The notes below the pieces were generated by a model that worked only from the letters and a program-made list of their open reading frames with translations, made no database searches and was not told the origin of the DNA. Positions 1 through 64,000 of a stretch of DNA of 64,000 nucleotides are shown piece after piece; within the stretch, counting starts at the first letter, position 1, and each line of letters opens with the position of its first letter. The stretch is from IMG/VR virus record IMGVR_UViG_3300032030_000007, positions 1 to 64,000 of that record; one strand, 5' to 3'. Made by a program: the position numbers and the translations under genes. Source of the DNA: a virus (taxonomy: Duplodnaviria; Caudoviricetes).

Positions 1-385
1 ATGAGAAGTCTCCCATTACTCCGTAATTGAAACTATCTAAAGTCTTATATACACCAAATACAGATATGATACGTTGTGGAAGTGTCAATACATTATTAGG
101 ACCGCATCTACAAAAATCAGAATTCTTAATGCAATAAAAACGTTCTTCTACCGCAAAATCGTAGTCTTCCCAAAACTTTTGTGCAGCCTGGTAAATCAAT
201 GGAGGTATTGCTGATGCTGGTAATGGTAATGGTAAAGCACATGACTGGGTTATTTCTTGAATGATTCTTTGTATAAACTGATAATCTATTTGATCTTCAA
301 GCTGTGCTTTCTGTTTTAAAAATTCTTCCATTCCAACAGTATTTGTAGCTGTTGTTCCATTTATTGTTTGAACACAATTTTCCAT
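1..385 (-). CDS. Partial (3'-truncated) virion neck/head-completion protein, T4 gp13-like
   Basis: Hand-translated ORF missing from the track: MENCVQTING...IIQEITQSCALPLPLPASAIPPLIYQAAQKFWEDYDFAVEERFY...; the pattern resembles the gp13 N-terminus; open to the window edge. Confidence 0.5.
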   Translation of the reverse strand, partial: MENCVQTINGTTATNTVGMEEFLKQKAQLEDQIDYQFIQRIIQEITQSCALPLPLPASAIPPLIYQAAQKFWEDYDFAVEERFYCIKNSDFCRCGPNNVLTLPQRIISVFGVYKTLDSFNYGVMGDFS

Positions 386-538
386 ATATACTATATATCC
401 TTGTATTTTATAAGTTAATTAAAAATAAAATTTTAGTATATTATAATGAAAATTCCTTATAATTTAAGTTAAGAACATGTTAAATATTTTTCATTTAGTA
501 ACTATTTTTTACAAAAATATATCTACCAATATATGTAA

Positions 539-3500
539 ATGGCAGAAATTTTTAATAGTGAGTTAGGTAATTATTTAAAAAAATTAAACAATCAATATAA
601 TAGTAAAGACAAATCATTAACAGATATTCTTAAATCATTTAGTCAGATATCAAACGAATTTAATGAATTAAACGAGGTGACTTCAAATGATTTAGGATCA
701 CAATATAGTTCTTATAATTATATTGAATGCTCAGATACAGAACAAGAGGATTTCTTTTCAGATCAATTACAGTTCATAGAAACACTTGTTGTAAATACAA
801 TTTACGAAAAGACAGGTATAATATGGAACTGGGGTGATATTTATAATTTAATGAAAGATCCATCTTATAGGAATACTGAAAAAATTCAAAGAAAAGTTGT
901 TTATTCAACTTCATCAAATCAGCGTCCTATAGGAGATATGTCTTATAATATTTGGAATGGACTTCAGATTATAGATATTGATATTAAGGATGAAGCTCTT
1001 GCTCGAAATATTAAGCAGATACTTTTTGATGAATTAAAACAATATCATTGGTTTTTAGGATGCTGTATATCTGCATCAGGAAAATCTTGTCACGTTTGGA
1101 CAAAGATTACACCAATATCAATTGATACGAATAGTAGGCGTATTGAATATATATGTAATTTTAGACATAAGTATTCATATATATACATTGTGCTTATGAA
1201 ATATGCAAAGAAATTTGGATATGAAAAGGAAGATATATTAAAATACATGGATATGGCTATGTGTAAGCCTCAACAAGGTATTTTCATATCTTCAGATAAT
1301 AATGCATTATTAAGTACAAATTTTAGGGATTTAAGATTGGATGTTAATTTTGAATCAGCATTTCATAGTGGAGTAACAAGTATTGATTGGATATCGCATC
1401 CTGACCTTAAAGATATATTTCATAAGTTAGAATGGTTTAATACCGAAACAACTGAAGAAGAAAAAGTAGACATATCTAATATCTCAGGTATTAATGATAG
1501 AGATCTTTCAAAGGAAAAGGGAAAGAAACACTATAAGCACGCACAACGTTGGCAACTTGCTAATACGTTGACATCTATTTATGGATATGATAAAGCTTTA
1601 CAAATAATGATTGAAATTTGTGAAGGAACATCAAGACGTGAGTTGGCTGGAGACGTTAAGACTGCTTCAATTCATAATAAGCCAATATCTATTTGGGCTA
1701 TTAAAGAATTAAATAAATATCATGGATTTAAATTATCTGTTAAAGCAGAAAATGTATATTCAAATGAATTACAAAATTTAGAAAAAGAAATACAAAATGA
1801 AGATAATGCAGCATTAGATCCAACTAAAATATTAAATGATCATTCATCACAAGTAAGATTAACTATAAAGAATAATCAATATCTTTCCGATATTAAAGAA
1901 GATATAATAGCTAATCTTTCTCATATAACTTTGCTTGAAGCTGGTGCAGGATATGGAAAGACTGAAATGATTAAAAGTCTTAAATCAAAAACATTATTGA
2001 TATTGCCGTTTACATCAACAATTAAAGCAAAAGTTGAAGCTGATGAAAAGACATCTGATTGGTTATATTTTTATGGAAATAAAAGACCAAACTTGGATGA
2101 AATTCTTGGAGATAGAAATATGTCAATGACTATTGATAAATTTTCAAGATTAAATGTTTATGAATTAGACCAGGCAGGATTTGAATATATTGTTATTGAC
2201 GAATCACATTTATTATTCACAAGTTCATATAGGGATGTTATGTCACCAACTATTCAGAGATTGGCAAACTGTAAAGCTAAAATCATTATGATGACAGGAA
2301 CACCAACTGGAGAAATGTTATTCTTTCCAAACATTAAGCATATTAAAGTAATTAAAGAAGATTTTCGTAACAAGGAATTTGAAATAGATATGGTTCCAAC
2401 AAATACTGAAAAGCTTATTGAAATGTGTAAGTCAATGGCACATGACATTATAGATGGAAAGAAAATATTGTTTCCAACAAATAAAGGAAATCTTTATTTT
2501 GAACAGGTTACAGGACTTATTCAACAATATCTTAATGAATTCAGAAGTGGAAAAGAATTAAAAGCGTTCTATTATAAAAAATCAAATTACGGAGAAGAAA
2601 CTATGGATACTATCAATATTGATAAATCTATAGGAACAAATGATATTATATTCTGTACAACATATCTTTCTGTAGGTGTTGATATTTGTGATAGATACAG
2701 ATTTTCTGTTTATTTTAATGAAACATGGATAGCTCAGGATATAGAACAGTTTGCGAATCGTCTTCGTAATAATGACTTATATATTAAATTGTTTTTGGAA
2801 AAGGAAGATTCTTCAGGAATTCCAATTAACTATTATTATACACAACCATTGGATTTAAGTTTTTCTGAAAAGGATTTAATGTTTGCACGAGATTTGATTC
2901 ATACATGTAATGATATGCTTGAACGTAATAATGAAGAATCAAAATATAACCCATTGATTCAATCTTTATTGTCTGCAAATAGATATCTTAAATATGATGA
3001 AAATGATTGTAAATATTATATAGATGAAACAACATATAAGCTTAAAGTATTTGAAGAACGATATACTGAGTATTCAAAACAATTAGAAGTTCTTACAAAT
3101 GGAATGAAATATTATGGGTATGAAGTTATTGTTAAAGATCATAAAGATAGAATAGATGAAGCAAAACAGGAGGATGTAGAAGAATTCTTAAAGTTATGTC
3201 GTCATAATAGATATAATTATAATACAGCAGAAACATTTAAGTTTCTTAATCATCTTAATGATGGAAATATAGATACATATAAAGAACTTCTTAAAGGATC
3301 ATATGAAATATTTAAGGATGATTCATATAAGATTGAAAGAGAAGAGAACAATATATATGCATCAGATATTGAAATTCTTGAAAAGAACATACCAATTGTA
3401 ATAGGACTTTATAAATTTTATGATTGTGAAACTATAAAAGACATATTTGAATATTGTATTGATAAGAAACAGAATAGAATCAATTACACAAAATTAAATC

Positions 3501-4180
3501 GTATTCGTAGATTTGTACAGATAGAATATAATCGTAAAAGAAAAAGATTGGATTTTCCTGTATTGAAATTCGTTAAAGATTCACAAAATTGGGCACGTGC
3601 TCATAGTTCAACAAATGAAAATGAAATAAATAAATATCTTGCTGATTATGCAGTAGGATATGCAAATTCAATTCCAAATCTTATTGTGGAAGATAAGGAA
3701 TATCTTGAAACAGTATTTGAGTTGAGTAAAGATCTTTGGAAGATAATCATATTACAGTCACGTCCTAAGAATGGCAACGTTGGAATTGTCCCATTTGAAT
3801 TATTGTGGACAAAGAAAACAGATCTTAATGACATATATGGAGGATCACAAGAAACACAAGCATTCTTTATTGAGGAATTAGTTGATGATATGAAAGAAGT
3901 TGATGAAACTGAAGATATTGATGTTGAATTTGAAATTAAAGAAAAGAGGCGTCTTGAAGATGTCAAATCTGAACTTCCAAATGTTATACATAAGCCTTAT
4001 GGATATTATGAGTATTCAGAATTAGATGAATCTAATAATAGATTCATGAGAAAACAAGAAAATACTAATATGCTTAAGGATAACATATTCACACAGACAA
4101 ATGAAGAATCAAATAAGAAAGAGGAAAAGAATTTACAAAACGATTTATTTGAATCTACTGATGGGGAAGTACCATTTTAA
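539..4180 (+). CDS. Primase (VirE_N/BT4734-like AEP) - superfamily 2 helicase fusion
   Basis: N-terminal IIDIDIK and SASGKSCHVW (AEP-like motifs); Walker A AGAGYGKT, DESH, MTGT, LSVGVDI, QFANRLR (SF2 motifs). Confidence 0.75.
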   Translation: MAEIFNSELGNYLKKLNNQYNSKDKSLTDILKSFSQISNEFNELNEVTSNDLGSQYSSYNYIECSDTEQEDFFSDQLQFIETLVVNTIYEKTGIIWNWGDIYNLMKDPSYRNTEKIQRKVVYSTSSNQRPIGDMSYNIWNGLQIIDIDIKDEALARNIKQILFDELKQYHWFLGCCISASGKSCHVWTKITPISIDTNSRRIEYICNFRHKYSYIYIVLMKYAKKFGYEKEDILKYMDMAMCKPQQGIFISSDNNALLSTNFRDLRLDVNFESAFHSGVTSIDWISHPDLKDIFHKLEWFNTETTEEEKVDISNISGINDRDLSKEKGKKHYKHAQRWQLANTLTSIYGYDKALQIMIEICEGTSRRELAGDVKTASIHNKPISIWAIKELNKYHGFKLSVKAENVYSNELQNLEKEIQNEDNAALDPTKILNDHSSQVRLTIKNNQYLSDIKEDIIANLSHITLLEAGAGYGKTEMIKSLKSKTLLILPFTSTIKAKVEADEKTSDWLYFYGNKRPNLDEILGDRNMSMTIDKFSRLNVYELDQAGFEYIVIDESHLLFTSSYRDVMSPTIQRLANCKAKIIMMTGTPTGEMLFFPNIKHIKVIKEDFRNKEFEIDMVPTNTEKLIEMCKSMAHDIIDGKKILFPTNKGNLYFEQVTGLIQQYLNEFRSGKELKAFYYKKSNYGEETMDTINIDKSIGTNDIIFCTTYLSVGVDICDRYRFSVYFNETWIAQDIEQFANRLRNNDLYIKLFLEKEDSSGIPINYYYTQPLDLSFSEKDLMFARDLIHTCNDMLERNNEESKYNPLIQSLLSANRYLKYDENDCKYYIDETTYKLKVFEERYTEYSKQLEVLTNGMKYYGYEVIVKDHKDRIDEAKQEDVEEFLKLCRHNRYNYNTAETFKFLNHLNDGNIDTYKELLKGSYEIFKDDSYKIEREENNIYASDIEILEKNIPIVIGLYKFYDCETIKDIFEYCIDKKQNRINYTKLNRIRRFVQIEYNRKRKRLDFPVLKFVKDSQNWARAHSSTNENEINKYLADYAVGYANSIPNLIVEDKEYLETVFELSKDLWKIIILQSRPKNGNVGIVPFELLWTKKTDLNDIYGGSQETQAFFIEELVDDMKEVDETEDIDVEFEIKEKRRLEDVKSELPNVIHKPYGYYEYSELDESNNRFMRKQENTNMLKDNIFTQTNEESNKKEEKNLQNDLFESTDGEVPF

Positions 4181-4195
4181 TATATTATATTAGCT

Positions 4196-4732
4196 ATGGA
4201 AAATAATGATGATTGGTTATTTGGTTTAGCATTAAGTTTATATTTACAAGATAAAATGGAAATATTTAAAGAAGATAACGAAAAGATTGAAAGTAAAGGT
4301 GTTTTATTTAAAGATTTTGTTAGACAGCATTTAAAAAAGGAAAACGAGTTAGAAAATGAAATTAAGCAATTAAAGTCAAGAATAAAATCAACATCAACAC
4401 CAATGTATAATCGTATGTATGAATTATTCGTACAGATGAGGAATTATATACATATAAGTGTAGATGCAGATGGATATAAGTTATCTATCGATAATTTTCC
4501 AATGTCTAATGATGACGCCAATTTTATTGAAAGACAAATAATGAGTGCAGATTATAATACTCATAATAAATTAGAATTAGGATCATTAAAGGATGCAGGC
4601 ATTTATTATGTTGATTCAGATAATAATAAGATATTTAACAAAAATAAATTATTTTCAACATCACAAAAATATGAATATTTTGATGTAAATGATTCAATTA
4701 AATTAAATTTGAAATCTATATTTGATTATTAA
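4196..4732 (+). CDS. Hypothetical protein (coiled-coil motif shared with next gene)
   Basis: ORF; KDFVRQHLKKENELENEIKQL. Confidence 0.7.
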   Translation: MENNDDWLFGLALSLYLQDKMEIFKEDNEKIESKGVLFKDFVRQHLKKENELENEIKQLKSRIKSTSTPMYNRMYELFVQMRNYIHISVDADGYKLSIDNFPMSNDDANFIERQIMSADYNTHNKLELGSLKDAGIYYVDSDNNKIFNKNKLFSTSQKYEYFDVNDSIKLNLKSIFDY

Positions 4733-4734
4733 AT

Positions 4735-5088
4735 ATGGAAGATACTGGAATATTAATAAAAGACATTATTAAAAGCCATATTCAAAAGGAAAATGAATTA
4801 GAAAAAAGAATTAAAGAACTTGAAACAGAATTGGAAAAAGCAAGAAATGAAAGTGATAATTCTGATTATTTTCTATATAAAGATATTCTTAATTATATTG
4901 TTCCTTATCTTAGATTTGAATATGAAATGAATAATGAAGGCATTGGAGGATATAACGTTTCAACTTCTCCTATATATACAGATGCAGGGTATTCAATATC
5001 TTTAGATCATGTTAAGATGCCATTAAACTTAATAAATGAATTATTAAAGGAAGTAGAAAAATATAAACAAAAATATAACATAGAATAA
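4735..5088 (+). CDS. Hypothetical protein (paralogous motif with previous gene)
   Basis: ORF; KDIIKSHIQKENELEKRIKEL. Confidence 0.7.
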   Translation: MEDTGILIKDIIKSHIQKENELEKRIKELETELEKARNESDNSDYFLYKDILNYIVPYLRFEYEMNNEGIGGYNVSTSPIYTDAGYSISLDHVKMPLNLINELLKEVEKYKQKYNIE

Positions 5089-5089
5089 T

Positions 5090-5800
5090 ATGAGTACATT
5101 ATATATATTTTATAAGAAAGATAAATTTAATGAAAGAGTTATTATATATGCAAATTCTTATTTAGAAGCAAAGGAAGCATTATTTGCATTAAATAATTAT
5201 GCAGACTTAGTATATGATATTAATGAATACAGATATCAACACGTGGATACTGTTGCATTATATAATGAATTGAAATTAAATGATACTTATGAAGGATATC
5301 CTTATATCTTAACAGAAGAAAATTATAAGAATTTAGAAAAATCTATTGAAGATAAGACATTTTCTAATATGCATAATACACATGTATTAACAAAAGGAAT
5401 GGCAGATCGTATGGGTATTGATGATAAAAAATGTAATTCATTATATACATTAGATGAATTCAAACGTTCTATGCAACAAATGGCAGAAAGTAAAGAAAAA
5501 CAAAGAAATGAAATAGATAGTATGATTGATCATATTGGAGAAGTATGGTATACAGTAATTAAGACACCATTATTGTTAGGACCTGAAAATTATATATATG
5601 GACGATCACGTAAAGAAGTATTGGATACATTTAATGAATATAATAAAGATATTAATCATGAAGGATTATATAAAGGAGTTTATTTGTTAATATCTTCATA
5701 TCCTAATTATAATATTGATGATCTTGCACGATATGATAAATTTGTAACTTATATTAAAGAACATAATATTAAAAAATTACCTTTTATAACTAATTATTAA
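5090..5800 (+). CDS. Hypothetical protein
   Basis: ORF tightly coupled to the upstream gene. Confidence 0.7.
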   Translation: MSTLYIFYKKDKFNERVIIYANSYLEAKEALFALNNYADLVYDINEYRYQHVDTVALYNELKLNDTYEGYPYILTEENYKNLEKSIEDKTFSNMHNTHVLTKGMADRMGIDDKKCNSLYTLDEFKRSMQQMAESKEKQRNEIDSMIDHIGEVWYTVIKTPLLLGPENYIYGRSRKEVLDTFNEYNKDINHEGLYKGVYLLISSYPNYNIDDLARYDKFVTYIKEHNIKKLPFITNY

Positions 5801-5814
5801 AAATTTTATTTTTT

Positions 5815-5846
5815 AGAAGTACTTTTATTAAGTACTTCTTTTTTTT
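5815..5846. terminator. Intrinsic terminator at convergence of + and - operons
   Basis: AGAAGTACTT-ttatt-AAGTACTTCT followed by a T-run. Confidence 0.7.
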
Positions 5847-5864
5847 ATTCAAAAAAGGGAATCA

Positions 5865-6356
5865 TTAATGATTCCCTTTTTTTATTTTATTTGTTACAAT
5901 CAAATTCAAGACATATTCAATACCGTCTGCTAATGCATGAATTTTTGAAGTTTTAGCAGTTATACTTTTAATAGGTTTCCAATGTGTATCCATAAGATAA
6001 TATGCTTCGAATAACCACATAATTCCATCTTCACACCAATATGGTTTAGCATCAATAAATATGTTATAGTTTTCCAAAATCCAATCTGTAACTTTATAGA
6101 TTTCTGGACATGAACAGTTTTTAGAATACTTTAATTTAGAATTAGTATTATACATTCGCTGTACTAATTCTTTATATGTTATTAAATTTGATTTTCCTTC
6201 ATCTTTCAATTCGCATTCTTCATCAAAAGAAATTGGTTCACCATTATAATGAGGGTACCATTCAAAATATAAATCACAAGCTACGTCAAAACCAATTTTC
6301 TTTAGTTTTAATGCAGAAGGATAATCAACGAAATATGTTTCAATTTTATTATTCAT
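5865..6356 (-). CDS. Hypothetical phage protein
   Basis: ORF; likely start MNNKIET. Confidence 0.7.
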   Translation of the reverse strand: MNNKIETYFVDYPSALKLKKIGFDVACDLYFEWYPHYNGEPISFDEECELKDEGKSNLITYKELVQRMYNTNSKLKYSKNCSCPEIYKVTDWILENYNIFIDAKPYWCEDGIMWLFEAYYLMDTHWKPIKSITAKTSKIHALADGIEYVLNLIVTNKIKKGNH

Positions 6357-6657
6357 CAATAAATGCAATTTTTATTTTTCTAACGTTACCTTGTACATTT
6401 TTCATTACCAAACTAACTTGTTTTTCTGAATCCCACCCATAGCAATGTGAACTATAGCCACGATCATAACAATATTTTACATATTCAGACATTCTTAATG
6501 ATTCTTTTTCAGCTCTTTGAATTGTATCATAAATTTTTGCTTTATAAGGATCATTAGTCCATTCGATATTCCACGGTTTTGGGCCTATCTTCTTTAAATA
6601 CATTGGAATATTCCAATATTCTTTATGAATACATTCAATAATAAATTTTGGTTCCAT
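6349..6657 (-). CDS. Hypothetical protein
   Basis: ORF in tight operon. Confidence 0.65.
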   Translation of the reverse strand: MEPKFIIECIHKEYWNIPMYLKKIGPKPWNIEWTNDPYKAKIYDTIQRAEKESLRMSEYVKYCYDRGYSSHCYGWDSEKQVSLVMKNVQGNVRKIKIAFIDE

Positions 6658-6659
6658 AT

Positions 6660-6944
6660 TTAATCTTTAATATATCCGTAATAGAATTTACAACCCTTAT
6701 ATGATTTCTGACGAATCCAATTAATAGTCTCAATACCATTGAACTTTGTAAAAAGATAATTTTGAATAGACATATCTTTAATTCTAACAGTAAGAATTTC
6801 AATATCATTATCTGGAGACCAAGATACCTGTGTAATAGTCTTACCATTTGAAATAACAAGTTTTTCTCCAGTTTCAGATAATACCTTGATTACTTCTTCA
6901 TCTGTTAATGGTTTTGAACCGTAAATGTCTGCTATAATTTTCAT
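6660..6944 (-). CDS. Hypothetical protein
   Basis: ORF in tight operon. Confidence 0.65.
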   Translation of the reverse strand: MKIIADIYGSKPLTDEEVIKVLSETGEKLVISNGKTITQVSWSPDNDIEILTVRIKDMSIQNYLFTKFNGIETINWIRQKSYKGCKFYYGYIKD

Positions 6945-6985
6945 ATTACTTGTTTTTAATAGTTTTTAAATAATAGTGAGATTTA

Positions 6986-7609
6986 TTAGTCTCCCCAGTA
7001 AGTACATCCCTCATAGAACTTACGAACAGATTCAGTCAGATTCTCAGCATCCTTCTGCATCTGAGCAGCAGTCTCAGTATCAGTAATCAGTTCAATATGT
7101 GGACGGAATGCTGTACGATATGAATTATTATCGGCCTTATAAGTAAACTTCCAACCAGTTGCCTTTTTAAAATACTTATTATTCTTAACTGACTCGAAGC
7201 AACGGAGGAGTTTAATTGGAGTTAGCTCCTTATAAGAAATAGAACAATCACCTGAGATACCCATTTCTCCAGGATTTACATCAAAATCGAAGAACGAGAG
7301 ATCATAATAGAAATCACTCATCTTATAATTCTTGCGGGCTTTCTCAACCTCAGACTCAACATAAGCAGTACGCTTCTTCTCAGTCTTCCATTTCTTTTCA
7401 GCAAAATTAATAGCACGTTTACGGGCCCATTCCATGTGATTAAAGAAATTGCTAACTTTGACAGCTTCCCACTCAGGAATATAAAGGTCATTATATTTCT
7501 CCTCAGCCTCGAGAAAATCAGAAAACATAGCAGCAATAAATTCATCTGCAGTAATAGTTGAACAATTAATGTTACGAGAAACAAGGGTGATTGTACGATA
7601 ATCGTTCAT
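6986..7609 (-). CDS. Hypothetical protein, probably early and highly expressed
   Basis: ORF directly after the conserved promoter; higher-GC codon usage. Confidence 0.75.
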   Translation of the reverse strand: MNDYRTITLVSRNINCSTITADEFIAAMFSDFLEAEEKYNDLYIPEWEAVKVSNFFNHMEWARKRAINFAEKKWKTEKKRTAYVESEVEKARKNYKMSDFYYDLSFFDFDVNPGEMGISGDCSISYKELTPIKLLRCFESVKNNKYFKKATGWKFTYKADNNSYRTAFRPHIELITDTETAAQMQKDAENLTESVRKFYEGCTYWGD

Positions 7610-7648
7610 ATTTTTGAGTTTTAATTGTTACTAATTTTTTATATTTAT

Positions 7649-7676
7649 AATATAGAAAAAATTATATATTATTCAA
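7649..7676 (-). promoter_or_regulatory. Conserved phage promoter TTGAAT-N16-TATATT (one of about 13 copies)
   Basis: Same motif at 10520, 19385, 21374, 25696, 26456, 29659, 40057, 49116, 50576, 55435, 58189 and 59939. Confidence 0.75.
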
Positions 7677-7733
7677 AATTTCACAAGGAAATTTATGAAC
7701 TTGTTATATTCAAATTTCTAGAAAATAATTCAA

Positions 7734-7767
7734 ATAAAAAATCCACCTACTTTCACAAGCAAGTGGA
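7734..7767 (-). terminator. Intrinsic terminator, identical copy at 8581-8614
   Basis: TCCACTTGCTT-GTGA-AAGTAGGTGGA-TTTTTT. Confidence 0.75.
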
Positions 7768-7814
7768 ATCGTAAAAACTAATAAAAAAAAATTAAAAAAA
7801 ATTATGGTCATAAA

Positions 7815-8489
7815 TTATGGCCACTCGCCTAATGGCATTTTAAATCCTTTTTCTTCTGGGAATGCAGGATTAGAATTTTTGCATTCTCCAGTAACTGCAT
7901 CTACCCAAATTTGTTCTTTAATATTACCAAAGATCCATTGTGTATTAATTTCAATAGGACCAATTGGATTTCTTAAAGTAACGTGCTTTGAGTGTGGCTT
8001 TGGGAAATTAACTTGTTGTATTTTATCCCAAGCTTCTGCATACTTAAGTTTAATTGCTTTATCTTCTAAAGGCCAATTTTCAACCCAGAATCCAGCAACA
8101 GAGTCTGTAAGTACTGTACCATCATTAAAGTGTTGGAACTTATATACATAAGTATCAAAACCGTTTCCTCTTTCAATAACCTTTTGGAAAATATTAACAA
8201 CCATTACAGGATCACTAGTTGCATTTTCTGCATCCATAAATTCAGGAAGAAGAATTTCAGTTTCGAACCAACGATAATCGCCACCTGATTTAACATACAT
8301 TGATTGACGATCCAAAGAAATTGTATTTTCAACATTAATTACAGCATTTGTAACTACTGAATCTGCAGCAACCTCTATTGAATCTGTCTGTGGTTGAGGC
8401 TCTGTTGCTTTACCACAACCGTTGCATGAACTAAATCCAAGCATTAAGCTGAATAAAACAATCATAATAAATAATTTGAATTTCTTCAT
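7815..8489 (-). CDS. Lipoprotein
   Basis: Signal peptide with lipobox-like LGFSSC. Confidence 0.7.
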   Translation of the reverse strand: MKKFKLFIMIVLFSLMLGFSSCNGCGKATEPQPQTDSIEVAADSVVTNAVINVENTISLDRQSMYVKSGGDYRWFETEILLPEFMDAENATSDPVMVVNIFQKVIERGNGFDTYVYKFQHFNDGTVLTDSVAGFWVENWPLEDKAIKLKYAEAWDKIQQVNFPKPHSKHVTLRNPIGPIEINTQWIFGNIKEQIWVDAVTGECKNSNPAFPEEKGFKMPLGEWP

Positions 8490-8580
8490 AAATTACTAAT
8501 AAAATATTTTTATTGTCAACATTAATAAAACATTGATTATATTAAAATAGTAATTTATTTTTACAATAACAAAAAATTTA

Positions 8581-8614
8581 ATAAAAAATCCACCTACTTT
8601 CACAAGCAAGTGGA
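8581..8614 (-). terminator. Intrinsic terminator (copy of 7734-7767)
   Basis: Identical 34-bp hairpin plus U-tract downstream of the RNA ligase. Confidence 0.75.
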
Positions 8615-8681
8615 TTCAGAGGGAATATATTTTCGTCCAGGTCTCATCAGAGAATAATTTTATAGTCTCCCTGGCTGACTT

Positions 8682-9515
8682 TTATTTTTCATAATTTTTG
8701 TTCTTTTCTTGTTCTACAGGCCCATCAGTACCATAAACTGCACGATACTTTTGGAAATCCTCATACTTGACTTTTACAATCAAACGTTTGCCCATACGGT
8801 TACGAAGGCCCAAGTCAGTACGAAGTACAAGACCTTCCTCAATGAAATCCTTATTATCCCAAAGACTAGTCTTAAATCCCTTACGAACAAAATCAATTGC
8901 CTCATCAAGAGTAAAGTAACCCATCAATGGAACAATAGGAGCACCAAGCTTTGTTGCGATCTCATCACGAGCATCAGTCTTAAGATAGATATCATTTACC
9001 TTAACATCAAATACAATAAATCCTACACCATTTTTAATATAGTTACCACCAGCCTTCTGAATACCTGCTCCATAGCCCTCACCATAGATAGTATAGATAT
9101 TAGGAATTTGGTCATACTCTAACCAGTTGTGGTCTGTTTCCCACTCTTCAACGGGAATAAAATCCTTAAGTCCAAGAGAAGCCAATACTTTCTCCTTAGG
9201 ATAATTCTCTTCCATGAATTTAAGCAACTTTGGTGGAATCTGTGCATTATCAGTCTTACCTGCATAACGTACATTAAACTTTACACCTGCAACTTCAGGC
9301 ACAACACTTGTTTCTGAAGGAACAATTTCCTTAGTAACTTCAATACGCATATTAGTTCCATCAATTTTGCATTCGCCACGCCACTTAAGACCACGTAAGT
9401 ATTCAAATTCTGGCTCAACAAATGGCTCATACGGCATAATTACATTCTTTGCATCACGCATGAAGATTGTGTTAATCTTCTGATAAGTGTTCTCACTTCT
9501 TTTTTGCTTTCCCAT
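8682..9515 (-). CDS. ATP-dependent RNA ligase, Rnl2 family
   Basis: Motif I KIDGTN, YGEGYG, FIVFDV, EGLVLR, IVKVK. Confidence 0.85.
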   Translation of the reverse strand: MGKQKRSENTYQKINTIFMRDAKNVIMPYEPFVEPEFEYLRGLKWRGECKIDGTNMRIEVTKEIVPSETSVVPEVAGVKFNVRYAGKTDNAQIPPKLLKFMEENYPKEKVLASLGLKDFIPVEEWETDHNWLEYDQIPNIYTIYGEGYGAGIQKAGGNYIKNGVGFIVFDVKVNDIYLKTDARDEIATKLGAPIVPLMGYFTLDEAIDFVRKGFKTSLWDNKDFIEEGLVLRTDLGLRNRMGKRLIVKVKYEDFQKYRAVYGTDGPVEQEKNKNYEK

Positions 9516-9589
9516 AATTGTTTGTTTTAATGAAATTTTAACAATTCCATATTGTTAATAAATGTTTTTATTTACTGAATTTTTATTGC

Positions 9590-9615
9590 GGTTCCATAGC
9601 TCAGTGAATAGAACA
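9590..9615 (+). pseudogene. Isolated tRNA 5' fragment (acceptor 5' strand plus D arm)
   Basis: GGTTCCA-TA-GCTC-AGTGAATA-GAAC-A; no anticodon or T arm follows. Confidence 0.55.
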
Positions 9616-9769
9616 TTTATTTATTCATCTATTATTTCAAATTCTTCTTCAAATTCACCAGAATCAATATCTAATCGATAATCATTATTTTCATTCCAAA
9701 CGTGAATACTACCTAAATTAATTTCACAATTTAAAATTTCTCCATTATTGTTTTTAACAGTCATATTAA

Positions 9770-10168
9770 TTAATTTTTAGAATGTTCAACCTTATTAATA
9801 ATTTCTTCAAGATATTCGTCAGGGTTCTTACCATCTTTATGATATTTAACACCAAGATCTATAGCTTCACGCCATTTGTCAGATCCGTTATCTAAAGTAT
9901 CTATATATTCCCATAATGTTTTTGGTTTTGATGGTTTCTTTGACATGAAATCTTCTATATTAATATCAATCCAATCATCAGCAATCAGATCTTCAGCAGA
10001 TAATCTTATATCATTATCCAATGTTTCTGGTGATTTTCTAATTTCATACTTTACAAGACGAATTAATAATGTTGTATGTCTTAATTGAATAAATACATTA
10101 TTTTCCCAGCTTTCACGTCTGATAAAAATATGATTCTTAAACTGTTCAAATATTTCTGGAAATGTCAT
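9770..10168 (-). CDS. DUF2829/Tad2-like (anti-Thoeris sponge family) domain protein
   Basis: MTFPEIFEQFK...IRRESW...LSAEDLIADDW matches the DUF2829 pattern. Confidence 0.55.
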   Translation of the reverse strand: MTFPEIFEQFKNHIFIRRESWENNVFIQLRHTTLLIRLVKYEIRKSPETLDNDIRLSAEDLIADDWIDINIEDFMSKKPSKPKTLWEYIDTLDNGSDKWREAIDLGVKYHKDGKNPDEYLEEIINKVEHSKN

Positions 10169-10169
10169 A

Positions 10170-10496
10170 TTACTTATTATTAATTGAATTTAATGCTACA
10201 TCCTTTTCTCCTGGAAAGAATAATGATTCATTATTAGCTCCATAAGAATGACCCTTATCCCAACGTTCAATTTTTTCTTCCCAAGCTTCAAGTTCAGTAT
10301 AATCTTCTCCAATGTTGTCTGAATGAAGCAACCACCAAAGATTCTCCATTGCAACTTTTCGAAGAATTTCGTGATTTTCTCTCGGTAATGAAATCCAATG
10401 CCAGCATTCAGTTATTTCGCCGAGCATTTTTTTATCTTCAAAAACTTGAATTTTACGTTTACCGTATTTTTTATGAAGCTTTTTAATTGTAATCAT
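10170..10496 (-). CDS. Hypothetical protein
   Basis: ORF; likely start MITIKK after the promoter at 10520-10547. Confidence 0.7.
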   Translation of the reverse strand: MITIKKLHKKYGKRKIQVFEDKKMLGEITECWHWISLPRENHEILRKVAMENLWWLLHSDNIGEDYTELEAWEEKIERWDKGHSYGANNESLFFPGEKDVALNSINNK

Positions 10497-10547
10497 ATTT
10501 ATTTGATTTTTATAATATAAATATAGTATATTATTTAAAAAATTCAA

Positions 10548-11306
10548 TTATGTACGTAAAAATGATTGATATTTTTCAGGAATATAAAAATCACTAATTT
10601 TTAAGTTTTCATTATCTTTATAATTATTCTTATATGCTTTATTCTTTTTTGTATAATTAAAATTATTTTCAATATTAAATTGATCTGTACATAAGCATTT
10701 TGTACATACATATTTATTTACTGATACATTGCAAAAAAATCCTTGTACATGATCTGCTATAAATAAATTTTTTCTTTGATTATTAAGATATAAATTCATT
10801 GAATTTCTATTCATTATTCCATACATCATACTTCCAAACATAAAATTATATTTATCTTTTATATAATAATTTGATGTTTTAATATCATTATGAAATTGAT
10901 TAAAATCTATATCAAACCAAAATCTAGGATCATATGTAACAAAATCTGCATCACTTGGAATATTATTAAGAATTACTTCTAATAATTCTTTATTTTTTAT
11001 AAAGCATATATCATCTTCAATAATAAGTATTTTTTCATATCCAAATTCATATGCTTGATATATTGCATCGTAATGTGATAATGTGCACCCAAAATCTCTA
11101 CCAGTACAATTATGCTCATATTCCCATAATTGAGGCCATTGTATTTTATACCCTAATGAATCCTTTTTAAAATTTCCTAAATCTGAACCCCAAATAAAAG
11201 AATAATTACATATACCTAAATCTTTTAATTGATTATTTACAAATAAAAATCTTTCTTTAAAAGAAGGACACGTTATTACATATATTTTGTTAAACGGTAT
11301 TTTCAT
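10548..11306 (-). CDS. Glycosyltransferase family 25
   Basis: KIYVI...ER, GCTLSHY, ILIIEDDICF. Confidence 0.8.
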   Translation of the reverse strand: MKIPFNKIYVITCPSFKERFLFVNNQLKDLGICNYSFIWGSDLGNFKKDSLGYKIQWPQLWEYEHNCTGRDFGCTLSHYDAIYQAYEFGYEKILIIEDDICFIKNKELLEVILNNIPSDADFVTYDPRFWFDIDFNQFHNDIKTSNYYIKDKYNFMFGSMMYGIMNRNSMNLYLNNQRKNLFIADHVQGFFCNVSVNKYVCTKCLCTDQFNIENNFNYTKKNKAYKNNYKDNENLKISDFYIPEKYQSFLRT

Positions 11307-11310
11307 TAAA

Positions 11311-12084
11311 TTATTTATATGTTTTTGTATCTCTTTCAAATATATGATAATTTGATGGTATATAAAAATTAGATATGTTTAAATCTTTATAATTATTTTT
11401 ATACCATATTAAATTACCAGCATTAAAATTATTCTTAATATTAAATTGATCTGTACAAATACATTTTGTACATACATATTTATTTATTTTAACATTATTA
11501 AATATGCCTTGAACAACATCTGACATCCAAATATTTTTTCTTTGATTATTTAAATATAATTTCATTGTTGTTCTGTTCATTATAGCATATAACATCCCAC
11601 CGAACATTAATTTATATTGTCCAATATCTTTAAAATATGATTTATCTTTATTAATTATTAAATCATTATTAAATTGTTTAAAATCTTCTATAAAATTACT
11701 AAAACGTGGATCATATGTTACAAAATCAGCATCATCAGGAATACTATTAAAAATTGCTTCTATTAATTCTTTATTTTTTAAAAAACATATATCATCTTCC
11801 ATAATAAGTATTTTTTCATACCCAAACTCATATGCTTGATATACTGCATTATAATGATTAATTGTACAACTAAAATCTTTACCAGTATATAAATTACTGT
11901 ATAAACATAAATATGGATAATGTATTTTATATCCATACGCATCCATATTAATATTACCAAAATCTGTTCCCCATAAAAATTGATAATCAATATTTAAATC
12001 TTTTAATTGATTACCAACGAAAGTATAACGATCTTTAAATGATGGTAAAGTTAATACATATATTTTATCAAATGGTGTTTTCAT
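11311..12084 (-). CDS. Glycosyltransferase family 25 (tandem paralogue)
   Basis: KIYVLTL...DR, SCTINHY, ILIMEDDICF. Confidence 0.8.
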   Translation of the reverse strand: MKTPFDKIYVLTLPSFKDRYTFVGNQLKDLNIDYQFLWGTDFGNINMDAYGYKIHYPYLCLYSNLYTGKDFSCTINHYNAVYQAYEFGYEKILIMEDDICFLKNKELIEAIFNSIPDDADFVTYDPRFSNFIEDFKQFNNDLIINKDKSYFKDIGQYKLMFGGMLYAIMNRTTMKLYLNNQRKNIWMSDVVQGIFNNVKINKYVCTKCICTDQFNIKNNFNAGNLIWYKNNYKDLNISNFYIPSNYHIFERDTKTYK

Positions 12085-12086
12085 TA

Positions 12087-12593
12087 TTATGTTGGATATA
12101 TTTCATTAGATTGTTTCCATGTAAGTTTATCATAAAAGAACAGAATCTTTTTAGTTGGAGCATTTTCAAAAGATGATACCTTAGCAAATCCAAGATACTT
12201 CATTGCAAAGTATTCTTCTTGAAATGTTCCTTGTGGTTTATGATCATAAAATGATGCAGGTACCTTAAAATATTCATCTAAATATTCCTTAAAGATAATC
12301 TGTCGTATAATAGATTCATGTTCACAAGAATTGCATTTATATATCTTTCCATTCATATCAATATATCCTGACCATGGAAACTTTTCTCCTAATTCATTCT
12401 GTTTTGGAATATCAAAGAAATTTTTGAATTTTTCTTGAAGTTCTTCATACTTTCTTTTCCAATCATTCTTTTCTTCTTCCTCCCTACGATACATATCATA
12501 TCCTTCACTTGGACAATCATAACATACATTATAGTTTAGCTTGTCTCGTTTGTCTAGAATTTTGTGAATTCTTGAATTTAATAAATCTCTCAT
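12087..12593 (-). CDS. Hypothetical protein
   Basis: ORF in operon. Confidence 0.65.
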   Translation of the reverse strand: MRDLLNSRIHKILDKRDKLNYNVCYDCPSEGYDMYRREEEEKNDWKRKYEELQEKFKNFFDIPKQNELGEKFPWSGYIDMNGKIYKCNSCEHESIIRQIIFKEYLDEYFKVPASFYDHKPQGTFQEEYFAMKYLGFAKVSSFENAPTKKILFFYDKLTWKQSNEIYPT

Positions 12594-12717
12594 ATTGCTT
12601 ATGTGTTATTTTAAGATTAACATATTCTCCGGTTTCTTTATTATATACCTTACAATATTTATTAAAGAAATAAACAGGATCTTTAAGACACCTAATATAT
12701 TCTTTCTTTATGTTCAT
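12529..12717 (-). CDS. Small protein resembling the N-terminus of T4-type large terminase
   Basis: EYIRCLKDPVYFFNKYCKVYNKETG. Confidence 0.5.
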   Translation of the reverse strand: MNIKKEYIRCLKDPVYFFNKYCKVYNKETGEYVNLKITHKQYERFIKFKNSQNSRQTRQAKL

Positions 12718-13256
12718 AATTTAAGTATTTCTTTTATTTTATGATAATTCTTTCTTGTTATTCCAGTCCAAGGATTAGTCTGTACAAAATTCTTTTTCTG
12801 AATATCTAACATATCATTATCATCATCTACTATACAATAATTTAATATAGTAAAATCTTCTTTCATTATTTTACGATATTCTGGATATTTTCCATTTGTT
12901 ATATCTATAAAATATTGAATTTCTTGACCACGATGCCTGCTTTTAGAATATGGAGTAACACCAACTACATAAGGTGCTAATATTTCTAAACCATGTAAGT
13001 GAAATTCTCCTAAACAATTACCATCTCTTATAAAGTCTTCATTATTCTGTTCCCAAGAATTTCCATTTCTCCAAGAAGACGATATGACCAACTTAACATT
13101 ATTGTCTTCACAGAATTTAGCCATTCTATAGCATTCTCTTGTATCAATACTACCATATCTTAATCTATTCAATTTCTTATTTTGTCTCCAACAATCATAT
13201 TGGACACTATTCATAACACCATCAATATCTAAGAATATGATATTATATTCCTTCAT
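12714..13256 (-). CDS. HAD-superfamily phosphatase (Swiss-Army-Knife RNA-repair type)
   Basis: FLDIDGV, VISSSWR, RGQEI, IVDDDNDM. Confidence 0.8.
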   Translation of the reverse strand: MKEYNIIFLDIDGVMNSVQYDCWRQNKKLNRLRYGSIDTRECYRMAKFCEDNNVKLVISSSWRNGNSWEQNNEDFIRDGNCLGEFHLHGLEILAPYVVGVTPYSKSRHRGQEIQYFIDITNGKYPEYRKIMKEDFTILNYCIVDDDNDMLDIQKKNFVQTNPWTGITRKNYHKIKEILKL

Positions 13257-13842
13257 ATCTATTATCTAAATCTTTACAAAGATCATTATATTGTTGTAGT
13301 TCTTCACACTTATTTGGTAAATTATGACATTTTAATAAATGTTGGAATCGTAATTCAAAATTAAGAGCCATTGGATTTTGAAAATATTTACCATTAAGTA
13401 CTTTAATAGCTCTTATTGTTTCTGTTTCTGTAATACCGTCCTCATAATTAGTTTGAACAAAATGATATAACTGTGAGTCAAGCATATCATTATCATCATC
13501 AATTATAACATAATTATCAACTTCTGGATGTTTATCAAGCCATGATTGTATTTCACCACCTCTACCAGTTCCATTATATTTCTTATCAGAAAACCAAGAT
13601 GTAACATCATAAAGATTATCAATAAGCCAATAAAGCATTTTATTTCTTGGACATCGTTTTGTTTTACCAATCATATCATTAATTGTCTTTTTAACATTTT
13701 CACGACGCCAAGAAGATGAAACAATAATTTTAGCTCCTGTTTCATCTACAATCCTTTTTATATATTTAATCTTATTAGCATTAAGATGCCATTTTGGTGG
13801 AATTGTTATGACCCCATCAAAATCAAGAAATATAGCTTTCAT
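13243..13842 (-). CDS. HAD-superfamily phosphatase (Swiss-Army-Knife RNA-repair type)
   Basis: FLDFDGV, IVSSSWR, RGGEI, IIDDDNDM. Confidence 0.8.
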   Translation of the reverse strand: MKAIFLDFDGVITIPPKWHLNANKIKYIKRIVDETGAKIIVSSSWRRENVKKTINDMIGKTKRCPRNKMLYWLIDNLYDVTSWFSDKKYNGTGRGGEIQSWLDKHPEVDNYVIIDDDNDMLDSQLYHFVQTNYEDGITETETIRAIKVLNGKYFQNPMALNFELRFQHLLKCHNLPNKCEELQQYNDLCKDLDNRYEGI

Positions 13843-13845
13843 ATA

Positions 13846-14169
13846 TTATAAATCTATTCCTATTTTCATAATATTATAACATGGAATTTTATAATGACCA
13901 TCAATATCCCATAATCCACAAGATTGACATTCTTTACAATTAAGTTCTTTCGGGTTTTTATTCTTACAAATTTGAAATTTTTCTTCATCAAATTTATATA
14001 ATTCCCATCTACTATAACGAATAGGTCCTACACCCATTCCAACAGGAAATTGTGGACCATATAAATAATCACATTCTTGTACATCGAATTTTGAATTATA
14101 ATTATCAATCTTTTTCTTGATTTGTTCCTGAATAATATTATATTGTCGTTCTAATGATGGGCCTTTCAT
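13846..14169 (-). CDS. Hypothetical protein
   Basis: ORF, Cys cluster. Confidence 0.6.
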   Translation of the reverse strand: MKGPSLERQYNIIQEQIKKKIDNYNSKFDVQECDYLYGPQFPVGMGVGPIRYSRWELYKFDEEKFQICKNKNPKELNCKECQSCGLWDIDGHYKIPCYNIMKIGIDL

Positions 14170-14320
14170 TTGTTAAGACGTTGCTTTTCTAATATAAAAT
14201 AACTTAATTGATCTTGTGTTATGTTATCAATCCATTCCTTATAATAATGTGTATATTTATTTGCATTATTTCTAAGGAATCTTTGAAATAGATAACTTTT
14301 CATATCATTAGATAATTCTA

Positions 14321-14659
14321 TCATATCTCTTCTTCAACATATTTTAATTTAATTTCTTTGACAACTGGCGTGAAATGACCAATTTGTTCAATCCATCTTG
14401 CATTTTTATCTGCATACTCTTTAATCTGCCATTTCTTAGCAAACTTCTTCTGACGTGTAAAAGGAATATGCGAATTACTCCAATAACAGTACGGATTATC
14501 TTTTCCGTATCCTACATATGTTTCATTAGACGATGCTTTAGGGTTAAAATAAACAACATCACCCTTTTTATAAACAGTCTTAATTGTATCTGTCCAGCCG
14601 TTCTTAAATTCAATATCATCTTTTGCAGTACATTCAATAAAATACAATGACTTATTCAT
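14321..14659 (-). CDS. Hypothetical protein
   Basis: ORF. Confidence 0.65.
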   Translation of the reverse strand: MNKSLYFIECTAKDDIEFKNGWTDTIKTVYKKGDVVYFNPKASSNETYVGYGKDNPYCYWSNSHIPFTRQKKFAKKWQIKEYADKNARWIEQIGHFTPVVKEIKLKYVEEEI

Positions 14660-14677
14660 AATATAAAAAATTATTAT

Positions 14678-15025
14678 TTAGTTACTTAAAATATCTAAAA
14701 TTTTATCTGCTTCAAGCCAACCATATTCATTAATTAATTTAGCCATTAGAATTTTTCTAACTTCCTTTTGAGAAATTAAATCTGAAATTTCTTTAAGTTT
14801 ATTTTTTAATTGTTCTTTTTTGAAATTTATAACTTCAATAGAATTTGAATCTATTATATTGCTTTCAGAAACAAAACTACCTCCTCCATTTTCTGTTAAA
14901 AATATAAAGAACATTGTTTCTAATGTAGGAATATCATCTGCTTCAATTTTTAAACAAGTATCTTCAAAAATTTCACCATCTTGATTTTTCCAATAAAATT
15001 TTTCACCTACTTTTGGATATTTCAT
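14678..15025 (-). CDS. Hypothetical protein
   Basis: ORF. Confidence 0.65.
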   Translation of the reverse strand: MKYPKVGEKFYWKNQDGEIFEDTCLKIEADDIPTLETMFFIFLTENGGGSFVSESNIIDSNSIEVINFKKEQLKNKLKEISDLISQKEVRKILMAKLINEYGWLEADKILDILSN

Positions 15026-15219
15026 ACTTCTGTTCTGGTTATTTTACGTTTTAATAATGCAGCAAATGTATCTCCAACTAAAGCATTACGTGGTTCAAAG
15101 AATTTAACGATTTCCCACCCTTCATTACCATAAGAATTCAAATCATCTACAGAAGATTTTATAGATGTAGATAATTTTACATATTTATATTCAAATTTAT
15201 CGTAAGCTTCTAAAATCAT
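15022..15219 (-). CDS. DUF4177-like small protein
   Basis: FEYKYV...LNSYGNEGWEIV...LKR. Confidence 0.65.
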   Translation of the reverse strand: MILEAYDKFEYKYVKLSTSIKSSVDDLNSYGNEGWEIVKFFEPRNALVGDTFAALLKRKITRTEV

Positions 15220-15273
15220 TGTAAAAATATTTTATTTATATATCTATTAAATATTTCATCTAGATAGTTCTAG

Positions 15274-15349
15274 ATGTCTTTCTAATGCGGTATATATCTT
15301 AAATAATAAAATTATATATTAAAACAATATAACCGCATTAGAAAGACAT
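15274..15349. repeat. Perfect 18-bp inverted repeat with 40-bp AT-rich spacer
   Basis: ATGTCTTTCTAATGCGGT ... ACCGCATTAGAAAGACAT. Confidence 0.85.
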
Positions 15350-15355
15350 TAAATG

Positions 15356-15583
15356 CTATATATTTAAAGTTATAGGTTCTGGATCATTGTTCCAAGTCAA
15401 ATTAGATTTCTCAACCAAGCTTACAAGTTGGTTATATGCAAGAGAATTACAAAATGGCATTTTAGATATCCACATTCCACGGTTCTCATCACGAGTTGGT
15501 TCTATTGAATGCAATCCTATAGATCCATTCTTATTAACACATAAATAAACAGTAATTGATTTGTTAAAATTAAATATCTTCAT
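15356..15583 (-). CDS. Hypothetical protein
   Basis: ORF, TAG stop. Confidence 0.6.
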   Translation of the reverse strand: MKIFNFNKSITVYLCVNKNGSIGLHSIEPTRDENRGMWISKMPFCNSLAYNQLVSLVEKSNLTWNNDPEPITLNI

Positions 15584-15624
15584 AATACATTATTTGTTTA
15601 TAATATATAAAATAGAATATTATT

Positions 15625-16554
15625 TTAAAAATTCAATTTAAGTTGATTTGTATTTAATAATTTAGGCTTCATTTCAATTATTGTATCAGTTGGTTTTATA
15701 TTGCTAATCAATAATGGAGACTTTGGATCATGTATTTTAAAGTTCTCATCACATTTATCAAAATCTGCTGATGCATAACAATATTTGCATTTATGAAGAC
15801 AAGTATTATAAACACCTATGCACGTATTTGGATAACATAAGCATCCCCATGCCATTTCTGTTCTATTTTGCTTAGGATAGATTCCCATTAAATTCAAAGC
15901 ATGTTCATCGAGGCATCCTGTAACTTCAACACCTTCTAAATCTTTGAATTGTAAACCATTACCACATGTCTGTAATTTGAAATCATATCTATTGCAAATA
16001 TCAAGCATATTCATTATAAGAACTTTCTTTTGAATATTATTAAGTTCAATCATCTCTGGTAAATGTCTTTTGACTTTTTCATAAGGAGATACAAAATTGA
16101 CTACAACTCTATCTGTATAATTATGTAACTCTTTGCATATATTTTCAAATCTTTCAAGTGTCTGAACTTCTTCAAAGTCTTTACAATAAAAGATAGGGTC
16201 AAATCTCCATATTACTTTTTCTTTTCCATATCTTTGAGAAAGTTCTTTGAATGTATAAATAGATTGTTCAAAACTTGGTACTCCAGGTTCAATATCTTTT
16301 CCGTAGCCTGTTATTGTGTAATGAAATATACTTGGAAATTTATCTGTGATATTCTTTAAGTCATGAAGTATTGGAAGATAATCTTTTGAACACCACATAA
16401 TTCCTTCTATATGCTTATTGTCTAATATGATCTTATGAACCATATTAGGGGCAGCAGGATTTCTAAACATTACAAATCCTTCATTAAATCTATTAATTAA
16501 CCAGTCAGAATAAAATGCTGGAATATCTGTTCTAAAATCAATACTAAGTATCAT
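15625..16554 (-). CDS. DUF1848-family protein (radical SAM-like, C-terminal CxxxCxxC)
   Basis: RTDIPAFYSDW, WRFDPI, IGVYNTCLHKCKYCYA. Confidence 0.8.
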   Translation of the reverse strand: MILSIDFRTDIPAFYSDWLINRFNEGFVMFRNPAAPNMVHKIILDNKHIEGIMWCSKDYLPILHDLKNITDKFPSIFHYTITGYGKDIEPGVPSFEQSIYTFKELSQRYGKEKVIWRFDPIFYCKDFEEVQTLERFENICKELHNYTDRVVVNFVSPYEKVKRHLPEMIELNNIQKKVLIMNMLDICNRYDFKLQTCGNGLQFKDLEGVEVTGCLDEHALNLMGIYPKQNRTEMAWGCLCYPNTCIGVYNTCLHKCKYCYASADFDKCDENFKIHDPKSPLLISNIKPTDTIIEMKPKLLNTNQLKLNF

Positions 16555-16944
16555 ATTGTATCTTATCAAATATACTTATAATTTACTCCAAAATAAAATA
16601 TCTAATTGTCCATCAACTGAATGTTCCCAAAGTTCTGGATCATCATCACACCAAATACACTCTTCAAAAATACTATCAGGAATATGTCGTCGCCAAAGTA
16701 CAGTATTTTTCATATTAATAATGTTCTAAAACTTCTTTTCTAATTTTTCTGTATTCTTCTTCCTAATAAGAACCCAATAAAAAATGTTAGAATACAAATT
16801 ATAATGTATAATATAATCATAAAGCTTTATAAAATCTCATTAATAATTTAACGATAACTTTATCTTCTAATTTACCAGTTGCTAAAGTATCCGTAGGAAA
16901 AGATTCAATCATTTTCTTAGTTACTTCTTTCCATTCTTTCTTTG

Positions 16945-17187
16945 TCATTTGAATATCTTTTTTAATGTTTTCCAAATATAAATTAATACATTATGTAATA
17001 GAACTCCAAATAAATCACAAAGGAATCCTAAACAAAAACAAAGTATAAGTATAATACCAAATTCCCAAGTAGGATTATAATTTAGAATATAATAAAATAT
17101 TGCTAAAACTGAAATCATAGCTATTATGCCACCTTCAGTTGTTTCAAAATTACCACATCCATATAAGTTACTCATATTCTTAATCAA
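16945..17187 (-). CDS. Small membrane protein
   Basis: Two hydrophobic segments. Confidence 0.6.
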   Translation of the reverse strand: MIKNMSNLYGCGNFETTEGGIIAMISVLAIFYYILNYNPTWEFGIILILCFCLGFLCDLFGVLLHNVLIYIWKTLKKIFK

Positions 17188-17878
17188 ATTTTAATTTAAG
17201 TAATGGATTGTCTTCTCCAAGCATATCAGCTATCGAAGATGTTGTTTCTTTTTTATCTAATGAGTTTCTATATTCAGATACTGATAATTCTTCTTCTAAT
17301 GTACATGGTAAATAACCTTCAAAATTACCCTCATAATCTTCTTCAATATCTTTATTCTTATTTTTTATTTTAGGTTCACCAGCATATCCTATAGCATTCT
17401 TGCCATCACCCCATCTATATTGAAGCCAACCTTCATATTCTCCATAGTCCCAACGATAACCTTTTGGAATCTCGTCATCTTTCCTGAAGAAGAAATCTTT
17501 TATATCGTTACTTATAGACTTTCCTTTTATTTTCTTATATCCAGATTGATAATGAATATTGATGCCATCATTTCCAGATTCAATTATTTTTTGTGTTTCA
17601 AAATCCAAAACAATATATCCCCAAAAATAAGCATCACCAGAAAAACTATATGATGTTGCTGCATGATATCTTTTCTTTTCAACAACAGGACGTGGGGTAT
17701 CTTTATAATATTCATTCAATAGTTTAGTCTCTTCATGAAGTTCATCTAAACTATCATATTCAGTTATAGAAGGATTCTTGCCATCATAATTACGATATTT
17801 ATCAAATATCAATACATATCGTTTTGATGGATACGGTCTTTCTTTTATTTGCCAATATGTACTATGTCCACTTATCAT
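17180..17878 (-). CDS. Hypothetical protein
   Basis: ORF. Confidence 0.7.
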   Translation of the reverse strand: MISGHSTYWQIKERPYPSKRYVLIFDKYRNYDGKNPSITEYDSLDELHEETKLLNEYYKDTPRPVVEKKRYHAATSYSFSGDAYFWGYIVLDFETQKIIESGNDGINIHYQSGYKKIKGKSISNDIKDFFFRKDDEIPKGYRWDYGEYEGWLQYRWGDGKNAIGYAGEPKIKNKNKDIEEDYEGNFEGYLPCTLEEELSVSEYRNSLDKKETTSSIADMLGEDNPLLKLKFD

Positions 17879-17879
17879 T

Positions 17880-18101
17880 TCACCAATTTATAATATCAAA
17901 TTCACCACCTTTTCCACAATGTCCAATTGTTATCTTAAATCCATTATCTTGTAATATTCTTTCTTCTTCTGATGATATTCTAATACAACCTTTTAAAGAT
18001 ACTTTTCTTTGACCTTTTTCTGCTGCTTCTTTTATTTTTCTTTCAAGAATTTCCATGTGATTATATATGGAAATTTTTAATGCTTCATCTGCTGTTATCA
18101 T
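17880..18101 (-). CDS. Hypothetical protein
   Basis: ORF. Confidence 0.6.
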   Translation of the reverse strand: MITADEALKISIYNHMEILERKIKEAAEKGQRKVSLKGCIRISSEEERILQDNGFKITIGHCGKGGEFDIINW

Positions 18102-18103
18102 AA

Positions 18104-18742
18104 TTAATTTTCTTTTCTTTTTCTAAATGATTCTTTTAAATCAAATCCATGTGATAATATTTTAATGTCATTATAATTTGTAGATGGACCTTTAGGATCA
18201 CCAAATATGTCTCTATATGTTTCGTTTTTTAATCTTTGCAAATTATCAGCTTTAAGTATTTTATTATTGTCTTCAATAAGGTCAAAGAACTTATTTAATT
18301 CTTTATAAAGATCTGTTATAAAATGATCAAATATTCCTTTATATCCTGGAAGAATATCCCAAGGTCTAGTTTCAATTCCTATTCCTACATCTTTATATTT
18401 TGTAGGATATTCAAAATAATATCTTTTATCATTAAGTTGAAATGATATTGTCTTAAAAGATGCACATATACTTTTTTCTGTTTGAAATTCTACTCTTGAA
18501 TAATGTGAAGGAGTAAAGTAATAGAATCCTAATGGTGATTTTTTCTTAATTGAATAATCACGTTTTCCTGTTCTAATAATTTTTCCTTTAGATTCAATTG
18601 AAACTCTTTCAATAACTTGTGAAGTACTACCATGATGAAACAAATATCCTTTCTTTAAAAGATTATCGTATCGTTCAATCTTAATACCATTTCTGCTATA
18701 TAATGTTATTTTCTTTTCTCTTGCACTCATTATGTATCCCAA
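18104..18742 (-). CDS. Hypothetical protein
   Basis: ORF. Confidence 0.65.
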   Translation of the reverse strand: MGYIMSAREKKITLYSRNGIKIERYDNLLKKGYLFHHGSTSQVIERVSIESKGKIIRTGKRDYSIKKKSPLGFYYFTPSHYSRVEFQTEKSICASFKTISFQLNDKRYYFEYPTKYKDVGIGIETRPWDILPGYKGIFDHFITDLYKELNKFFDLIEDNNKILKADNLQRLKNETYRDIFGDPKGPSTNYNDIKILSHGFDLKESFRKRKEN

Positions 18743-19152
18743 AATTTTAGTTGTTTTTTGACGTTTTCAATTAAGTCATCATAGTCTTTAATAACTTTAT
18801 TATAATTGTTTTTCTTATAATCTTTCTTAGCGTACTTAAGATATATATCAATATAATAAATTATATTTTCTTGATATAACTTAATAAGTCCATCTTTCCT
18901 ATTATTATAAGGAACACCAATACCATATTGGAAAAGATCAATAGTACCTTGTACGCAATTCTTACGAGGTTCTTTCGGTAATGACAAATATAAATCACCA
19001 AGATATCTTAATACTGTTTTTAATTTTTCTTGTTTTTCTTCCCAAGTTTTTTTCATTTCCTTAGCATCATTAATGCATTCTTTTGCTTTAAGTCTTTCTG
19101 CATTAACTTCTTTGTATGCTTTAATATAAGCAATAATAAAATCTTTAATCAT
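18730..19152 (-). CDS. Hypothetical protein
   Basis: ORF. Confidence 0.65.
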   Translation of the reverse strand: MIKDFIIAYIKAYKEVNAERLKAKECINDAKEMKKTWEEKQEKLKTVLRYLGDLYLSLPKEPRKNCVQGTIDLFQYGIGVPYNNRKDGLIKLYQENIIYYIDIYLKYAKKDYKKNNYNKVIKDYDDLIENVKKQLKFWDT

Positions 19153-19363
19153 ATATACGTTCTACTTTAATAATTCCTCTATTGTTTTCTTTATCATCTT
19201 CAAATCCAATTACCTTATAAAGATTACCATGTATGTCACGGCAATAAACATCATTATCTTTACGATCATCTGGAGTCAAAGTTCCCCAAATATTTTTCAT
19301 TCCTTTTGTAAAGAATTCTCGTACATCTTTAACTGTTTTTGTAATATTGTTCATGTTTCTCAA
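19145..19363 (-). CDS. Hypothetical protein
   Basis: ORF after the promoter at 19385-19412. Confidence 0.6.
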   Translation of the reverse strand: MRNMNNITKTVKDVREFFTKGMKNIWGTLTPDDRKDNDVYCRDIHGNLYKVIGFEDDKENNRGIIKVERIYD

Positions 19364-19465
19364 GTTTGTTATTGTTCCATTAATAATATAGAAATTATTA
19401 AATTATATTCAATTTTCATTTAGTATAAAATATTATTTTTAATATATAAATATAAAATAGTCAAT

Positions 19466-19729
19466 ATGAAAGATTTAATAACAATACTAAATGAATCTAA
19501 AAAGAATTTAGATAAAGCAATAACAAAAGATATTGCTCGTAAAATAGCAGGTGATTTATCACAATTGGAAAATCTTAATATTCAATATAGTGAATATGTT
19601 AAAAAATTATTTGATGACATATTTACAGAAATAGAAAAACTTCAAAAGAAAGGTTATAATATTGATACTAATCAATTTATTTGGGATATGAAAGATTATT
19701 TTGATGTTAAAAATAAATCAACACATTAA
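19466..19729 (+). CDS. Putative internal head protein (capsid-targeting-like N-terminus)
   Basis: MKDLITILNES resembles the T4 CTS/gp21 cleavage motif. Confidence 0.55.
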   Translation: MKDLITILNESKKNLDKAITKDIARKIAGDLSQLENLNIQYSEYVKKLFDDIFTEIEKLQKKGYNIDTNQFIWDMKDYFDVKNKSTH

Positions 19730-19731
19730 TA

Positions 19732-20283
19732 ATGAAAGATTTTAAACAATACATATTAGAATCAGAAAAAGATGGCAAAAACGGCCATTATGAAGATTTC
19801 GTTGATGAAGATACTGGTGAAATCGTAACTCTTTGGGTAGATGATCCAGATCCTGAACTTGAAAAACTTAAATGGGAAACTTATGAAAAGAACCATGAAA
19901 AAGTTCGTCAGTTATATAATAAATGTAAAGACCAAGAAAAAGATATCAATAAAAAGATAGAAAAACTTGAAGATGAACTTTGGGGTTACGAACAGGATCT
20001 TAAAGATGCTAAACGTAATTATAGACAATTACAAATTGACCAAGATGAAGAAGTTGGTGGTCTTTATGCAGATGGCAAATTTAAAGAAGGTGAAGAAAAA
20101 GCTCAAGAATATGGAGAACAGTTCAATAAGATATCTGATGAAATTGAACAATTAAAAAATAAGATTAAGAAAATACAACCAGAACTTGCAAAACTTGAAG
20201 ATATACGAATGAAAATCTGGGAACCTTATTATAAAGCTGATGAAGAAGACCTAAAAAAATATAATGAAATAATGGGTAAATAA
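19732..20283 (+). CDS. Putative internal head protein, coiled-coil
   Basis: MKDFKQYILES resembles the T4 internal-protein CTS. Confidence 0.6.
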   Translation: MKDFKQYILESEKDGKNGHYEDFVDEDTGEIVTLWVDDPDPELEKLKWETYEKNHEKVRQLYNKCKDQEKDINKKIEKLEDELWGYEQDLKDAKRNYRQLQIDQDEEVGGLYADGKFKEGEEKAQEYGEQFNKISDEIEQLKNKIKKIQPELAKLEDIRMKIWEPYYKADEEDLKKYNEIMGK

Positions 20284-20287
20284 ATAA

Positions 20288-20317
20288 GGGAAGCTATAAT
20301 GCTTCCCTATATTTTTT
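20288..20317. terminator. Intrinsic terminator at convergent junction
   Basis: GGGAAGC-tataat-GCTTCCC plus T-run. Confidence 0.7.
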
Positions 20318-20443
20318 AAGTTCAGTCAACCATTTTGCTAACTGTTTGTGATCCATACGACATTCATAGTTTTTACATTTATTATTGACTATTTCATAAC
20401 AATGTTCAATAGCTTCATCTAAAGTCATAATATTAATACACTA

Positions 20444-20653
20444 TTATATTATATATTTTCTATATAAACGATATGCCTCTTTTTTAGAGATTTGCCCAGT
20501 ACTTTCAAGAACTTCCAAAGAGGTAAAACTACCATCTTTTACGTTATTCAAAATAGTTTCTCTACGGCACGATGTATAACCACACGTACCAGGTTCTGTG
20601 TTGCTCCCATAAGGGCATTTGTTTGCATATTCACATTTTTGATGCCATCCCAT
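20444..20653 (-). CDS. Small Cys-containing hypothetical protein
   Basis: ORF. Confidence 0.55.
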   Translation of the reverse strand: MGWHQKCEYANKCPYGSNTEPGTCGYTSCRRETILNNVKDGSFTSLEVLESTGQISKKEAYRLYRKYII

Positions 20654-20916
20654 AATTAATATTTTGATTTATCTGATAATGCTCCTCTTTTATATGGATC
20701 ATAATTTTTTCCAAAATAGAATTCATGCCATCTTTTAGCTCTTTCATAATCGTCATTACTCATAATCTTAAATTAAATATATTTAGTTTTTCCAAATTTC
20801 ACATAATTTAAAACAATACATAGTTCCAATTCTCGCTCGTGAAGGATGTATATTTTCTTCCCAATTAAATTTAATTATTTCTTTAAAATTTTCCATAATT
20901 TAAAATTTATATATTT

Positions 20917-21249
20917 TTATTTATCATATATTCTAATATAACTAATCATTTGTAATGGATAAATGTATGTCGATTCATATGAACTTTCATAAAAAAATAT
21001 TAATTCATCATCAAATCTAGTTTCTTTAGAATAATAATATGTATTATCACCAATTATAAAACTTATTCTTTTTCCATTTGCAGCAGCAACAATCTTATTT
21101 AATTGTTCTTTAGTAAAACCAATACTAATATTAGATTTTTTTACAATTGTAATATTAGAACGCTTATTCTTATTTCTAAAAGAATAAAAATCTCCTGTGC
21201 TATTACCGAAAAGATTGCGTGTATAATCAAGAATATTTGATTCGTTCAT
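20917..21249 (-). CDS. Hypothetical protein
   Basis: ORF. Confidence 0.6.
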   Translation of the reverse strand: MNESNILDYTRNLFGNSTGDFYSFRNKNKRSNITIVKKSNISIGFTKEQLNKIVAAANGKRISFIIGDNTYYYSKETRFDDELIFFYESSYESTYIYPLQMISYIRIYDK

Positions 21250-21271
21250 AATTAAATTTGATATATTTATA

Positions 21272-21367
21272 AGACAAAAAAATCGGACATATTTTCTACC
21301 TAAGTAAAAAATAATGCCCGACTGTCGCTTCTATATATTAAGAAACCGGCTTCAATAAAACTAATTA
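21272..21367 (-). ncRNA. Candidate ~95-nt small RNA or leader (promoter, two hairpins, U-tract)
   Basis: Promoter at 21374-21403 followed by an ORF-less region ending in a 17-bp stem TCGGGCA..TGTCCGA plus T7. Confidence 0.45.
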
Positions 21368-21421
21368 CAATATAATATAGATTGTAAAATTATTTTAATT
21401 CAAAATTTATATAAATAATTC

Positions 21422-22051
21422 TTAAACAGTCATTATGCAAGGATAATTCAATTTATTGGAATCTTGCGGTAAACCATCATCTCGCATTTCAAATCCTACA
21501 ATTTTATAATCTCTTGTTATAGCAATAACACCATACCAGTATTCATTTAATACTTCACCATTATCTTTCCAATGTTCTGCTGCACAAGGAACATTAGTTT
21601 TAGATATTTCATCAACCAAATTATCTAAATCATTAGCATAACTTTGCCAACGTTCATCTTCTTCGCACCAATTACGAGCAATTGGTTTAACGTGTGGATT
21701 ATCGTTATAGCCATCTATATCGCTAAACATTACTGAACTATATACTTCAATACCGGTATCTCCATAAAGTCTATATTCAGGTCTATATGCACATGATAAT
21801 GGAATCATATTATCAACACAATCGACATCTTCTGCATACTTCTTGAATATATCATCAACTAATTTATGAATATTTTCTGAAATACTGTTTTGTTTTTTAG
21901 TTTCAAAATCCTTAACAAGTTCATTTAACTCATTCGTGGTGCGAAGCATAATATCGTCCTTAGTCATTTCGCCACCATCTTTCCATTCATAATTAGCAGC
22001 TTTACGCTTAGCTAATTCTTTATTAATGTTTTCAATATCAATTTTATTCAT
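21422..22051 (-). CDS. Hypothetical protein
   Basis: ORF. Confidence 0.7.
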   Translation of the reverse strand: MNKIDIENINKELAKRKAANYEWKDGGEMTKDDIMLRTTNELNELVKDFETKKQNSISENIHKLVDDIFKKYAEDVDCVDNMIPLSCAYRPEYRLYGDTGIEVYSSVMFSDIDGYNDNPHVKPIARNWCEEDERWQSYANDLDNLVDEISKTNVPCAAEHWKDNGEVLNEYWYGVIAITRDYKIVGFEMRDDGLPQDSNKLNYPCIMTV

Positions 22052-22053
22052 AA

Positions 22054-22356
22054 TTATTTAAATAATGTGAATGCTACAATTCCAAGAAATACTACAACAA
22101 GAATAAAACTTGTAGACCAAATTGGCAAGCAAATTTGTTTCTGAACCAAATTCTTAGCAATTTCTGACTCATATGTATCAACCAAATTATCATCATTTTT
22201 CTTCTTCAAATTTACTGCTGACTTAGCAGTATACTTTGCATAATCAATACAAGCATCCTTCCATTCACTCAAGTAATAAGAACCAAGCCAAAAACCAGCG
22301 ATAATTACAACACCGCAAATAATCAACCAAATAATTTGTGCCATTTCCATATTCAT
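22054..22356 (-). CDS. Membrane protein (2 TM)
   Basis: Hydrophobic N- and C-terminal segments. Confidence 0.65.
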   Translation of the reverse strand: MNMEMAQIIWLIICGVVIIAGFWLGSYYLSEWKDACIDYAKYTAKSAVNLKKKNDDNLVDTYESEIAKNLVQKQICLPIWSTSFILVVVFLGIVAFTLFK

Positions 22357-22393
22357 ATAGTTTTTAAATTATTAACATTATATTAATGAAACT

Positions 22394-22423
22394 TGGGAAC
22401 ATACTATAAAGTATATTCCCAAA
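22394..22423 (-). terminator. Hairpin downstream of Ro60
   Basis: TTGGGAA(C/T)ATACT...AGTAT(A/G)TTCCCAA inverted repeat. Confidence 0.5.
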
Positions 22424-22430
22424 TTGTATA

Positions 22431-23879
22431 TTAGTTCAAATCAGCGAACTGATTCTCAATACCTTCAAATGCAGCGATATAAGTTAAGAAGTGCTCTGAC
22501 CAACCTGAGATCTCAGCAGTCCATACACCCTTATAGTTAATACCGTGAGTATGAGCAGATACGTCACAAATGTAGTTGTACTTACCAAATGGACGTGGCT
22601 TATTTGTGCTACCGTGTGATACATCGATATCCTGTGAGTCTGAGAATACGATTATACGAGCATAATCATGAATCTTGTCACCAAGTTGCTTACGAAGTTT
22701 CTCAATACACTGATATGTAAAGATACCACCACCGCCTAACTTATGGTACATAGAATTGATGTCCTGGAACATCTTAAATCCCTTAGAAGGATACTTAATG
22801 TATTCATGTCTCTCTGTACGTGACCAGTCATCACCAGCTGTACATACAAGCTCGAAGTCCTCACACTGGTTAGCCGCAAGCATCGCCATCGCAGCAGCCT
22901 GGTCCATACGGCTGAATATTGAACCTGAACTTGTGATTGAACCCATAGAACCTGAAACGTCTACGATAAACAATGTCTTACCTGGAAGCTTAGGTAGATT
23001 CTCGTAAGTCTTAAGCATAGCATCCTCAATTTCGCGGTCGAAACCAGAACACATACGCATTGCCTTTAAGAAGTCAAGTGGAAGTAGCATTGCGCCCTTA
23101 AGCTCTTTAAGACCCTTCTCAATAACTGGACGTGGTACACCAGCAGTCTGCATGTTACGAAGGTTCATAAGCATAGCCTTACCACCAATCTTACCCTCAT
23201 TGATAAGCTTCTCCCAAACAGCAGATTTCTCTTCGTTTGTGTGAGCATTTGAAAGTAATACCTCCCAAGTCTCTGGTGTCTCAAGTGTACGGTCAGCAAT
23301 CTTCTTATAAAGAACTGCCTCAAGCTGTGTTGTTGGCTTTGGACGAACCATGAACATTACATCACGAAGCTTAATTTCAGCATCACGGTCATACTTTGCA
23401 AAGTGGTACTCCTTAAAGTTATGGAATGCCTCAGCAAGACCCTTCTTAGCAGCATTACAGATAGGACATTTACCATCCATCCAATAAAGTGCCATAAAGT
23501 CTGTTAACATGTCGGCACGAGTGATAATTTTTGGAAGTACATCCTTAACATAAGGACGTGTCTCTTCATGCTTACACATCTGAACAGCAAGGAACAAAGG
23601 TGTATGACGAAGCTTCTGCATAACACGAGCCTCAATTGTAAGATTTGCAACATCCTTTGGATCACAGATAGGTACAAGACGAACAATCTCATCTACAACC
23701 TTCTGACCATCCATATATGCAATGTTCTCCCAAAGCAAGTTAGCAAGAACTGCTCTACGAAGTAATTGGATGTTTGACTGTGCAGCTGCAGCGTTTGTAA
23801 CGCGGCCTGCGATTTCACCAACACTAATCTGATTCTTTTTCAAATCAGTACTCTTCTTTGTGGAATTGAATTTACTCAT
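22431..23879 (-). CDS. Ro60/Rsr-like TROVE domain RNA-binding protein with vWA domain
   Basis: KGLAEAFHNFKEYHFAKY, LRDVMFMVRPKP, PETWEVLLS, MLMNLRNM, MIDAS VDVSGSM, VFSDSQ. Confidence 0.9.
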   Translation of the reverse strand: MSKFNSTKKSTDLKKNQISVGEIAGRVTNAAAAQSNIQLLRRAVLANLLWENIAYMDGQKVVDEIVRLVPICDPKDVANLTIEARVMQKLRHTPLFLAVQMCKHEETRPYVKDVLPKIITRADMLTDFMALYWMDGKCPICNAAKKGLAEAFHNFKEYHFAKYDRDAEIKLRDVMFMVRPKPTTQLEAVLYKKIADRTLETPETWEVLLSNAHTNEEKSAVWEKLINEGKIGGKAMLMNLRNMQTAGVPRPVIEKGLKELKGAMLLPLDFLKAMRMCSGFDREIEDAMLKTYENLPKLPGKTLFIVDVSGSMGSITSSGSIFSRMDQAAAMAMLAANQCEDFELVCTAGDDWSRTERHEYIKYPSKGFKMFQDINSMYHKLGGGGIFTYQCIEKLRKQLGDKIHDYARIIVFSDSQDIDVSHGSTNKPRPFGKYNYICDVSAHTHGINYKGVWTAEISGWSEHFLTYIAAFEGIENQFADLN

Positions 23880-23919
23880 AGTTTTTCTCTCCTTATATAT
23901 TTTTATTTGTTATATATTA

Positions 23920-24174
23920 TTAATCGTTAAAATCTTCTCTTAAATGTATATTACATTGTCTAATAAATTCAGAACCCTGTCTATAAGAATTCTCTAAAGA
24001 TCTAAGTCGTTCCTTCATATCATTAAGCTTCTTATTAGATTCTTCACGATATGCTTCATATTCATTATCCAACTTAGCATAAGATTCCTTAATCTGCTTC
24101 AATCTTGCTTCTTCATTAACTATAGATTGTTCAGTCTTTGACTTATCTAATTCTTTAATACTCCAACGTCCCAT
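23920..24174 (-). CDS. Hypothetical coiled-coil protein
   Basis: ORF. Confidence 0.6.
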   Translation of the reverse strand: MGRWSIKELDKSKTEQSIVNEEARLKQIKESYAKLDNEYEAYREESNKKLNDMKERLRSLENSYRQGSEFIRQCNIHLREDFND

Positions 24175-24175
24175 A

Positions 24176-24496
24176 TTATATAATTCTAAATTTCGAACCT
24201 AAAATTTCCATCATCATATTAAATTGCCATACATAAGATATATCAGCAGATCCAATAGATTCACAAGCATTATTATCTATATGTAATCCCCAATTAGCAT
24301 CATTATTCACAATGCCATTTTGAAAATCTAATTTAACACAGTTTGAACCATCTTCATTATATGTACAATATCTTAATGTACAATAATTATCAATACCTAA
24401 TATTTTATTCCAATATTCTCGTTCCCATTCAAATGTAACATCTTCGAATCCTATTGACTTAAGAAGATCCTCTGTTATCAATCGTTCATCTTTCAT
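24176..24496 (-). CDS. Hypothetical protein
   Basis: ORF. Confidence 0.65.
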   Translation of the reverse strand: MKDERLITEDLLKSIGFEDVTFEWEREYWNKILGIDNYCTLRYCTYNEDGSNCVKLDFQNGIVNNDANWGLHIDNNACESIGSADISYVWQFNMMMEILGSKFRII

Positions 24497-24963
24497 TTAT
24501 CTACAAATGTCTCTTTAAATTTATTAAGAATATACATCAACTCTTTATTAGGTAGATTAACAGTTTTTCCCTCACTTTCAAGAATATCCCATGCATTCAT
24601 AACATAATTATATGCAAATTCATCTTTATTAGCACCGAACATTCTTCGTAGGTACTCATAAATGATTACCAATACAGAATATTCTACTTCATTGGCATAA
24701 AGAATAATTCTCTTTCCAATATTTTTATCATTAAATGCAATACGAAGATCTGAATCACAAGCATCTGAAAAATCACTTTCCATAGCAGTCACTGCAATAG
24801 AATCTACATTAGTAACAGAATCCACCAATGCAATCTTCTTAACATATACTGTATTAGTCAGCTTATCTTTTGTATACTCGCTAATAGCATCCTGTTTATC
24901 GTCGTTAAATCCACAACGCATTACAATTGAAAAAATGTCACGAATAATCTCAAACTTCTTCAT
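24493..24963 (-). CDS. Hypothetical protein
   Basis: ORF. Confidence 0.65.
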   Translation of the reverse strand: MKKFEIIRDIFSIVMRCGFNDDKQDAISEYTKDKLTNTVYVKKIALVDSVTNVDSIAVTAMESDFSDACDSDLRIAFNDKNIGKRIILYANEVEYSVLVIIYEYLRRMFGANKDEFAYNYVMNAWDILESEGKTVNLPNKELMYILNKFKETFVDK

Positions 24964-24964
24964 A

Positions 24965-25342
24965 TTAATCAATCTTTTTAATTATATCTATTACAGTTTC
25001 ATCTCTATACACTGCCCAACTATCTTTATCCCAAACACAAGGAAAAAATGATAGATGATATATTGTCTTCTTTAGGATATCTCCAGTATTAATATCATAT
25101 AGTGTTTCCACAGCATCATAATCATTATCTGAAGTTTGTTTTAAACTCATTGCAGAAATACCACACCCTGAAGGATATACATCAATATATAGACTATCAT
25201 TAGTGAATGTATATGTTACTTTAATCAAATTATCAATTGACTTGGTGTTATAATCTTCGGTCAAATATGTTCCATTCAAATCAACAGAATATGCAAAAAC
25301 TGATGTTAAAAACAATAATGTGGTAAATAATAGCTTCTTCAT
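24965..25342 (-). CDS. Secreted hypothetical protein
   Basis: Signal peptide MKKLLFTTLLFLTSVFAYS. Confidence 0.65.
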   Translation of the reverse strand: MKKLLFTTLLFLTSVFAYSVDLNGTYLTEDYNTKSIDNLIKVTYTFTNDSLYIDVYPSGCGISAMSLKQTSDNDYDAVETLYDINTGDILKKTIYHLSFFPCVWDKDSWAVYRDETVIDIIKKID

Positions 25343-25343
25343 T

Positions 25344-25676
25344 TTATGAATTGATTTCTATAAACGACTGTTCAACAATATCCAATAATGAATTCATAAC
25401 TCGATATGCATAACTGTTTTTACGATATGAATTACGATAATTACCCAATGCTCGCATTAAATAAATCATCAGATCATTAATGTCATAATAATTAAGCTTT
25501 CCGTTATCAGTATCAACGTATAATTTGAAACAATAATTTTTAACTGATTCAATACGTTCTACAAAACGACTAGGATAATTTCTTAGATCTGCGTTTTCAA
25601 TCGATATAATCGCATCTTTATTAATTAATGCAATATCAATTACTTGGTCACAAAGAATATCTAAAATTCTCTTCAT
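25344..25676 (-). CDS. Hypothetical protein
   Basis: ORF after the promoter at 25696-25723. Confidence 0.65.
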   Translation of the reverse strand: MKRILDILCDQVIDIALINKDAIISIENADLRNYPSRFVERIESVKNYCFKLYVDTDNGKLNYYDINDLMIYLMRALGNYRNSYRKNSYAYRVMNSLLDIVEQSFIEINS

Positions 25677-25737
25677 TGTTGTTTGATTATATAATAATAT
25701 AGAATTTTTTTAAATTAAATCAAAATTTTAACATTTT

Positions 25738-26061
25738 TTAACAACTACCAAAACGATATGATCTAAAACAATTTGTTAATTCTTCTTTAATAGAATCCCA
25801 AGTCTCCTGATCAATTGTTTCAAAATCAATTTCACCATCATATTCTCCAGCATCATTATAATTAATAAGAATATCTGCATCTTCATCAGAACCAGGAATA
25901 AAACCAAGCTTATATAATGTGTGAATCATATCAATTGTAACTAAATTGAAATTGACGTCACATACATAAAGCATATCATGCTCACATGCTGTAGGATATT
26001 TCGAATCTGGTCTATTCAAAACATCATTCAAAATAATTAATGCTGCAATTAAATCTTTCAT
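25738..26061 (-). CDS. Conserved phage hypothetical protein
   Basis: PTACEHDMLYV...FRSYRFGSC. Confidence 0.65.
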   Translation of the reverse strand: MKDLIAALIILNDVLNRPDSKYPTACEHDMLYVCDVNFNLVTIDMIHTLYKLGFIPGSDEDADILINYNDAGEYDGEIDFETIDQETWDSIKEELTNCFRSYRFGSC

Positions 26062-26062
26062 A

Positions 26063-26428
26063 TTAAAAATCAGTAAGTTCTTCTACTTTAAAAAACTTAA
26101 TCCACTCAATACCATCACAACCGTCTGGAGTAAAACGAAGATAGAACTCTTTAATAAGATTAAAATCTTCTACATTATAATCAAACTCCTTCTTCATCCA
26201 ATTAGCAATACCACAAGTATATAGAACATATTGGTTACCATCCCACATCTTTGGGAGGCCTTTGTTCTGTCCGAACCAATTCCAAACATCACCCTTGAAA
26301 TTCTTATTGATAATTGATGCAAGATTTGAAAACCTAATCAAATCTTCCAACGAAATAGACTTTGTAATAACTGGAGAACTACCATCACAATTACGGGTCT
26401 TAATCTGAATTTGATACTTTATATTCAT
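26063..26428 (-). CDS. Hypothetical protein
   Basis: ORF after the promoter at 26456-26483. Confidence 0.65.
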   Translation of the reverse strand: MNIKYQIQIKTRNCDGSSPVITKSISLEDLIRFSNLASIINKNFKGDVWNWFGQNKGLPKMWDGNQYVLYTCGIANWMKKEFDYNVEDFNLIKEFYLRFTPDGCDGIEWIKFFKVEELTDF

Positions 26429-26519
26429 ATTCTATATATTTGTTTGATTAATTTAAATATAGAACATTTTACGAAAAATTCAAATATTATATAAATAATT
26501 TCATTAATAAATTATATAC

Positions 26520-26804
26520 TTAGTTTTTCTTAAGATAATTTATAAAGTCATCTAATTCAATACTAAATTCTTCAAACATCAAACCGGTATCTGTACATTC
26601 ACATGCGTAGATAACAAATACTTTAATAATATTAACATCACATGTATATCCAATGACATGTATATCATCATAATCATCTTCATATAATTCTTCTTTAATA
26701 TCATCTAATTTACCATGTTCATCAAGGTAATCAAACAAAAAAGAATTAACTATTGATGCAGCTTTAATATTGATAATAAAATTTTTAATTTCTTGTACAG
26801 TCAT
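26520..26804 (-). CDS. Hypothetical acidic protein
   Basis: ORF. Confidence 0.6.
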   Translation of the reverse strand: MTVQEIKNFIINIKAASIVNSFLFDYLDEHGKLDDIKEELYEDDYDDIHVIGYTCDVNIIKVFVIYACECTDTGLMFEEFSIELDDFINYLKKN

Positions 26805-26933
26805 ACTATCTCATCACAAATTTTATTAGATATATAATTAAGAACCCTAACAAAAGCAGTATCTTTTGTCATATGATTTTCTCCCATAATTTTCTTTAAG
26901 ACTTTATATGTAGTCTTAAGTTCTTCTAAATCG

Positions 26934-27233
26934 TTATTCATCTATATTCTTTGTTAGTATCTTATATGAATTAATACGAATAGGACATGTGGTATGAACA
27001 AATTCATTCATTCCTAATCTAATATAATTAGATCCTTTATAAGATGATGTAAATGGAACATGTGTATTCCAATGTTCTGCAGCCCATCTATAATAAAATA
27101 TAGAATCATATGTTATTGTCGTATCAGGATAAACAATAGAATAATTAACTTTACACTTGCCTGTCTTATCATCCATCCAATCGCAAGATGATAGACATAT
27201 GCACATTAAAAATATTACTATAATTTTTTTCAT
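26934..27233 (-). CDS. Lipoprotein
   Basis: MKKIIVIFLMCICLSSC lipobox. Confidence 0.65.
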   Translation of the reverse strand: MKKIIVIFLMCICLSSCDWMDDKTGKCKVNYSIVYPDTTITYDSIFYYRWAAEHWNTHVPFTSSYKGSNYIRLGMNEFVHTTCPIRINSYKILTKNIDE

Positions 27234-27564
27234 TTCTTTCTTCTTTTATTTAATAGTTTCATTCCATAATCTTTAGGAGAAGATTTCTTGTCTTTTATTT
27301 CAACTTTAAATTCAGGTTCATCAAAAATATGATAATATATATAATTAGTATCTTCGTACATTATTTATGATTTTTAGTCCATTTAATGAATTCATCACAT
27401 AAGATATCATCATCTCCAATATCATAACCAAGACATCCGAAACTAATCAAATCCATAGCTTCATTACCATCTTCTTCACATCTTTCAAGATATTTTCCAT
27501 AATCCTGAAGAATCTTATAAAAATACTGTTCGTTACTCATAAAATATTTAGTTTAATATTTTAA

Positions 27565-27756
27565 TCAAATTTCATATTTTGATTTATATCTTCTACTATT
27601 TCTAGATTTTGATCTTTTTATTTGTTTTATACACCATTCTTTTGAAATATATTCATTATTTCTATTTACCCAATAATAAGCAAATTCTGTTGCATTACCA
27701 GTAAAAGTATGACCAGCATGATTATATATGGAATATTTTATAAAATTTGGTTTCAT
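27565..27756 (-). CDS. Hypothetical protein
   Basis: ORF. Confidence 0.55.
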   Translation of the reverse strand: MKPNFIKYSIYNHAGHTFTGNATEFAYYWVNRNNEYISKEWCIKQIKRSKSRNSRRYKSKYEI

Positions 27757-28454
27757 AATAAATTTAATTTAATGTTATCATCAAATTTCATTGGTTCTGC
27801 GTGATTCAAATAATTATATTCATCATCTTGATATATACAAGAATAAAAATCGCTATTCATATATGCACGCTTTAACATTATCAACACATGTGGATTATAT
27901 GTATTATTAGGATTGCTTGGATTCAATCTAATATCATAATCATTCCCATAAGTATCAACAATATATCTTACAACACCCTGACTTCTACTTGCACCAACAG
28001 CACAGTGAATATAAATAGTATCATCATATTTAAGTCTCCAATTAATCCAATCTACCAATTTAAATGCCTCTTCATAATCTAATGCATGAAGAATATCTAT
28101 ACATTCGTTATTTAATCCGGTAATATAGATATGACTAAAATAAATATTTGATTGTTTTACTTTACCTTCATTATATAATTCCAAAGAATCATCATAGCAT
28201 TTACTTTCTTGATTTTTAAACCAAAATGGGTTAATATCATCAATATCGAGATTATATACTCTTGGATTATGATCTTCCCCGACAGTGTTCCAATCATTCT
28301 TAAACCAATGTTCTGCAAGATCACCCTCATTTGGAGAACATATTGATATTGCAGAAACCCCTTCAGGAAGTTTATCTATCCATCCATTATTTCTCATTAT
28401 ATTATCAAAATCATAATGAGAATAACAAAGTATATTTCTAATAGGCTTATTCAT
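27753..28454 (-). CDS. Cys-based (tyrosine/dual-specificity) phosphatase
   Basis: IHCAVGASRS (HCX5R) and NPHV. Confidence 0.8.
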   Translation of the reverse strand: MNKPIRNILCYSHYDFDNIMRNNGWIDKLPEGVSAISICSPNEGDLAEHWFKNDWNTVGEDHNPRVYNLDIDDINPFWFKNQESKCYDDSLELYNEGKVKQSNIYFSHIYITGLNNECIDILHALDYEEAFKLVDWINWRLKYDDTIYIHCAVGASRSQGVVRYIVDTYGNDYDIRLNPSNPNNTYNPHVLIMLKRAYMNSDFYSCIYQDDEYNYLNHAEPMKFDDNIKLNLL

Positions 28455-28915
28455 TTATTAATTTCAGAATTTAAATCTACAGGTTTATACATTTCATAAA
28501 CTTCATTTAATAGAATAAATGCATCATTAATAGTAAAATTCACATTAGAATGTTTGTCAAAAATTTCATTAACATGATCATATGCAGTAAATGTTTTATT
28601 ATCTACTGTTTTAAATTTTGCAGAAAATCGCCATCCATGCGCATTATCATGTTTATATGTAATAGATTTACATGAAGTTTTTGATTTTTTAATTACAATT
28701 TTATTTGTTCTAGCGCCTCCGCATGGACATCTAAATGAAATTTCTCCAATAACTTCAAATATTTTACCAACAATTTTACTTTGGAAATATGGATCAATAA
28801 CATTTAATGGTAATCCACCTAATATTACATTATGATATTCGTCCAGATATTCGTCATCACAATTATTAATACCACAATTTCTAACATTAATAAAATCATT
28901 CCAAGTTTTAATCAT
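28451..28915 (-). CDS. Hypothetical protein
   Basis: ORF. Confidence 0.6.
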   Translation of the reverse strand: MIKTWNDFINVRNCGINNCDDEYLDEYHNVILGGLPLNVIDPYFQSKIVGKIFEVIGEISFRCPCGGARTNKIVIKKSKTSCKSITYKHDNAHGWRFSAKFKTVDNKTFTAYDHVNEIFDKHSNVNFTINDAFILLNEVYEMYKPVDLNSEINK

Positions 28916-28943
28916 AATTATATATCTTAATTGGTTTATTCAT

Positions 28944-29174
28944 TTAATCAATCCATGTTATTGTGCTTCCTTCAAAAATCATACAAATTCTTGATGTGTA
29001 ATATGTAGTATAATGTAGAATAATATATTGTCCTTCAATATTTGGATGATTTTCTCTCCACTTATTAAAAGCAATTACTGCATCTTCTTGTGTATTAAAG
29101 TGACGGTTTCTGAAAAGTTTTGTCATCATTCCGCCTTCCACTTTATTAATACTGTAATAAGGATACTTTTGCAT
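28944..29174 (-). CDS. Hypothetical protein
   Basis: ORF. Confidence 0.6.
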   Translation of the reverse strand: MQKYPYYSINKVEGGMMTKLFRNRHFNTQEDAVIAFNKWRENHPNIEGQYIILHYTTYYTSRICMIFEGSTITWID

Positions 29175-29177
29175 AAT

Positions 29178-29627
29178 TTATTTAGTGAAATGTGAAATAT
29201 CAAAATAAATATTCAAATAACAATTGTTTTTAGAAGCATATTCACCAGTTATACCCATATTGAATACAAATCCACCAGTTGTACATGTATATTCTTTCTT
29301 ACCAAGTTCAATGATATCATATAAAGCATGGTTAAAGAATTCTCGTTTAATCATTTTAATCATATCATTCTTATCAGGAATCTTATAAAATGATTTTCCA
29401 TTTTCATAGAATGACCATTCCCAATTAGTTGATTTCATAAATGATTCAATAATGTCAAATCTCAAATGATTAAACTCCTCTTCAAGTAGATTTTCAAAAA
29501 CTTTCATAATATGAAGTTTTCTACCAATTTCTTGCTCAATGCAATATTCATCATCAATAATCTCATTGAGACGATTGATATCTTTTTCATGGAGACGAGT
29601 CCATGTTGAATTAATTGAATATCCCAT
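29178..29627 (-). CDS. Hypothetical protein
   Basis: ORF after the promoter at 29659-29686. Confidence 0.65.
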   Translation of the reverse strand: MGYSINSTWTRLHEKDINRLNEIIDDEYCIEQEIGRKLHIMKVFENLLEEEFNHLRFDIIESFMKSTNWEWSFYENGKSFYKIPDKNDMIKMIKREFFNHALYDIIELGKKEYTCTTGGFVFNMGITGEYASKNNCYLNIYFDISHFTK

Positions 29628-29707
29628 ACTTTATATTTTTTGTTTGATTTACAAATATAATATAGAAAAAGTCCAGAAATATTCAAATTTCTGGACAATT
29701 TTTAATA

Positions 29708-30316
29708 TTATTCTAAAAATTTTAATCTATATAAATTACACCCTATAAAATTTCCTAATATAACCATTAAATAATTATATGCTATCTGTGGTGAATGAAT
29801 ATTAGCAGCACATATATAAAAGGCATCAGCAATAGAATGATAAAATCCTGCTAATATGAATACTGGGACCGCAAATAAAAGTGGTAGCCATTTGTTTTCT
29901 CGAGCAAATTTAACAGCAGTTGTCATTAAATATCCACAAAATATGCCTCTTATTAATGCTTGCCAAATATCTACTTGTGATCTTGCTTCAACAATAGCAT
30001 TTGATTTATCTACTAACTCAGGTATAGCATATGTCGCAATTGCCGCAGTTATAGCACAACCTAAAAAGTTATTGAAAAATATAAACCAAAATAAGTTTCC
30101 AATATCTGATATGTTTTCAACAAATCCAGCAGTACCTGTATATAATGCATATTTATAATGAACTACTGTTATAAGTCCAAACGTAAACAATATAGCACCA
30201 GGAATTCCACCACCTACCATAAGATTAACTATACAACCTATAGATATGCAAAATCCTGCAAGTATAGCACTAAATGATAGATTCCAACATTCTTTAGTAG
30301 TATCTGTCTTAATCAT
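29708..30316 (-). CDS. Formate/nitrite transporter (FNT) family channel
   Basis: AGFCISIG, LFTFGL..LYTG, GFYHSIAD, ILGNFIG; multi-TM. Confidence 0.8.
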   Translation of the reverse strand: MIKTDTTKECWNLSFSAILAGFCISIGCIVNLMVGGGIPGAILFTFGLITVVHYKYALYTGTAGFVENISDIGNLFWFIFFNNFLGCAITAAIATYAIPELVDKSNAIVEARSQVDIWQALIRGIFCGYLMTTAVKFARENKWLPLLFAVPVFILAGFYHSIADAFYICAANIHSPQIAYNYLMVILGNFIGCNLYRLKFLE

Positions 30317-31398
30317 TATTTATTAAAATTTTTAATCTTTTTAAGTAATTCCTTTTCTTCTGCTTTAATATATGTTGGCATCTTAGGCTTTATAATAAAT
30401 ATGTAATTGCCATATCCATAATTATTTTGTAATTTAATTCCTTCACCTTTCAATACAATCTGTGTACCATCTTTAGAATATTCAGGAATCTTAACAGTTA
30501 CTTCTTTTCCATTTGGTAATTTATGTTTTATTTCAGCTCCTAATATGCAGTCATAATATGAAACTTCAATCAATTCATAAACAGCTCTATCTGTTATCTT
30601 ATATTTTGTTTCATCAATATTATAAACAGGAACTGCTATTAGATTTCCATTTTGTGTTCTTGAATCTTTACCTTCATTACCGTATCCTTGATAAACTTTA
30701 TAATCACCATTTTCTACTCCAGGTCTAAATTCAATCTTACATTTCTTTTTGCCTCTTATAATACCAGTGCCGTTGCATTTAGAACATTTATTCTTTATTG
30801 TTTTTCCAGTGCCGCCACAATATGGACATGGTGATTGATGCTGTATAATTCCAAATCCTGATTGTTGTGTTCTAGTTATAACACCAGTGCCATGACAGTG
30901 TGGACATAATTCTACCCCTGTGCCACCAGATCCATGACATTCTGAGCATCTATAATCTGCATCATATTCAATTTCATGTGAATAACCAGTAAATATCTGT
31001 TCAATATTTAATGGGATGTTTACTTGAATTGATTTTGCTTGTTCTGGGTATTCTTGTCTGAATCCTCCACGGTTTCCAAAGAAACTTTCAAATCCACCAA
31101 AACCACCCATCATATGCTTAAATAAATCACCAATGTCAAAGCCAGTACCAGCCATCATATCTTCATCAACAGTACCATAAGCATCATAACGTTGACGTTT
31201 ATTTGGATCACTTAATATCGCATATGCTGCTCCTATTTCTTTGAACTTTTCTTCAGCTTCTTGTTTTTCTTTATCGGATTTTCCACCTTGTCTATCAGGA
31301 TGATATCTAATAGCTAATTTCTTGTAAGCCTTTTTAATTTCATCCTCAGAAGCAGTATTAGAAACTCCTAATATATCATATAAATTCTTACTATTCAT
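30316..31398 (-). CDS. dnaJ: Chaperone DnaJ
   Basis: J domain HPD, G/F region, four CxxCxGxG repeats. Confidence 0.95.
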   Translation of the reverse strand: MNSKNLYDILGVSNTASEDEIKKAYKKLAIRYHPDRQGGKSDKEKQEAEEKFKEIGAAYAILSDPNKRQRYDAYGTVDEDMMAGTGFDIGDLFKHMMGGFGGFESFFGNRGGFRQEYPEQAKSIQVNIPLNIEQIFTGYSHEIEYDADYRCSECHGSGGTGVELCPHCHGTGVITRTQQSGFGIIQHQSPCPYCGGTGKTIKNKCSKCNGTGIIRGKKKCKIEFRPGVENGDYKVYQGYGNEGKDSRTQNGNLIAVPVYNIDETKYKITDRAVYELIEVSYYDCILGAEIKHKLPNGKEVTVKIPEYSKDGTQIVLKGEGIKLQNNYGYGNYIFIIKPKMPTYIKAEEKELLKKIKNFNK

Positions 31399-31410
31399 AA
31401 TTAAAACCTA

Positions 31411-31812
31411 TTATGACAACTTATTAATTTCTTCTTCAACATTATTTGATGTAGCATTAATATTATCTGAAGTTTCATTTGCTATTTTAACCTCATTACT
31501 TATATTATTTAACAAGTATCTAAGTTTCTTAATAAAGTCATCTCCAGATAAATTAGTCTTATTAGTTTCTTCTTCTAATTCTAATTCATATTTCTCTAAT
31601 GCTCTTGTAAGAAAATTCATTGCATCTAAACAGTCTTGTTCTGTTCCTTTAGAATTCTGCCATCCTAAATTTACTTTATTTGAAAATGGCCATATTTCTT
31701 TTGAACGAATAATATCACCAAATGCTTTATAAATATAAGATATTGCGGCAGCAGCAAATTTATCTGAACGAATATCATTACGTTCAAGTATTATTAATTC
31801 TGTTGGTGTCAT
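31411..31812 (-). CDS. Hypothetical protein in chaperone cluster
   Basis: ORF; no GrpE motifs recognised. Confidence 0.65.
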   Translation of the reverse strand: MTPTELIILERNDIRSDKFAAAAISYIYKAFGDIIRSKEIWPFSNKVNLGWQNSKGTEQDCLDAMNFLTRALEKYELELEEETNKTNLSGDDFIKKLRYLLNNISNEVKIANETSDNINATSNNVEEEINKLS

Positions 31813-31834
31813 ATTTTATCAATATAATTTTTAT

Positions 31835-31868
31835 AAAAAATGGGATTGGATCTCGAGATCCAATCCCA
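31835..31868 (-). terminator. Perfect 28-bp palindrome terminator after Hsp20
   Basis: TGGGATTGGATCTCGAGATCCAATCCCA plus T6. Confidence 0.75.
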
Positions 31869-31877
31869 AGCAACTCT

Positions 31878-32312
31878 TTATTCAATTTTAATTGTCCTAG
31901 ATTCAATCTGTTTTTGTTCCACCTCTTTCTTAGGTAATGTAATTGTAAGAACTCCATTATCATGTTTAGCACTAATCTGTTCTTCAATTACATTTTCTGG
32001 AATATTCCAAGATTCATTATAAGATGACTTACTCCATTGTTGGACATGATATTTTTCATCTTCTGGTCCTTCTTGATATTCATTAGTCATACTTACACTG
32101 ATAATACCATTTTTAATTTCAATCTTGGTATCATCTTTTCCAAATCCAGGATTGGCAATTTCTATTTCATAAGCTTTATCAGTTTCCTTTACATTAACCT
32201 TTGGGGAATTGGTAAAGTTAAATGGAACAAAATCACCGAAGAAAGTTTTAATAGGATTAAAACTAAAATCAAATAAATCTTTTGCACCAAAAAAATCTAA
32301 AGCGTTTGTCAT
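31878..32312 (-). CDS. Small heat-shock protein, Hsp20 family
   Basis: PKVNVKET, ANPGFGKDD, AKHDNGVLTITLPK; SD GGAGGT before the ATG at 32312. Confidence 0.92.
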   Translation of the reverse strand: MTNALDFFGAKDLFDFSFNPIKTFFGDFVPFNFTNSPKVNVKETDKAYEIEIANPGFGKDDTKIEIKNGIISVSMTNEYQEGPEDEKYHVQQWSKSSYNESWNIPENVIEEQISAKHDNGVLTITLPKKEVEQKQIESRTIKIE

Positions 32313-32344
32313 AATAATTACCTCCAATTATTTATTGAATATAT

Positions 32345-32374
32345 TTATTTTGGAGATTCTCAAATGAGAGTCTC
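32345..32374 (-). terminator. Hairpin after dnaK
   Basis: GAGACTCTC-attt-GAGAATCTC. Confidence 0.5.
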
Positions 32375-32384
32375 GTTAAGAGTT

Positions 32385-34343
32385 TTATTTTGTTTCTGTG
32401 AACGGAGTTCCAGCTTGGAATGGATTTCCACCAAATGGATTATCTCCAGATGCTCCGTTGTTTCCACCAAACATATTATTGAACATATTTGGATCTACTT
32501 GAGGATTTCCATTTGCATCCTTAGGCATATTCTCTTGATAGATACGACTGATGATAGGATTATAAACTTTCTCAAGTTCGTCTTTCTTTGCAAACATCTC
32601 AGAATCATTTTTTTCATCAATAGCTTTTTTAGCAGCGTCAACTAAATCCTGAAGTTGTTTCTTTTCATCATCAGTAAACTTATCCTTAAGATTATCATCG
32701 CTTAATGAACGTTCAACAGAATAAATATATCCCTCAGCAGCATTCTTCTTATCAAACTCTGCCTTCTTAGCAGCATCCTCGGCTTTATGTTCTTCAGCTT
32801 CCTTCTTAATACGTTCAATTTCTTCTTTAGATAATGTATTGGAATCATTAATCGTAATATGTTGTTCCTTTTGAGTTCCAAGATCCTTAGCAGATACAGT
32901 CAATGTACCGTTAGCATCAATATCAAATGTTACTTCAATCTGTGGAACACCACGTGGAGCAGGAGCAATACCATCAAGATTAAACATACCAATTTGTTTA
33001 TTATCCTTACTCATTGGACGTTCACCCTGAAGAACTACAATTGATACCGCAGGTTGATTATCTACAGCAGTTGTAAATATTTGTGATTTCTTTGCAGGAA
33101 TTGTTGTGTTAGCTTCAATAAGCTTACCCATCATATTACCATTAACCTCAATACCCAATGTAATAGGAGTTACATCAAGAAGAACTGTATCTGATTCCTC
33201 AGGATTAACAATTGCCTTAGCCTGAATTGCAGCACCAAGTGCAACAGCTTCATCAAAGTTAGATGACTTATTCAACTTATCACCGAATGTATTCTTAAGA
33301 GCTTCTTGAACTTGTGGCATACGAGATGAACCACCTACAAGAAGAATATCAGTAATATCTGCTGATGTTTTCTTTGCCTTTTCAAGTGCACGTTTTGCAA
33401 TTTCAATTACTCTATCAGTGAACTTCTTTGTCATCTGTTCAAACTTTGCACGAGTAAGAGTTGTTACAAGCATTTGAGGAACACCATCCATAACAGTAAT
33501 ATATGGAAGATTAATCTCTGTTGATGTTGATGTTGATAACTCACACTTTGCTTTCTCTGCAGCTTCAACCAAACGAGCATATGCCATAGGATCTTTACGT
33601 AAATCTACATTAGCATGATCCTTCATAAACTCATCTGCAAGCCAATCTACAATTTCATTATCGTAATTTTGACCACCAAGGAATACATCACCATCAGATG
33701 CAAGTACTTCAACAATACCTTGAGATACTTCACAAATTGATACATCTTCAGTACCACAACCAAGGTCATTTACAAGTACAAGACGTTCCTTATCTTCTTT
33801 ATCCATACCTGCTGCAAGAATAGCTGCAGTTGGCTCATTGATAATACGATGCACTGTTAAACCAGCAAGTTCACCAGCAAGCTTTGTTGCTTTACGTTGA
33901 ACATCATTGAACCATGCAGGAACTGTGATAACACAATCCTTAACTTCTTCTCCATAATAATCTGAAGCAACCTTTGCAAGGTCTGTTAAAATATATGAAG
34001 AAATCTCTTCAGCAGAATAATCTTTTCCTTCAATTCTAACATAAGGTTTATTGTTCTTGTTGACTACTTCATAAGTAATCATTGTAAGCATCTTTTGAAC
34101 ATCAGAATCTTGCCATTCAGCACCCATAAATCTCTTAATGAAAGATACTGTATTCTTAGGATTCATAATCATACCACGTTTAGCGGAACCTCCAATTTTA
34201 CGTTCATCGCCTTTAATAAAAACTACAGATGGTGTGGTACGAGAACCTTCTGCGTTTGCAATAACTTTAGCTTGTCCGCCTTCAATAATAGCGACACAGC
34301 TGTTACCTGTTCCCAGGTCAATACCAAATACTTTGTTGCTCAT
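32385..34343 (-). CDS. dnaK: Chaperone DnaK (Hsp70)
   Basis: [53 protein letters not shown]. Confidence 0.97.
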
Positions 34344-34435
34344 AATTTATATGTTTTAATATTTTTGTAGCTCAAGATAGATTAAACTACCTTGTAATTT
34401 ATAATAAATATAAAATAGTTAATATTATAAAAAAA

Positions 34436-34810
34436 TTATAAAAATTTATTAAGAAAATGCTTTTGATCCCATTCAAACATCAAATTTAAATTATAATACC
34501 ACCACGTATTACATTGTTTTAATATCTTTTTACAAGTATCATAATCATAATTTGTATTATTTGATATATCATGCATATGATTTAAACAATCTGCAGTAAA
34601 CAATCTATTATTATAATCTGTAATATGACCATTTCTAAAATAATAATCAAATACTACATTTTCATTAACATCATCTACTAACAAATATGCAAATTCTTTA
34701 ATTTCTTTAATATCATTAATATTAAATCCATTTAATGATAAAAGAAAACATAATAAATATTTCTTATCATTTACTTTAACTAAGTGCGTAAAATATTTCA
34801 TAGTTCCCAT
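34436..34810 (-). CDS. Hypothetical protein
   Basis: ORF. Confidence 0.6.
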   Translation of the reverse strand: MGTMKYFTHLVKVNDKKYLLCFLLSLNGFNINDIKEIKEFAYLLVDDVNENVVFDYYFRNGHITDYNNRLFTADCLNHMHDISNNTNYDYDTCKKILKQCNTWWYYNLNLMFEWDQKHFLNKFL

Positions 34811-35172
34811 ATCTTTTCTGGAGTTGGTCTACCATCTAACCAATCTTCAGTATATTTTTCATATTCTTCTTCAGACATATCTCCTTTTATAAATATCTTA
34901 TAAAGATTATGAAATGTATTTTCAAATGTCTCTAATGAACTTTTATCATAGTCTTCATATGGATCACCTTTGAATATTGGTTCATTTTCAGCTAATTCTT
35001 TACTACATATAATAGCCTGTACAGATTCATCATTTGATATTCTCCAATATCCTCTTGCTTGTTGTTCATTAAGAGTTATATACATTGGATAATATAACTC
35101 ATATTCATCATTTGGCATACATACATAAAATACTTTCATAAAATCAATTTCATTAATATATTTATAATTCAT
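34798..35172 (-). CDS. Hypothetical protein
   Basis: ORF; likely start MNYKYI. Confidence 0.6.
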   Translation of the reverse strand: MNYKYINEIDFMKVFYVCMPNDEYELYYPMYITLNEQQARGYWRISNDESVQAIICSKELAENEPIFKGDPYEDYDKSSLETFENTFHNLYKIFIKGDMSEEEYEKYTEDWLDGRPTPEKIWEL

Positions 35173-35968
35173 ATTTTTTATGGAAATCATTATACAGATG
35201 CATGAATTCTGATGTAAAGAAACGTGTAACATCATGAACTAATTGATCATCTATTTCCATTCCTTCAGTAGCACATGCTAATGCTCCAGCTAATCCACCT
35301 TCTGTATCAGTATCACCACCTAATGATATTGCTTTACGAATACAGTCTTCATAAGAATTTGAATCTCTCCAACATATCAATACAGCAGGAACTGAATTCT
35401 GACATGTACATTCAAATTTATGTACTCTTTTTAATTCATCATAAGATTTTGAAAGATCATATCTAAATTGTCTGCTAATATATTTCAATATATCTTTTTT
35501 AGTATTGCCTTCCTTAGCAAAGAATATTGCAGCTGCTATAGCTTGTGCACCTTTAATTCCTTCAGGATGATTATGAGTTACTTCAGCAGATATCTTAGCT
35601 AACTCCATGCATTCATCAATATTATTTGCAACATAAGCAACTGGTGGAACTCTCATAGCAGATCCATTACCAAATGAATTATATGGATCTCTACGTTTTT
35701 CATTAATCCATTTCTTAAATGTTGTCTCAAGATCATAATGCCATAATCCATAATTGTATTTATTACCCCAATAATGGAACTTATCAATTAACGCATCCTT
35801 TGACCTATCAGTATTCATAAGCCAATCAGCAACAGCAATCATACAAATAGAATCATCAGAAGGATGAGTTCTATCATACATAAATTCAAAATTATAATCC
35901 TTAGTTGGTTTTTGTGCATAATACTGTCCAATACTATCACCAACAATTTGTCCAATTATACCTTTCAT
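35162..35968 (-). CDS. ADP-ribosylglycohydrolase (DraG/ARH family)
   Basis: GDSIG, SDDS, GNGSAMRV, THNHPEG, GGDTDT. Confidence 0.92.
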   Translation of the reverse strand: MKGIIGQIVGDSIGQYYAQKPTKDYNFEFMYDRTHPSDDSICMIAVADWLMNTDRSKDALIDKFHYWGNKYNYGLWHYDLETTFKKWINEKRRDPYNSFGNGSAMRVPPVAYVANNIDECMELAKISAEVTHNHPEGIKGAQAIAAAIFFAKEGNTKKDILKYISRQFRYDLSKSYDELKRVHKFECTCQNSVPAVLICWRDSNSYEDCIRKAISLGGDTDTEGGLAGALACATEGMEIDDQLVHDVTRFFTSEFMHLYNDFHKKYEL

Positions 35969-36012
35969 AACTTAATTAATTTAATTATTTTATATGTTAA
36001 ATATTTTATTAT

Positions 36013-36807
36013 TTAAAGTTCATATTTATTGTGAAATTCATTTAATATATATATAAATTCATCAGGTATATATCCATCTTCACATAATTTATATAAAAAT
36101 TCATCATTAATACTAGTTTCTTCTTTAGCATTACATATTGATCCAGCTATACATGCTTCAGTATCGGCGTCTCCACCTAGACTTACAGCCTTACGAATAC
36201 AATCTTCATATGATGTACTTTCATACCAACAAGTTAAACATACAGGTATGGATACTTGACAAGTACAATTAAATTTATGCGTATTTTTTAAATCCTTATA
36301 TGATTGTAATTTATAATCTGTATTATTTAATATATAATTAATGATTTCATCTTTTGTTTTACCATTACGATATAACCATATTGCAATAGCAACTGTAATT
36401 GCACCTTTAATACCTTCAGGATGATTATGAGTAACTTCTGCTGATGTTTTTGCTAAGTTAATACATTCTTCCAATGAATTTGCAACCCAGCCTACTGGAG
36501 ATACTCTCATAGCAGAACCATTACCATAAGAATTATATGGTTCACGTGTATCTGAATTAACCCAATTTTTAAATTTTGGTGCATACCCATAATTATATTT
36601 ATTACACCAATATTTAAGTTTATTGATTAATTCATCTTTTGAACGATCTGTATTCATTAGCCAATCAGCTACTGCTATTGTACATGTACTATCATCAGTT
36701 ACATGTGATTCATTCGTTATTAATTCAAAATTATAATTATGTGTTGAATGAAATTCATAATTTTGCCCAATAAGATCTCCAACAACTGCACCTATAATAC
36801 CTATCAT
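36013..36807 (-). CDS. ADP-ribosylglycohydrolase (tandem paralogue)
   Basis: GDLIG, TDDS, GNGSAMRVSP, THNHPEG, GGDADT. Confidence 0.92.
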   Translation of the reverse strand: MIGIIGAVVGDLIGQNYEFHSTHNYNFELITNESHVTDDSTCTIAVADWLMNTDRSKDELINKLKYWCNKYNYGYAPKFKNWVNSDTREPYNSYGNGSAMRVSPVGWVANSLEECINLAKTSAEVTHNHPEGIKGAITVAIAIWLYRNGKTKDEIINYILNNTDYKLQSYKDLKNTHKFNCTCQVSIPVCLTCWYESTSYEDCIRKAVSLGGDADTEACIAGSICNAKEETSINDEFLYKLCEDGYIPDEFIYILNEFHNKYEL

Positions 36808-36836
36808 ATAATGTTTAATTTTAATTTTTTATTATT

Positions 36837-37151
36837 TTAATAATCTAAATTTAACATCTCCCATTTATCTTTTTCAGTTACACTATATTGTTTTGATTCT
36901 ATTAATGCATCTATATACATTTCAAATGCTTCTTTAAAATTGCTTATTGAACCATTAGGAAATACTTCATAAATACCATCATAAAATTCTTCTCTCCAAG
37001 CAGTCATTGGACGATACCAAATATCAACCCAAACATCAGTTTCAAATTCAGTGTCACAAGTAACATGAAACTTATCAGGTTCAGAATATCCTGTGCCACA
37101 ACTACAATTTGGTCTTAGATGCTTAATAAATTTAATAGATGTTATTTTCAT
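36837..37151 (-). CDS. Hypothetical protein
   Basis: ORF. Confidence 0.6.
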   Translation of the reverse strand: MKITSIKFIKHLRPNCSCGTGYSEPDKFHVTCDTEFETDVWVDIWYRPMTAWREEFYDGIYEVFPNGSISNFKEAFEMYIDALIESKQYSVTEKDKWEMLNLDY

Positions 37152-37720
37152 ATATTTTTATATTTAATTTGAATATATATATCGTAATCAATTTCTTTGT
37201 AATCTTCGGGACGATCTTTCATATTTTGCAATATATCTTGTAAATTTCTTGAACTATAATAAAAATCAGGTCTACTTAAATTACCACCAATGAATTTTTT
37301 TGTATAATCATTATATGGCATAATTAAAAACATTGGGAATTTTAAAACATCAGGCTGAGATATTGTCATCAATCGTTTTTCATAGAATTCTGGTTCATTA
37401 GTCCAACCTGCAGCAAAATCACAATGCCAATAACCCTGTCCTTCTAATCCACGACCATTTGCAACAAGAACTTTATCATATTCTTTAATTTGATTAAATC
37501 CAACTTCTTTATAGATTAATTCATATTGATCTTCATCATAAGTTTTAAACATTGTACCATCATCAAAATAATATTCAGTCCAATAATAATATTCATCATA
37601 TCGCCCGCTATCATCAATATCTGACATACGAACTGCTTTATTAATACGACCAAATACTTGATGATCCTTTTTAAGTCTTACAATATCACCAATCTGAAAT
37701 CTATCATTTCTATAATCCAT
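37148..37720 (-). CDS. Hypothetical protein
   Basis: ORF. Confidence 0.65.
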   Translation of the reverse strand: MDYRNDRFQIGDIVRLKKDHQVFGRINKAVRMSDIDDSGRYDEYYYWTEYYFDDGTMFKTYDEDQYELIYKEVGFNQIKEYDKVLVANGRGLEGQGYWHCDFAAGWTNEPEFYEKRLMTISQPDVLKFPMFLIMPYNDYTKKFIGGNLSRPDFYYSSRNLQDILQNMKDRPEDYKEIDYDIYIQIKYKNI

Positions 37721-37722
37721 AA

Positions 37723-38031
37723 CTATTCAAATTTAATTATTTCTTTATCTAATATTAAATTCATAAAATCTTTTCTATAACACCAATATCTAATATCTTT
37801 CCAAAAACACCATTCTTCAAAACCTTCTTCAACTCTCCAATTTTCTGGTTTATTTATATCATCAGGATATATATGTTGTTCTAAATAACCAATTCCAAAC
37901 CACCATTTATTATGTTTATAATTTAGAAAACATATTGGCTCATATTCCTTAGGTGGATTATCATTGTCTCTTTTAATCCAAGTTAGCTTATATGTATTTT
38001 TTATCTGTTTCATTGAATATTGGCTTGACAT
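37723..38031 (-). CDS. Hypothetical protein
   Basis: ORF. Confidence 0.6.
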   Translation of the reverse strand: MSSQYSMKQIKNTYKLTWIKRDNDNPPKEYEPICFLNYKHNKWWFGIGYLEQHIYPDDINKPENWRVEEGFEEWCFWKDIRYWCYRKDFMNLILDKEIIKFE

Positions 38032-38524
38032 TCTTTATATTGACCCATTGACAGAATTTTCCAAATGTATCATGTATTGCAACTTTTGGAAGATATTCAT
38101 TAATGATTAGACAAAAACATATCTTACCTTTATGTTTTACCATCTTAAACTCATTTCCATTAGCATCAGCAAAAGAAAACGAATTATCATCAGGCATTTT
38201 CTTTAATATGTTTTTTGATTGATTAATGTAATGAGATGGCAACATTGATAACATAGCTGTATGTTCATCAATAGATTTATTGTCTAATTTACGAGCTAAA
38301 TATCTTTTGCCTTTATGCTCCCATTCTTCATCTGTTTCTGCAAACTGTTTATTTACAATCATACAAGCATTCTGATAAGTGACAATAGTCATGTCAGAAT
38401 CATCATATTCATAAACACGTCTATCATCACCATCTTTCCAAGGAGACATTTGTAATAGATATTTATCCATTACTTTATATATGTTTCCAGTGTTATTAGA
38501 TTGCAAATATGTACTATTATCCAT
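37988..38524 (-). CDS. Hypothetical protein
   Basis: ORF. Confidence 0.65.
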   Translation of the reverse strand: MDNSTYLQSNNTGNIYKVMDKYLLQMSPWKDGDDRRVYEYDDSDMTIVTYQNACMIVNKQFAETDEEWEHKGKRYLARKLDNKSIDEHTAMLSMLPSHYINQSKNILKKMPDDNSFSFADANGNEFKMVKHKGKICFCLIINEYLPKVAIHDTFGKFCQWVNIKNVKPIFNETDKKYI

Positions 38525-39138
38525 TATTTCATATATAAATTATTTTCTTTTATAATGTTATATACTCCCCTATTAAAATATAGTTCAACGTTTTTGTTTT
38601 GTTTAATAAAATTTCTAATATCTGTAGAATGCATTTCAAATCCTGGCATAAGATTAACATAAGCCTTGCATTTGCAAATTTGACTAAAATATTTTTCAAA
38701 TTCTGGTTTGATTGTTCCAACAATTATCATTCTATCAATATACTTTGATAAAATTTCTGTTGAATTATACCAAGATCCATATAATATCTCATGATAAGTT
38801 TCTTCAGTCAAAATCCAAAGAAAATCTTTTCCTATAGATTTATCATTATCATTAGAAAGATATTCTAACATATCATATGTATATGTCCAATCATGCTTAA
38901 ATTCAATATCATTTACGATTACATTAGTATCTTCTGTTGATAATGGTTCAAACATTAATTTTGACATATAATACCTATAAAGAATCGGAGTTGAATCTTT
39001 CTTATTTGGATTTTGCTTAGTTGGAATTATATGAATGCTATTAATTGATTTTGATATATCTGAATTAATAACACTCATAATAACATTAGCATGACCAATA
39101 TGTGGTGGATCAAATGAACCTAAAAATATTGCATTCAT
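38524..39138 (-). CDS. nadD: Nicotinate-nucleotide adenylyltransferase
   Basis: GSFDPPHIGH (HxGH), YTYD, HSTDIR, V..II.ENNLY. Confidence 0.85.
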   Translation of the reverse strand: MNAIFLGSFDPPHIGHANVIMSVINSDISKSINSIHIIPTKQNPNKKDSTPILYRYYMSKLMFEPLSTEDTNVIVNDIEFKHDWTYTYDMLEYLSNDNDKSIGKDFLWILTEETYHEILYGSWYNSTEILSKYIDRMIIVGTIKPEFEKYFSQICKCKAYVNLMPGFEMHSTDIRNFIKQNKNVELYFNRGVYNIIKENNLYMK

Positions 39139-39141
39139 AAC

Positions 39142-39771
39142 TTAAAGATTTTCATATAGTAATGTTATGTGATTCTTTTTAATTTCTGGAGTTTCAATAC
39201 CCATGTCTTTACAATGATTATTGAATTCATAAGTATTAAATGGGTGAGTTATAATATGATAACCTGATTTTGTTGGCAATGTTGTAACAATTGCATAATC
39301 ATATTTTGTTGAGCATCTTCCAATAGCTTCAAGAACATAATGAAGATATTGATTGTCATTTTCACAATCATCAATATCAATTACCCATCGTTTTTCTTTA
39401 CCTGATAATGAACCATTTACAGAATCGCAAAATCGCCAAGGTTTCTTTGATTCTCCCAAAGCAACCATTTCTGCATATTTAACCAATGTCTTTTTAGAAA
39501 GTTCAATCTTTGATTTAGCATTAACACTGATATATGCACGAAGCTTAAACATATCACAGCATTGTTTGATTTCTTCAATATATCTATCAAACAATTCTAA
39601 TGAATCAATATAATAGCATTTAAATGTATAATTAGCAGCAGGCATATCTGGATTATCTTTACCACGACGAATCAACTGAACATCAAAATAAAGATCCTTT
39701 CTATATTGCTGTTTTTCAGGAATTCCGAGATCTTTCATATAATCTCGCATAACCTTAATATTGTCTGTCAT
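39142..39771 (-). CDS. Conserved phage protein with AEP/Prim-Pol-like motifs
   Basis: WVIDID and PTKSGYHII. Confidence 0.5.
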   Translation of the reverse strand: MTDNIKVMRDYMKDLGIPEKQQYRKDLYFDVQLIRRGKDNPDMPAANYTFKCYYIDSLELFDRYIEEIKQCCDMFKLRAYISVNAKSKIELSKKTLVKYAEMVALGESKKPWRFCDSVNGSLSGKEKRWVIDIDDCENDNQYLHYVLEAIGRCSTKYDYAIVTTLPTKSGYHIITHPFNTYEFNNHCKDMGIETPEIKKNHITLLYENL

Positions 39772-39773
39772 AT

Positions 39774-40022
39774 TTAATCAATATTAATCAAACGATAAAT
39801 ACCGTCATTTTTAATTTCCCAATGAAAATTAATATCAAACTTAACTTTGTTACCCATGTTAATTGTCATAATAGAAACATTATCAGTATGCTTTACAATA
39901 AAAGGGAAAGGCAATCGTTCTGAAATATAATCAAATAACGCATGCTGATTTTTAACACAATGATAACGATAAGTGTTCATTAAAAAGTTATCAATTAAAT
40001 TTTTCTTAATTTCATTATACAT
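39774..40022 (-). CDS. Hypothetical protein
   Basis: ORF after the promoter at 40057-40085. Confidence 0.6.
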   Translation of the reverse strand: MYNEIKKNLIDNFLMNTYRYHCVKNQHALFDYISERLPFPFIVKHTDNVSIMTINMGNKVKFDINFHWEIKNDGIYRLINID

Positions 40023-40083
40023 AACTAAAATATATTTAAAATATTAAAACTATTTAAATATAGTTCAAATAATATTAAAATTC

Positions 40084-40112
40084 AAAAATGGCAGATCTTA
40101 AGATCTGCCATT
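40084..40112 (-). terminator. Intrinsic terminator after the Cys-rich gene
   Basis: AATGGCAGATCTTAAGATCTGCCATT palindrome plus T-run. Confidence 0.75.
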
Positions 40113-40132
40113 CTTAAATATATAATTGATTT

Positions 40133-42991
40133 TTAACCTACTTGTGGAATTACATAGCCTTGACATGGACAATATTGATCACAATCACAGTGTGGATAGT
40201 ATGTCTTTTCATTACAAGAACATGTATCAACTTTTGACTGACATAAGTGAGCTGTGCAATTACCTACATTTGTATTACATGTACATGCATCATATGAAGG
40301 ACATACTGTATTATATGTGTTACAGTCACATTGACATGAATCTTTTACTGTTGTATTATGTGTGTTACAATCGCATTGACACGAATCTTTTACTGTTGTT
40401 CCTTGTGTGTTACAGTCACAGTTACAGCCAGTTCTTGCATTTGAACAGTGTCCTCCACAGTTCGAACATTGTGTATAACAGTTACATGAGTCAGAACAGT
40501 GTCCAGCACAATTTGAACATTGGGTATAACAGTTACATGAATCATTACAGTGTCCAGCACAGTTTGAACATTGGGTATAACAGTTACATGAATCAGAACA
40601 GTGTCCAGCACAGTTTGAGCATTGGGTATAACAGTTACATGAATCATTACAGTGTCCTCCACAATTTGAGCATTGAGTATAACAGTTACAAGAATCTCCA
40701 CAGTGTCCAGCACAATTTGAACATTGGGTATAACAGTTACATGAATCATTACAATCTGGAGAACATCCTACAACATTACAATCACAGCTACATACATCAT
40801 TACAAGAACAACCTACATATCCTCTATCTGTACAGTCGGGATCGCAAGTAGCATCGCATATGCATTTACGCTCTGCATTACAAAAACAAACACAACCACC
40901 TTCATAATTGTAATCATGCGTTAAACAATCATCATTTGTTACTGCATTGCAATCACATCCGCATGGATCATGACCAGTACAATCACATGAACAATCGCTA
41001 TGACTAGCACACTGTTCTCTATAATCTATACATTTCCAATTCGCATGTTCTCCATTACAACTAGAATTATTGTACTGATCATAAGGTAAACAATTATGAC
41101 CACATGTTTTATATCTACAAGAATCACCTGATCCTGATGTTTGTGAATCACAATAACAGTGCCAATCTTTACAATCAGCACATTCTGCAGTGCAGGAACC
41201 ATTATAATGATTATCAGCACATGTATTAGAATAACAATAACCACTACTATAATTATTTTCTTTACATTCACAAGATTGTGTATGACAAGTACATGCCGCA
41301 TATCCATGGCATCCGCATCCTGTCCAACTTTCGCATAAACAATATCTTGGGTCATCCTTATAATATGATTTACATGTACTATATTGTGAATTATTACATC
41401 CATCACCATCACAAGTACAATAAGTTCCATCATTATTACAATCACAATAACAGTCATCTTTATATGTACGTGTATGATTATTGCAATCGCATTGACATGA
41501 ATCTTTAGTTGTACGAGTATGATTATTACAATCACATTGACAAGAGTCCTTCGTTGTTGTATTATATGTATTGCAATCACATTGACATGAATCTTTTACT
41601 GTTGTTCCTTGTGTGTTACAGTCACAGTTACATGCACTTGTTGTATTAGAACAATGACCAGCACAGTTCGAACATTGTGTATAACAGTTACATGAATCAT
41701 TACAGTGTCCAGCGCAGTTTGAACATTGAGTATAACAGTTACAAGAATCATTACAGTGTCCAGAACATGTGCTATCATTATTACAGATACAGTCCGCACA
41801 TTTTGTATCACACGTATTATTTTGGTTACAGTCGCATACACATACGACATGTGATGCACATGCTGTACCATAAGCAGCACAGTGTTTATCACATGGTGAT
41901 GTGCTACCGCTTATTTCTTGTCTTACAAATGTTGTATTGACATGACATTGACATTTATCATATTGGTTACAGTCACAATAACAATATATGTCATCTTCGA
42001 CAATAGTAACATCTTTTATTGTACCTGCATTACCAGTCATTCTAAATGATACAGAACTAGAAGTATTGTTTGCTGTAGTTTTTGTTACTGTAATTCTGTC
42101 TGCATTACCTGACATAGGAGATACAGTATAGTTGTTTGAGCTTAAATTAGAAATTGTATATGATGTGTTACCTATCAATGACACATCTATGCCAACAGAC
42201 GAATTTGCTGCATTTACAATACCTGATTTTTCTAATGACAATATTATATCGTTAGGATGTGGATTAGCTCCTTGAGATACAGACACAGTAATAGATGTAT
42301 CATTCTTCTTTTCTTTAAATATAATATTTCCGCTTCTTGCAGCTCCAGCATTACCTTGTACCGAAACAACAACTGATTTAGATCCAGCTCTGTCTTCAGA
42401 TTTACTTAGTGCTACCCATGCAGGTTTGCTTACTAATGTCCATCCTGTGTATGATTTGATTTTAAGCGTCTGAGTTGCAGGAGCATCATACCCATATTCA
42501 TATTGATTATAATATGGAACTAATCTAATATAACCAGCATTATCTCCAGAAGTTACACCATCATTATGTTGATAGTAATAAACCTTGATAAAGTGAGAAC
42601 CTGCAGTAGGAACAGTAATATTTATTATATCATCTGTTGTACCTGACATTTTCTTCAATAATGGGTTTTCATCTGTTGTATCTAATTTACATATACCAAG
42701 AAAATCATTTGGACTTTCTGAACTAACAATTAAATCTAACTGTATTACTTGATTATTAGTATATGTCTTAAAGTTAACAAATGCAATATTGGGTGTTCCT
42801 TCTCCTCGTCCAGCTAACTTATAATAAAATTTATTATTTTTTGTTACGACTGTAGTAGTACCGACAACAGTACCTGATTCATAAAGCCAAGATTCTTCAG
42901 TTAATGTTTTTTGTATACCATAATCGAAAGATAATGATGTTGGTGCAATATTAAACTTAAAAAACCCTCCTAATATACGTCTTCTTAACAT
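40133..42991 (-). CDS. 952-aa protein: N-terminal beta/BACON-like domains plus ~610-aa Cys-rich repeat region
   Basis: BACON-like IKSYTGWTLVSKPAWV...RSGNIIF; repeats CNDSCNCYTQCSNCAGH x8 and NTxxTTxKDSCQCDC x6. Confidence 0.85.
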   Translation of the reverse strand: MLRRRILGGFFKFNIAPTSLSFDYGIQKTLTEESWLYESGTVVGTTTVVTKNNKFYYKLAGRGEGTPNIAFVNFKTYTNNQVIQLDLIVSSESPNDFLGICKLDTTDENPLLKKMSGTTDDIINITVPTAGSHFIKVYYYQHNDGVTSGDNAGYIRLVPYYNQYEYGYDAPATQTLKIKSYTGWTLVSKPAWVALSKSEDRAGSKSVVVSVQGNAGAARSGNIIFKEKKNDTSITVSVSQGANPHPNDIILSLEKSGIVNAANSSVGIDVSLIGNTSYTISNLSSNNYTVSPMSGNADRITVTKTTANNTSSSVSFRMTGNAGTIKDVTIVEDDIYCYCDCNQYDKCQCHVNTTFVRQEISGSTSPCDKHCAAYGTACASHVVCVCDCNQNNTCDTKCADCICNNDSTCSGHCNDSCNCYTQCSNCAGHCNDSCNCYTQCSNCAGHCSNTTSACNCDCNTQGTTVKDSCQCDCNTYNTTTKDSCQCDCNNHTRTTKDSCQCDCNNHTRTYKDDCYCDCNNDGTYCTCDGDGCNNSQYSTCKSYYKDDPRYCLCESWTGCGCHGYAACTCHTQSCECKENNYSSGYCYSNTCADNHYNGSCTAECADCKDWHCYCDSQTSGSGDSCRYKTCGHNCLPYDQYNNSSCNGEHANWKCIDYREQCASHSDCSCDCTGHDPCGCDCNAVTNDDCLTHDYNYEGGCVCFCNAERKCICDATCDPDCTDRGYVGCSCNDVCSCDCNVVGCSPDCNDSCNCYTQCSNCAGHCGDSCNCYTQCSNCGGHCNDSCNCYTQCSNCAGHCSDSCNCYTQCSNCAGHCNDSCNCYTQCSNCAGHCSDSCNCYTQCSNCGGHCSNARTGCNCDCNTQGTTVKDSCQCDCNTHNTTVKDSCQCDCNTYNTVCPSYDACTCNTNVGNCTAHLCQSKVDTCSCNEKTYYPHCDCDQYCPCQGYVIPQVG
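40448..40753 (-). repeat. Six in-frame 51-bp tandem repeats (17-aa Cys unit)
   Basis: C(N/S/G)DSCNCYTQCSNC(A/G)GH x6 with synonymous variation. Confidence 0.9.
41654..41755 (-). repeat. Two further 51-bp Cys-unit repeats
   Basis: CNDSCNCYTQCSNCAGH x2; adjacent 45-bp repeat block. Confidence 0.85.
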
Positions 42992-43019
42992 TTAAGTATA
43001 TTACATATATTTTTATAAT

Positions 43020-44546
43020 TTATTTTAATCCTAACCAAATTAAAATATTATTAAAGAATCCACTAGTTTCTTCTTTTTCTATTTTTTCAACTTTATCATT
43101 GCATTGACATGTACTTTGTTTACAATTACATTTCTGTTGTTGATTATTTTGATTTTGTTGATTAATTCTATTTTGTCTATTTCTATTTACATTATTTCTC
43201 CACCTTCTATACATATCTAATACACCACGATGAGCTTTTCTCATTTCCCATTCTTTAATCCATATATTACAATTACGAAGGTCATGACACATCTTGGCTC
43301 TAATACATGATGGCTTAATTGGACAATCATTACATATATCGTAATCTTCTACATAATCTTGGAATTTTCTAATTTCTGTCATGTCTTTCATTTCAGGATT
43401 ATCTACATGACCCCAGAAATGATCTTCAGAATAGTGTTCACAAACTCCAATATCACCTTGTGTACCAATTACAACAGCTTGTCCATGATCAATCATACAA
43501 TGCGTTGCACGTACATATGTTCCACGATCACGACCATGTAAATATCCATAATGATCTAATACTTCATCAATTTCTCTTAATTTAGTATATAATAATTCAT
43601 TTTCTTCTGCAGTTCTAGGATTATCGTCATCTTCAAATATTGGCCAACAATATGGGGCAATATTTTTATGATTACCAAATCGTGTATAAAGCTCTTTAAT
43701 CAATTTTTTAAGATTTTCAGCATTTTCAACACAAGTATTCATACGAATAGATATGTTCATACCCCAATCAGCCATCATTTGAATATTGTCCATAACAATC
43801 TTATATGGGCTTTTACCTTTTACATTTTTATAATTCTTAATCTTATTGTATTCTTCTTCAGTGCCATCAAGAGTGATTTGACCAGATCTCAAATGCCATA
43901 AATCACGATATTTGTCTAATTTTTCTTTTTTAAATAAAAAACCATTTGTAGTCATACTAGATGCATAATTAAATCCGGCGTCTTTAACTATTTGGCAAAT
44001 AATATCTATACAATGTTCTCCAACTAATGGTTCACCACCAAACCAACGTAATTGAATTTCACGTCCGTTTTTCATAGCGTTTTTAACAATCCAATCACCA
44101 ACTTTTCTTGCTGTTTCTGCAGTCATTGGTTTTTGTGGACGTCCTGCTTCATAACAATATGAACATCTTGCGTTACAAGCCATTGTTGAAAATATTGTAA
44201 ATTCATAAATACGACCTGATTTAAGATATGATTCATTCTCACAACTTGGACGACCATTTAACTTTAATTTTTCTTGAGCTGCGTGTTCATCATAATTTTC
44301 ATTTACTAAGAAATAATTATTCCAAAGCCATTGAACATAGTCAACATTAAGATCATCATATATCTTATTCCATTGTTCATTAGGAATCCATATAAATGAA
44401 CGTGTTAATTCATTATGAATAGCTTTACCGTTATCAACATCTTCAATAACAAGGTATTTCATTAAACGTACTGATTGATTTTCATCTCTTGTGTTTTGCC
44501 CAAGAAATTGTAAATACTTTTGATTTGATTTTCTAATTATATTCAT
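43020..44546 (-). CDS. Radical SAM/SPASM-domain maturase
   Basis: CNARCSYC, FGGEPL, TTNG, ITLDG, SPASM C..GDIGVC..CNDCPIKPSC....C. Confidence 0.9.
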   Translation of the reverse strand: MNIIRKSNQKYLQFLGQNTRDENQSVRLMKYLVIEDVDNGKAIHNELTRSFIWIPNEQWNKIYDDLNVDYVQWLWNNYFLVNENYDEHAAQEKLKLNGRPSCENESYLKSGRIYEFTIFSTMACNARCSYCYEAGRPQKPMTAETARKVGDWIVKNAMKNGREIQLRWFGGEPLVGEHCIDIICQIVKDAGFNYASSMTTNGFLFKKEKLDKYRDLWHLRSGQITLDGTEEEYNKIKNYKNVKGKSPYKIVMDNIQMMADWGMNISIRMNTCVENAENLKKLIKELYTRFGNHKNIAPYCWPIFEDDDNPRTAEENELLYTKLREIDEVLDHYGYLHGRDRGTYVRATHCMIDHGQAVVIGTQGDIGVCEHYSEDHFWGHVDNPEMKDMTEIRKFQDYVEDYDICNDCPIKPSCIRAKMCHDLRNCNIWIKEWEMRKAHRGVLDMYRRWRNNVNRNRQNRINQQNQNNQQQKCNCKQSTCQCNDKVEKIEKEETSGFFNNILIWLGLK

Positions 44547-44748
44547 ATGTATTTATATATTTAAGATATTTATATCTATTAATTAATTATAAAAAAAATA
44601 CTATACTTGGATTTAGTATTTTATGATAAATTATTTACTTATAAATAAAAATAGATAAATAATGAACCTAAATTCAATATATATTTAATAATATATCTTT
44701 CTTAATAATTAGTTTATTTAATAATACTAAAAAATGTTGAACTTTTGT

Positions 44749-45657
44749 TCAACCCTTATTAATATCAATAACTACAGGTAATCCTTTTCGTTTATATTTT
44801 GTTCGTCTTATACGGCCAATAACATCATCAACAGTATGATAAGTTACTTTATCATTATTTACATCATATTTCTTATGTAGTTCATCCATTGCAATCCGAT
44901 ATGCTTCTGGATGTTTTCCTCGATATTCAAGATATGTCTGAATGATATCATCAACTTTCTTATAAGCATCTACATTTTTATCTTTAGCAAATGCTGGAGC
45001 AATCTGCCCCATGTCACCAAGATCATTAACACCATTACCATCTGTTGGACGAATACCTAATGCATAATCAAGAGCTTGTACTTTATTAGTGTTTAATACT
45101 CCAGATTCATTTTGATAATAATCTCTAATATATTGAGCTAACTCATAAACTTCATGTTTCCAAAGACCTCCAATTGGATTTAAATCTGCAACATCTCCAT
45201 GAATTGTAAAGAATCCAAGATAATGCTCAGTAAGATTATCAGTATCCATTACTAATCCCTTGAAATAATTTGCAAGATCATAAAGATATATCATACGAAG
45301 TCTAGCCTTAATATTTCCCTGTCCAATAGTTGTTGGAAGATGACGTTGAGAACATACACCTTTCATAAGAATAAACTCATGCTGTAAATTCTCAGTCCAA
45401 TATTGTCCTTCTTTACAGAATGCTTTCATACAAGCATTAGCTGAATTATTTTCATCAATACTATTTGATGTACATGGAAGACTTACACCAAAAAATTTCA
45501 AATCAGGGTTTCTTCTTTCAACTTCTGAACAAATAGCAGCAGTTACAGTAGAATCAATTCCACCAGAAATACCAAGAATCATTGCCCAAAGATTATTATC
45601 TTCAAGATACTTCTGAGTTTCTTGCACCATTGTTTCAAAAACTTTTGCGTAATTCAT
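44749..45657 (-). CDS. nadE: NH3-dependent NAD+ synthetase
   Basis: GISGGIDS, GNIKARLRM, TDNLTE..LGFFTIHGD, PIGGLWK. Confidence 0.93.
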   Translation of the reverse strand: MNYAKVFETMVQETQKYLEDNNLWAMILGISGGIDSTVTAAICSEVERRNPDLKFFGVSLPCTSNSIDENNSANACMKAFCKEGQYWTENLQHEFILMKGVCSQRHLPTTIGQGNIKARLRMIYLYDLANYFKGLVMDTDNLTEHYLGFFTIHGDVADLNPIGGLWKHEVYELAQYIRDYYQNESGVLNTNKVQALDYALGIRPTDGNGVNDLGDMGQIAPAFAKDKNVDAYKKVDDIIQTYLEYRGKHPEAYRIAMDELHKKYDVNNDKVTYHTVDDVIGRIRRTKYKRKGLPVVIDINKG

Positions 45658-45806
45658 ACTTTATTCTTTTTATTAATTTTATTTTAATTTTTCTGTATAT
45701 CTAAACGGATAATGACAATGATTGCACTTAAATACTTCACCCTCTTCATCAATAGCTTCATCAAGAGTAAATGAAGTTTCTTTACCACATTTTGGACATT
45801 TTATTT

Positions 45807-46004
45807 TCATACGTTATAATATTTAATAATGTTTTCAATTACATACCACCAACATACACCTTCAGTACAAGACCAAAGAAGTGTTCCAAGAAAATGGGCA
45901 ATTTTATTATCAGTAAACCCGTTATAATAATTTACATACATATTTCTGACTCTTATTGCATTAATCAAAATTAAAATGCAAATAATAAAAAATATAATAT
46001 TCAT
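45807..46004 (-). CDS. Small membrane protein
   Basis: Hydrophobic ORF. Confidence 0.55.
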   Translation of the reverse strand: MNIIFFIICILILINAIRVRNMYVNYYNGFTDNKIAHFLGTLLWSCTEGVCWWYVIENIIKYYNV

Positions 46005-46007
46005 AAT

Positions 46008-46334
46008 TTAATAAGTTGCTTTAAAATCAATACCATTATTTGGAAGATACTTACAATACCAATAATTATATCCGTTGTCTTCAATATGTTTGTATACTTT
46101 AACTTTAGGATTATAGTCTAATTGTATGATAGATCCAATTTTTGGTTTATTTGGTGTCTTTTTAATAATCTGTTCATTAATGCATTCTTTTTCATAAACA
46201 AATATATCTTTATCATCAATTAAATATTCTGTAATATTATGACCAGATCTAATCAATTTAAGCATTCGTTGTGCTAAATCATTTTTATCTGTACCTAGCC
46301 AACTTAAAATCGTAGATTTTGTTATCATATTCAA
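46008..46334 (-). CDS. Hypothetical protein
   Basis: ORF. Confidence 0.6.
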   Translation of the reverse strand: MNMITKSTILSWLGTDKNDLAQRMLKLIRSGHNITEYLIDDKDIFVYEKECINEQIIKKTPNKPKIGSIIQLDYNPKVKVYKHIEDNGYNYWYCKYLPNNGIDFKATY

Positions 46335-47584
46335 TTAATATATTTTAATCCATCTTCACCAGGTTCTCCTTTTGGATCTCCATGGTTTAATGAGATAGGA
46401 ATATTCAGTTCATAACATGCATGATTGAACTCCTGATTATCTCCCATATGTTTTCCAAAATCATCAGAAATCTTAATTGTAAGATACCAAGACTGATTAG
46501 AATTCATACGGCAACGAGACATCTTCATAACGATATTCTCTGCATCATATTTTGTTCCATCAGGAGCATATACATCACATGTAAGATTTGTTCCAATTCC
46601 AAATGAACACTTGATTCCTCTTTCCTTACAATATTGTAAGATCTTAACAGCTTTTGGAAAATCAAGTGCATTAGAGAATACGATTGTTTTTGTATGATAA
46701 TCAATTCCTTTATTTATATAGAAATTAATTGTCTTATCAGTAAATTCATATTCATCTCCTGAATCCTGACGAACACCATCAAAAAGTTTAGCCTGTTTTA
46801 ATGAGAAGTTCTTGAAGAACACATCTGTTGTGTATGTATCTGAAAGAGCAATACCAAGATCTCCATCATATACATCTACCCAGTTTTCAAGAGCTATATA
46901 ATTTGCAGACTTATATCCATACTGAGCACCATGGAACATAAACCACTCGTGAGGGTGAGTACCAATTGGCTTCATATCATACTTCATTGCAAAATGTACG
47001 TTTGAAGTACCTACACAAGTCTTAGAATTTTGTTTCAAGTATTCACAAACCTTATCTTGAACTTCATAATTGAAACGGCGGCGTGTTCCAAATTCTGAAA
47101 ATAGCATTCCCATAGAATTCGCAAGATTAACCTTTGCTTCAAGCTTAGACATTGTAAGCTCCCAGTTAATAGGTTTATCTTCATTATTTACCTCAGGAAT
47201 AGCATACATACAAGGAATTTCATACAAAGAAGCCTTATAGCATTTATCTGTTACATCCATACAAAGTACACCTTCATCATCAAGATATACTCTAATCTTA
47301 TTAAATTCAAATCGGAATGAATACAACCACTCCCAATAATACTGTGCAATAAAATCTACCCTGTGTGAAGTAAGTAACCAATTAAGCTCAGGAATTGTAA
47401 GTTTAGTATTATTACAAATATCCCTAAGCATCATTTTAAACTTCTTCAGAAATTTTGGAGTACGTTTAATTTTATTCCTATCCTTAAATGTAAATGTACA
47501 TTCAGCATCAGGAAATTTCTTCATATAAGCATACGATGTAGTAAACTTATATAGATCTGTATCAAGTATTGAAAATTTCATCAT
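46331..47584 (-). CDS. pncB: Nicotinate phosphoribosyltransferase
   Basis: LDTDLYKF, EFGTRRRF, GTSNV, GTHPHEW, ALSDTY, GVRQDSGD, FGIGTNL, KISDD.GK. Confidence 0.95.
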   Translation of the reverse strand: MMKFSILDTDLYKFTTSYAYMKKFPDAECTFTFKDRNKIKRTPKFLKKFKMMLRDICNNTKLTIPELNWLLTSHRVDFIAQYYWEWLYSFRFEFNKIRVYLDDEGVLCMDVTDKCYKASLYEIPCMYAIPEVNNEDKPINWELTMSKLEAKVNLANSMGMLFSEFGTRRRFNYEVQDKVCEYLKQNSKTCVGTSNVHFAMKYDMKPIGTHPHEWFMFHGAQYGYKSANYIALENWVDVYDGDLGIALSDTYTTDVFFKNFSLKQAKLFDGVRQDSGDEYEFTDKTINFYINKGIDYHTKTIVFSNALDFPKAVKILQYCKERGIKCSFGIGTNLTCDVYAPDGTKYDAENIVMKMSRCRMNSNQSWYLTIKISDDFGKHMGDNQEFNHACYELNIPISLNHGDPKGEPGEDGLKYIN

Positions 47585-47589
47585 ATTAT

Positions 47590-47657
47590 TTAATATATAC
47601 TTTATGAATATTTAAAGCTTATTTTTATAGTTAATATATACTTTATGAATATTTAAA
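47590..47657. repeat. 27-bp direct repeat between pncA and pncB
   Basis: TTAATATATACTTTATGAATATTTAAA at 47590 and 47631. Confidence 0.8.
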
Positions 47658-48366
47658 TTGCTTTAATATTGTCATGAGAATTAATGAAATCATTAAGAGC
47701 AGTACCTCCATCAATTGAAACAGTTCCATTCATAAGAACACTTATATTGAACTTCTTCCAGTGATTCATAAGGTTCTTCATAGTTTCCATTACACAATAA
47801 TCACCAGCAATACCGCATACTACAATATTGTTATTGATAATTCTGCAACCTGAAGAAGATTCACAATTTGCAAAATAACAGTTCTTTACATGAGGTGGAT
47901 CATTAGGATGCAAGTGATGGAATGTTGCAAGATGCTCAAACGCGCCATACTCTTCACGGTCAACTACTGTACCCTTATCAACAACAGTAAATGGTATTCG
48001 CATTTCAATAAGACCATCATAAAGTTCTTTAGCAATCTTTTCGCCATCAGATCCCTGAACACAATGCGCAGGCCATTGACCACCATTTTCCTTAAATGAC
48101 ATATGTTTCTTTGGATGATGATCACGAGTCAAAATAACCTGGTTAATCTTATTGCGATTTGCTTTGATGTAATCCAAAATTGGCTTATTGATATTTTCTC
48201 CACCAGGTACATAAAGAGCTCCATTTGGATCACCAAAATCAAATTGGTCATCTACAATAATAACACTAATTTGATTATCCAATTTAGAACCAGTGTTCTT
48301 TACTTTAAACTTCTTTGCATTGTTCTTACGAACATCATTCTTAATGTTTTTCTTGTCTGTATACAT
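47653..48366 (-). CDS. pncA: Nicotinamidase (isochorismatase family)
   Basis: VDDQFDF, GALYVPGG, TRDHH, WPAHCVQGS, GIAGDYCV. Confidence 0.92.
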   Translation of the reverse strand: MYTDKKNIKNDVRKNNAKKFKVKNTGSKLDNQISVIIVDDQFDFGDPNGALYVPGGENINKPILDYIKANRNKINQVILTRDHHPKKHMSFKENGGQWPAHCVQGSDGEKIAKELYDGLIEMRIPFTVVDKGTVVDREEYGAFEHLATFHHLHPNDPPHVKNCYFANCESSSGCRIINNNIVVCGIAGDYCVMETMKNLMNHWKKFNISVLMNGTVSIDGGTALNDFINSHDNIKAI

Positions 48367-48420
48367 ATATCAATTATTTAATAAAGTTTATCAAAATAAA
48401 TATAGTCATTTTATTTAAGA

Positions 48421-48837
48421 TTATTTATTAACCTCTTCATTATTTAATGGAATCCACATTATTTCTGCATAATTAAATTCTTCAGATTTTGGTGGATAAA
48501 TCTTAATATAATAATCTCTATCAATTACTTCTATTTTCTTAATATTCTTTCTACATTTTGGACATACTGCTTCATAACATATTTTATGTTCATCAATAGA
48601 TAATGCAACATCAGAACGTGTTAATTTTCCTTTATAACCACAATCTTTATAAAATTTAAACTTTTCAGCTATTTCATGTTGATGACGTTTAAATAATCCT
48701 GGTGATAAAGAACTTAATCCAGCTTCATTCTTTATATATTTTTTAACTTTAACTTCATCAATATGATATAATACTGAAGAACCACAATGATTGCATTCAA
48801 GTGTTATATTTTTATCTTTTTCTATAATTGTTCCCAT
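48421..48837 (-). CDS. Zn-ribbon hypothetical protein
   Basis: CNHC...CPKC. Confidence 0.6.
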   Translation of the reverse strand: MGTIIEKDKNITLECNHCGSSVLYHIDEVKVKKYIKNEAGLSSLSPGLFKRHQHEIAEKFKFYKDCGYKGKLTRSDVALSIDEHKICYEAVCPKCRKNIKKIEVIDRDYYIKIYPPKSEEFNYAEIMWIPLNNEEVNK

Positions 48838-48840
48838 AAT

Positions 48841-49059
48841 TCAATCTTCATTAAAAGACATATAATCAACTTCAGATAAATTCAATGACTTACCTGTTTC
48901 TTTTTTAATATCAAGAAAATGATTAAGCAAAGAAATATAATTCTCCATAGAATCTATAGAATATTCATCATAAAAATATTTCTTCTCAGGCCATCCTAAT
49001 TGATACCTAAGATTTTCAATTTCCTTAAGAAGAATCAATTTCTTTTTAATATTTGCCAT
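48841..49059 (-). CDS. Hypothetical protein
   Basis: ORF after the promoter at 49116-49143. Confidence 0.6.
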   Translation of the reverse strand: MANIKKKLILLKEIENLRYQLGWPEKKYFYDEYSIDSMENYISLLNHFLDIKKETGKSLNLSEVDYMSFNED

Positions 49060-49163
49060 ATTATATTTGTTTGATTAATATAATGGAGTTTTTATGTTAA
49101 CTACCATACATAAATAATATAGAACAAATAATAAAAAATTCAATATTATTAGAATTTTATATA

Positions 49164-49193
49164 AAACAAAAAAGGTACGAATTAACGTACCTT
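49164..49193 (-). terminator. tmRNA terminator
   Basis: AAGGTACG-ttaatt-CGTACCTT plus T-run. Confidence 0.8.
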
Positions 49194-49199
49194 AAATTG

Positions 49200-49582
49200 T
49201 GGACCCAGACAGATTCGAACTGTCGTCTTAATAACCGTCATACTAAAACTTGTTACATGCTTCTTAGAAGTTTCTATCTTCAAAATATCTAGTTTCGTAC
49301 TATTCCAGAAAACCAGAAAACTTGGAGGTACACTTGAATTGAATAGCCAAAAGCTCCTTCCGCTATGTTTGTGAGACTTCTGTTGCCCGACCCGTAGGTT
49401 CTCACTGCGCCGGCTATGCTTATTTATAACCTAACTAATTAAAATAGTATCCCTGAGGGATTAAGCAGCCATCCTGTAGAAAGTATCTTCTTCAGCATTT
49501 ATTGTTTTTGATTCTTTAACGACATAATCAAGTCGACATGATTTTAATACTCAAATTACTAATCAAATACCAAAATGAGCCC
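49200..49582 (-). ncRNA. ssrA: tmRNA (383 nt), tag (A)AEEDTFYRMAA*
   Basis: Acceptor GGGCTCA/TGGGTCC-A with G3.U70; T arm GACAG-TTCGAAT-CTGTC; tag ORF 49496-49461 after AATAAAT ending in AA-stop. Confidence 0.9.
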
Positions 49583-50449
49583 TTATTTAAATAAAATTTT
49601 TCTTCCTTTTTTCCACCCTAAATTAATATAGTAATCTAAATTTTCTTTTTTAATTTTTTTATTAATTTTTTCTTCTAAATTATAAATCCAACATGTATTA
49701 AGTTGATTATTTGTTTTTCTATTTTTTGCAGCTATACTTAATTTTTGTTTATGTTCTTCAGAATGTTTGCGTCCTTTATGATAAGGTATAAATTCTCCAT
49801 TAATAATTAAAGGATCATCTTTATATAACATTTTAACGTTATTATAATTATCTTTATGCTTACATAATATTTTTCCTTTATTAAAAAATAATAATTCACC
49901 AGATATATATCTAGGATCATCTTTATTTACATAGAATTTATTTCCATTTTTATCAATAACACAAACTTTATTTTCAAATTGTTTTTTTAATTCACCAGTC
50001 TCAAATCTTTTATCATTATTTTTTACTAAATAATGATTATTATTTTTATCAACCGCTGGTGTTAATCCATAAGATAATGTTCGATATTCACCAGATATAT
50101 ATCTAGGATCATCTTTAGCCATTAAAATTTGTTCACCAGTAATTGTATTTCTAACAGGAAATAAACCAACTGTTTTTATACCACCTCCACCTAGTACTTC
50201 ATTATAACAATTATTATCCTTTATTAAAACTTCATTTACAATATCTTCTTCATAGTTTAAAGCTTCTTCTCTTGAATTAAAATATTTTAAAATTTCTTTA
50301 GAAAAATTTGAAATTCCATATTTTTTATAAGCTCTATGTAAACGATGACCAGAACCCATATATCCATCATTTAAATTATTAGTAGAATGAATTCCATAAT
50401 AAAAATGATTATTAATTAAATTTATAATTTTATAAAAATAATGATACAT
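49583..50449 (-). mobile_element. Free-standing GIY-YIG (Seg-like) homing endonuclease with NUMOD3-like motif
   Basis: YFYKIINLINNHFYYGIHST..DGYMGSG; KDDPRYISGE repeats; KGRKHSEEHKQKLS. Confidence 0.88.
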
Positions 50450-50515
50450 ATATAAATTATTAATTTAATTAATAATAATATTTATTCAAATAAAAATAAA
50501 TTTATTTAAGTAAAA

Positions 50516-50547
50516 TCAAATTACCAATCAAATACCAAAATAACCCC
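50516..50547 (-). repeat. Diverged duplicate of the tmRNA 5' end
   Basis: 29/32 identical to 49551-49582. Confidence 0.85.
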
Positions 50548-50612
50548 AATATATAAAGATCAATTTTAATAATTAAATATAGTTAATAATATTAATTTAA
50601 TTCAATATTGTT

Positions 50613-51287
50613 TTATATATTTTCAAATAAGTTATAATATTTCTTATTTTCTGTATTTTCAATTTCTAATATTAAGCTATCTAATGCTAATGGATTGATT
50701 AATGTATATATGTTAGTATCATAAAGTTGATTTAATCTACCAAACACTATATCGCAGCAAACAAAAGTTTCCTGTTGAAACTTTATATAATGTTCCATTG
50801 TTTCTCTATTACATATTCCATATAATTGAGCACCTGCGTATTGGCCATTTTTATTTGTATAATATCCTTTATTATTTTTGTTATATGTAAAATGATCTGA
50901 TGAATAAAATCCATATTTAACAATATCTGCATTGTTTGGATAATTGTTCAAATATGTTTTAATATAGTTTATGTCATTAATAAAAGCACAATCATCCTCC
51001 ATTATTAATACAGAATTTGCTCCAGATTCATATGCATGTATAACTGCTGTATAATGATCATATGATGCTCCAAGAAAATGTGTATAATGATTAAAATTTG
51101 ATTTATCTAAACTTGCACCAGGTAAATTAAATTCATCTAACTTAAGTATATTTAAATTACTATAATCTGCCCCATATATGAATTCAAAATTAATGCCTAA
51201 TAAATTCATTATTTTTCTGATACGATTTTGTTTTTCTATATTACGACAATAACTGATACAATATACTTTATCAAATTTAATATTCAT
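50613..51287 (-). CDS. Glycosyltransferase family 25 (third paralogue)
   Basis: FDKVYCIS, GASYDHY, VLIMEDDCAF. Confidence 0.75.
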   Translation of the reverse strand: MNIKFDKVYCISYCRNIEKQNRIRKIMNLLGINFEFIYGADYSNLNILKLDEFNLPGASLDKSNFNHYTHFLGASYDHYTAVIHAYESGANSVLIMEDDCAFINDINYIKTYLNNYPNNADIVKYGFYSSDHFTYNKNNKGYYTNKNGQYAGAQLYGICNRETMEHYIKFQQETFVCCDIVFGRLNQLYDTNIYTLINPLALDSLILEIENTENKKYYNLFENI

Positions 51288-51493
51288 TAACTTATGTATT
51301 CATATATATTTTAATAATAATTATTTACTTTTTAATGTCCTATCAATATTATTAATCATTCCTGCAAAGAATCCAAAAATTAAAGACAGACCAATATATT
51401 CTCTTGTAGACATATTGGGATTGTATATCCATAAGAAGAATATGAATATGATTGTATATATTAAAATATCTAATAAGTTATTTAAAAATTTAT

Positions 51494-51796
51494 TCATAGT
51501 TTGATTAAATTAGTTCCTTTGATAACGGTATCTTTTAATCCTTCTTTATTATTCCAATAATCATTTACAGAAAATTCATCCCAATGAATAAGATATTTCT
51601 GTACTTCAATTTTACATTTATCTCTATCATTAATGACACCAGTATATTTCTTCCAATCAATTTCATTTACTGGTTTACCTGTCTCTTTAATGATTGTTCC
51701 TTTTCTTAAGCCTGGAGACTGAACTATTGTGACTGCTGCTACAACTTTATCACCAACTTTAAGTTCATTTCCAAATGCGTCTTTCTTCCATTCCAT
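51494..51796 (-). CDS. Hypothetical protein
   Basis: KDAFGNELKVGDKV, a common phage start. Confidence 0.65.
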   Translation of the reverse strand: MEWKKDAFGNELKVGDKVVAAVTIVQSPGLRKGTIIKETGKPVNEIDWKKYTGVINDRDKCKIEVQKYLIHWDEFSVNDYWNNKEGLKDTVIKGTNLIKL

Positions 51797-51798
51797 AA

Positions 51799-52158
51799 TT
51801 ACATACTAAATAGAAAATTTTCCTGTTCTAATTTAATTCTTTTCCATTCATTATTATCTACGATTTTCTTACAAGATATGCAATCTTTATATTCATCTGT
51901 AAACTTAATCATAGAAAATGCTGAATCTGTACAAGCTTTCCATTCTCCATACGGAATTGATCCTTGTAATCCATCTGCGTTCAAATAAAATTCATCTACA
52001 ACAATATTGTTCTCTTTACAGAATGCAATAACTTTATTAACAAGCTCAGCATGAAGAGATCTGAATTTATTAGTGATCTCCTCATCCTGACAAATCTGTA
52101 AAGGAAATTTCTTAGTCTTCGAATCCTCCATTTCGTTCATTAGATGTATTTCGTTCAT
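51799..52158 (-). CDS. Hypothetical protein
   Basis: ORF. Confidence 0.6.
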   Translation of the reverse strand: MNEIHLMNEMEDSKTKKFPLQICQDEEITNKFRSLHAELVNKVIAFCKENNIVVDEFYLNADGLQGSIPYGEWKACTDSAFSMIKFTDEYKDCISCKKIVDNNEWKRIKLEQENFLFSM

Positions 52159-52798
52159 TTATAATCTTATAATAATAATCTCTAATATCATCAAACATCT
52201 GACTCCATGTTGGAATATTAACTGAATAATGATTTTTTATAGCATATTGATAGTTTTTATTATTTCTATACATTTCAATAGCTTTCATAGTATCTTCATA
52301 TTCCTGTAGATCATTATATCCAATGAAATTACAAAAAATTCTAAAATGATTGATTCTCATTTCTCTGGCTTTAATTTTATTTTCGTATCCTTCAACAATA
52401 TCATTTAGATCATCAAACCCTTCCATTACTAATGTCAAACCAAAACCAACAACCCCATATATGCATAAAATAACAAATATGAAAATAAACCATACATTTG
52501 TAACATAATAAGCATTATATTCAATAAGTTTATTATAAGCCTTTCCATTATCTTTGAATTCCTCATTCTTAACAGTAACAGTTTTTCCGTTATCTGTTAA
52601 ATATGTAATGTCATAAAAATAATGATAATGGTTATTTTCTTTATTACAAACTTCTTTATGAACCAATGTCTTATGAATTACTTCGCCTTCCTTTGAAATA
52701 AAATCAGGTGGAATATTTACAAAGATATTAGCAATAAGCCAAACTATTATTACTAAAAATGTTATTACTGAACTTCTACTAAAATAATATCCCCACAT
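52112..52798 (-). CDS. Membrane protein (2 TM)
   Basis: Hydrophobic segments. Confidence 0.65.
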   Translation of the reverse strand: MWGYYFSRSSVITFLVIIVWLIANIFVNIPPDFISKEGEVIHKTLVHKEVCNKENNHYHYFYDITYLTDNGKTVTVKNEEFKDNGKAYNKLIEYNAYYVTNVWFIFIFVILCIYGVVGFGLTLVMEGFDDLNDIVEGYENKIKAREMRINHFRIFCNFIGYNDLQEYEDTMKAIEMYRNNKNYQYAIKNHYSVNIPTWSQMFDDIRDYYYKIINERNTSNERNGGFED

Positions 52799-52822
52799 AT
52801 ATATTTATTCTTTGGTTGTATA

Positions 52823-53335
52823 TTATTTAATGATTCCCTTTGTGTACTCAAGAATATAATTGATAGCTCCATACTCAGGATTGATAATACCCATAAGCAT
52901 TGCATCATAATCTACACTAAATACTGTGCATATGCCAATAATCATTAAGATCAATGGTACAACAACTGCATATGTAATGGCTTGCATATTCTTTGTATAC
53001 TTCCTCCAATTCCATAGCCCAATAAAGAACAAGATGACACCGCCAATCATAATGCAGCATTCCTTTACACCGATAACGAAATACTTCTTAACCAATACTC
53101 CATATACATGCTCAGCAGCTACTCCAATTGCTTTACCAATGGAAACAATAGCAGACTTAACATCAGGATAGATACTTGAAGCACCAGCCTTAGCATCATT
53201 ATAGACTGTACTTACAACAGCTTTACCATCATGATAAACAGAATCAACACTATTAGTCAATACATCACCAACTCCTGCATATGATACACAGGTAAATGCA
53301 AATAGCATTACAAATAAAATCAAAAATTTCTTCAT
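52823..53335 (-). CDS. Membrane protein with signal peptide
   Basis: Signal peptide, two TM helices, INPEYGAI. Confidence 0.7.
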   Translation of the reverse strand: MKKFLILFVMLFAFTCVSYAGVGDVLTNSVDSVYHDGKAVVSTVYNDAKAGASSIYPDVKSAIVSIGKAIGVAAEHVYGVLVKKYFVIGVKECCIMIGGVILFFIGLWNWRKYTKNMQAITYAVVVPLILMIIGICTVFSVDYDAMLMGIINPEYGAINYILEYTKGIIK

Positions 53336-53341
53336 AAATTA

Positions 53342-53530
53342 TTACTTTTTATTAATATCTTTTAAACACGATACTACACAAATTGATGTAAAAAATGAAA
53401 AACAATAAACTGACAAATTAGCAGCTATACTTTTCTGAATATCCATTTCTGGGAAAGCATAATCCCATAAGATAATTCCAAATAATGAAACTATTCCTAA
53501 GAATACATAAGTAAACAAATTTTTATTCAT
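53342..53530 (-). CDS. Small membrane protein
   Basis: Hydrophobic ORF. Confidence 0.55.
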   Translation of the reverse strand: MNKNLFTYVFLGIVSLFGIILWDYAFPEMDIQKSIAANLSVYCFSFFTSICVVSCLKDINKK

Positions 53531-53763
53531 ACAATTAAATTCTTTTGATAAACCCAATATTCAATTTTATATTTATATTGCAAATTCCGCCAATCAGATT
53601 TTTCTACATATTCAGGTTCTCCATTGATAACAGAACCTATCATTCGTCCTATAGTATTTTTAAATACGATTAACTTCTTATTTTTTGTTAAAGCTAAAAC
53701 AGGTTCATTCCAATCTTCAGGAATATCGTATGCATCATTCCAAATAAATTCTACTTTATTCAT
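53527..53763 (-). CDS. Hypothetical protein
   Basis: ORF. Confidence 0.6.
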   Translation of the reverse strand: MNKVEFIWNDAYDIPEDWNEPVLALTKNKKLIVFKNTIGRMIGSVINGEPEYVEKSDWRNLQYKYKIEYWVYQKNLIV

Positions 53764-54008
53764 AGTGTTGCAATTTCATTATCAATTTCTTTAATCTTTT
53801 CAATAGCCCAAATCTTTACATAATCATTAAATTCATTCTGTAAATCTTCAAACTCATGGAATGTTAAATGAAGCATTTCGCCAAAGATATCTGAATAATA
53901 AATAACTCCTGCATTACCTCCTGTATTAGTAAAACGATTTAAAAATTTTTCAATATTTTCGCGTTTATCACGAAGCAATACAATTCTTTCGAACTTTTTC
54001 CTATCCAT
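53760..54008 (-). CDS. Hypothetical protein
   Basis: ORF. Confidence 0.6.
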   Translation of the reverse strand: MDRKKFERIVLLRDKRENIEKFLNRFTNTGGNAGVIYYSDIFGEMLHLTFHEFEDLQNEFNDYVKIWAIEKIKEIDNEIATL

Positions 54009-54010
54009 AA

Positions 54011-54448
54011 TTAATAAATTTTATCATCCTTTATCCAATCATAAATCATTTTCCAATCAATATCAGGATCAAATCCAAACTTATCATCAAATCCAACATT
54101 AAAATAAAATTTCTCTGAAAGATCTAATGATACAGGATCTGTCTCCAGTCTTGATACTTCAGGATTTTCATTTGCATAATCAAAATGAATACCATTTTTT
54201 TCAAAAACATTCAAATACTTATCAATATATTCTTTTGTTGAACTAGTCCAAAGAATCAATTTGACACCAGGAGCTTTTGAAAACTGAACAAGAACTTCTT
54301 TAGCATAAGGATAGAACTCAAACTTTTCCTCTTTAAGATATGATGGCTTAAATACAGTTCCATGTACATCTACAAGAAGATAAATGTAATCCCACTTCTT
54401 TTCAAGAGCTCGAACTATTGCATTTTTGATAGCTTTTATAATACTCAT
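54011..54448 (-). CDS. HAD-like hydrolase
   Basis: VDVHGTV, LILWTS, NENPE, FDDK.GF. Confidence 0.7.
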   Translation of the reverse strand: MSIIKAIKNAIVRALEKKWDYIYLLVDVHGTVFKPSYLKEEKFEFYPYAKEVLVQFSKAPGVKLILWTSSTKEYIDKYLNVFEKNGIHFDYANENPEVSRLETDPVSLDLSEKFYFNVGFDDKFGFDPDIDWKMIYDWIKDDKIY

Positions 54449-54816
54449 GATCTATTATATCTATTCTTATTAATAAATTTAATAAATGCATTTAAAGCAT
54501 CATTATAATTATCAAATCCATATATCTTTTCAATATATGATGTATCGTATCCTTCAAAAGTTACCTTTTTATAATCAACAGGACAAATTCTATAACAACG
54601 ATCTAAATAATCTGCATAACGGCGAATGTAATATTTATCTTTATATAAAGAAATTACAAAATACTCGTGCGCAATTGTAAAATGCTTATCTGCATTAGGA
54701 TTTGAAATCTTAATATTTCCTTTAGATGTCAAAGATACTTCCCATCCTTTTCCAAGGTCATTCTTAATTCTATTATTAATATATACCAATGTAATATTAC
54801 CAAAATTTGTTTTCAT
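54445..54816 (-). CDS. Hypothetical protein
   Basis: ORF. Confidence 0.6.
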   Translation of the reverse strand: MKTNFGNITLVYINNRIKNDLGKGWEVSLTSKGNIKISNPNADKHFTIAHEYFVISLYKDKYYIRRYADYLDRCYRICPVDYKKVTFEGYDTSYIEKIYGFDNYNDALNAFIKFINKNRYNRS

Positions 54817-54994
54817 ATATTTAATCTTTTATAATATTCCACTCTTTATTACGTAAATATATATCACCTATAAGATATTGTATATTAAAATATTTTTTAT
54901 CAATAATTATATATTCATCACCTTCTGAAATTTCAGGAACAATAATCTTAATTAAAGGATTCTTTTTATTTATAAGTGTTATCATATTTATAAA

Positions 54995-55405
54995 TTAAAA
55001 ACTTGGATCTCTGTATGATTCTGCATGACCAATATGAATTCCACCACAGTCCCAAAGACCGCGACCTTCCTCAACCCAACGATGATTCTTTCGTAATGTA
55101 TACTTACGAGGAACATTATGTGACTTATAACCAAACTTATCAGGAACGAACTTTTCATATTCCTTCAGAAGATTTTCAGGAAGAATATCTAAACCATTCT
55201 CATTAGTAACAAATTTATCCTCATGAGAATTAAGAACATGAGCAATCATAATAGCCTTAGGAGAAAGAACCTCAGTTACGACCATTGCATAACTATCAGA
55301 ACCAATGAAATATGTAGCGCCCATGCCAGGAACAATACCTGAAGTTTCTGACTTCTTAACGTTCATTACTTCATTTACTGTGTAATAAGGAATTGAATTT
55401 GCCAT
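54995..55405 (-). CDS. Conserved phage hypothetical protein
   Basis: GMGATYFIGSDSY...IGHAESYRDPSF; follows the promoter at 55435-55462. Confidence 0.7.
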   Translation of the reverse strand: MANSIPYYTVNEVMNVKKSETSGIVPGMGATYFIGSDSYAMVVTEVLSPKAIMIAHVLNSHEDKFVTNENGLDILPENLLKEYEKFVPDKFGYKSHNVPRKYTLRKNHRWVEEGRGLWDCGGIHIGHAESYRDPSF

Positions 55406-55506
55406 ATCTTTATATTTTATTTGTTTGATAATTTAATATAGATCATTATCAAAAAAATTCAAATATAATAAAAAAATGGAACTATAAATTAATCTAATTC
55501 TATTTG

Positions 55507-55577
55507 TAATCCCAATAGGAATCAAACCTATACCTATTCTTTAGGGGAGAATTATGCATTCATTACACCATAGGATC
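55507..55577 (-). tRNA. tRNA-Arg(CCT), somewhat degenerate
   Basis: GATCCTA/TGGGATT acceptor; ATTCT-CCCCTAA-AGAAT; T loop TTTGATT; C33 instead of U33. Confidence 0.65.
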
Positions 55578-55947
55578 ATACATCACCTCTTAATTTCAAT
55601 GTATTATATAACTCTTCGATATGATCAAATAAAGTTTTGTAATATCTTCCATAAGTAGTTTTCCAAAACCCATCTTTATCATATTCGTATCTTGTTATAT
55701 ATTCATAAAGATTTTCTCCTTTATTCAACAAATCATAATAATACTTAATATCTTTTATAGTCCAATATAGCATATCATAATTTCCGTGTTCTATTGGACG
55801 ATCCCACCCTTCAGTATGAAATAACAAAATATGTAAAGCATTTCTATATTTGTAAATACCACCACGTTGAATACCAAATTTTTTGCAATTACGATTTTTT
55901 GGTATTTTATTCCAACCAAATTTTCGTTTGTCTTTTAATGCTTTCAT
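55576..55947 (-). CDS. Hypothetical protein inside the tRNA array
   Basis: ORF. Confidence 0.6.
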   Translation of the reverse strand: MKALKDKRKFGWNKIPKNRNCKKFGIQRGGIYKYRNALHILLFHTEGWDRPIEHGNYDMLYWTIKDIKYYYDLLNKGENLYEYITRYEYDKDGFWKTTYGRYYKTLFDHIEELYNTLKLRGDV

Positions 55948-55971
55948 AAATTGAATATTTAAATATTTACG

Positions 55972-56054
55972 AGCTTATACTGAGAATCGAACTCAGATCT
56001 CCACCCAAGATGGTGTTCTCCATCGTCTGTGATTTACCATTAAACTATATAAGC
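55972..56054 (-). ncRNA. tRNA-like RNA with elongated non-canonical anticodon arm
   Basis: GCTTATA/TATAAGC acceptor, D and T arms intact; GATGG-AGAACA-CCATC in place of a normal anticodon arm. Confidence 0.7.
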
Positions 56055-56059
56055 ATATG

Positions 56060-56241
56060 TAGGGATGATGGGATTCGAACCCACGCTATGTTTAAGGTGG
56101 TACATAAAACGCGCTTCCTTACTCGAGTTTCACCTCTTTTCAGTGCTTCCGCAAACTTAACTCCTGGATTTCTCCTTCAAGACATTTTCCACCACGACAC
56201 TCGTTTTATCGCGCTCTGTCCAAGTTCTGAGCTACATCCCT
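56060..56241 (-). ncRNA. 182-nt tRNA-like RNA with ~105-nt insertion replacing the anticodon loop
   Basis: AGGGATG/CATCCCT-A, GCTC..GAGC D arm, GTGGG-TTCGAAT-CCCAT; insertion closed by ATAAAACG/CGTTTTAT. Confidence 0.75.
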
Positions 56242-56250
56242 ATATATAAG

Positions 56251-56326
56251 TGACCGCAGAGGGATTCGAACCCCCGACTTCTTCGTTCGTAGCGAAGTGC
56301 TCTAAAATCCACTGAACTATGCGGCC
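56251..56326 (-). tRNA. tRNA-Arg(ACG)
   Basis: Full cloverleaf; CTTCG-CTACGAA-CGAAG. Confidence 0.92.
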
Positions 56327-56333
56327 AATAATG

Positions 56334-56408
56334 TACTCCGGATGGGACTCCAACCCATGACCTGAATATTAGAAGTATCCTGCTCTATTGCAACTGAGCT
56401 ACCGGAGC
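56334..56408 (-). tRNA. tRNA-Arg(TCT)
   Basis: Full cloverleaf; GGATA-CTTCTAA-TATTC. Confidence 0.88.
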
Positions 56409-56415
56409 ATAATTG

Positions 56416-56491
56416 TGACCCTGGAGGGATTCGAACCCCCAACCTGAAGGGTAGAAGCCAACTGTTCTAAATTCCGTTGAACTACAGGGCC
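56416..56491 (-). tRNA. tRNA-Arg(TCT), anticodon stem with two U.U mismatches
   Basis: GTTGG-CTTCTAC-CCTTC; intact acceptor, D and T arms. Confidence 0.8.
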
Positions 56492-56635
56492 AAATGCGGC
56501 TACGCAATTTATTTTTACAAGGAGCCGTAACCTATCTCCTCAACCTTTATCCTTTGGCATCTGCAATTGCATTGTACACTACAATATACAAATAAAGCTT
56601 TAATTGAGAACCTTGCAAGTAACCTAATCAAGCAT

Positions 56636-56698
56636 TCAGTGGATTCGAACCAGCATCCCCTCTAACGGGAGGTATTTTACCCTTAAACTATCGTAGTC
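56636..56698 (-). pseudogene. tRNA core remnant lacking the adjacent 3' acceptor strand
   Basis: TAGTTTAAGGGTAAAA, CCTC-CCGTTA-GAGG, TGG-TTCGAAT-CCA. Confidence 0.5.
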
Positions 56699-56718
56699 TT
56701 TTTCGGCATCCTCAATTG

Positions 56719-56790
56719 TACCCCCGGTAGGATTCGAACCCACATCTTATGATCCGTAGTCACACGTTCTTTCCTTTGAACTACGGGGGT
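56719..56790 (-). tRNA. tRNA-Arg(ACG)
   Basis: Full cloverleaf; TGTGA-CTACGGA-TCATA. Confidence 0.92.
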
Positions 56791-56894
56791 ATATATACAT
56801 ACTCATCTATATAATGATCACTCTATAGAATTTTACAGTTGGCCATCTCACAGTCCGCATATATAATTTATATAACTCGTATATTTTATGATTG

Positions 56895-56968
56895 CACCTG
56901 CATCCTCATTGAAATTACTGCCACTCCTGACAGAAGGGATTCGAACCCATATCCTCCTAACTTGTAGT
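56895..56968 (-). ncRNA. Circularly permuted tRNA-like element (YrlA Y-RNA-like order)
   Basis: T arm GGG-TTCGAAT-CCC, then closed hairpin CTGTCA-GGAG-TGGCAG, then TA plus a D-like arm. Confidence 0.4.
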
Positions 56969-56980
56969 ATGTATTATATA

Positions 56981-57583
56981 TTAAAATCCAATTCTAACTG
57001 ATTTAAATTCTTCTTCAGTTGTTAATTCTTTATAAGTTCCATTTCCATATTCAATATAACCAAAGTTCTTATACAAATTATCTTTTACATCATCGTTATA
57101 CCATTCATACATATCTTTCAGAGGTGGCATTTCCAATAGATGCTTAAGATTATGTTTTTGAATACACCAGCCATCATATATTAACTTTGTATAAATATTT
57201 AATTTCCATTTTTCATTTGACATAAACCATGCAGATTTTGGCCAATTCCCGTTAACATACATATCGTACATTGAATCTAAGCGTTTTAAATAAATCCAAA
57301 AACGACAGAATAGCCAATGACATAATTCTTCTCTAACTTTTGCTGACCAATAATCTTTATCTCCAGGTCCTACACCAATAATAAATGTTGGATTAGATTG
57401 TGTATATGTTGATCTACTAGATATAAATACTCCACATGCATATTCTTGTTTTTCAATCCATGCCCATATATGTCTATTACCACCATTCTTATTGCCATCA
57501 ATACGAAGTTTCTTAATCTTTATATTTGCTTCCTTCATAAATGGAAGGTTATTTATCTGTTCAATTACTTGTTCCTTTGTCAT
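56981..57583 (-). CDS. Hypothetical protein
   Basis: ORF. Confidence 0.7.
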   Translation of the reverse strand: MTKEQVIEQINNLPFMKEANIKIKKLRIDGNKNGGNRHIWAWIEKQEYACGVFISSRSTYTQSNPTFIIGVGPGDKDYWSAKVREELCHWLFCRFWIYLKRLDSMYDMYVNGNWPKSAWFMSNEKWKLNIYTKLIYDGWCIQKHNLKHLLEMPPLKDMYEWYNDDVKDNLYKNFGYIEYGNGTYKELTTEEEFKSVRIGF

Positions 57584-57697
57584 AATCTCTTTATTTTATT
57601 CATTTGAAATTACAACTTGAAATTTTTCCAAGAGGCCACCACCTAATTTATAATTTCAGGAAACTTTTACTTACGATACTTATCTGGTCCCATATCT

Positions 57698-57931
57698 TTA
57701 TGCAATTATTTCAATAAACTCATAAGAATCATCAGACTCATCAAATGTTCCACAATTATTATACTGTTCAATATATGCATTCTTTACATATACTGTATCA
57801 TCCTGACCGTAACAATCTTGTTCCATATATCCTTTCACATGAACTTCAACTGACATATTATCATTTAGTCCATTATTTGAAAGTTCCTCGAGTCTATTAA
57901 TAAACTCACGTAATGTCATCCAATCTTTCAT
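57698..57931 (-). CDS. Hypothetical acidic protein
   Basis: ORF. Confidence 0.6.
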   Translation of the reverse strand: MKDWMTLREFINRLEELSNNGLNDNMSVEVHVKGYMEQDCYGQDDTVYVKNAYIEQYNNCGTFDESDDSYEFIEIIA

Positions 57932-57934
57932 AAT

Positions 57935-58159
57935 CTAAAATAAAATATCAAATAAATCGTAACCTAACTCATACTCATCATCATAAGCAGATATTTGAAG
58001 TTTTGCTTTCAGTTTCTCCTCATTGTCATAAATCTCAATATATCTTCCATTATCACCAAGATGACAGAAAATAATACCAAAACCAAAAATAAACTGATTA
58101 CCTGGTTGGAGATTCAAAACTTCTCTTAACTTACTTAATGTATCTGAACTAAAACTCAT
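57935..58159 (-). CDS. Hypothetical protein
   Basis: ORF, TAG stop. Confidence 0.6.
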   Translation of the reverse strand: MSFSSDTLSKLREVLNLQPGNQFIFGFGIIFCHLGDNGRYIEIYDNEEKLKAKLQISAYDDEYELGYDLFDILF

Positions 58160-58222
58160 ATTTTATATAATTTAAATATTATATAAATAATATAGATTAC
58201 TTTATAAAAAATTCAATAAATC

Positions 58223-58309
58223 AAAGAACAAAAATAGCAGAAATTCGTATGTGAACTCCTGCTATTCAAATATGCATTACTGTTTAGTTTATATCTTTAA
58301 GTTCACATA
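58223..58309 (-). promoter_or_regulatory. Transcription attenuator: antiterminator/terminator pair
   Basis: Terminator 14-bp stem 58266-58253/58246-58233 plus U-tract; alternative 10-bp helix TATGTGAACT (58309-58300) with AGTTCACATA (58257-58248). Confidence 0.8.
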
Positions 58310-58374
58310 ACAATTTTGTAGAATCGTCTAACTCTACGTCTATTGTCTATATTTATGTAAACTATGTTTTTCAT
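58303..58374 (-). CDS. Arg-rich attenuator leader peptide MKNIVYINIDNRRRVRRFYKIVM
   Basis: Codons AGA CGT AGA GTT AGA CGA; the stop codon lies within the antiterminator arm. Confidence 0.8.
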   Translation of the reverse strand: MKNIVYINIDNRRRVRRFYKIVM

Positions 58375-58444
58375 ATTTAATTTGTATTTGTTTATATTTA
58401 GTCTAAATTTATAATTTATAATAAAACTTTAAATATTTGTATAT

Positions 58445-58642
58445 TTAAAATTTAGATATATTTTTAATTTTTTTCAATAAATCCCAAATTATTTTCAATG
58501 GCCAAAAAACAATACAGCATAATAATAAAAATGATAATATTGGATTATCATTTCTTTCTATTTCATGTCTGTATTTTTTTACAAACCAATATACGGTTAA
58601 CGTAATCCCTATAATGTAATAAATAAGGGCACATATACTCAT
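58445..58642 (-). CDS. Small membrane protein
   Basis: Two TM segments, FWP motif. Confidence 0.6.
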   Translation of the reverse strand: MSICALIYYIIGITLTVYWFVKKYRHEIERNDNPILSFLLLCCIVFWPLKIIWDLLKKIKNISKF

Positions 58643-58680
58643 TACTTTAATATTAATGTTTTATAAAAATAATATCAAAG

Positions 58681-58878
58681 TTAAGCATATTTCCCCTTAA
58701 TTTTATCTATTTCTATTTGTAAACCTTCTATTGATAATGCCATTATTTCACTTAATGGAAAATGCTCAGTAAATTGAGCATCCTTTTGTTCTTTTAATAG
58801 TTTTCTTAATTTAATTTCTCTTTCAAAATTCTTTAGATTAATTAAGTCTTCAAAATCTGTAATGTCTTTATATTTCAT
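58681..58878 (-). CDS. Hypothetical protein
   Basis: ORF. Confidence 0.55.
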   Translation of the reverse strand: MKYKDITDFEDLINLKNFEREIKLRKLLKEQKDAQFTEHFPLSEIMALSIEGLQIEIDKIKGKYA

Positions 58879-59263
58879 TATCTATCATTCTTTGTGTTTG
58901 CTGTTTTAAACGTGATCTTCGTAATTCTCGCCCGCGTCTCTTGATTGATTTATTTAGTCTTCGTTCATAAATGTCTCCCCAACGAGAATCAAAACCAACT
59001 AAATTGTTTCCTTTATAAAGAACACCAGTAGTCTTAAATTCTTTAAGAAGCCTACGATTTCGTTTCTTATTAGGATGACGACAATTATTTAATGTATCAT
59101 TTAATGGATTAAATTTTTGTTCTGTTGTATATGAATAATCAAAATCAGAAGTATCACCAGGCTTATATTCCTTCCAACCAGTCTTAAGACCTTGTGGATA
59201 TTCTGTTACTTCTTTATTATGCTTATACTTATATCTCGAATTAAATGACTTACTCATAATCAA
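58868..59263 (-). CDS. Basic, Arg/Lys-rich hypothetical protein
   Basis: KKRNRR, KRRGRELRRSRLK. Confidence 0.6.
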   Translation of the reverse strand: MIMSKSFNSRYKYKHNKEVTEYPQGLKTGWKEYKPGDTSDFDYSYTTEQKFNPLNDTLNNCRHPNKKRNRRLLKEFKTTGVLYKGNNLVGFDSRWGDIYERRLNKSIKRRGRELRRSRLKQQTQRMIDNEI

Positions 59264-59910
59264 TACTTAACTACATAACATCTAAAATATTTATACCAAA
59301 ATTCAATCAACTTGCGCTTCCATTTCTTAGGAGCATAAAGTTCAATAGTCTTACGATGGTTGAATGCCCATTTATAATTATCAATATCATCAATAGGAAT
59401 CCATTTAACGGAATCTACTTCATTTTCCTCTCCACCTTCACGTTTTACATATGATGGCTTAATCTTACCAAGAAATGCACGATGACGAATAGTTACATTT
59501 CCGTTATTACATTCCTCAGGTTCTGTCTCAACATGAACAACTTCAAGATCATCCAAATCAATTCTAAATCCACATTCCTCAAGAATCTCTCGAGCAATAC
59601 CTTCCTTAGAATTTTCAAATCTTTCAAGGAATCCACATACAGCATTCCAACATCCTTGATAATCTGGAGTACCTGGACCACGAAGATTTGCAAGAATAGA
59701 ATACTTACCATCTACAATTGCATATATAAAACCAGATACAGCAACAAATCGTCCAGAGAAAACTGTCTTTGGTTTACCTGTGCATTTATACGTTTCTTTC
59801 TTTGACTTATTAGTTACTAATTGTTCAACATCCTCAGGGAGCCATGCCTTATAAGGAAAATTCTTACCGTACTTTTCTAAATTCTCTTGATTAATTCCTT
59901 TGAAAACCAT
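59260..59910 (-). CDS. Nudix hydrolase (ADP-ribose pyrophosphatase-like)
   Basis: Nudix box GFLERFENSKEGIAREILEECG; WAFNH. Confidence 0.88.
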   Translation of the reverse strand: MVFKGINQENLEKYGKNFPYKAWLPEDVEQLVTNKSKKETYKCTGKPKTVFSGRFVAVSGFIYAIVDGKYSILANLRGPGTPDYQGCWNAVCGFLERFENSKEGIAREILEECGFRIDLDDLEVVHVETEPEECNNGNVTIRHRAFLGKIKPSYVKREGGEENEVDSVKWIPIDDIDNYKWAFNHRKTIELYAPKKWKRKLIEFWYKYFRCYVVKY

Positions 59911-59995
59911 AAATTAAATGTTTAAAATTATTGATAATAATATAGACAAAAAAAGGAACATATTCAATGTTCCTTTATTGTTTTTTAATTATAAT

Positions 59996-62900
59996 TTATA
60001 ATTTTTTTTCCAATATATATTCTGAAAGTGATTTTGATTTAAACATTTCTTCCAAGAATAAATCTAAATTATCATATTTGTTTAAGCTTTCATTTGTTTC
60101 AGGATCTATATGATTTAATAATTTATTATATTGTTTTCCTTCTTTTTTGTTTCCACCAAATATTCCTCTTACAAAATTCTTAAGTTTAGACCAAAAACCG
60201 CTACCTTTTTTAGTGTTTTCTGATTTATGTTGTGCAAGTTTATATGAAGAAGCTTTTTTAGATATGTCTTCTATTTTTTCTGGTTTTATTTTTCCATCTT
60301 TCCCAATAGCATCAGGATCAATTTCTTTAACTGCTTTTATTGTTTCTTCATCGGCATTTTTTAATTTTTCATCATATTCTTTTTTCTTATCTTCTTCATA
60401 TTTCTTATCATCTTCATTTTGAGCAATACTGGATGAAGATCCATTAAATATAAAATCCTTCGCAGATTTTGGATTATTTAAAATATTTGTAATTTCTCCA
60501 TTTGTTAAACTACCAAATTCTTTACGTTTAGCATTTTCATCACCAATTGTTTTAAATTTATCACTATCTTTATTATCGCAAGGATTTAATATTGTAAATC
60601 CTCTAAGATATTCAGTTTGCTTATTTAAAATATCTCCTAACATTATCGATAGATTTTCTTTAGATGTTCCACCCTTAATTTCAATAAATTCATAATTATC
60701 ACTAATGCCTTTTAATGTAAATACATCTTTACGAGGTCCATTATCATCTGAATTACTTAAATCAATAACATAATTATAAGCAATCATTAAAATTGGTTTT
60801 TCATCTTCATTAGTATCTTCAGTTTTATCAGATTCTTCATCTTTAGATTTTTTAGAATCATCTTCCAAATCTTTAGGTAATGGAGCATCCATTTTTTTCA
60901 ATTCATCTTCAGCTTCCTTTTTAGATGTTGTAACATCATTATTATCTTCAGTTTTTTCAACTTTTTCTTCAGTATCTTTATTAACTATATCTTCATCGAT
61001 TTTTAAAGGAGCCCATTCTTCTTTAGGTTTCCATTCCTTTTCATCAACATCTAATGCGATTTCATCAATAGTTAATAAATGATCAATCATTTTTTTATAT
61101 GTAGCAATTATAACGTCTTCATTTTCATTTTTCATAAATTGACTTTTCAAAATTGCTGCATCTATAAATGCATCTCGATATGCATTATATGATTCTTCTG
61201 TATCTGGACCTTTCCATACACAATAATGAACTGCTAATAATTCAATATCCTTAGGACCAAATACATTATTTTTAGGGTTATCATCAGTTGCTCTCTTCTT
61301 TACTAGTTCATAAGGTTCATATTTGTAATCCTTATCATAAATAAATTTACTTGTTTTATTTGATTCATTTAAAGTAAATATTGAATCTAATAATATTTTA
61401 GTATTACCCTTGAAATCACCCTTCTTTTGATCATCTGTTGCTTTATTGTTTTCTTCTCCGATTTTTGTTAAATATAAATTCTTAAGATCAATAAAGTTTT
61501 GTTTAATATCTTTAACTAATTTAGTTTTTTCATCTTCTTCTGATTCATATATTAAATAATCATGTAAAGATTTCAAAGATTCATTCTTTTCTATTTTATT
61601 TCCATAAAAAACTATTACTTCTCCATCTTTATTTATTTTTTCAAAATTAGATTTGAACGTTTTTAATTTTTCTTCTAAATCTTTCTTCTTATCTTCATCT
61701 TCTTCCCTTAATTTATCTTTAAGTTCCTTATAATATTGATTATTTGTTTCTTTTATAATATTTGTTATTTTTTCTAATTCTTTTACATGATCTGTAGCTT
61801 TTTCTTTTTTAACACCATCTTTACCTACTTCATATATATATTTCTTTTTATCAGTTCCTAACCTAACTTGGAATCCTCCATTATTCTGAAACGCATATTC
61901 AACAGATGGAATTGTTGTTAACATGCTAGATGCAGCCTTTACTATTTCTGAAGATACTGTAGCAATTTTTTCAAACGTTCCTCCAATTATAGAAAATTGA
62001 TTTTGATATCCTAAATCAATTCCGCTTTTTAATAATTTTTGTATTTGCTCACCAGTTAATTCTGCTTGTACAATAGATCCTGCTTTTGCATATATTTTTT
62101 TCAAAGGACCATTAACGATATCATTATGATCAATTTTTCCAACAGTCTTTTCAATTGCTTTAAACCAAGAAGCATCAGAATGTCCATTTAAGAATACTGT
62201 GTATTTTCCATTAGTATTTAATTTGGAAGGATTAATACCTTGTTCTTTCAGCCAATTTAATGCTTTCATTGAAGTATTAAATGGTTTCGATGGTAAATTA
62301 TCTGCTATTTCTTTAGCACTTTTACCAGCATATTCTATTGTTTTTACAATTTTATCATAGTTAATATGTTGTGCAAAAGAATCAGTAATTTCTTTAAATG
62401 ATGAACTAAAATCATCAAAACTAAATTTACCTTCTGAAATCATTTTAGTAAATGCAGCAAAACCTCTAGTTAATACATCTGGTTGAATTCCTAAATTTGC
62501 TTTACCTAATAAATCACATCCAGTTTTTGAAAATTCACTTAATATTTTTCCACCATCTCCAATTAAAGAATTAAAGTTAAATGCTAAAGCAATAATAGAT
62601 GCGATCATTCCAATTACAGTTATCCATTTTTGTAATTTTTTATATGTACCCCATTCTTTTCTAACTTTCTGCCATTGTTTCCATAATTTAACAATCTTAT
62701 ATCCATTCCACGCTAGTTTACATGCAAGCGGTACTAATAGAGCAATAAATGTTCCTGGGAATACTGCACAAACAACGCCAGGTATAACTACACAAACAGA
62801 TGCCCATATTAAGAATTGCTTAAATCCAGACCAAAGCATTTGCTTAACACCCTTCTTATCAGCTTGTTTTACAGTTTTTGATGTGTCTTTTGTATCTTCT

Positions 62901-63631
62901 TGATTTTTGGATTCTTCATCTTCAATAATTAATTGTTGTCCATAAGCTTCAAAAGATTCATTTGCAGTTTCTGATTTAAAATCGTATATATCGTTTCCTT
63001 TTATTGCATCTGGATTTTTTGCTAAATCTTGTCCAATTGCATCTATATCTTCATCTTTAACATTAAATCCCATTTTCTCAAATAATTGCTTAATGGTACA
63101 ATTGAATTTTTCCAAAAGTTCCATTAATCTATTTGCCATTTCTTTAACAGACTTAATTGTCTTATTAGCAAAATCTTTTATTATTTGATTAACTTCCTTA
63201 ATTTTTGTTTTAACATTATCGTATGCTTGTAATGTTTTATCTTTACCTTGTTTTAAAACATTAACAACATTTTGATATACTTTAGAATTTTTAAATCCTT
63301 CATTTATTTCTAAAGCATCATTAATATATTGTTCATATACATTAAGTTCTTCTAATAATGTTTCTTTATAGTCTTCACATATAAAAATGAAAAAATCACG
63401 AGCAGTTATAGATTCATCTAATGTTAATTTATAATTGTATGAAGCTTCATTAACTGGATTATAAAGGTTATTATATGTATATTGACCAAATTTTTGTAAA
63501 AGATTATCTATATCTTTTCCATGTTCAATAATTAATTGAGATTCATTAATCATTCTAATATTATTATTTAATGATTCATCAATATTAGAATATCCATTAT
63601 TGATATTTATATACTTTGTTAATGATTGCAT
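59996..63631 (-). CDS. Large virion (internal head/ejection-like) protein with TM helices and multiple protease-type sites
   Basis: Repeated (I/L/V)xE(S/G/A) and SLxxY(I/L)xE motifs; hydrophobic stretch at about aa 265-350; low-complexity acidic tracts. Confidence 0.6.
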   Translation of the reverse strand: MQSLTKYININNGYSNIDESLNNNIRMINESQLIIEHGKDIDNLLQKFGQYTYNNLYNPVNEASYNYKLTLDESITARDFFIFICEDYKETLLEELNVYEQYINDALEINEGFKNSKVYQNVVNVLKQGKDKTLQAYDNVKTKIKEVNQIIKDFANKTIKSVKEMANRLMELLEKFNCTIKQLFEKMGFNVKDEDIDAIGQDLAKNPDAIKGNDIYDFKSETANESFEAYGQQLIIEDEESKNQEDTKDTSKTVKQADKKGVKQMLWSGFKQFLIWASVCVVIPGVVCAVFPGTFIALLVPLACKLAWNGYKIVKLWKQWQKVRKEWGTYKKLQKWITVIGMIASIIALAFNFNSLIGDGGKILSEFSKTGCDLLGKANLGIQPDVLTRGFAAFTKMISEGKFSFDDFSSSFKEITDSFAQHINYDKIVKTIEYAGKSAKEIADNLPSKPFNTSMKALNWLKEQGINPSKLNTNGKYTVFLNGHSDASWFKAIEKTVGKIDHNDIVNGPLKKIYAKAGSIVQAELTGEQIQKLLKSGIDLGYQNQFSIIGGTFEKIATVSSEIVKAASSMLTTIPSVEYAFQNNGGFQVRLGTDKKKYIYEVGKDGVKKEKATDHVKELEKITNIIKETNNQYYKELKDKLREEDEDKKKDLEEKLKTFKSNFEKINKDGEVIVFYGNKIEKNESLKSLHDYLIYESEEDEKTKLVKDIKQNFIDLKNLYLTKIGEENNKATDDQKKGDFKGNTKILLDSIFTLNESNKTSKFIYDKDYKYEPYELVKKRATDDNPKNNVFGPKDIELLAVHYCVWKGPDTEESYNAYRDAFIDAAILKSQFMKNENEDVIIATYKKMIDHLLTIDEIALDVDEKEWKPKEEWAPLKIDEDIVNKDTEEKVEKTEDNNDVTTSKKEAEDELKKMDAPLPKDLEDDSKKSKDEESDKTEDTNEDEKPILMIAYNYVIDLSNSDDNGPRKDVFTLKGISDNYEFIEIKGGTSKENLSIMLGDILNKQTEYLRGFTILNPCDNKDSDKFKTIGDENAKRKEFGSLTNGEITNILNNPKSAKDFIFNGSSSSIAQNEDDKKYEEDKKKEYDEKLKNADEETIKAVKEIDPDAIGKDGKIKPEKIEDISKKASSYKLAQHKSENTKKGSGFWSKLKNFVRGIFGGNKKEGKQYNKLLNHIDPETNESLNKYDNLDLFLEEMFKSKSLSEYILEKKL

Positions 63632-63660
63632 ATATTAGTAAATTTATATTTAAATATATT

Positions 63661-63696
63661 AAAAATAAAAAAGTAAACACATTAAGTGTTTACTTT
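63661..63696 (-). terminator. Intrinsic terminator
   Basis: AAAGTAAACAC-ttaat-GTGTTTACTTT plus T-run. Confidence 0.65.
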
Positions 63697-63817
63697 TACT
63701 AATATAATTCTAAAATTAATTCTTTTGATTTCGTAACTCCATTAGGATTCATATAAGTAAATGCACAAGACCTATATGATAATGATACATCTACTATATC
63801 AATTAATTGTCTTCATA

Positions 63818-64000
63818 TTACCAAAGTCTACGATCTACTCTATTATCTATAAGCCACTCAATATGCTCTTTTAAGTCACGTTCTCTCATTTCTTTTTTGA
63901 TCTCAATATCAGGATCAAATCTATTATATTCATATGCATGACATGTAGTTCTTCCGAACTTATAATTTCTCATTGCGCCGTCTCTGCCACAATTTTCATA
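63818..64000 (-). CDS. Partial hypothetical protein (5'-truncated)
   Basis: Open frame from the window edge: YENCGRDGAMRNYKFGRTTCHAY...RRLW*. Confidence 0.5.
   Translation of the reverse strand, partial: YENCGRDGAMRNYKFGRTTCHAYEYNRFDPDIEIKKEMRERDLKEHIEWLIDNRVDRRLW

Follow-up and report, generated by a model that had tools for sequence, protein, structure and literature searches.

A genome fragment of a giant gut or rumen phage (64,000 nucleotides of IMG/VR record IMGVR_UViG_3300032030_000007, the whole of which is termed the window below) encodes a radical SAM/SPASM enzyme, P0001, next to a protein with a long cysteine-rich repeat tract, P0002, and the two are probably an enzyme and its substrate, with a maturase of the CteB/CrpC type stapling the Cys tract of its neighbor through thioethers. 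Both genes lie on the minus strand, and the layout first described for them (a two-gene unit with a 28-bp gap and a terminator after it) stands.

43020..44546, minus strand: radical SAM/SPASM maturase P0001, 508 aa (Pfam, NCBIfam, PDB profile search, AF2, VIA-align)
42992..43019, minus strand: 28-bp intergenic gap between the maturase and Cys-repeat genes
40133..42991, minus strand: Cys-repeat protein P0002, 952 aa, presumed substrate (translation, domain and repeat analysis)
40080..40119, minus strand: terminator-like hairpin 3' of the pair (18 pairs and a T-run)
44736..44753, minus strand: hairpin between the NAD synthase and enzyme genes, at the upstream edge of the unit

Terminator-like sites number five in the window, where shuffles lead to an expectation of 0.9, and because hairpins flank both sides of the pair, it looks like a transcription unit of its own. 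The flanking intergenic DNA holds no open reading frame of at least 20 aa, and hence no separate precursor, which favors the enzyme-substrate reading. Counting against it, the neighbors of the pair in the window are NAD+ salvage genes, not structural genes.

The co-occurrence search proposed in the preliminary description bears out its view of the enzyme and the Cys-rich protein as a functional pair: in 10/10 further contigs examined that encode the three-domain Cys-rich protein (the 22,420-bp contig, L001 (with L002), L003, L004, L005, L006, L134, L137 and L138), one to three radical SAM/SPASM genes directly adjoin it. Both gene orders occur among these contigs, and the surroundings range from an NAD island to a replication/NrdD region to a tail-fibre to lysis region; placement beside tail-fibre genes is confined to the relatives and is not seen in the window. 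Sister enzymes, often near tail-fibre genes, also adjoin Cys-rich proteins of two other N-terminal architectures: proteins (20–24% Cys) with an N-domain of about 60 aa (L133, L135, L136) and, in one case (L007), a giant protein of Ig repeats whose end is rich in Cys. In a phylogenetic tree, a single clade (support 100/99) unites the enzymes adjoining large Cys-rich proteins and sets them apart from three bacterial enzymes, two of which adjoin short Cys-rich peptides (L116, L069). All 21 proteins that the full N-terminal profile matches are Cys-rich at the C-terminus (P0194 weakly so, with 2.8% Cys overall), and a Cys-rich stretch was present in none of 129 multi-BACON proteins. Because the pair recurs across many unrelated phages, the enzyme most likely crosslinks the cysteines of its neighbor protein, and there is a strong case that P0002 is the substrate of P0001.

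The domains of the enzyme are as follows.

44217..44546, minus strand: RRE-like N-domain, aa 1-110 (AF2 model, structural alignment)
43527..44210, minus strand: radical SAM core, aa 113-340, with CX3CX2C at C124, C128 and C131 (alignment, Pfam)
43257..43514, minus strand: SPASM domain, aa 345-430 (alignment; structural alignment to the CteB and anSME SPASM domains)
43023..43136, minus strand: C-terminal tail, aa 471-508, a disordered Cys motif and then a short terminal helix (AF2 model)

Its earlier assignment as a radical SAM/SPASM enzyme is confirmed by Pfam (Radical_SAM, PF04055; 2.8e-14, residues 120-285), and the CX3CX2C cysteines as well as seven SPASM cysteines (350, 369, 405, 408, 414, 420, 426) are invariant in an alignment of 26 homologues. 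The best NCBIfam match is TIGR04463 (1.6e-34), whose cutoff of 525 bits is far above the 119 bits scored, so the chemistry of CrpC is not simply transferable, and P0001 falls far under the cutoff of every curated family; this counts against our reading. Peptide maturases, mostly for Cys-rich peptides, make up the top five NCBIfam models, and the best models include the Cys-rich-peptide maturases TIGR04463, Clo7bot, PapB and CefB; TIGR04115 is absent from the 25 best matches. A profile search of the PDB places CteB first (5wgg, 3.8e-17), and with the AF2 model (pLDDT 87.3) VIA-align again finds CteB to be the best structural match (Z 23.5, model residues 28-447, RRE included). Also counting against the reading, anSME, which oxidises Cys or Ser without crosslinking, matches the core nearly as well (Z 21.7).

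When the N-terminus was inspected for an RRE, as had been suggested at the outset, an RRE-like domain was found: three strands (32-37, 40-45 and 51-55) precede helices in the model (pLDDT >90), only CteB (chain residues 1-448) and TigE give structural alignments that reach into it, and the NCBIfam models of RiPP maturases align from residue 32-34 onward. The Cys motif noticed in the enzyme's own tail lies at residues 474-487, within a stretch (471-495) modeled at pLDDT <50 and leading into a predicted helix (493-504); CxC-rich tails of variable length with a similar end helix are common to many homologues. On sequence and predicted fold, P0001 belongs with the CteB/CrpC-type Cys-peptide maturases, as a subfamily separate from TIGR04463.

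The presumed substrate is divided into three N-terminal domains and a repeat region.

42482..42991, minus strand: domain 1, aa 1-170, jelly-roll beta-sandwich (AF2 model, structural matches)
42272..42469, minus strand: domain 2, aa 175-240, BACON / Ig-like (Pfam BACON, profile search)
41981..42259, minus strand: domain 3, aa 245-337, BACON fold (structural match 3zmr_B)
40136..41983, minus strand: Cys-rich repeat region, aa 337-952 (~615 aa), 22% Cys (composition, repeats, end motif)
41654..41755, minus strand: 17-aa repeat, copies 1-2, aa 413-446 (repeat scan, Tandem Repeats Finder)
41453..41632, minus strand: 15-aa repeat, copies 1-4, aa 454-513 (repeat scan, Tandem Repeats Finder)
40448..40753, minus strand: 17-aa repeat, copies 3-8, aa 747-848 (repeat scan, Tandem Repeats Finder)
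40337..40426, minus strand: 15-aa repeat, copies 5-6, aa 856-885 (repeat scan, Tandem Repeats Finder)

The preliminary description of a repeat tract of some 610 residues rich in Cys, Asn, Asp, Thr, Ser and His proved accurate. The C-terminal 612 aa contain 22.2% Cys, 11% Asn, 9.6% Asp, 9.5% Thr, 9.2% Ser and 4.2% His, with eight copies of the 17-aa unit (residues 413, 430 and 747-832) and six of the 15-aa unit (454-499, 856 and 871), and Tandem Repeats Finder recovers the same arrays at the DNA level (85–91% identity). Only 3 cysteines occur in the first 340 aa, as against 138 in the last 625, and among window ORFs of at least 100 aa P0002 is the most Cys-rich (14.6% vs. a median of 2%). The protein ends in a conserved C-x-C-x-G-Y-type motif. 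A plus-strand ORF at 40126-40851 was rejected as an antisense artefact of the P0002 repeats.

The motif C-x-x-[DNEQ] occurs 63 times in P0002 (37.4 +/- 4.4 expected from shuffles) and is enriched 1.7–3 fold over shuffles in 27/29 family members, figures that count repeat units not independent of each other. Relative to regional composition, the position three residues past Cys is enriched in Asp (2.8x), Gln (2.25x), Glu (2.24x) and Asn (1.95x), and Thr and Ser stand at about 0.2x. These values hint, weakly, that the acceptors are Asp, Asn, Glu or Gln at that position. Two features count against the stapling reading: His is as enriched there as Asp (2.95x), and the CxC and CxCH motifs also fit metal binding. 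Also counting against it, in the dominant 17-aa unit of P0002 only one of four cysteines has D/N/E/Q at +3, so the acceptor rule is not uniform.

In Methanococcus voltae, the TIGR04463 enzyme CrpC, whose domains include an RRE and a SPASM domain with seven Cys, forms ranthionine crosslinks in CrpA, as MS, alkylation and desulfurisation showed in a study of September 2026; CrpA is a 28.8 kDa protein with ten copies of a 17-residue Cys motif and a C-X-X-Q/D motif (PMC13692751). As in that system, an RRE-bearing seven-Cys SPASM enzyme stands beside a real protein rather than a short peptide, and the C-terminal part of P0002 is built from repeats, about 17 residues long and rich in Cys, that contain a C-x-x-D/Q-type motif. 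Unlike CrpA, which has a 47-residue leader-like N-terminus and an N-terminal domain, P0002 has a jelly-roll and two BACON domains; it is also about 3.5 times longer, has far more Cys and is phage-encoded, and no CrpB-like partner was identified for the phage pair. As mentioned in the same paper, QhpD, another radical SAM/SPASM enzyme and an older case, puts Cys-Asp/Glu thioethers into a protein subunit, QhpC, and not into a natural-product peptide (PMC13692751), during maturation of quinohemoprotein amine dehydrogenase; the NCBIfam model TIGR03906 matches P0001 (2.5e-12); QhpC differs from P0002 in being small, with three crosslinks, part of a redox enzyme, and without repeats or phage context. 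The original view of P0002 as much larger than known precursors thus survives with respect to length and not with respect to kind, since enzymatic thioether crosslinking of whole proteins is already published for CrpA and QhpC. The words 'phage', 'viral' and 'BACON' do not occur in the main text of PMC13692751, and our literature search found no paper on any phage radical-SAM/Cys-repeat pair. If our reading is correct, many-fold thioether stapling extends from a small archaeal protein to a 952-aa phage protein.

CteB (5wgg, 5why) of the SCIFF ranthipeptide system, the best solved relative of P0001 by both profile and fold, forms a Cys thioether and binds the substrate Cys at an open auxiliary-cluster site in its SPASM domain, although sequence identity to P0001 is about 15% and its substrate CteA has only about 45 residues (six Cys, one known crosslink), as against a 100-kDa multidomain protein. 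The ranthipeptide enzymes PapB, acting on PapA (freyrasin), and NxxcB resemble the proposed system in making repeated Cys-to-Asp/Asn beta-carbon thioethers at a short fixed spacing, and the PapB model NF047865 matches P0001 at 1.8e-25 (90 bits vs. a cutoff of 340); unlike the phage protein, substrates of this type are short precursor peptides of bacterial secondary metabolites, and their spacing (C-X3-D and N-x-x-C) is another one.

On our reading, P0001 would hold a radical SAM cluster plus two auxiliary clusters, the latter in its seven-Cys SPASM domain, would cleave SAM, and would take a hydrogen from an acceptor residue near a Cys, most plausibly Asp, Asn, Glu or Gln three residues on. Joining of the Cys sulfur to the acceptor carbon would give a ranthionine-type thioether, a chemistry that we propose with moderate confidence, and repetition many tens of times over the P0002 repeats would yield a rod or module that is densely stapled, insensitive to redox conditions and resistant to proteases, borne by a jelly-roll and two BACON binding domains. 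Disulfides would be unreliable in the anoxic setting presumed for the phage, the gut or rumen.

A different possibility, which we consider unlikely but by no means negligible, is that P0001 acts on P0002 by other chemistry (formylglycine formation from Cys as in anSME, epimerisation, C-C/C-O crosslinks or methylation), or that the tract mainly binds metal or Fe-S, with few modifications or with cluster loading by the enzyme. The near-equal match to anSME and the sub-cutoff family scores speak for this, the CxC, CxCH and Cys+3 His patterns resemble metal-binding sequences, and a role connected with metals is suspected for CrpA in the very study that described its crosslinks (PMC13692751). Weighing against it are the RRE-like domain shared only with CteB and TigE, the peptide maturases that head the NCBIfam matches, the seven SPASM cysteines shared with CteB and CrpC, and the CrpA-like enrichment of C-x-x-D/N/E/Q; moreover, metal binding and thioether formation are compatible.

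It is rather improbable that P0002 is instead a multi-core precursor, with its N-domains as a giant leader and its repeats cut into small Cys-crosslinked peptides (antibacterial or signalling) freed at lysis. Units of 15–17 aa do look like those of multi-core RiPP precursors, bacterial relatives of the enzyme adjoin short Cys-rich peptides, and in two relatives (L003, L134) the gene directly upstream of the Cys-rich one encodes a papain-like peptidase (Peptidase_C1; C39_2 matches faintly). However, neither in the window nor in most relatives does a peptidase gene adjoin the pair, the units vary in length and sequence within one protein without regular cleavage spacers, the family-wide C-terminal end motif better suits an intact domain, and the Cys module also forms the end of giant Ig-repeat proteins and of proteins that neighbor fibres. 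Less credible still is an adjacency without function, in which the enzyme serves a host protein or metabolite and P0002 folds alone with disulfides or metals. Placement of the pair in an auxiliary metabolic gene region would suit this, but adjacency persists in every further contig despite inverted order, new neighborhoods and varying enzyme copy number, and enzymes of one clade accompany Cys-rich tracts whose N-terminal architectures are of three unrelated kinds.

If P0002 is the stapled substrate, it would probably be displayed extracellularly, either on the virion or freed at lysis; a virion or surface role, and with it the 'virion-type' or 'fibre-like' label of the preliminary description, is put forward only weakly, as is the acceptor rule. 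The N-terminus is a conserved M-L-R-x-R, with M1, R3 and G25 invariant in 22 homologues, and no NCBIfam model matches P0002, the CXXX-repeat target models included. Domain 1 (AF2 model, pLDDT 85.5) matches, over residues 37-162, the C-terminal domain of VesC (Z 10.7) and the MAM domain of PTPmu (Z 8.1). The BACON-like domains claimed for the N-terminal part are indeed there: Pfam BACON matches residues 184-240 (5.9e-5) at 23.4 bits, slightly below the cutoff of 25, multi-BACON proteins turn up in the thousands when a profile of residues 167-330 is searched, and the predicted domain 3 superposes on the BACON domain of a Bacteroides ovatus GH5 enzyme (3zmr_B, residues 42-131; Z 11.7, rmsd 2.0 A over 86 residues). 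For the BACON assignment, evidence from fold outweighs the sub-threshold Pfam match.

The two genes were delineated correctly in the preliminary description, whose account of the two-gene unit, the gap within it, the Cys-rich region and the repeat counts proved right in every detail. Read in the direction of transcription, the locus contains:

44753-44736, minus strand: hairpin between the preceding NAD synthase gene and the P0001 gene
43020-44546, minus strand: gene of P0001, a radical SAM/SPASM enzyme of 508 aa, upstream of the P0002 gene
40133-42991, minus strand: gene of P0002, a Cys-rich protein of 952 aa, 28 bp after the P0001 gene
40119-40080, minus strand: strong terminator-like hairpin directly 3' of the P0002 gene

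Hairpins flank the pair on both sides, so it appears to be transcribed as a unit of its own. A search for a short precursor gene apart from P0002 came up empty: the 200-bp upstream intergenic region contains no open reading frame of at least 20 aa, and the 28-bp gap between P0001 and P0002 is too small to hold one. A plus-strand open reading frame (40126-40851) is an antisense artefact of the P0002 repeats. A similarity search with the DNA of the locus against 50,697 phage records returned no match, and a protein search with P0001 gave only 11 distant matches (identity no higher than 30.5%).

The pairing itself was surveyed in every fetchable long contig that carries a three-domain protein, i.e., one with a P0002-type N-terminus (a jelly-roll and two BACON/Ig domains) followed by a Cys-rich tract: the 22,420-bp ENA contig, L001/L002, L003, L004, L005, L006, L134, L137 and L138. 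In all of these, one, two or three radical SAM/SPASM genes directly adjoin the gene of the three-domain protein, with both gene orders represented; the objection anticipated in the preliminary description, that homologues of the Cys-rich protein might usually stand without a neighbouring radical SAM gene, thus finds no footing. The pair lies in an NAD+ salvage neighbourhood, as in the window, in the 22,420-bp contig, L001 and L138, in a DnaB/NrdD replication region beside giant BACON/Big_2 proteins in L005 and L006, and between tail-fibre and endolysin genes in L003 and L137. That P0001 and P0002 are neighbours without any functional connection is hard to square with this conservation, and we consider it very improbable.

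Enzymes of the same clade also adjoin Cys-rich proteins of other designs. L133, L135 and L136 encode a short, conserved N-domain (about 60 residues) and after it 200-400 residues with 20-24% Cys, the gene standing right after Peptidase_S74 tail-fibre genes, and in L007 the neighbour is a giant protein of Ig repeats whose end is Cys-rich. When 25 enzymes were placed in a maximum-likelihood tree, those adjoining large Cys-rich proteins formed one clade (100/99) apart from three bacterial enzymes. Substrate types are mixed across the phage clade, having switched at least three times, and two-enzyme loci hold two old paralogue lineages. The family comprises at least 29 substrate proteins and several hundred enzyme homologues in gut and rumen metagenomes. 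About 350 further relatives of the enzyme, at 30-39% identity, come from Clostridia and Bacteroidales MAGs of gut and rumen. An IMG/VR scan with the enzyme profile yielded mostly distant radical SAM proteins (24-37% identity) that, read with the standard code, lack large Cys-rich neighbours; L007 was its only informative match.

Several of these contigs have features of their own. The bacterial tree members L116 and L069, enzymes from Bacteroidales MAGs at about 33% identity, have short Cys-rich peptides upstream; these are acidic, 55-58 aa long and encoded directly before the enzyme gene (L116 5707-5883; L069 about 5800-5978), an ordinary RiPP-type arrangement that is likely the cellular counterpart of the phage system. 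In the 22,420-bp contig the locus is expanded: within the same NAD+ island it runs enzyme, enzyme, 1087-aa Cys protein, enzyme, 785-aa protein, so that the paralogous enzymes number three and the substrates apparently two. In L003, L133, L134, L135, L136 and L137 the genes stay open only if TAG is read as Gln; the window phage uses the standard code.

The presumed substrate is by far the most Cys-rich open reading frame in the window. Its first 340 residues contain 3 Cys and the remaining 612 are 22.2% Cys, with 138 Cys in the C-terminal region, where Asn, Asp, Thr, Ser, Gly, Tyr and His are abundant as well. The repeats, a 17-residue unit present eight times and a 15-residue unit present six times, form two related blocks, and at the DNA level Tandem Repeats Finder recovered these arrays with 85-91% identity. 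An alignment-based model of residues 1-345 (pLDDT 85.5) is all-beta, with a jelly-roll at about residues 10-170, resembling the VesC C-terminal and MAM-type beta-sandwiches in structural alignment, and two Ig-like domains. P0002 scores 23.4 bits against the Pfam BACON model PF13004, just under the gathering score of 25; many of its homologues have precomputed matches to PF13004 or PF19190, and its modelled third domain superposes on the BACON domain of the Bacteroides ovatus GH5 enzyme (BoGH5A, 3zmr_B 42-131) with Z 11.7 and an rmsd of 2.0 A. Judged by profile scores and model together, P0002 belongs among BACON-domain proteins. Its best matches in a viral structure library are phage BACON-domain and tail proteins, all generic, and when the model of the three N-terminal domains was run through Foldseek, nothing but generic multi-Ig proteins at low TM-scores came back. 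PHROGs has no family for P0002 or its N-terminal part, nor for the substrates with a short N-domain (type B) or their small neighbours, and an ESM Atlas feature search with the Cys-rich region gave no usable match.

A word-based search recovered 22 homologues of P0002, and an exhaustive profile search supplied 8 others with matches along the entire N-terminal profile. All of them turn Cys-rich at residue 300-400 (P0194 only weakly so), and none of the 129 multi-BACON proteins from the same profile-search list has a Cys-rich stretch. The length and sequence of the repeat unit vary greatly among the homologues; what is kept is an M-L-R-x-R N-terminus, a junction at which the last Ig strand runs into C-x-C-D-C-N, and a C-terminal end motif of the type C-x-C-[D/N/Q/H]-[G/N]-[Y/F].

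Radical SAM enzymes have a partial TIM barrel in which a CX3CX2C motif holds the [4Fe-4S] cluster that cleaves SAM. In P0001 this motif consists of C124, C128 and C131, invariant across 26 homologues of 33-68% identity (alignment A1), and its score of 54 bits against PF04055 (Radical_SAM), above the cutoff of 29.5, places it in the superfamily; Fer4_12 is the other Pfam match, and the modelled fold aligns with CteB (the SCIFF thioether synthase), anSME and MoaA. SPASM domains bind two auxiliary [4Fe-4S] clusters through the arrangement CX9-15GX4C, gap, CX2CX5CX3C, gap, C. Seven C-terminal Cys of P0001 (350, 369, 405, 408, 414, 420 and 426) are likewise invariant in the 26 homologues, G364 stands four residues before C369, and the spacing is CX2CX5CX5C, not CX3C. 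Since the region also aligns structurally with the SPASM domains of CteB and anSME, both sequence and model assign P0001 to the SPASM subfamily.

A fused RRE is an N-terminal PqqD-like recognition element of three strands followed by helices. CteB is the best solved relative of P0001 in a profile search with the 26-homologue alignment (3.8e-17), and it is also the structure on which the AlphaFold model (pLDDT 87.3) superposes best (Z 23.5 over 368 residues, model 28-447 on chain 1-448), a superposition that takes in the N-terminal RRE of CteB, whereas anSME superposes only on the core, from residue 112 onward (Z 21.7). From this difference, we predict that an RRE-like N-domain is present in P0001; the model has strands at 32-37, 40-45 and 51-55 and then helices, all with pLDDT >90. 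The search for an RRE that the preliminary description had recommended therefore ends, on the model strands and the CteB superposition, with an RRE-like domain at the expected terminus.

At its other end, the last 38 residues of P0001 (window 43023-43136) are modelled as a disordered Cys motif that leads into a short helix. CxC-rich C-terminal tails occur in many homologues (alignment A1 columns 500-698) and range from a single motif up to five repeats, the latter exceeding 100 residues in total; the tails end in a short amphipathic helix. Such a tail might serve as a pseudo-substrate, provide an extra metal site or act in docking. P0151, a 430-aa metagenome protein, is a chimera in which the three-domain N-terminus and a short Cys tract run into an enzyme-type tail; its Lys/Glu-rich tail and terminal helix are the same as in P0068, an enzyme from a locus with a Cys protein and two enzymes. 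It looks like a deletion produced by recombination between the Cys repeats of a substrate and the Cys-rich tail of the downstream enzyme.

The best NCBIfam models for P0001 are all radical SAM/SPASM peptide maturases (TIGR04463 first, then FlmE/OhkG, Clo7bot, geopeptide, PapB and CefB), and every score is far under its curated cutoff. Against TIGR04463 it reaches 119.4 bits (E 1.6e-34; cutoff 525 bits), over residues 34-415 and model positions 5-391 of 438, and against the PapB model 89.9 bits (cutoff 340); by these scores TIGR04463 is the nearest family, with P0001 outside it. The window and 10 further contigs share the TIGR04463-type trait of an enzyme gene beside that of a large Cys-rich repeat protein, the presumed substrate. 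The CXXX-repeat radical SAM system was considered and rejected, as neither protein fits its models: the maturase TIGR04115 is absent among the 25 best NCBIfam matches of P0001 (all E <=1.3e-7), and no NCBIfam model, the TIGR04114 targets included, matches P0002 at E up to 1. The commonest Cys spacings in P0002 are 1 and 3 residues, in mixed units.

In short natural-product peptides, thioether crosslinking by radical SAM enzymes is textbook chemistry, and ranthipeptide (ranthionine) synthases such as CteB, PapB and CrpC join the Cys sulfur to a non-alpha carbon. A protein-sized substrate can no longer be called unprecedented: whole-protein crosslinking by radical SAM/SPASM enzymes has already been published, though only for QhpC and, in September 2026, for the archaeal protein CrpA (PMC13692751). 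CrpC of Methanococcus voltae, a TIGR04463 enzyme with an RRE, a seven-Cys SPASM domain and three [4Fe-4S] clusters in all, puts ranthionine thioethers on CrpA, as established by mass spectrometry, alkylation and desulfurisation; CrpA is a 28.8-kDa protein with ten copies of a 17-residue Cys motif and a C-X-X-Q/D motif (PMC13692751). This is the closest published system to the phage pair, and the two have in common the enzyme architecture, the seven-Cys SPASM domain, a protein-sized repeat substrate and a C-x-x motif. In view of these common traits, we read P0001 as a ranthisynthase-like enzyme that would repeatedly staple the Cys tract of its neighbour. That P0002 is the substrate of P0001 we regard as highly probable; that the product is a thioether, by analogy with Crp, is somewhat favoured. 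Catalytic proximity residues tell ranthisynthases from sactisynthases, and a co-expression and mass spectrometry protocol exists for CrpA/CrpC (PMC13692751).

In the phage family, Asp, Glu, Gln, Asn and His are enriched 2-3 fold three residues after Cys, Ser and Thr are depleted five-fold there, and C-x-x-[DNEQ] exceeds the shuffled expectation in 27 of 29 proteins. An acceptor rule of D/N/E/Q at this position is nevertheless weak, because only one Cys in four fits it in the main 17-residue unit of the window. How the enzyme would find its substrate is addressed by the tree: closely related enzymes (L137 vs. L135 and L136; support 98/98) have substrates whose N-termini are unrelated, which suggests that the enzyme probably recognises the Cys tract or its conserved end, beyond an N-terminal leader alone. 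An RRE-bound leader at the M-L-R-x-R N-terminus, by analogy with CrpA, thereby becomes less likely, and a shared feature of the Cys tract or the C-x-C-x-G-Y-type end motif is the better candidate. The predicted complex of P0001 (1-470) with P0002 (1-345), which scored 0.01 against a mark of 0.32, does not bear on binding either way.

Two other readings keep the enzyme and its neighbour together. P0001 might act on P0002 by some other chemistry, or the tract might mainly bind metal: anSME is nearly as close to P0001 in structure as CteB is, and CxC and CxCH motifs suit metals. We judge this unlikely, with a share of the probability that still deserves attention. It is distinctly improbable that P0002 is a multi-core precursor cut into small peptides; a papain-like peptidase gene does stand upstream in two relatives, but it is absent elsewhere, the repeat units are irregular and the C-terminal end motif is conserved. 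The gene concerned (Peptidase_C1, with a faint C39_2 match) lies directly upstream of the BACON/Cys-rich gene at L003 7415-7996 and L134 1959-2513, and its product could process the Cys-rich protein; the window lacks it.

For P0002, a place at the virion or surface is suggested tentatively, its sole grounds being the BACON heads and the tail-fibre neighbourhood in relatives, where the Cys-protein module follows Peptidase_S74 or Phage_fiber_rpt genes; in the window the pair lies between NAD+ salvage genes, near the genes for DnaK/DnaJ and ADP-ribosylglycohydrolase. A broader and more doubtful reading is that gut and rumen phages have radical SAM enzymes staple a protein exposed at the surface (a virion fibre, a decoration or an adhesin) at its Cys-rich end, which becomes a rod held by tens of thioethers, a portable cassette on differing heads. 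Disulfides are unreliable in anoxic habitats, and such a rod would be an oxygen- and redox-independent stand-in for them, a module that recombines onto jelly-roll plus BACON, short N-domain or giant Ig-repeat heads. At up to about 60-80 crosslinks per chain, it would surpass every known protein in RiPP-type modification and would be the first virion component of its kind to be crosslinked by an enzyme.

What is new here is the viral setting, the substrate size and Cys load, the BACON-type heads, the exchange of N-terminal architectures and the multi-enzyme loci. We found no paper on phage radical-SAM/Cys-repeat proteins, and the literature yielded no such pair with a viral setting, a substrate of this size and Cys load, BACON heads, architecture exchange or multi-enzyme loci. 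The locus would extend thioether chemistry to viruses and to a 100-kDa multidomain protein with its Cys load at the C-terminal end, in a functional setting that CrpA lacks: carbohydrate-binding-type heads, frequent tail-fibre neighbours and anoxic sample habitats. If confirmed, it would represent a new phage route to harden or diversify host-contact structures and provide a repeat-based, genetically encoded means of stapling for protein engineering.

The NAD+ salvage island into which the pair is inserted (38524-39138, 44749-45657, 46331-47584 and 47653-48366) encodes a cytidylyltransferase-like NMNAT candidate, NAD synthase, NAPRTase and an isochorismatase-type nicotinamidase, an arrangement that the 22,420-bp contig and L001 share by synteny and L138 shares in part. 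Genes for full-length DnaJ and DnaK homologues (30316-31398 and 32385-34343; DnaK as Hsp70, 7.7e-215) lie about 6 kb from the P0002 gene, and the 22,420-bp contig and L138 likewise have an Hsp70 gene close to the pair. Two tandem ADP-ribosylglycohydrolase paralogues occupy 35162-35968 and 36013-36807. A 482-aa protein with TROVE (Ro60-like) and vWA domains is encoded at 22431-23879, in a local GC peak of 37% vs. about 27% elsewhere. The window further contains a tmRNA gene and five tRNA-Arg genes (anticodons CCT, ACG, TCT, TCT and ACG; 49199-49582 and 55506-56790), an RNA ligase gene (8682-9515), a DUF1848 gene (15625-16569) and three GT25-type glycosyltransferase genes (10548-12084 and 50613-51287).

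Follow-up and report, generated by a model that had tools for sequence, protein, structure and literature searches.

A Seg-like GIY-YIG endonuclease gene linked to the tmRNA gene of AT-rich phages, and the probable scar of its one-sided entry into a resident ssrA

The DNA analysed here, referred to below as the window, is a stretch of 64,000 nucleotides from a Caudoviricetes record in IMG/VR (IMGVR_UViG_3300032030_000007) and has a GC content of 27%. Because the contigs of its relatives reach 330-440 kb, the window was taken to be part of an AT-rich huge phage of gut or rumen metagenomes. At the locus studied, on the minus strand, a promoter region is followed by a 34-nt stump of a tmRNA gene, a leader, a GIY-YIG open reading frame (ORF), a complete tmRNA gene and a terminator. 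These features are given below, with related loci designated L010, L014 and so on.

50548..50605, minus strand: promoter region of the resident ssrA, with a sigma-70-like hexamer pair (50605-50576) and a conserved block up to G1
50514..50547, minus strand: stump, apparently the first 34 nt of an overwritten resident tmRNA gene of the GGGGTTA type, recognised by its identity to L010/L011
50450..50513, minus strand: leader of the endonuclease gene, in which a near-palindromic AT-rich motif occurs twice and which includes the 5' arm of a predicted start-codon hairpin
49583..50449, minus strand: gene for a Seg-like GIY-YIG homing endonuclease of 288 aa, with its stop codon at 49583-49585
49197..49582, minus strand: functional-looking one-piece tmRNA gene (ssrA) of an endonuclease-linked haplotype (ARAGORN, Rfam)
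49461..49496, minus strand: tag reading frame AEEDTFYRMAA plus stop codon (ARAGORN)
49201..49207, minus strand: 3' acceptor strand TGGGTCC, which fits the proximal 5' strand rather than the stump
49172..49193, minus strand: intrinsic terminator of the ssrA unit, its sequence kept in all relatives

An NAD salvage cluster adjoins the locus (window 46331-48366, and the genes downstream in L009) and is kept in the relatives; it contains an isochorismatase-family nicotinamidase-like gene, NAPRTase and NAD synthase. Five tRNAs were predicted by ARAGORN at 55506-56790 of the window, all of them tRNA-Arg (ACG twice, TCT twice and CCT), and Rfam gave one additional tRNA-like match at 55972-56054.

A single standard tmRNA was found by ARAGORN and Rfam (RF00023) at 49197/49199-49582 on the minus strand. 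The Rfam match covered the full model (model positions 1-374), with a score of 70.6 bits against a gathering threshold of 47 (E 1.9e-25). The tRNA-like domain was present, with an acceptor stem of 7 bp, a G3:U pair and a T arm, as was a tag ORF with a resume codon. No intron-form tmRNA was detected, the T arm being unbroken and the standard tmRNA model being the only match in the Rfam scan. The gene ends in ACAA (49197-49200), so CCA is not part of the gene and has to be attached once the 3' end has been processed. No match to the tmRNA was found by blastn among 50,697 phage records, and two DNA patterns scanned in IMG/VR returned tRNAs or nothing. No tmRNA was found on the nearest GenBank 'Bacteriophage sp.' contigs, which were reached via the NAPRTase gene.

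A preliminary description of this DNA had reported that the first 32 nt of the tmRNA occur twice, with 3 mismatches, on either side of the GIY-YIG gene, that the stop codon of the endonuclease abuts G1 of the proximal copy, and that this copy alone pairs well with the 3' strand. All three observations were reproduced. The 32 nt at 49551-49582 are repeated at 50516-50547 with mismatches at positions 4, 6 and 23; no match to the repeat arose in 100 shuffles of the window, and its 26-nt core gave a blastn E value of 5e-6. Alignment to an allele lacking the endonuclease lengthens the distal copy to 34 nt (50514-50547). The two 5' ends lie 965 nt apart, the distal one behind the tmRNA promoter, and the TAA stop codon (49583-49585) directly touches G1 (49582). 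The proximal GGGCTCA is paired with TGGGTCC at 7/7 positions (G3:U included), whereas the distal GGGGTTA meets the same strand with a G.G clash at position 4; the cofold energies were -22.9 kcal/mol for the proximal and -17.4 kcal/mol for the distal strand. On these predicted pairings the stump is unable to act as an acceptor strand with the 3' end present in the window. Among the 18 alleles tabulated, the acceptor strands covary at 7/7 positions in 16, and at 6/7 in L016 and L059.

Judged by its similarities, the 288-aa product of the ORF is a free-standing Seg-like GIY-YIG homing endonuclease. It matched phrog_314 ('homing endonuclease') with an E value of 1.6e-31, and tblastn retrieved annotated Seg-like endonucleases of T4-like phages with E values of 1e-17 to 1e-27. 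The Pfam matches were weak, both for GIY-YIG (17.4 bits, cut-off 22.6) and for NUMOD3, a C-terminal DNA-binding type (17.7 bits, cut-off 20.4). Residues of catalytic type (Y4/Y6, Y17-Y18-G19, R36, E73 and N83) were invariant across 11 aligned homologues. The family is large (1157 matches). The best matches bearing a name are labelled generic Seg or SegD/SegE, with an identity of about 34%. Members of the family share recurring 'DDPRYISGE' modules and a conserved motif at the C-terminus. In the window, the 'KDDPRYISGE' module is encoded by an exact 32-nt direct repeat (49894-49925 and 50086-50117); family members hold 2-5 such modules each, and the repeat is probably a DNA-binding unit of variable copy number.

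The endonuclease ORF has its own leader and lies between the stump and G1, and no intron family was found around it in the Rfam scan. An integrase-type island in ssrA was considered and rejected, as no integrase was found, the GIY-YIG gene being the sole ORF in the 965-nt insert, and as it is the 5' end of the tmRNA gene that has been displaced.

The layout was found unchanged in a 77.6-kb JGI contig, and was matched by gene lengths and spacing alone in a 111-kb ENA contig and in a Logan contig. This recurrence in three collections makes an assembly artefact unlikely. One form of artefact would be a chimera of strains with and without the endonuclease, assembled through the common 5' sequence of their tmRNA genes, and both allele types do occur in samples with neighbouring JGI ids (Ga0247608, Ga0247609 and Ga0247611). 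Such a chimera is nevertheless very improbable: the parents share only 1-3 nt at the junction (50514), so that no k-mer path could have joined them, and the assemblies that agree in gene lengths and spacing come from different samples.

Loci lacking the endonuclease were reached via homologues of the upstream GT25-like glycosyltransferase gene, for which no relative was found in IMG/VR. The closest of these loci was L010, with an upstream glycosyltransferase of 96% amino acid identity. A relative in which the promoter leads directly into a GGGGTTA-type ssrA had been predicted, and L010 is exactly of this kind, with a window-like start of the intergenic region, then the promoter and then the tmRNA gene. 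The distal copy of the window is identical at 34/34 positions to nt 1-34 of the L010 and L011 tmRNAs. The 3' strand of L010, TAGCTCC, is complementary to its own GGGGTTA-type 5' end, and the same 5' end is partnered with TAACTCC in L011. A tmRNA of the GGGCTCA/TGGGTCC type also occurs in loci lacking the endonuclease (L012, L013 and L036). A pattern scan of metagenomes contributed about a dozen further alleles of this class, each with the promoter-proximal block up to G1. All of these alleles, at least 15 in number, carry a single copy of the tmRNA 5' end; both copies in a relative lacking the endonuclease, which would have spoken against an invasion of ssrA, were found in none.

The direct repeats flanking a single-gene insert might suggest that the insertion event itself duplicated the 5' end on the spot, by target-site or tandem duplication, and that the copies diverged afterwards. 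The comparison of alleles makes this origin highly improbable. The distal copy belongs to the L010/L011 type at every position, the acceptor strand of the proximal copy is the one found in L014, L012 and L036, and the 3' strand is a partner for the proximal type only. In addition, the right-hand 'repeat' runs on into an entire foreign tmRNA.

The relatives also bear on the promoter that the preliminary description had placed before the distal copy. The motif (50576-50605) is a 9/12 match to a sigma-70-like promoter, and the motif alone was not above chance in the AT-rich window, where 15 such sites were found and 17.3 were expected. Its position is what supports it: the motif and the block up to G1 lie at the same position before tmRNA genes lacking the endonuclease, with the block immediately before G1 in L011, L012, L033, L036 and L045 and with its distal part identical in L010.

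The contexts of endonuclease homologues of 93, 78, 75, 73, 72, 71 and 63% identity were then compared. In 7/7 haplotypes of at least 71% identity (the window included), a complete tmRNA gene follows the endonuclease gene at a distance of 0-43 nt, with gaps of 0 nt in L014, 4 nt in L059/60, 6 nt in L015-17, 11 nt in L068/70, and 43 nt in both L018-20 and L061-64. The 63% homologue is not located at a tmRNA gene. The six haplotypes outside the window occur in five different upstream contexts, and no second tmRNA 5' end was found upstream in any of them, the stump being present in the window alone. The normal place of this endonuclease lineage therefore appears to be before an intact tmRNA gene and not within one. 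Two side observations concern the genetic code of these relatives. In the endonuclease-bearing L059, a tRNA with the anticodon CTA, which reads TAG, lies at 4310-4381, a hint at reassignment of amber in part of these phages; and the endonuclease ORF of L018 was called with a TAG stop, so that its true end may lie elsewhere under an amber-reassigned code.

The normal state is best seen by comparing L036, which lacks the endonuclease, with L014, which has it. These two loci have a common left flank (374/414 positions identical) that ends in a -35-like hexamer; on the right, each has a tmRNA of the GGGCTCA type, and the boundaries are clean. In L014 the cassette of leader and endonuclease stands in place of a promoter core of about 53 nt, from the -35 hexamer to G1. 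Read from the alignment, the step from L036 to L014 is a canonical insertion. Presence and absence of the endonuclease thus form a polymorphism at one locus, both in this pair and between L010 and the window.

The left junction in the window was mapped to the base by alignment with L010 and L014, and falls at 50514, nt 34 of the resident tmRNA. To the left of this base the window equals L010, and to the right it equals the L014 leader; leader and ORF together are 93.7% identical to L014. The bases immediately left of the cassette in L014/L036 resemble nt 25-34 of the resident tmRNA, at about 9 of 11 positions and with small gaps. Since the left flank of the recipient was different and only this similarity of about 10 nt to the donor flank was available, the left join would have fallen inside ssrA at nt 34. 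A join made at short similarity shows only that the break lay at or 3' of nt 34, and the end of the stump was accordingly downgraded as an indication of the cleavage site. The converse idea, that the bases before the L014 leader are themselves the remnant of a stump, was also rejected, as L036 has them as the end of its own ORF and its -35 region.

The stump might also have been kept for a function, either as an uncleavable likeness of the homing site, bound by the endonuclease to repress its own transcription (compare the I-TevI operator), or, through its 3' end, as a -35-like element for a leader promoter. Its place between the old promoter and the leader would suit such a role, its end resembles the -35 region before the cassette in L014/L036, and the layout is stable across the further assemblies. 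The other endonuclease haplotypes manage without a stump, however, and the spacing to the candidate -10 element is 15 nt rather than 17. A functional stump was considered quite improbable.

The tmRNA downstream of the endonuclease proved to be a mosaic. In the tag module it shares 89-92% identity with L014, L016 and L059, three haplotypes that bear the endonuclease, compared with 40-64% for alleles lacking the endonuclease. The pseudoknot module is 77-78% identical to L016/L059 and 45% to L014/L012. The 3' acceptor strand matches the proximal 5' strand and is non-resident, and the 86 nt following the tmRNA gene are 98% like those of relatives lacking the endonuclease compared with 70% for L014. 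The L014 tmRNA itself turns L012-like beyond about nt 215. L014, at only 93% identity, is the nearest approximation of the donor that was found, and more than one recombination event is needed to account for the window tmRNA, a patchwork in which one T-stem pair is unique. Tracts of variable length would be the expected product of co-conversion during endonuclease-driven repair.

The AE..TFYRMAA type of tag was seen at endonuclease loci only; L018, L061 and L068, which also bear the endonuclease, carry other tags. The tags of the related phage tmRNAs in general are either short (10-11 aa, ending in YRMAA/YRLAA) or long (19-22 aa, 'VDEEWL..W.YRxAA'), and tag modules are shuffled among otherwise alike backbones (L010, L018, L022, L027, L053 and others).

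These results allow the nature of the mobile unit to be reconsidered. According to the preliminary description, a free-standing endonuclease without an intron invaded ssrA and restored its function by carrying a diverged, possibly cleavage-resistant 5' end. The first part is supported by L010 and by the single-copy alleles; the wording 'replacement 5' end' proved too narrow. A unit consisting only of the endonuclease and a spare 5' end, inserted in ssrA near nt 34, would mirror the integrative islands that bear a replacement 3' end of a tRNA or tmRNA gene. It would explain why two 5' ends flank the gene and why the 3' strand fits the proximal one only, and the substitutions at nt 23 and 33 of the proximal copy are absent from its nearest alleles lacking the endonuclease. 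On the other hand, a homologous gene is present without a second 5' end in six other haplotypes, the 3' acceptor strand and the tag and pseudoknot modules are foreign as well, and the GGGCTCA/TGGGTCC type of tmRNA exists without the endonuclease (L012, L036). The two substitutions are likewise not exclusive, since A23 occurs in L022 and L048 and G33 in L044, all of which lack the endonuclease. The spare-end unit is therefore improbable, and a repair of ssrA by it is not supported.

Resistance of the carried 5' end to cleavage is plausible in itself. In the comparison of alleles, no sequence difference consistently separated those with from those without the endonuclease, and the comparison gave no position for the target. 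A23/G33 and the unique T-stem pair were tried as marks of immunity to cleavage and rejected, as neither sorts the alleles by presence of the endonuclease.

The leader (50450..50513) holds no ORF of at least 40 aa on either strand. It is near-identical to L014:2934-3000 and is conserved in six haplotypes, L015, L059, L018 and L061 among them. An AU-rich inverted repeat (window 50398-50486), also found in L014 and L018, encloses the start codon of the endonuclease. The z-scores of the fold were -2.1 in the window and -3.3 in L014, and less pronounced in L018, L059 and L015. The hairpin surpasses shuffled sequence to a moderate degree only, and not in every haplotype, and it is a weak prediction in DNA of 27% GC. 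If formed, it may hide the start codon when transcripts read through from upstream, recalling the translational control of endonuclease genes in T4. A near-palindromic AT-rich motif of 12-14 nt occurs twice in the leader (50480-50513), 20 nt apart, and again at the junction of stop codon and G1 (49583-49596). Three of the 7 matches to it in the whole 64-kb window lie at the locus, a marginal enrichment, and it could be a protein-binding or boundary motif.

No terminator-like site was found between the stump and the tmRNA gene, and there is no room for a promoter between stop codon and G1. The simplest reading is therefore that endonuclease and tmRNA are co-transcribed and that the tmRNA is released by RNase P cleavage at G1; such release is plausible for both the window and L014. 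The loci with a gap of 11 or 43 nt keep the promoter-proximal block.

Starting from the anatomy of the locus, its two parental allele types, the left junction, the canonical pair L036/L014, the conserved linkage and the mosaic tmRNA, all established at sequence level, it is considered likely that the window records intronless homing of a unit of endonuclease plus tmRNA, and that the stump is the scar of a one-sided, non-canonical invasion. An endonuclease lineage resident just 5' of the tmRNA gene in AT-rich huge phages would spread by intronless homing and carry adjoining tmRNA sequence along by co-conversion. During co-infection, the enzyme would cut the ssrA of a genome lacking the endonuclease, presumably at or 3' of nt 34, and repair from the endonuclease-bearing genome would copy the gene together with its tmRNA neighbour. 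The recipient of the window lineage would have been L010/L011-like, with the glycosyltransferase gene, the promoter and a GGGGTTA-type ssrA. As the left flank of the donor had no homology in this recipient, the right side would have been repaired by homology in or beyond ssrA, and the left end joined at the imperfect similarity of about 10 nt between nt 25-34 of the resident ssrA and the sequence left of the donor cassette. The outcome would be the old promoter and the 34-nt stump, followed by the leader, the endonuclease and a foreign tmRNA with matched acceptor strands, tag and pseudoknot modules. The tmRNA transcript would start from the old promoter, from the leader or from both, run through the endonuclease ORF and be cut by RNase P at G1.

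An extension of this history, which as a whole is unlikely, would have the endonuclease lineage make itself hard to lose by capturing the expression of the tmRNA. With the promoter core of ssrA replaced in the canonical state, the tmRNA would be obtained only by read-through from the endonuclease gene and RNase P cleavage. Cleavage at the stop codon would leave an endonuclease mRNA that is close to non-stop, and the released tmRNA could police it. The stump of the window could in this case also be an uncleavable mimic of the homing site to which the enzyme binds, and every sweep of the element would swap the degradation-tag module of the phage.

For the preferred reading, intronless homing of endonuclease and tmRNA together, the nearest known case is SegB of phage T4, a GIY-YIG homing endonuclease encoded amid tRNA genes that recognises a T-arm motif and drives the inheritance of itself and of the surrounding tRNA genes, with loss of the recipient's markers (PMC2330249). 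Across phages, homologues of SegB show a significant co-localisation with tRNA genes (PMC13096335), and tmRNA is absent from both papers (PMC2330249; PMC13096335). Like SegB, the endonuclease of the window is a free-standing GIY-YIG protein encoded beside a structured RNA gene, is absent from close relatives and appears to be inherited together with the neighbouring RNA gene. Unlike in T4, the partner is a tmRNA, identity of the protein to T4-type Seg proteins reaches only about 34%, and in several haplotypes the endonuclease gene replaces the promoter of the RNA gene and touches its G1.

SegF, SegG and MobE show a presence/absence polymorphism at one locus, conversion tracts of variable length, and a leader of their own with a possible hairpin for translational control. 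These free-standing endonucleases of T-even phages are reviewed as agents of intronless homing with co-conversion (PMC2988022). The locus described here shares with them the polymorphism at one locus, the variable tracts in a conserved flanking gene and the separate leader, but theirs flank protein-coding genes. To our knowledge, a natural scar combining one-sided homology with a join at short similarity is undescribed for elements of the SegF/SegG/MobE type.

Three forms of tmRNA gene are recognised, namely standard, permuted and intron-containing, some of the last with LAGLIDADG endonuclease genes, and the intron is a group I intron in the T-loop (PMC11915505). The window resembles the intron form in that a homing endonuclease is associated with ssrA; it differs in having no intron, in the placement of the gene outside the mature RNA, and in the GIY-YIG rather than LAGLIDADG type of the enzyme. 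There are also genomic islands and prophages that sit in ssrA and bring a replacement 3' end with them. The gene has been named as an integration site (PMC11915505). As in these islands, a displaced ssrA fragment lies next to an element-borne copy that keeps the gene intact; unlike in them, there is no integrase, the insert measures only 965 nt, it is the 5' end that has been displaced, and the two copies are different alleles and not the identical repeats of att sites. In the Aeromonas phage Aeh1, mobE splits nrdA, and function is kept with both halves in use. The likeness to Aeh1 lies in a free-standing endonuclease gene within the footprint of a conserved gene, and the difference in the upstream fragment, which in the window is a dead stump with the whole gene downstream.

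Full-text literature searches returned no description of a free-standing endonuclease tied to a phage tmRNA. The locus extends the theme of SegB and the tRNA genes, in which selfish nucleases ride conserved structured RNA genes, to the tmRNA of huge phages. It would also be a rare natural record of an endonuclease entering a genome with a mismatched flank, using homology to a conserved RNA gene on one side and a join at about 10 nt of similarity on the other. Since tag and pseudoknot modules are dragged along by the element, it could plausibly drive the modular diversity of these phage tmRNAs, in which tag length varies from 10 to 22 residues.

Follow-up and report, generated by a model that had tools for sequence, protein, structure and literature searches.

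Organization of the locus

The locus lies on the minus strand of a 64,000-nt window, the whole stretch of DNA analysed here, from a Caudoviricetes record (IMGVR_UViG_3300032030_000007) of a giant rumen phage. A 23-codon leader ORF (58374 to 58303) is followed by an intrinsic terminator, a boxA-like element, a promoter, three ORFs of unknown function and an array of tRNA-Arg genes, all on this strand. The ORFs encode 74 aa (58159 to 57935), 77 aa (57931 to 57698; clustered with the 74-aa ORF at 90%) and 200 aa (57583 to 56981). No family match was obtained for the intervening ORFs, and the cargo of a strict biosynthetic-operon attenuator, biosynthetic enzymes or synthetases, was not met.

Five canonical tRNA-Arg genes were located between 56790 and 55506: ACG (56790 to 56718), TCT with a weak anticodon stem (56491 to 56415), TCT (56408 to 56333), ACG (56326 to 56250) and CCT with C at position 33 (55577 to 55506). 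An earlier sequence-only reading of this DNA had counted five tRNAs, all for Arg and four of them TCT or ACG. This is correct for the canonical genes, but the array also holds two non-canonical tRNA-like RNAs. One is a tRNA-Arg(ACG)-like RNA (56242 to 56059) with an invariant AA-ACG-A loop, with a structured insert of ~105 nt in its variable arm, and the other (56054 to 55972; 46.7 bits) has a non-canonical anticodon loop. Rfam has no family for the leader or for these two RNAs, and the "Ser" calls made for them by ARAGORN in intron mode were rejected as unreliable. Directly 5' of the first TCT gene there is a hairpin with an A-rich linker and a possible pseudoknot (56560 to 56495), which is conserved in 18 loci and in Arg arrays only. 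Across relatives, 13 ACG, 14 TCT and 8 CCT anticodon-arm variants were found. No intrinsic terminator was present between the attenuator described below and the last tRNA in any locus; a strong one before the tRNAs would have refuted the earlier proposal.

The leader ORF and its arginine codons

The leader ORF has an A-rich start context without a Shine-Dalgarno sequence. Its codons 12 to 17 (58341 to 58324) are AGA CGT AGA (GTT) AGA CGA, that is, 5 Arg codons in 6. Of the 824 small ORFs of the window that start with ATG, it alone contains such a cluster, and the binomial probability of the cluster is ~4e-6 at the 3.2% Arg content of the phage. The ACG, TCT and CCT tRNAs read the Arg codons of the leader; there is neither a CGG codon nor a CCG tRNA.

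The relatives are rumen jumbo phages, with contigs of up to 484 kb, and their leaders fall into four diverged types in which the pairing segments differ and the position and switch logic are the same. The types were initially taken as unrelated, a view that was dropped since motifs are common to types 1 and 2 and likewise to types 3 and 4. The leader is conserved in 21 loci, representing 16 distinct leaders; its absence from relatives would have counted against the earlier proposal. The reading frame is kept in all 16, and indels fall only outside the ORF. The Arg codons vary synonymously (CGT/CGC, AGA/AGG), and the interleaved codons switch amino acid (N/D/E/K). The final AGA-CGA is retained in 16/16 distinct leaders, even though CGA is rare (9% of Arg codons), and Lys replaces Arg in a single case, at the most upstream position of the L092 leader. 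Both the 5-in-6 ORF singled out in the sequence-only reading and the conservation of its Arg codons, which that reading had left to be looked for in related jumbo phages, are therefore upheld.

Mutually exclusive helices and the computed effect of ribosome position

The Arg codons are enclosed by a protector hairpin (1:2; 58363 to 58300), which was paired in 99% of cells and showed 6 pairs with one-sided pairing-preserving changes and 1 two-sided change. The antiterminator arm (segment 2; 58309 to 58300) includes the leader stop codon and begins 14 nt after the end of the last Arg codon. It is a perfect 10-bp complement of 58257 to 58248, within the intrinsic terminator hairpin (3:4; 58267 to 58232 with the start of the U-tract; ~−18 kcal/mol by folding). 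Such complementarity was reached in 0 of 2000 shuffles, and the leader/terminator region had a folding z of −5.0. The 14-nt spacing, the terminator and the antiterminator that excludes it had all been proposed from the sequence and held up, with the qualification that the U-tract is imperfect.

In all four types, folding with ribosome-footprint constraints, which had been suggested as a check, gave the antiterminator a probability of 0.75 to 0.97 while a ribosome occupied the Arg codons and of 0.00 once it had reached the stop codon. The switch point was located 0 to 3 codons past the last Arg in types 1 to 3. Furthermore, the antiterminator duplex energies of the four types beat those of shuffled sequences (p = 0.002, 0.008, 0.046 and 0.0025). 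The type 2 antiterminator is ~25 bp long and competes even at equilibrium with the ribosome on codons 10 to 12. At full equilibrium, the type 1 terminator was dominant (0.92 to 0.98) wherever the ribosome sits, and switching in this type must therefore be kinetic; a lower stem of 8 to 9 bp remains unoccupied. The terminator was also dominant at equilibrium in type 4. As for covarying helices, which had likewise been suggested as a check, pairing is kept in four types, but covariation within families is weak (31 of 500 shuffles in type 1; none in type 2). It does not reach significance because the stems are nearly invariant; the antiterminator arm does not vary at all within type 1.

Promoters and a boxA-like element

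A candidate upstream promoter, a degenerate copy of the TTGAA-N16/17-CTATATT phage class, was inferred at 58477 to 58448, with a TTATTAT-type motif downstream of it (58425 to 58416). Degenerate copies are similarly placed in most type 1 and type 2 relatives. That this promoter is degenerate and only inferred counts against the attenuator model. A canonical copy, the internal promoter, lies directly past the terminator (58216 to 58187). A promoter-like regular expression matched 14 sites on the minus strand, including this one, of which ~13 are intergenic, and none on the plus strand. The internal promoter is conserved at essentially all leader loci, which substantiates a caveat of the earlier reading, and the tRNAs can therefore be transcribed without read-through. 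Given this promoter, the switch adds to the expression of the array and is not its sole gate, and strict "on-demand only" expression is doubtful.

A boxA-like element not mentioned in the earlier reading was found at 58229 to 58221 (core GTTCTTTGA), directly past the U-tract and upstream of the start site of the internal promoter. It is present in types 1, 2 and 4 and missing in type 3. The same core occurs 48 to 220 nt before 23S rRNA genes in Bacteroidota spacers, and 37 of 81 matches to a longer boxA motif precede 23S rRNA, nearly all in Bacteroidota. The element thus matches the sequence of the host rRNA operon element, with which it shares the 9-nt core, with the reservation that the match depends on the host phylum, which is itself inferred to be Bacteroidota. 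Because it lies directly behind the attenuator terminator, the element would be transcribed only on read-through.

Association of the leader with tRNA-Arg genes

Loci were compared using the 200-aa gene as an anchor. Of 38 scorable loci, 19 had both the leader and a tRNA-Arg array, 19 had neither, and none was discordant. On the tree, leader and array account for 6 changes; the 38/38 co-occurrence amounts to just 4 independent pairs, all concordant (p = 0.125, not significant). Joint gain and loss can also arise from a cassette moving as one. An exception, L098, was found separately, outside the 38 loci; it carries tRNA-Arg(TCT) and tRNA-Arg(CCT) without the leader. Loci L047 to L050 retain the internal promoter, a homolog of the 74-aa ORF and the 200-aa gene, but their terminator is a plain one, and both leader and tRNAs are missing. 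Across loci, tRNA-Arg is the sole constant partner of the leader.

In the relative G001, a second small ORF precedes a block of non-Arg tRNAs, and its first 22 codons specify only the amino acids of that block and no Arg, assuming that Ile is read via the CAT tRNA. A look for analogous leaders before other tRNA clusters had been suggested as a check; the codon match fits such a leader, but footprint folding of the G001 ORF revealed no sharp switch.

INPHARED contained no close relative and gave generic tRNA matches only, and single-protein scans of IMG/VR gave no match. The 41 matches in a 15-mer scan of viral contigs are probably due to chance. Leader patterns of types 1 and 2 were absent from IMG/VR, and that of type 1 was absent from GTDB genomes, so that no copy turned up in bacteria; with the type 3 pattern, only the known contig was recovered.

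Proposed mechanism and alternative explanations

The leader, its Arg cluster, the mutually exclusive helices, the stall geometry and the linkage to the array are established by sequence or computation. The trp/his-type geometry claimed earlier is accordingly supported for the leader (a short ORF with clustered, conserved control codons), for an intrinsic terminator between it and the regulated genes, for antiterminator and terminator exclusion in four sequence types and, by computation and kinetically in type 1, for release of the antiterminator arm by an Arg-codon stall and its blocking by a ribosome at the stop codon. The control codons also match the function of the downstream genes (38/38, with L098 as the exception). 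The absence of an independent promoter after the terminator is the feature not met. On computational grounds, we regard the element as a trp/his-type attenuator whose cargo, phage tRNA genes, is new; translation of the leader and the read-through response are inferred. It is likely that the speed of Arg-codon decoding controls the output of the tRNA-Arg array through this ribosome-mediated attenuator, although translation and induction are inferred without experimental data, and the phage probably raises its tRNA-Arg supply when ribosomes stall at arginine codons. For the Arg-sensing attenuator first proposed, conservation, switch geometry, codon/anticodon match and joint presence and absence speak in favor; the trigger, be it tRNA cleavage, starvation or competition, is conjectural, and its strictly on-demand character is weakened by the internal promoter.

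RNA polymerase is inferred to start ~65 nt upstream of the leader, which a coupled ribosome would translate. When Arg is decoded rapidly, the ribosome at the stop codon would mask segment 2 and the terminator would form. When charged tRNA-Arg (ICG or UCU) is scarce, the ribosome is expected to wait at codons 12 to 17, segment 2 would capture the 5' arm and loop of the terminator, and polymerase would read through. Whether this polymerase then transcribes boxA, loads an rRNA-type Nus complex and crosses the untranslated tRNA block is close to undecided, and we lean slightly against it; the identity of the boxA core with the Bacteroidota element counts for the overall model, and the lack of boxA in type 3 counts against it. 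The boxA may limit processivity to read-through transcripts, NusB/NusE binding and Rho suppression being inferred. Transcripts from the internal promoter would lack boxA and might serve mainly the three ORFs or supply tRNA at a basal or early level. Newly made tRNAs would restore Arg decoding, closing a negative feedback loop.

It is also conceivable, if unlikely, that the attenuator is real and its output is minor or meant for the intervening ORFs, the internal promoter being the main driver of the array. The position and conservation of that promoter, the lack of a terminator before the tRNAs and the presence of the 74-aa ORF in 15 of 21 leader loci agree with this; however, boxA is on read-through RNA only, and the intervening ORFs vary between loci and occur without the leader (the 200-aa gene in 19 loci), whereas tRNA-Arg is constant. 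Sensing of general stalling or of a metabolite via the nascent peptide, instead of tRNA-Arg supply, appears improbable. R-x-R is present in all four leader types, and "+X+" stalling, associated with macrolides and ABCF factors, is known in ermDL/msr leaders. Ligand-sensing leaders with Arg also exist (speF orf34; PMC6386406). Against this, the peptides have little in common except Arg, rare CGA is invariably kept with Lys substituted just once, tRNA-Arg is the cargo and a resistance gene is lacking, and the second leader of G001 fits a different tRNA set; the conserved peptide and cognate metabolic or resistance gene of speFL- and ermCL/ermDL-type sensors are not met. A stand-alone small transcript (from a gene for a peptide or an sRNA that ends in an ordinary terminator) riding with the tRNA cassette, its complementarity reflecting symmetric folding, is more improbable still: it would explain the equilibrium dominance of the terminator in types 1 and 4 and the separate promoter and terminator with a new promoter directly after, but not the complementarity of segment 2 and terminator in four types of differing sequence, the competitive type 2 antiterminator or a switch boundary that follows the last Arg. 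A chance arrangement in AT-rich intergenic DNA, favored by nothing except general caution, is already refuted by the null tests and the conservation in 21 loci.

Comparison with known systems and implications

E. coli trpL and pheL are leader-peptide transcription attenuators. Salmonella hisL is such an attenuator of an amino-acid operon (PMC4046918). The phage element shares with these three the short leader ORF, the control-codon run, the protector, antiterminator and terminator helices, termination favored by a ribosome at the stop codon, and decoding speed as the readout. In contrast, it is phage-encoded and Arg-specific, it has as cargo the tRNAs that read its control codons instead of biosynthetic enzymes, and past its terminator there are a boxA-like element and a further promoter, the internal one. 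Consecutive Arg codons are also found in the Salmonella speF leader orf34/speFL, where they report arginine supply via ribosome pausing, but speFL acts via Rho, RNase G and sequestration of the RBS in place of an intrinsic terminator and antiterminator, and its target is ornithine decarboxylase (PMC6386406). T-box riboswitches likewise tie transcription termination to tRNA status, but bind uncharged tRNA directly without leader translation (PMC7778990). Membership in this class (Stem I specifier loop, UGGN antiterminator bulge) was not met, as no Rfam match was obtained at E up to 10. A T-box requires intact uncharged tRNA, whereas the leader, by inference, also reports destroyed tRNA. The boxA resembles rRNA-type boxA/Nus antitermination (PMC5725501) in its Bacteroidota rrn spacer core and its position upstream of a long untranslated RNA, and differs in lying immediately behind an attenuator terminator.

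Phage tRNAs have been described as replacements against host anticodon nucleases, with redundant isoacceptors and divergent anticodon arms as in this array; that work concerns tRNA sequence, and a term search of its text gave no account of feedback control over phage tRNA expression (PMC10264068). Searches of the literature on leader/attenuator control, with subscription papers mostly outside their scope, yielded no attenuated tRNA genes, no such phage element and no description of an attenuator-to-boxA hand-off, which the present locus suggests. Why phages have tRNA genes at all is a question that has stood for >50 years (PMC10264068). Constitutive expression is expected under codon compensation, and induction on decoding failure under replacement after depletion; a phage sensor tied to a single tRNA species favors the latter and opens it to direct test. 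With such a sensor, classical attenuation also covers tRNA genes and viruses, and the locus hints at a possible defence aimed at tRNA-Arg among rumen Bacteroidota. A speculative extension, which we hold to be rather unlikely as a whole, is an inducible counter-defence module against host tRNA-Arg destruction: a codon-specific feedback circuit in which the leader would sense the loss and read-through would license a boxA/Nus polymerase, alone able to transcribe the redundant tRNA-Arg variants and possible decoy ACG-like RNAs. A leader for a single amino acid should be easier to dissect than multivalent leaders.

Conservation of the leader ORF

The leader ORF (58374-58303, minus strand) and its six-codon Arg cluster were found as the sequence-only reading had described them, and the cluster was the sole example among the 824 small ORFs of the window. 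About 55 loci were gathered using as anchor the 200-aa ORF (56981-57583, minus strand) between the attenuator and the tRNAs, and 21 of them have, 0.5-1.3 kb upstream of the 200-aa gene, a small Arg-rich ORF with a terminator after it. Four leader types were distinguished by their Arg cores: RRRVRR (type 1; the window and the related-phage loci L042, L056, and L092), RR(N/D/E)RR (type 2; L053, L063, and others), RRRTWT (type 3; L062 and L076), and RRRTWI (type 4; L068, whose contig stops short of any visible tRNA). Because motifs are common to types 1 and 2, and likewise to types 3 and 4, these types are diverged forms and not four independent origins. Leader type was incongruent with the phylogeny of the neighbouring 200-aa gene (L053, L063, and L075 versus L062 and L076), a sign of frequent recombination in the cassette.

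The reading frame was intact in all 16 distinct leaders, in which the Arg codons varied synonymously and the interleaved codons varied in amino acid. AGA-CGA was kept in 16 of 16, yet CGA makes up only 9% of the phage Arg codons. The ACG anticodon acts as ICG, and the leader codons are those decoded by ACG, TCT, and CCT tRNAs. Both CGG and tRNA-CCG are missing, which carries little weight given that CGG is uncommon in any case.

The window is part of a 254.6-kb contig of a jumbo phage (27% GC, code 11), and contigs bearing relatives reach 484 kb. From the record names, the relatives are inferred to come from rumen metagenomes of cows and sheep. The host is inferred to belong to the Bacteroidota on the basis of SD-less start sites, promoter geometry, and a boxA match.

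A probable terminator/antiterminator switch

The terminator (58267-58232) and its 10-bp complement to the leader end also agreed with the earlier description, and this complement was equalled by none of 2000 shuffles. Folding of the leader region gave the terminator and a long hairpin that encloses the Arg codons (z = −5.0). Both the sequence and the position of the terminator-pairing segment differ in each leader type. Folding was performed with the ribosome blocked codon by codon and the transcript ending before the terminator 3' arm. In all four types, the antiterminator had a probability of 0.75-0.97 while the ribosome occupied Arg codons, and 0.00 once it stood at the stop codon. Type 1 lost the antiterminator at codons 19-21 (its last Arg being codon 17), type 2 at codons 14-16 (last Arg, codon 13), type 3 at codons 13-14 (codon 11), and type 4, more loosely, at codons 17-20 (codon 12). 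When folding was taken to full equilibrium while the ribosome occupied Arg codons, the terminator was outcompeted in type 3 and also in two of the three leaders tested from type 2. In types 1 and 4 the terminator won in every case at equilibrium, and therefore their switch must be kinetic. Pairing in the stems was 99%, and type 1 showed several changes that preserved it as well as a single two-sided change, but covariation was not significant. We consider it very probable that the Arg-codon attenuator is real and conserved.

Linkage of the leader to the tRNA-Arg array

The five tRNA-Arg genes were as described; however, the array also contains non-canonical tRNA-like RNAs. Among 38 loci scorable for both traits, 19 had leader and tRNA-Arg array, 19 had neither, and none was discordant. 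Both traits underwent six changes each on the tree. The four independent pairs were all concordant (p = 0.125), a result that is not significant because four pairs are too few. The agreement could also arise if the cassette is transferred as a unit. L047-L050 retain the internal promoter, a homolog of the 74-aa ORF (57935-58159, minus strand), and the 200-aa gene with a plain terminator, and lack both leader and tRNAs. The leader therefore follows the tRNAs rather than the ORFs. The sole exception found was L098 (930-2330) of a 484-kb phage, reached via another anchor, which has no Arg leader; its tRNAs are Gln, Leu, Arg(TCT), the insert-bearing RNA described below, and Arg(CCT), without a canonical ACG tRNA.

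A second small ORF with a terminator was found in the relative G001 (4953-5116 of its locus L088), upstream of a block of Gln, Thr, Cys, Asp, Leu, Tyr, Lys, Val, Met/Ile, and Ala tRNAs. None of its first 22 codons specifies an amino acid outside this block, and on codon composition the ORF serves as an internal control for the match between codons and cargo. BoxA-like motifs occur behind promoters near it.

Internal promoter and boxA-like element

The objection that a promoter just downstream of the terminator (58187-58216, minus strand) could transcribe the array independently proved well founded, since in essentially all loci with a leader a canonical phage promoter begins 15-45 nt beyond the terminator. 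This motif (TTGAA-N16/17-CTATATT) has about 13 intergenic copies on the minus strand of the window. Its geometry resembles the Bacteroidota −33/−7 promoter, but the 3' bases are altered, which may imply a phage sigma factor. No intrinsic terminator, which would have refuted the proposed control, was found between the internal promoter and the tRNAs; with the promoter present, the array is thus not formally dependent on read-through.

A boxA-like core (58221-58229, minus strand), one of only three in the window, lies between terminator and promoter in types 1, 2, and 4. A longer version, taken from the G001 tRNA region for database matching, matched almost only in Bacteroidota, and 37 of 81 matches lie 48-220 nt before 23S rRNA, where the spacer boxA is located. 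The consensus for gammaproteobacterial boxA is similar (PMC5725501). Only read-through RNA would contain the core; the read-through polymerase might thereby be made processive for the untranslated tRNA block, while the internal promoter would serve the ORFs or supply basal or early tRNA. This inferred step is tentative, slightly short of an even chance, and cannot apply to type 3 leaders. That the attenuator materially controls tRNA-Arg output is likely, and the trigger (nuclease attack, starvation, or competition) was not determined.

Relation to known systems

A T-box riboswitch was ruled out by the lack of a match for the leader region in the Rfam comparison at E values up to 10. The Arg-sensing speF leader (PMC6386406) differs from the phage element. 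The switch is inferred to work like the hisL (PMC4046918) and trpL attenuators and meets their structural criteria; however, biosynthetic cargo and sole dependence on read-through both fail, and the element is therefore a variant and not a member of the classical family. Phage tRNAs as replacements for nuclease-destroyed host tRNAs is a published idea (PMC10264068). Literature searches, in a collection short of most subscription papers, returned no report of attenuation of tRNA genes.

Unusual RNAs in and near the array

A tRNA-like RNA (56059-56242, minus strand) occurs in 12 loci, including L042, L053, L062, and L098, every one an Arg array. Its acceptor, D, and T arms are intact, a structured insert of about 105 nt occupies the variable arm, and an invariant ACG-centred 7-nt loop without U33 is borne on a covarying anticodon stem. 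It is possibly a decoy or an unusual tRNA-Arg. A conserved element (56495-56560, minus strand) that is unmatched in Rfam and occurs in 18 loci, each of which has an Arg array, consists of a hairpin, an A-rich linker, and a 7-bp loop-tail complement, possibly an H-type pseudoknot, and ends at a tRNA 5' end; it could be a processing element or a ribozyme. Two further array RNAs (56790-56975 and 56600-56712, minus strand), each combining a T-loop-like motif with long closing stems, are conserved in 3 and 13 loci, respectively. A tRNA fold whose non-canonical anticodon loop has 6 nt (55972-56054, minus strand) is present in 3 loci. A GC-rich conserved hairpin upstream of ORF starts (57610-57690, minus strand), possibly a translational operator, occurs in 11 loci with and without tRNA arrays. 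L088 also has, at 6880-7185 and 7899-8255, a tRNA-Tyr containing what looks like a group I intron, together with further insertion-bearing tRNAs. In the window, a tmRNA gene lies directly downstream of a 288-aa ORF resembling a GIY-YIG homing endonuclease (49199-50449, minus strand).

What the first reader, a model, noticed from the sequence alone, without database searches (positions are those of the whole stretch)
56060..56241. 182-nt tRNA scaffold carrying a ~105-nt structured, GGA-rich cargo in place of the anticodon loop
Seen: intact acceptor, D and T arms (A after the D-loop GG and discriminator A, both Arg-like). An 8-bp stem ATAAAACG/CGTTTTAT encloses a purine-rich insert with five GGA motifs, small hairpins, a possible pseudoknot (GTGGTG with TACCAC) and a GGTGG-AAA-ATG TCT TGA minigene. 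It seems too short for a group I/II intron. Inference: a new ncRNA class, such as a tRNA-stabilised decoy for anticodon nucleases, a protein sponge, a Ro60 partner, or an unusual intron needing the phage RNA ligase.
Basis: partly seen in the sequence, partly recalled or inferred. Interest (0 to 1): 0.72.

Follow-up and report, generated by a model that had tools for sequence, protein, structure and literature searches.

The report
Non-decoding arginine-tRNA-shaped phage RNA
A giant rumen phage carries, among its arginine tRNA genes, a conserved 182-base RNA that keeps the body of an arginine tRNA, holds a folded ~100-base domain that pairs with and buries the old anticodon, and so most likely acts as a tRNA look-alike rather than as a decoder.

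Summary
Minus strand 56241-56060 is a 182-nt tRNA-framed RNA with a 7-bp acceptor stem, D arm and T arm. The 8-bp AUAAAACG/CGUUUUAU helix, five GGA and GGUGG/CCACC are all present.

I found eight homologues in Arg-tRNA clusters of related rumen phage contigs. They are 75-97% identical; the flanking gene is 75-81%. Compensatory changes support the acceptor, D and T stems, the 15-48 Levitt pair, two small hairpins and a 2-bp helix beside an AGUA/GAA (S-turn-type) loop.

The insert is better described as a giant variable-region domain. Upstream of it lies a relic anticodon arm with ACG (Arg) at positions 34-36, but with A33. Its 5' half pairs with an internal CGU-containing strand. That long-range helix is kept better (97% of cells paired) than the relic arm (82%).

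Rumen RNA-library contigs carry the insert joined to both tRNA halves. One joins at the predicted mature 5' end.

Intron, tmRNA, YrlA-type Y RNA and CsrA-sponge readings fail their defining features. The minigene is not conserved. The closest known kind is phage T4 RNAC/RNAD. The partner protein is unknown.

This scan had already noted this stretch and a close relative's cluster on other DNA.

The parts
56060..56241 (-). Whole 182-nt tRNA-shaped RNA gene. It lies 8-9 nt after tRNA-Arg(ACG) and 5 nt before the next tRNA-like gene. No CCA is encoded.
   Evidence: The covariance model R1 finds one full-length copy per related record at 164-232 bits; the next-best hits are ordinary tRNAs at 39 bits or less.
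56235..56241 (-). Acceptor stem, 5' strand (AGGGAUG). It pairs with 56061-56067.
   Evidence: Pairs 5-68 (AU, GC, CG) and 6-67 (UA, AU) change on both sides. An RNA-library contig joins exactly at 56241.
56060..56067 (-). Acceptor stem, 3' strand (CAUCCCU), plus the discriminator at 56060. The discriminator is A here and U in L011 and L015.
56213..56232 (-). D arm GCUC/GAGC with a 12-nt loop carrying GG-A (A20). G15 forms the Levitt pair with C at 56085.
   Evidence: Three of the four D-stem pairs show double changes. The Levitt pair is G-C in 7 sequences and A-U in L015 and L055.
56195..56211 (-). Relic anticodon arm CGAUA-AAACGAG-UGUCG. ACG sits at tRNA positions 34-36 (56202-56204), with A33 instead of U33.
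   Evidence: MFE fold. 82.2% of cells are paired across 9 sequences, with one double change; the arm is absent in L055. With the domain deleted in silico, ARAGORN calls L015 tRNA-Arg(acg).
56202..56209 (-). 5' strand of the long-range helix (AUAAAACG). This is the last three stem bases plus loop bases 32-36, so it includes the anticodon.
   Evidence: It pairs with 56104-56111. 97.2% of cells are paired, with one double change. The chance of such an 8-mer complement is 0.4%.
56104..56111 (-). 3' strand of the long-range helix (CGUUUUAU). It starts with the Arg codon CGU, opposite anticodon ACG.
   Evidence: An alternative partner, AAAAUG (56180-56185), appears in the MFE fold.
56189..56193 (-). 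GGUGG. It pairs with CCACC at 56096-56100. This is a pseudoknot if the long-range helix forms, or the base of a giant variable arm if the relic arm forms.
   Evidence: Invariant in 8 sequences. L055 has GGUGUC/GGCACC two bases out of register in the alignment, which keeps the helix with a G-C to U-G change.
56096..56100 (-). CCACC, the partner of GGUGG.
56166..56175 (-). Hairpin 1: GGA-GAAA-UCC (GNRA loop).
   Evidence: L015 has GAG-GAAA-CUC, so two pairs change on both sides.
56144..56153 (-). Hairpin 2: UGC-GGAA-GCA (GNRA loop). It begins the strongly conserved 3' half of the domain.
   Evidence: 96% paired, no double change. RNAalifold offers UGCG/CGCG as an alternative.
56118..56143 (-). 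A 2-bp helix C-G / Y-R enclosing GAAAA, hairpin 3 (GAG-GUGAAA-CUC) and GAGUA. The GAA and AGUA strands match the bulged-G (S-turn, sarcin-ricin/loop-E type) consensus.
   Evidence: Y-R covaries (C-G in 6, U-A in 3). The third pair of hairpin 3 covaries (U-A in 5, G-C in 3). The motif assignment rests on established knowledge and was not tested.
56085..56095 (-). UUAAACAUA, conserved in all 9 sequences apart from a single-base insertion in L015 (UAUAAACAUA), plus the 15-48 Levitt partner. It is single-stranded in both folds.
56068..56084 (-). T arm: GUGGG-UUCGAAU-CCCAU.
   Evidence: Pair 50-64 is U-A in 7 and C-G in 2.

Best explanation
This is a non-decoding RNA descended from a phage tRNA-Arg(ACG) gene.

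How it is made: it is transcribed with the Arg tRNAs as one precursor and cut out by the tRNA-processing enzymes. It folds into a normal tRNA elbow: acceptor and T stack, D arm, and the 15-48 Levitt pair.

What differs from a tRNA: a ~100-nt domain grown from the variable region replaces the decoding end. The 3' strand of that domain (CGUUUUAU, which carries the cognate codon CGU) pairs with the old anticodon loop (AUAAAACG). GGUGG/CCACC ties the domain to the variable region. The conserved half of the domain displays GNRA-type loops and an S-turn-type internal loop.

How it probably works: it cannot read codons. It most likely works by being bound, as a tRNA(Arg) look-alike that occupies a protein recognising the tRNA body. 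My first guess for that protein is a host tRNA-targeting defence factor. The second is the phage's own RNA-repair or Ro60 machinery.

Shown: the gene, its conservation, the helices, and its presence in RNA libraries with the insert retained.
Inferred: descent from tRNA-Arg, processing by tRNA enzymes, lack of decoding, and above all the partner and the decoy action. I put about 0.3 on a defence-factor decoy.
For: Conservation:
- Nine family members, one per record, always inside Arg-tRNA clusters.
- Four homologues are 90-97% identical to the window, against 75-81% for the adjacent gene. That is similar to the real tRNAs at 90-95%.

Structure:
- 96.3% of cells are paired.
- 11 pairs show double changes, against 3.8 +/- 1.4 in shuffles (0 of 500 reach it).
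- The covariation score is 0.185, against 0.061 or less when partners are slid.
- The Levitt pair covaries.

Arg descent:
- A20 is present in all 9 sequences.
- ACG sits at positions 34-36 in 8 of 9.
- The tRNAs closest to model R1 in most loci are the cluster's first tRNA-Arg(ACG) genes.
- ARAGORN calls the L015 deletion construct Arg(acg).

Not decoding:
- A33 replaces the near-universal U33.
- The relic arm has mismatches in 4 of 9 sequences and is gone in L055.
- The long-range helix that buries the anticodon is kept at 97%.

RNA libraries:
- Contigs 99-100% identical to the window bridge both insert junctions in runs from four studies.
- One contig joins at exactly position +1.

Context:
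- The phage encodes an RNA ligase, two HAD_SAK_2 proteins, a TROVE protein and NAD-salvage genes.
- Published work shows phage tRNAs countering tRNA-cleaving defences (PMC10264068, PMC11464382, PMC11555353).
Against: - No partner is identified, and nothing here tests binding.
- Only nine sequences in about four lineages are available, and seven of them are nearly identical. Most helices in the 5' half of the domain therefore have no independent support.
- L055 has a different 5' half.
- The two folds are near-isoenergetic by nearest-neighbour rules, so the anticodon might be exposed part of the time.
- The folding energy is not better than shuffles.
- RNA-library contigs cannot exclude contaminating DNA, and they give no RNA ends apart from the one joint.
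- The discriminator is U in two homologues, so Arg identity is not strictly kept.
Confidence: 0.55

Rival explanations
1. Partner of the phage Ro60 (a Y-RNA analogue). The RNA binds the TROVE/VWA protein encoded at 22431-23879 and directs it, as bacterial Y RNAs direct Rsr, within the phage's RNA-repair set.
For: - The window encodes a TROVE+VWA protein, and relatives that carry the element do too.
- No YrlA-like RNA lies near that gene, so its RNA partner is unaccounted for.
- Bacterial and phage Y RNAs mimic tRNA (PMC4201824).
- D. radiodurans Yrn1 has its ends at the acceptor-like stem, as here (PMC4201824).
Against: - The element is about 32 kb from the TROVE gene, whereas YrlA genes lie within 4 kb.
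- The Ro60-contact motif GNCGAA(N)G is absent. The element has AAACGAR, and L055 has AAAAGAA.
- Rfam YrlA does not match the element.
- The co-occurrence seen involves close relatives only, so it carries no weight.
Confidence: 0.12
2. Conditional, self-masked tRNA-Arg. The RNA switches between a closed form (anticodon paired to the internal CGU strand) and an open cloverleaf with a giant variable arm. In the open form it is charged or recognised by ArgRS, TadA or a nuclease.
For: - The two mutually exclusive folds lie within a few kcal/mol of each other.
- The masking strand has a second conserved partner, AAAAUG, in the open fold.
- A20, C35 and G36 are retained in 8 of 9 sequences.
- L015 shows a compensatory A-U to U-A change in the relic arm.
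Against: - A33.
- The relic arm has mismatches in 4 of 9 sequences and is absent in L055.
- The alternative partner AAAAUG is not kept in L015 or L055.
- No signal or ligand is evident.
Confidence: 0.1
3. A working tRNA-Arg(ACG) with an outsized variable arm, altered to escape an anticodon nuclease.
For: - The tRNA frame is complete.
- ACG lies in a 7-nt loop at the right place.
- Phage tRNAs with mutated anticodon loops are known to evade nucleases (PMC10264068).
Against: - A33.
- Stem mismatches in half of the homologues, and no anticodon arm in L055.
- The cluster already has two canonical Arg(ACG) genes.
- Known class II variable regions are tens of nucleotides long, not about 100 (PMC7609411 gives more than 10 nt for class II).
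Confidence: 0.05
4. A tRNA gene interrupted by an intron or a small mobile insert. It would be either spliced to give a tRNA (using the phage RNA ligase) or simply a decaying pseudogene.
For: - ARAGORN with introns allowed forces a Ser(aga) call with an 89-nt intron.
- The phage has an RNA ligase.
Against: - The forced model has a 3-bp D stem and ignores the conserved helices.
- No Rfam intron or ribozyme family matches, even at E up to 10.
- The insert is as conserved as the frame and covaries, which is unlike a pseudogene.
- RNA-library contigs carry the insert joined to both tRNA halves.
Confidence: 0.04

Closest known systems
Phage T4 RNAC (species 1, 139 nt) and RNAD (species 2, 119 nt), the stable RNAs of the T4 tRNA cluster
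   Same: - Encoded inside a phage tRNA operon directly after tRNA-Arg.
- RNAC keeps a tRNA T arm (GGGUUCGAAUCCC) and paired ends.
- Non-coding, made from the tRNA transcript, and of unknown role (PMC3014915, PMC9697503).
   Different: - No sequence relationship beyond the generic T arm. R1 scores T4 RNAC at 20.6 bits, like any ordinary tRNA.
- The element keeps a full D arm, the Levitt pair and a relic Arg anticodon.
- It is longer, at 182 nt.
Bacterial and phage YrlA-type Y RNAs (Rfam RF02553), the tRNA-mimicking partners of Ro60/Rsr
   Same: - A tRNA-like module with T and D arms in a non-decoding RNA.
- The genome encodes a Ro60 (TROVE) protein.
   Different: - YrlA is circularly permuted: its ends lie at the anticodon-stem side. 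Here the ends form the acceptor stem.
- The GNCGAA(N)G motif is lacking.
- The element is not near the TROVE gene.
- No Rfam match (PMC4201824).
Canonical tRNA-Arg(ACG) and class II tRNAs with long variable arms (Rfam RF00005)
   Same: - Acceptor, D and T arms.
- U8-A14 and the 15-48 pair.
- A20.
- ACG at positions 34-36 of a 7-nt loop in 8 of 9 sequences.
- The extra domain sits in the variable region.
   Different: - The variable domain is about 100 nt.
- A33.
- The anticodon is complementary to an internal strand.
- Below the Rfam threshold, and not called by ARAGORN.
tmRNA (RF00023)
   Same: tRNA-like ends, with a large and possibly pseudoknotted insert between the D region and the T arm. 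The window also has a true tmRNA at 49197-49582.
   Different: - G3-C70, not G3-U70.
- An intact D arm.
- No conserved reading frame: AUG-UCU-UGA is lost in L015 and L055.
- No tmRNA call.

Membership tests
tRNA (RF00005) | 7-bp acceptor stem, D arm, and T arm with a UUCRAnY loop | tested here: met
   All three stems are paired in 95-100% of cells and show compensatory changes.
tRNA (RF00005) | Tertiary core: U8-A14 and the 15-48 Levitt pair | tested here: met
   U8/A14 are invariant. The 15-48 pair is G-C in 7 sequences and A-U in 2.
tRNA (RF00005) | 5-bp anticodon stem with a 7-nt loop, U33 and a usable anticodon, conserved among homologues | tested here: not met
   - A33 in all sequences.
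- The arm is only 82% paired and is absent in L055.
- The loop bases are complementary to an internal strand.
tRNA (RF00005) | Score above the family threshold, or a call by a tRNA finder | tested here: not met
   Rfam gives 20.5 bits against 29, and on the 3' part only. ARAGORN makes no call without the intron option.
tRNA with a group I (or other self-splicing) intron | A recognisable intron core, with the intron in the anticodon loop so that excision restores a 7-nt loop | tested here: not met
   - No Rfam intron or ribozyme match at E up to 10.
- The insert is about 90-105 nt.
- Removing what the 8-bp stem encloses leaves no anticodon loop.
- The ARAGORN intron model is forced.
YrlA / Y RNA (RF02553) | Encoded within about 4 kb of the Ro60 gene, on the same strand | tested here: not met
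   The TROVE gene is at 22431-23879(-) and the element at 56060-56241(-): same strand, about 32 kb apart. The criterion comes from PMC4201824.
YrlA / Y RNA (RF02553) | GNCGAA(N)G Ro60-contact motif in the stem formed by the RNA ends | tested here: not met
   The nearest words are AAACGAG or AAACGAA in the long-range helix, and AAAAGAA in L055. The motif comes from PMC4201824.
YrlA / Y RNA (RF02553) | A domain resembling tRNA T and D arms | tested here: met
YrlA / Y RNA (RF02553) | Binding to Ro60 | not testable with these tools
   Needs a gel-shift or pull-down with the TROVE protein.
tmRNA (RF00023) | G3-U70 alanine identity and a conserved tag reading frame | tested here: not met
   G3-C70 in all sequences. 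The mini-frame is lost in L015 and L055.
CsrB/RsmZ-type protein sponge | Repeated GGA motifs presented in hairpin loops and conserved | tested here: not met
   - Only the GGAA loop of hairpin 2 presents GGA in a loop.
- GGA 1 is lost in L015 and L055.
- GGA 3 is lost in four homologues.
- GGA 4 is lost in L011.
T4 RNAC/RNAD-like tRNA-cluster stable RNAs (a kind, not a curated family) | Non-decoding RNA encoded within a phage tRNA operon, with tRNA-like paired ends and a T arm | tested here: met
T4 RNAC/RNAD-like tRNA-cluster stable RNAs (a kind, not a curated family) | Sequence or structural homology to T4 RNAC or RNAD | tested here: not met
   - Only the T arm aligns with RNAC.
- The GAGUAAGGAA word shared with RNAD occurs in the window's subgroup only.
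- R1 scores T4 RNAC at 20.6 bits.
T4 RNAC/RNAD-like tRNA-cluster stable RNAs (a kind, not a curated family) | Accumulates as a discrete stable RNA | tested here: inconclusive
   Contigs from six RNA libraries hold it, and four laid runs carry the insert. Contigs cannot show level or ends.

The most novel reading that the evidence does not exclude
The RNA is a bistable, self-masked tRNA-Arg. A built-in CGU codon strand keeps the ACG anticodon closed until a signal releases it, for example damage to the domain, binding of a protein, or competition for the strand. That would give the phage an Arg-tRNA body, usable for decoding or as bait, that switches on only under attack. It would be co-regulated with the Arg-sensing leader reported upstream of the operon.
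Probability: 0.08. Interest if true: 0.9.

Novelty: new variant of a known kind. Interest (0 to 1): 0.6.

Why it matters
T4's tRNA-cluster RNAs have had no known function for fifty years. This element shows the same arrangement in an unrelated giant rumen phage: a tRNA-shaped, non-decoding RNA right after tRNA-Arg.

It also has clearer anatomy. The tRNA elbow is selected for. The origin from tRNA-Arg(ACG) can be traced. The anticodon is buried by an internal cognate codon. The conserved display domain carries motifs typical of protein or tertiary contacts.

This gives concrete, testable constructs for asking what such RNAs bind. It also fits the emerging picture of phage tRNAs as weapons against tRNA-cleaving defences.

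If the RNA turns out to be a decoy or a switchable tRNA, it would be a new anti-defence principle. If it is a Ro60 partner, it would be a new, non-permuted type of Y RNA.

Tried and rejected
Searches that found nothing useful:
- The exact 28-mer in IMG/VR: no match.
- The downstream ORF 55576-55947 in IMG/VR: no relative.
- INPHARED blastn: only generic tRNA matches.
- A genome-contig scan with a 3' pattern: 18 hits in unrelated bacteria, about the number I estimate by chance, and none matched the profile.
- L029 and L051-L054 were chance pattern matches.
- Three different degenerate patterns all returned the same four IMG/VR contigs.
The Logan, ENA and NCBI contigs behind 39 homologues of the flanking protein could therefore not be fetched.

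Readings tested and dropped:
- Rfam at E up to 10: no family for the insert.
- rRNA mimicry or antisense pairing: no significant similarity to E. coli 16S, 23S or 5S on either strand. The 5S-like words GAGUAGGGAA and AGAAGUGAAA are best read as generic loop-E-type words.
- The GTPase-centre mimic reported in a relative's cluster: no such motif in this window.
- T4 RNAC/RNAD homology.
- A YrlA near the TROVE gene.

RNA-library results that carry no weight:
- No contig in the four laid RNA runs skipped the insert. Contigs drop rare variants, so this is not evidence that a spliced form is absent.
- Contig word depth was higher over the element than over the neighbouring ORF in two runs. The tool warns that depth cannot rank genes, so I do not use it.

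Undecided:
- Thermodynamics cannot choose between the two folds.

Full report
**What is there.** On the minus strand, 56241->56060 reads as a 182-nt RNA. Its tRNA frame comprises:
- a perfect 7-bp acceptor stem (AGGGAUG/CAUCCCU) and discriminator A;
- U8 and A9;
- a D arm (GCUC/GAGC) whose 12-nt loop carries GG followed by A;
- a T arm, GUGGG-UUCGAAU-CCCAU.

It lies 8-9 nt after a tRNA-Arg(ACG) and 5 nt before another tRNA-like gene. The cluster's five canonical tRNAs are all Arg: CCU, ACG twice and UCU twice. Neither ARAGORN nor Rfam at its thresholds calls the element. At relaxed thresholds Rfam gives only 20.5 bits of the tRNA model on the 3' part and no other family. An 8-nt perfect complement to positions 27-44 arises in only 0.4% of shuffled inserts.

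**Two folds.**
- Directly after the D stem there is one base and then a hairpin, CGAUA-AAACGAG-UGUCG. That is a 5-bp stem and a 7-nt loop at the canonical place for an anticodon arm, with ACG (Arg) at positions 34-36 but A at 33.
- On this reading the ~100-nt insert lies in the variable region and is closed by GGUGG/CCACC.
It pairs them with CGUUUUAU near the 3' end of the insert. That strand begins with CGU, the cognate codon.
- The two folds exclude each other. By nearest-neighbour energies they are within a few kcal/mol once the 5-bp GGUGG/CCACC duplex (-6.8 kcal/mol) is credited to the long-range fold.
- Overall stability is unremarkable (z = -0.45).

**Source and relatives.**
- The window is an AT-rich (27% GC) uncultured giant phage. 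By sequencing-run labels it comes from sheep, goat and bovine gut.
- It is absent from IMG/VR and INPHARED.
- Using an alignment of those proteins (A1), I found one IMG/VR locus and 27 JGI metagenome loci.
- Pattern scans added three IMG/VR contigs.
- Profile searches then identified eight homologues of the element: L009, L020, L001, L011, L030, L015, L031 (complete as L063) and the diverged L055.
- All lie in Arg-tRNA clusters, one copy per record.
- Some related loci have an Arg cluster without the element (L022), or no cluster at all.

**Conservation.** Against the window, four homologues are 90-97% identical where the neighbouring ORF is 75-81%. That is similar to the bona fide tRNA-Arg(ACG) at 90-95%. 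L015 is 75% identical. L055 keeps the frame and the 3' half of the insert but has a different 5' half.

**Covariation.** On the nine-sequence alignment, the structure with the long-range helix gives:
- 96.3% of cells paired;
- 11 pairs with changes on both sides, against 3.8 +/- 1.4 in shuffles (0 of 500 reach it);
- a covariation score of 0.185, against 0.061 or less when partners are slid by 1-3 columns.

Double changes occur in:
- the acceptor stem (pairs 5-68 and 6-67);
- the D stem (3 of 4 pairs);
- the T stem (pair 50-64);
- hairpin 1 (GGA-GAAA-UCC against GAG-GAAA-CUC);
- hairpin 3 (GAG..CUC, GAUA-GGAA-UAUC, GAA..UUC);
- a 2-bp helix whose second pair is C-G in six sequences and U-A in three.

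The 15-48 Levitt pair is G-C in seven sequences and A-U in L015 and L055, so the L-shaped tRNA core is under selection. GGUGG/CCACC is invariant in eight sequences. L055 has GGUGUC/GGCACC two bases out of register, which keeps the helix with a G-C to U-G change.

The 2-bp helix is flanked by GAAAA on the 5' side and by RAGUA on the 3' side. From established knowledge, this is the bulged-G (S-turn, sarcin-ricin/loop-E type) arrangement AGUA/GAA. I did not test that assignment. The three small hairpins carry GNRA-type loops (GAAA, GGAA, GGAA or GUGAAA).

**Which central helix is selected?**
- The long-range helix is paired in 97.2% of cells. It has one compensatory change (A-U to U-A in L015) and single mismatches in L015 and L055.
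- The relic anticodon arm is paired in 82.2%. It is perfect in four sequences, has one mismatch in four, and is absent in L055, where the loop reads AAAAGAA. It also has one compensatory change in L015.
- At family level the masking helix is therefore the better-kept one. The sample is too small and too closely related to exclude that both folds matter.
- RNAalifold also offers a local alternative, UGCG/CGCG next to a 6-bp AUAAAA/UUUUAU helix. This fits the G-to-A change in L055.

**Origin.**
- A20 is present in all nine sequences. C35 and G36 are present in eight.
- The tRNAs most similar to the covariance model in most loci are the first tRNA-Arg(ACG) genes of these clusters.
- With the GGUGG...CCACC domain deleted in silico, ARAGORN calls the L015 version tRNA-Arg(acg) at default settings. 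It does not call the others.
- I therefore read the element as a descendant of a tRNA-Arg(ACG) gene whose variable region grew a structured domain.

**RNA libraries.**
- Twenty public runs from 12 studies hold part of the stretch, six of them RNA libraries.
- I laid four RNA runs from four studies; all are kept as contigs. They contain contigs 99-100% identical to the window that bridge the 5' junction of the insert (for example 56165-56245 and 56169-56230) and the 3' junction (56089-56163 and 56071-56123).
- One 196-nt contig in run X20 reads 56159-56241, one extra base, then 56077-56188. Its length equals 166 + 30, which is what a k = 31 unitig of a 166-nt circle would give.
- It therefore joins T-loop position C56 to exactly the predicted mature 5' end. 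This could be a circular RNA, reverse-transcriptase template switching, or ligase circularisation. In each case it needs RNA molecules that start at +1, as RNase P processing would produce.
- Contigs cannot show levels, and DNA carry-over cannot be excluded. Expression is therefore likely but not proven.

**Readings tested and rejected.**
- Intron: there is no intron or ribozyme family match. The only intron model is a forced Ser(aga) with a 3-bp D stem. The insert is conserved and covaries like the frame, and it is retained in contigs from RNA libraries.
- tmRNA: the element has G3-C70 and an intact D arm, and the mini-frame is lost in L015 and L055.
- CsrA-type sponge: only one GGA lies in a hairpin loop, and GGA 1, 3 and 4 are each lost in at least one homologue.
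- rRNA mimic or antisense: no significant similarity to E. coli rRNAs. The GTPase-centre motif that this scan reported in a relative's cluster is not in this window.

**Ro60.**
- The window encodes a TROVE+VWA protein at 22431-23879, and two or three relatives carry one too.
- It also encodes an RNA ligase, two HAD_SAK_2 proteins and DUF1848.
- No YrlA-like RNA lies near the TROVE gene, so a distant partner is conceivable.
- By the published criteria (PMC4201824), however, the element fails. It is 32 kb away rather than within 4 kb. It lacks GNCGAA(N)G. It is not permuted as YrlA is. It does not match RF02553; the only YrlA hit in the region is a spurious one spanning two adjacent tRNAs.
- I keep this as a rival at about 0.12.

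**Closest known kind.**
- In T4, tRNA-Arg is followed directly by rnaD (119 nt) and rnaC (139 nt).
- RNAC has a tRNA T arm and paired ends.
- Both are late, stable RNAs of unknown role (PMC3014915, PMC9697503).
- The element shares that placement and architecture but shows no sequence homology beyond the T arm.
- Earlier notes of this scan describe many other phage tRNA-shaped RNAs with inserts, and they name the same closest relative.
- One note covers a close relative's Arg cluster, and another covers this same stretch read in a neighbouring window.
- In my limited searches I found no paper describing this RNA.

**Mechanism, with odds.**
- I commit to a non-decoding tRNA(Arg) look-alike. It is made through the tRNA-processing pathway, and its decoding end is replaced by a display domain that also sequesters the relic anticodon (0.55 for this description).
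- It probably acts by being bound. Three lines make a decoy for a tRNA-Arg-targeting host factor my leading guess, at about 0.3:
  1. the all-Arg operon;
  3. the RNA-repair and NAD genes, together with published cases of phage tRNAs defeating tRNA-cleaving defences (PMC10264068, PMC11464382, PMC11555353).
- After that come a Ro60 or repair partner and a switchable masked tRNA.
- Nothing here tests binding. The function is inferred.

Noticed in passing
window 55972-56054 (-): A second non-canonical tRNA-like gene lies 5 nt after the element.
- Rfam tRNA scores it at 46.7 bits, but with a 17-nt D-loop insertion and a 3-nt 'anticodon loop'. ARAGORN does not call it.
- The MFE fold gives an extended arm ending in GAUGG-AGAACA-CCAUC.
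- L020 has the same gene with compensatory changes in the acceptor stem. Other relatives have a different conserved RNA at this place.
   Followed up: partly
window 56492-56718 (-): This 227-nt ORF-free spacer between tRNA-Arg(ACG) and tRNA-Arg(UCU) is 97% identical to L009 4867-5088.
- It contains a degenerate tRNA-like core with a T-arm-like GGUUCGAAUCC, and a weak Rfam tRNA hit (17.5 bits) at 56638-56690.
- It is probably another conserved RNA gene.
   Followed up: partly
L009 ~6053-6115 (also L001, L011, L015, L031; in L020 after the second tRNA-like gene): A conserved ~62-nt sequence with complementary ends (GUGCUC...GGAGCAC) follows the element in most relatives. It is missing at that place in the window, where ORF 55576-55947 sits instead.
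   Followed up: no
window 56077-56241, RNA run X20: A 196-nt contig is circularly permuted: 56159-56241, one extra base, then 56077-56188. It has the exact length expected for a 166-nt circle at k = 31. It joins T-loop C56 to the predicted mature 5' end. The cause is undetermined.
   Followed up: partly
window 22431-23879 (-): A TROVE (Ro60-like) + VWA protein of 482 aa. No YrlA-type RNA lies within several kb, and the surrounding genes are densely packed.
   Followed up: partly
window 8682-9515, 12714-13842, 15625-16569 (-): A set of RNA-repair-type genes: an RNA ligase (PF09414), two adjacent HAD_SAK_2 proteins and a DUF1848 protein.
   Followed up: no
window 35162-36807 and 38524-39138, 44749-48366 (-): Two tandem ADP-ribosylglycohydrolases, plus an NAD set: a cytidylyltransferase-like protein, NAD synthase, NAPRTase and an isochorismatase-like protein. 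A NUDIX gene lies at 59260-59910.
   Followed up: no
window 49197-49582 (-) and 49583-50449 (-): A phage tmRNA (Rfam 70.6 bits; tag AEEDTFYRMAA) sits immediately next to a GIY-YIG/NUMOD3 homing-endonuclease gene.
   Followed up: no
L022 2623-3050: A related locus has five tightly packed Arg tRNAs (UCU, ACG, ACG, UCU, CCU) but no copy of the 182-nt element. Several other relatives of the flanking ORF have no tRNA cluster at all.
   Followed up: no
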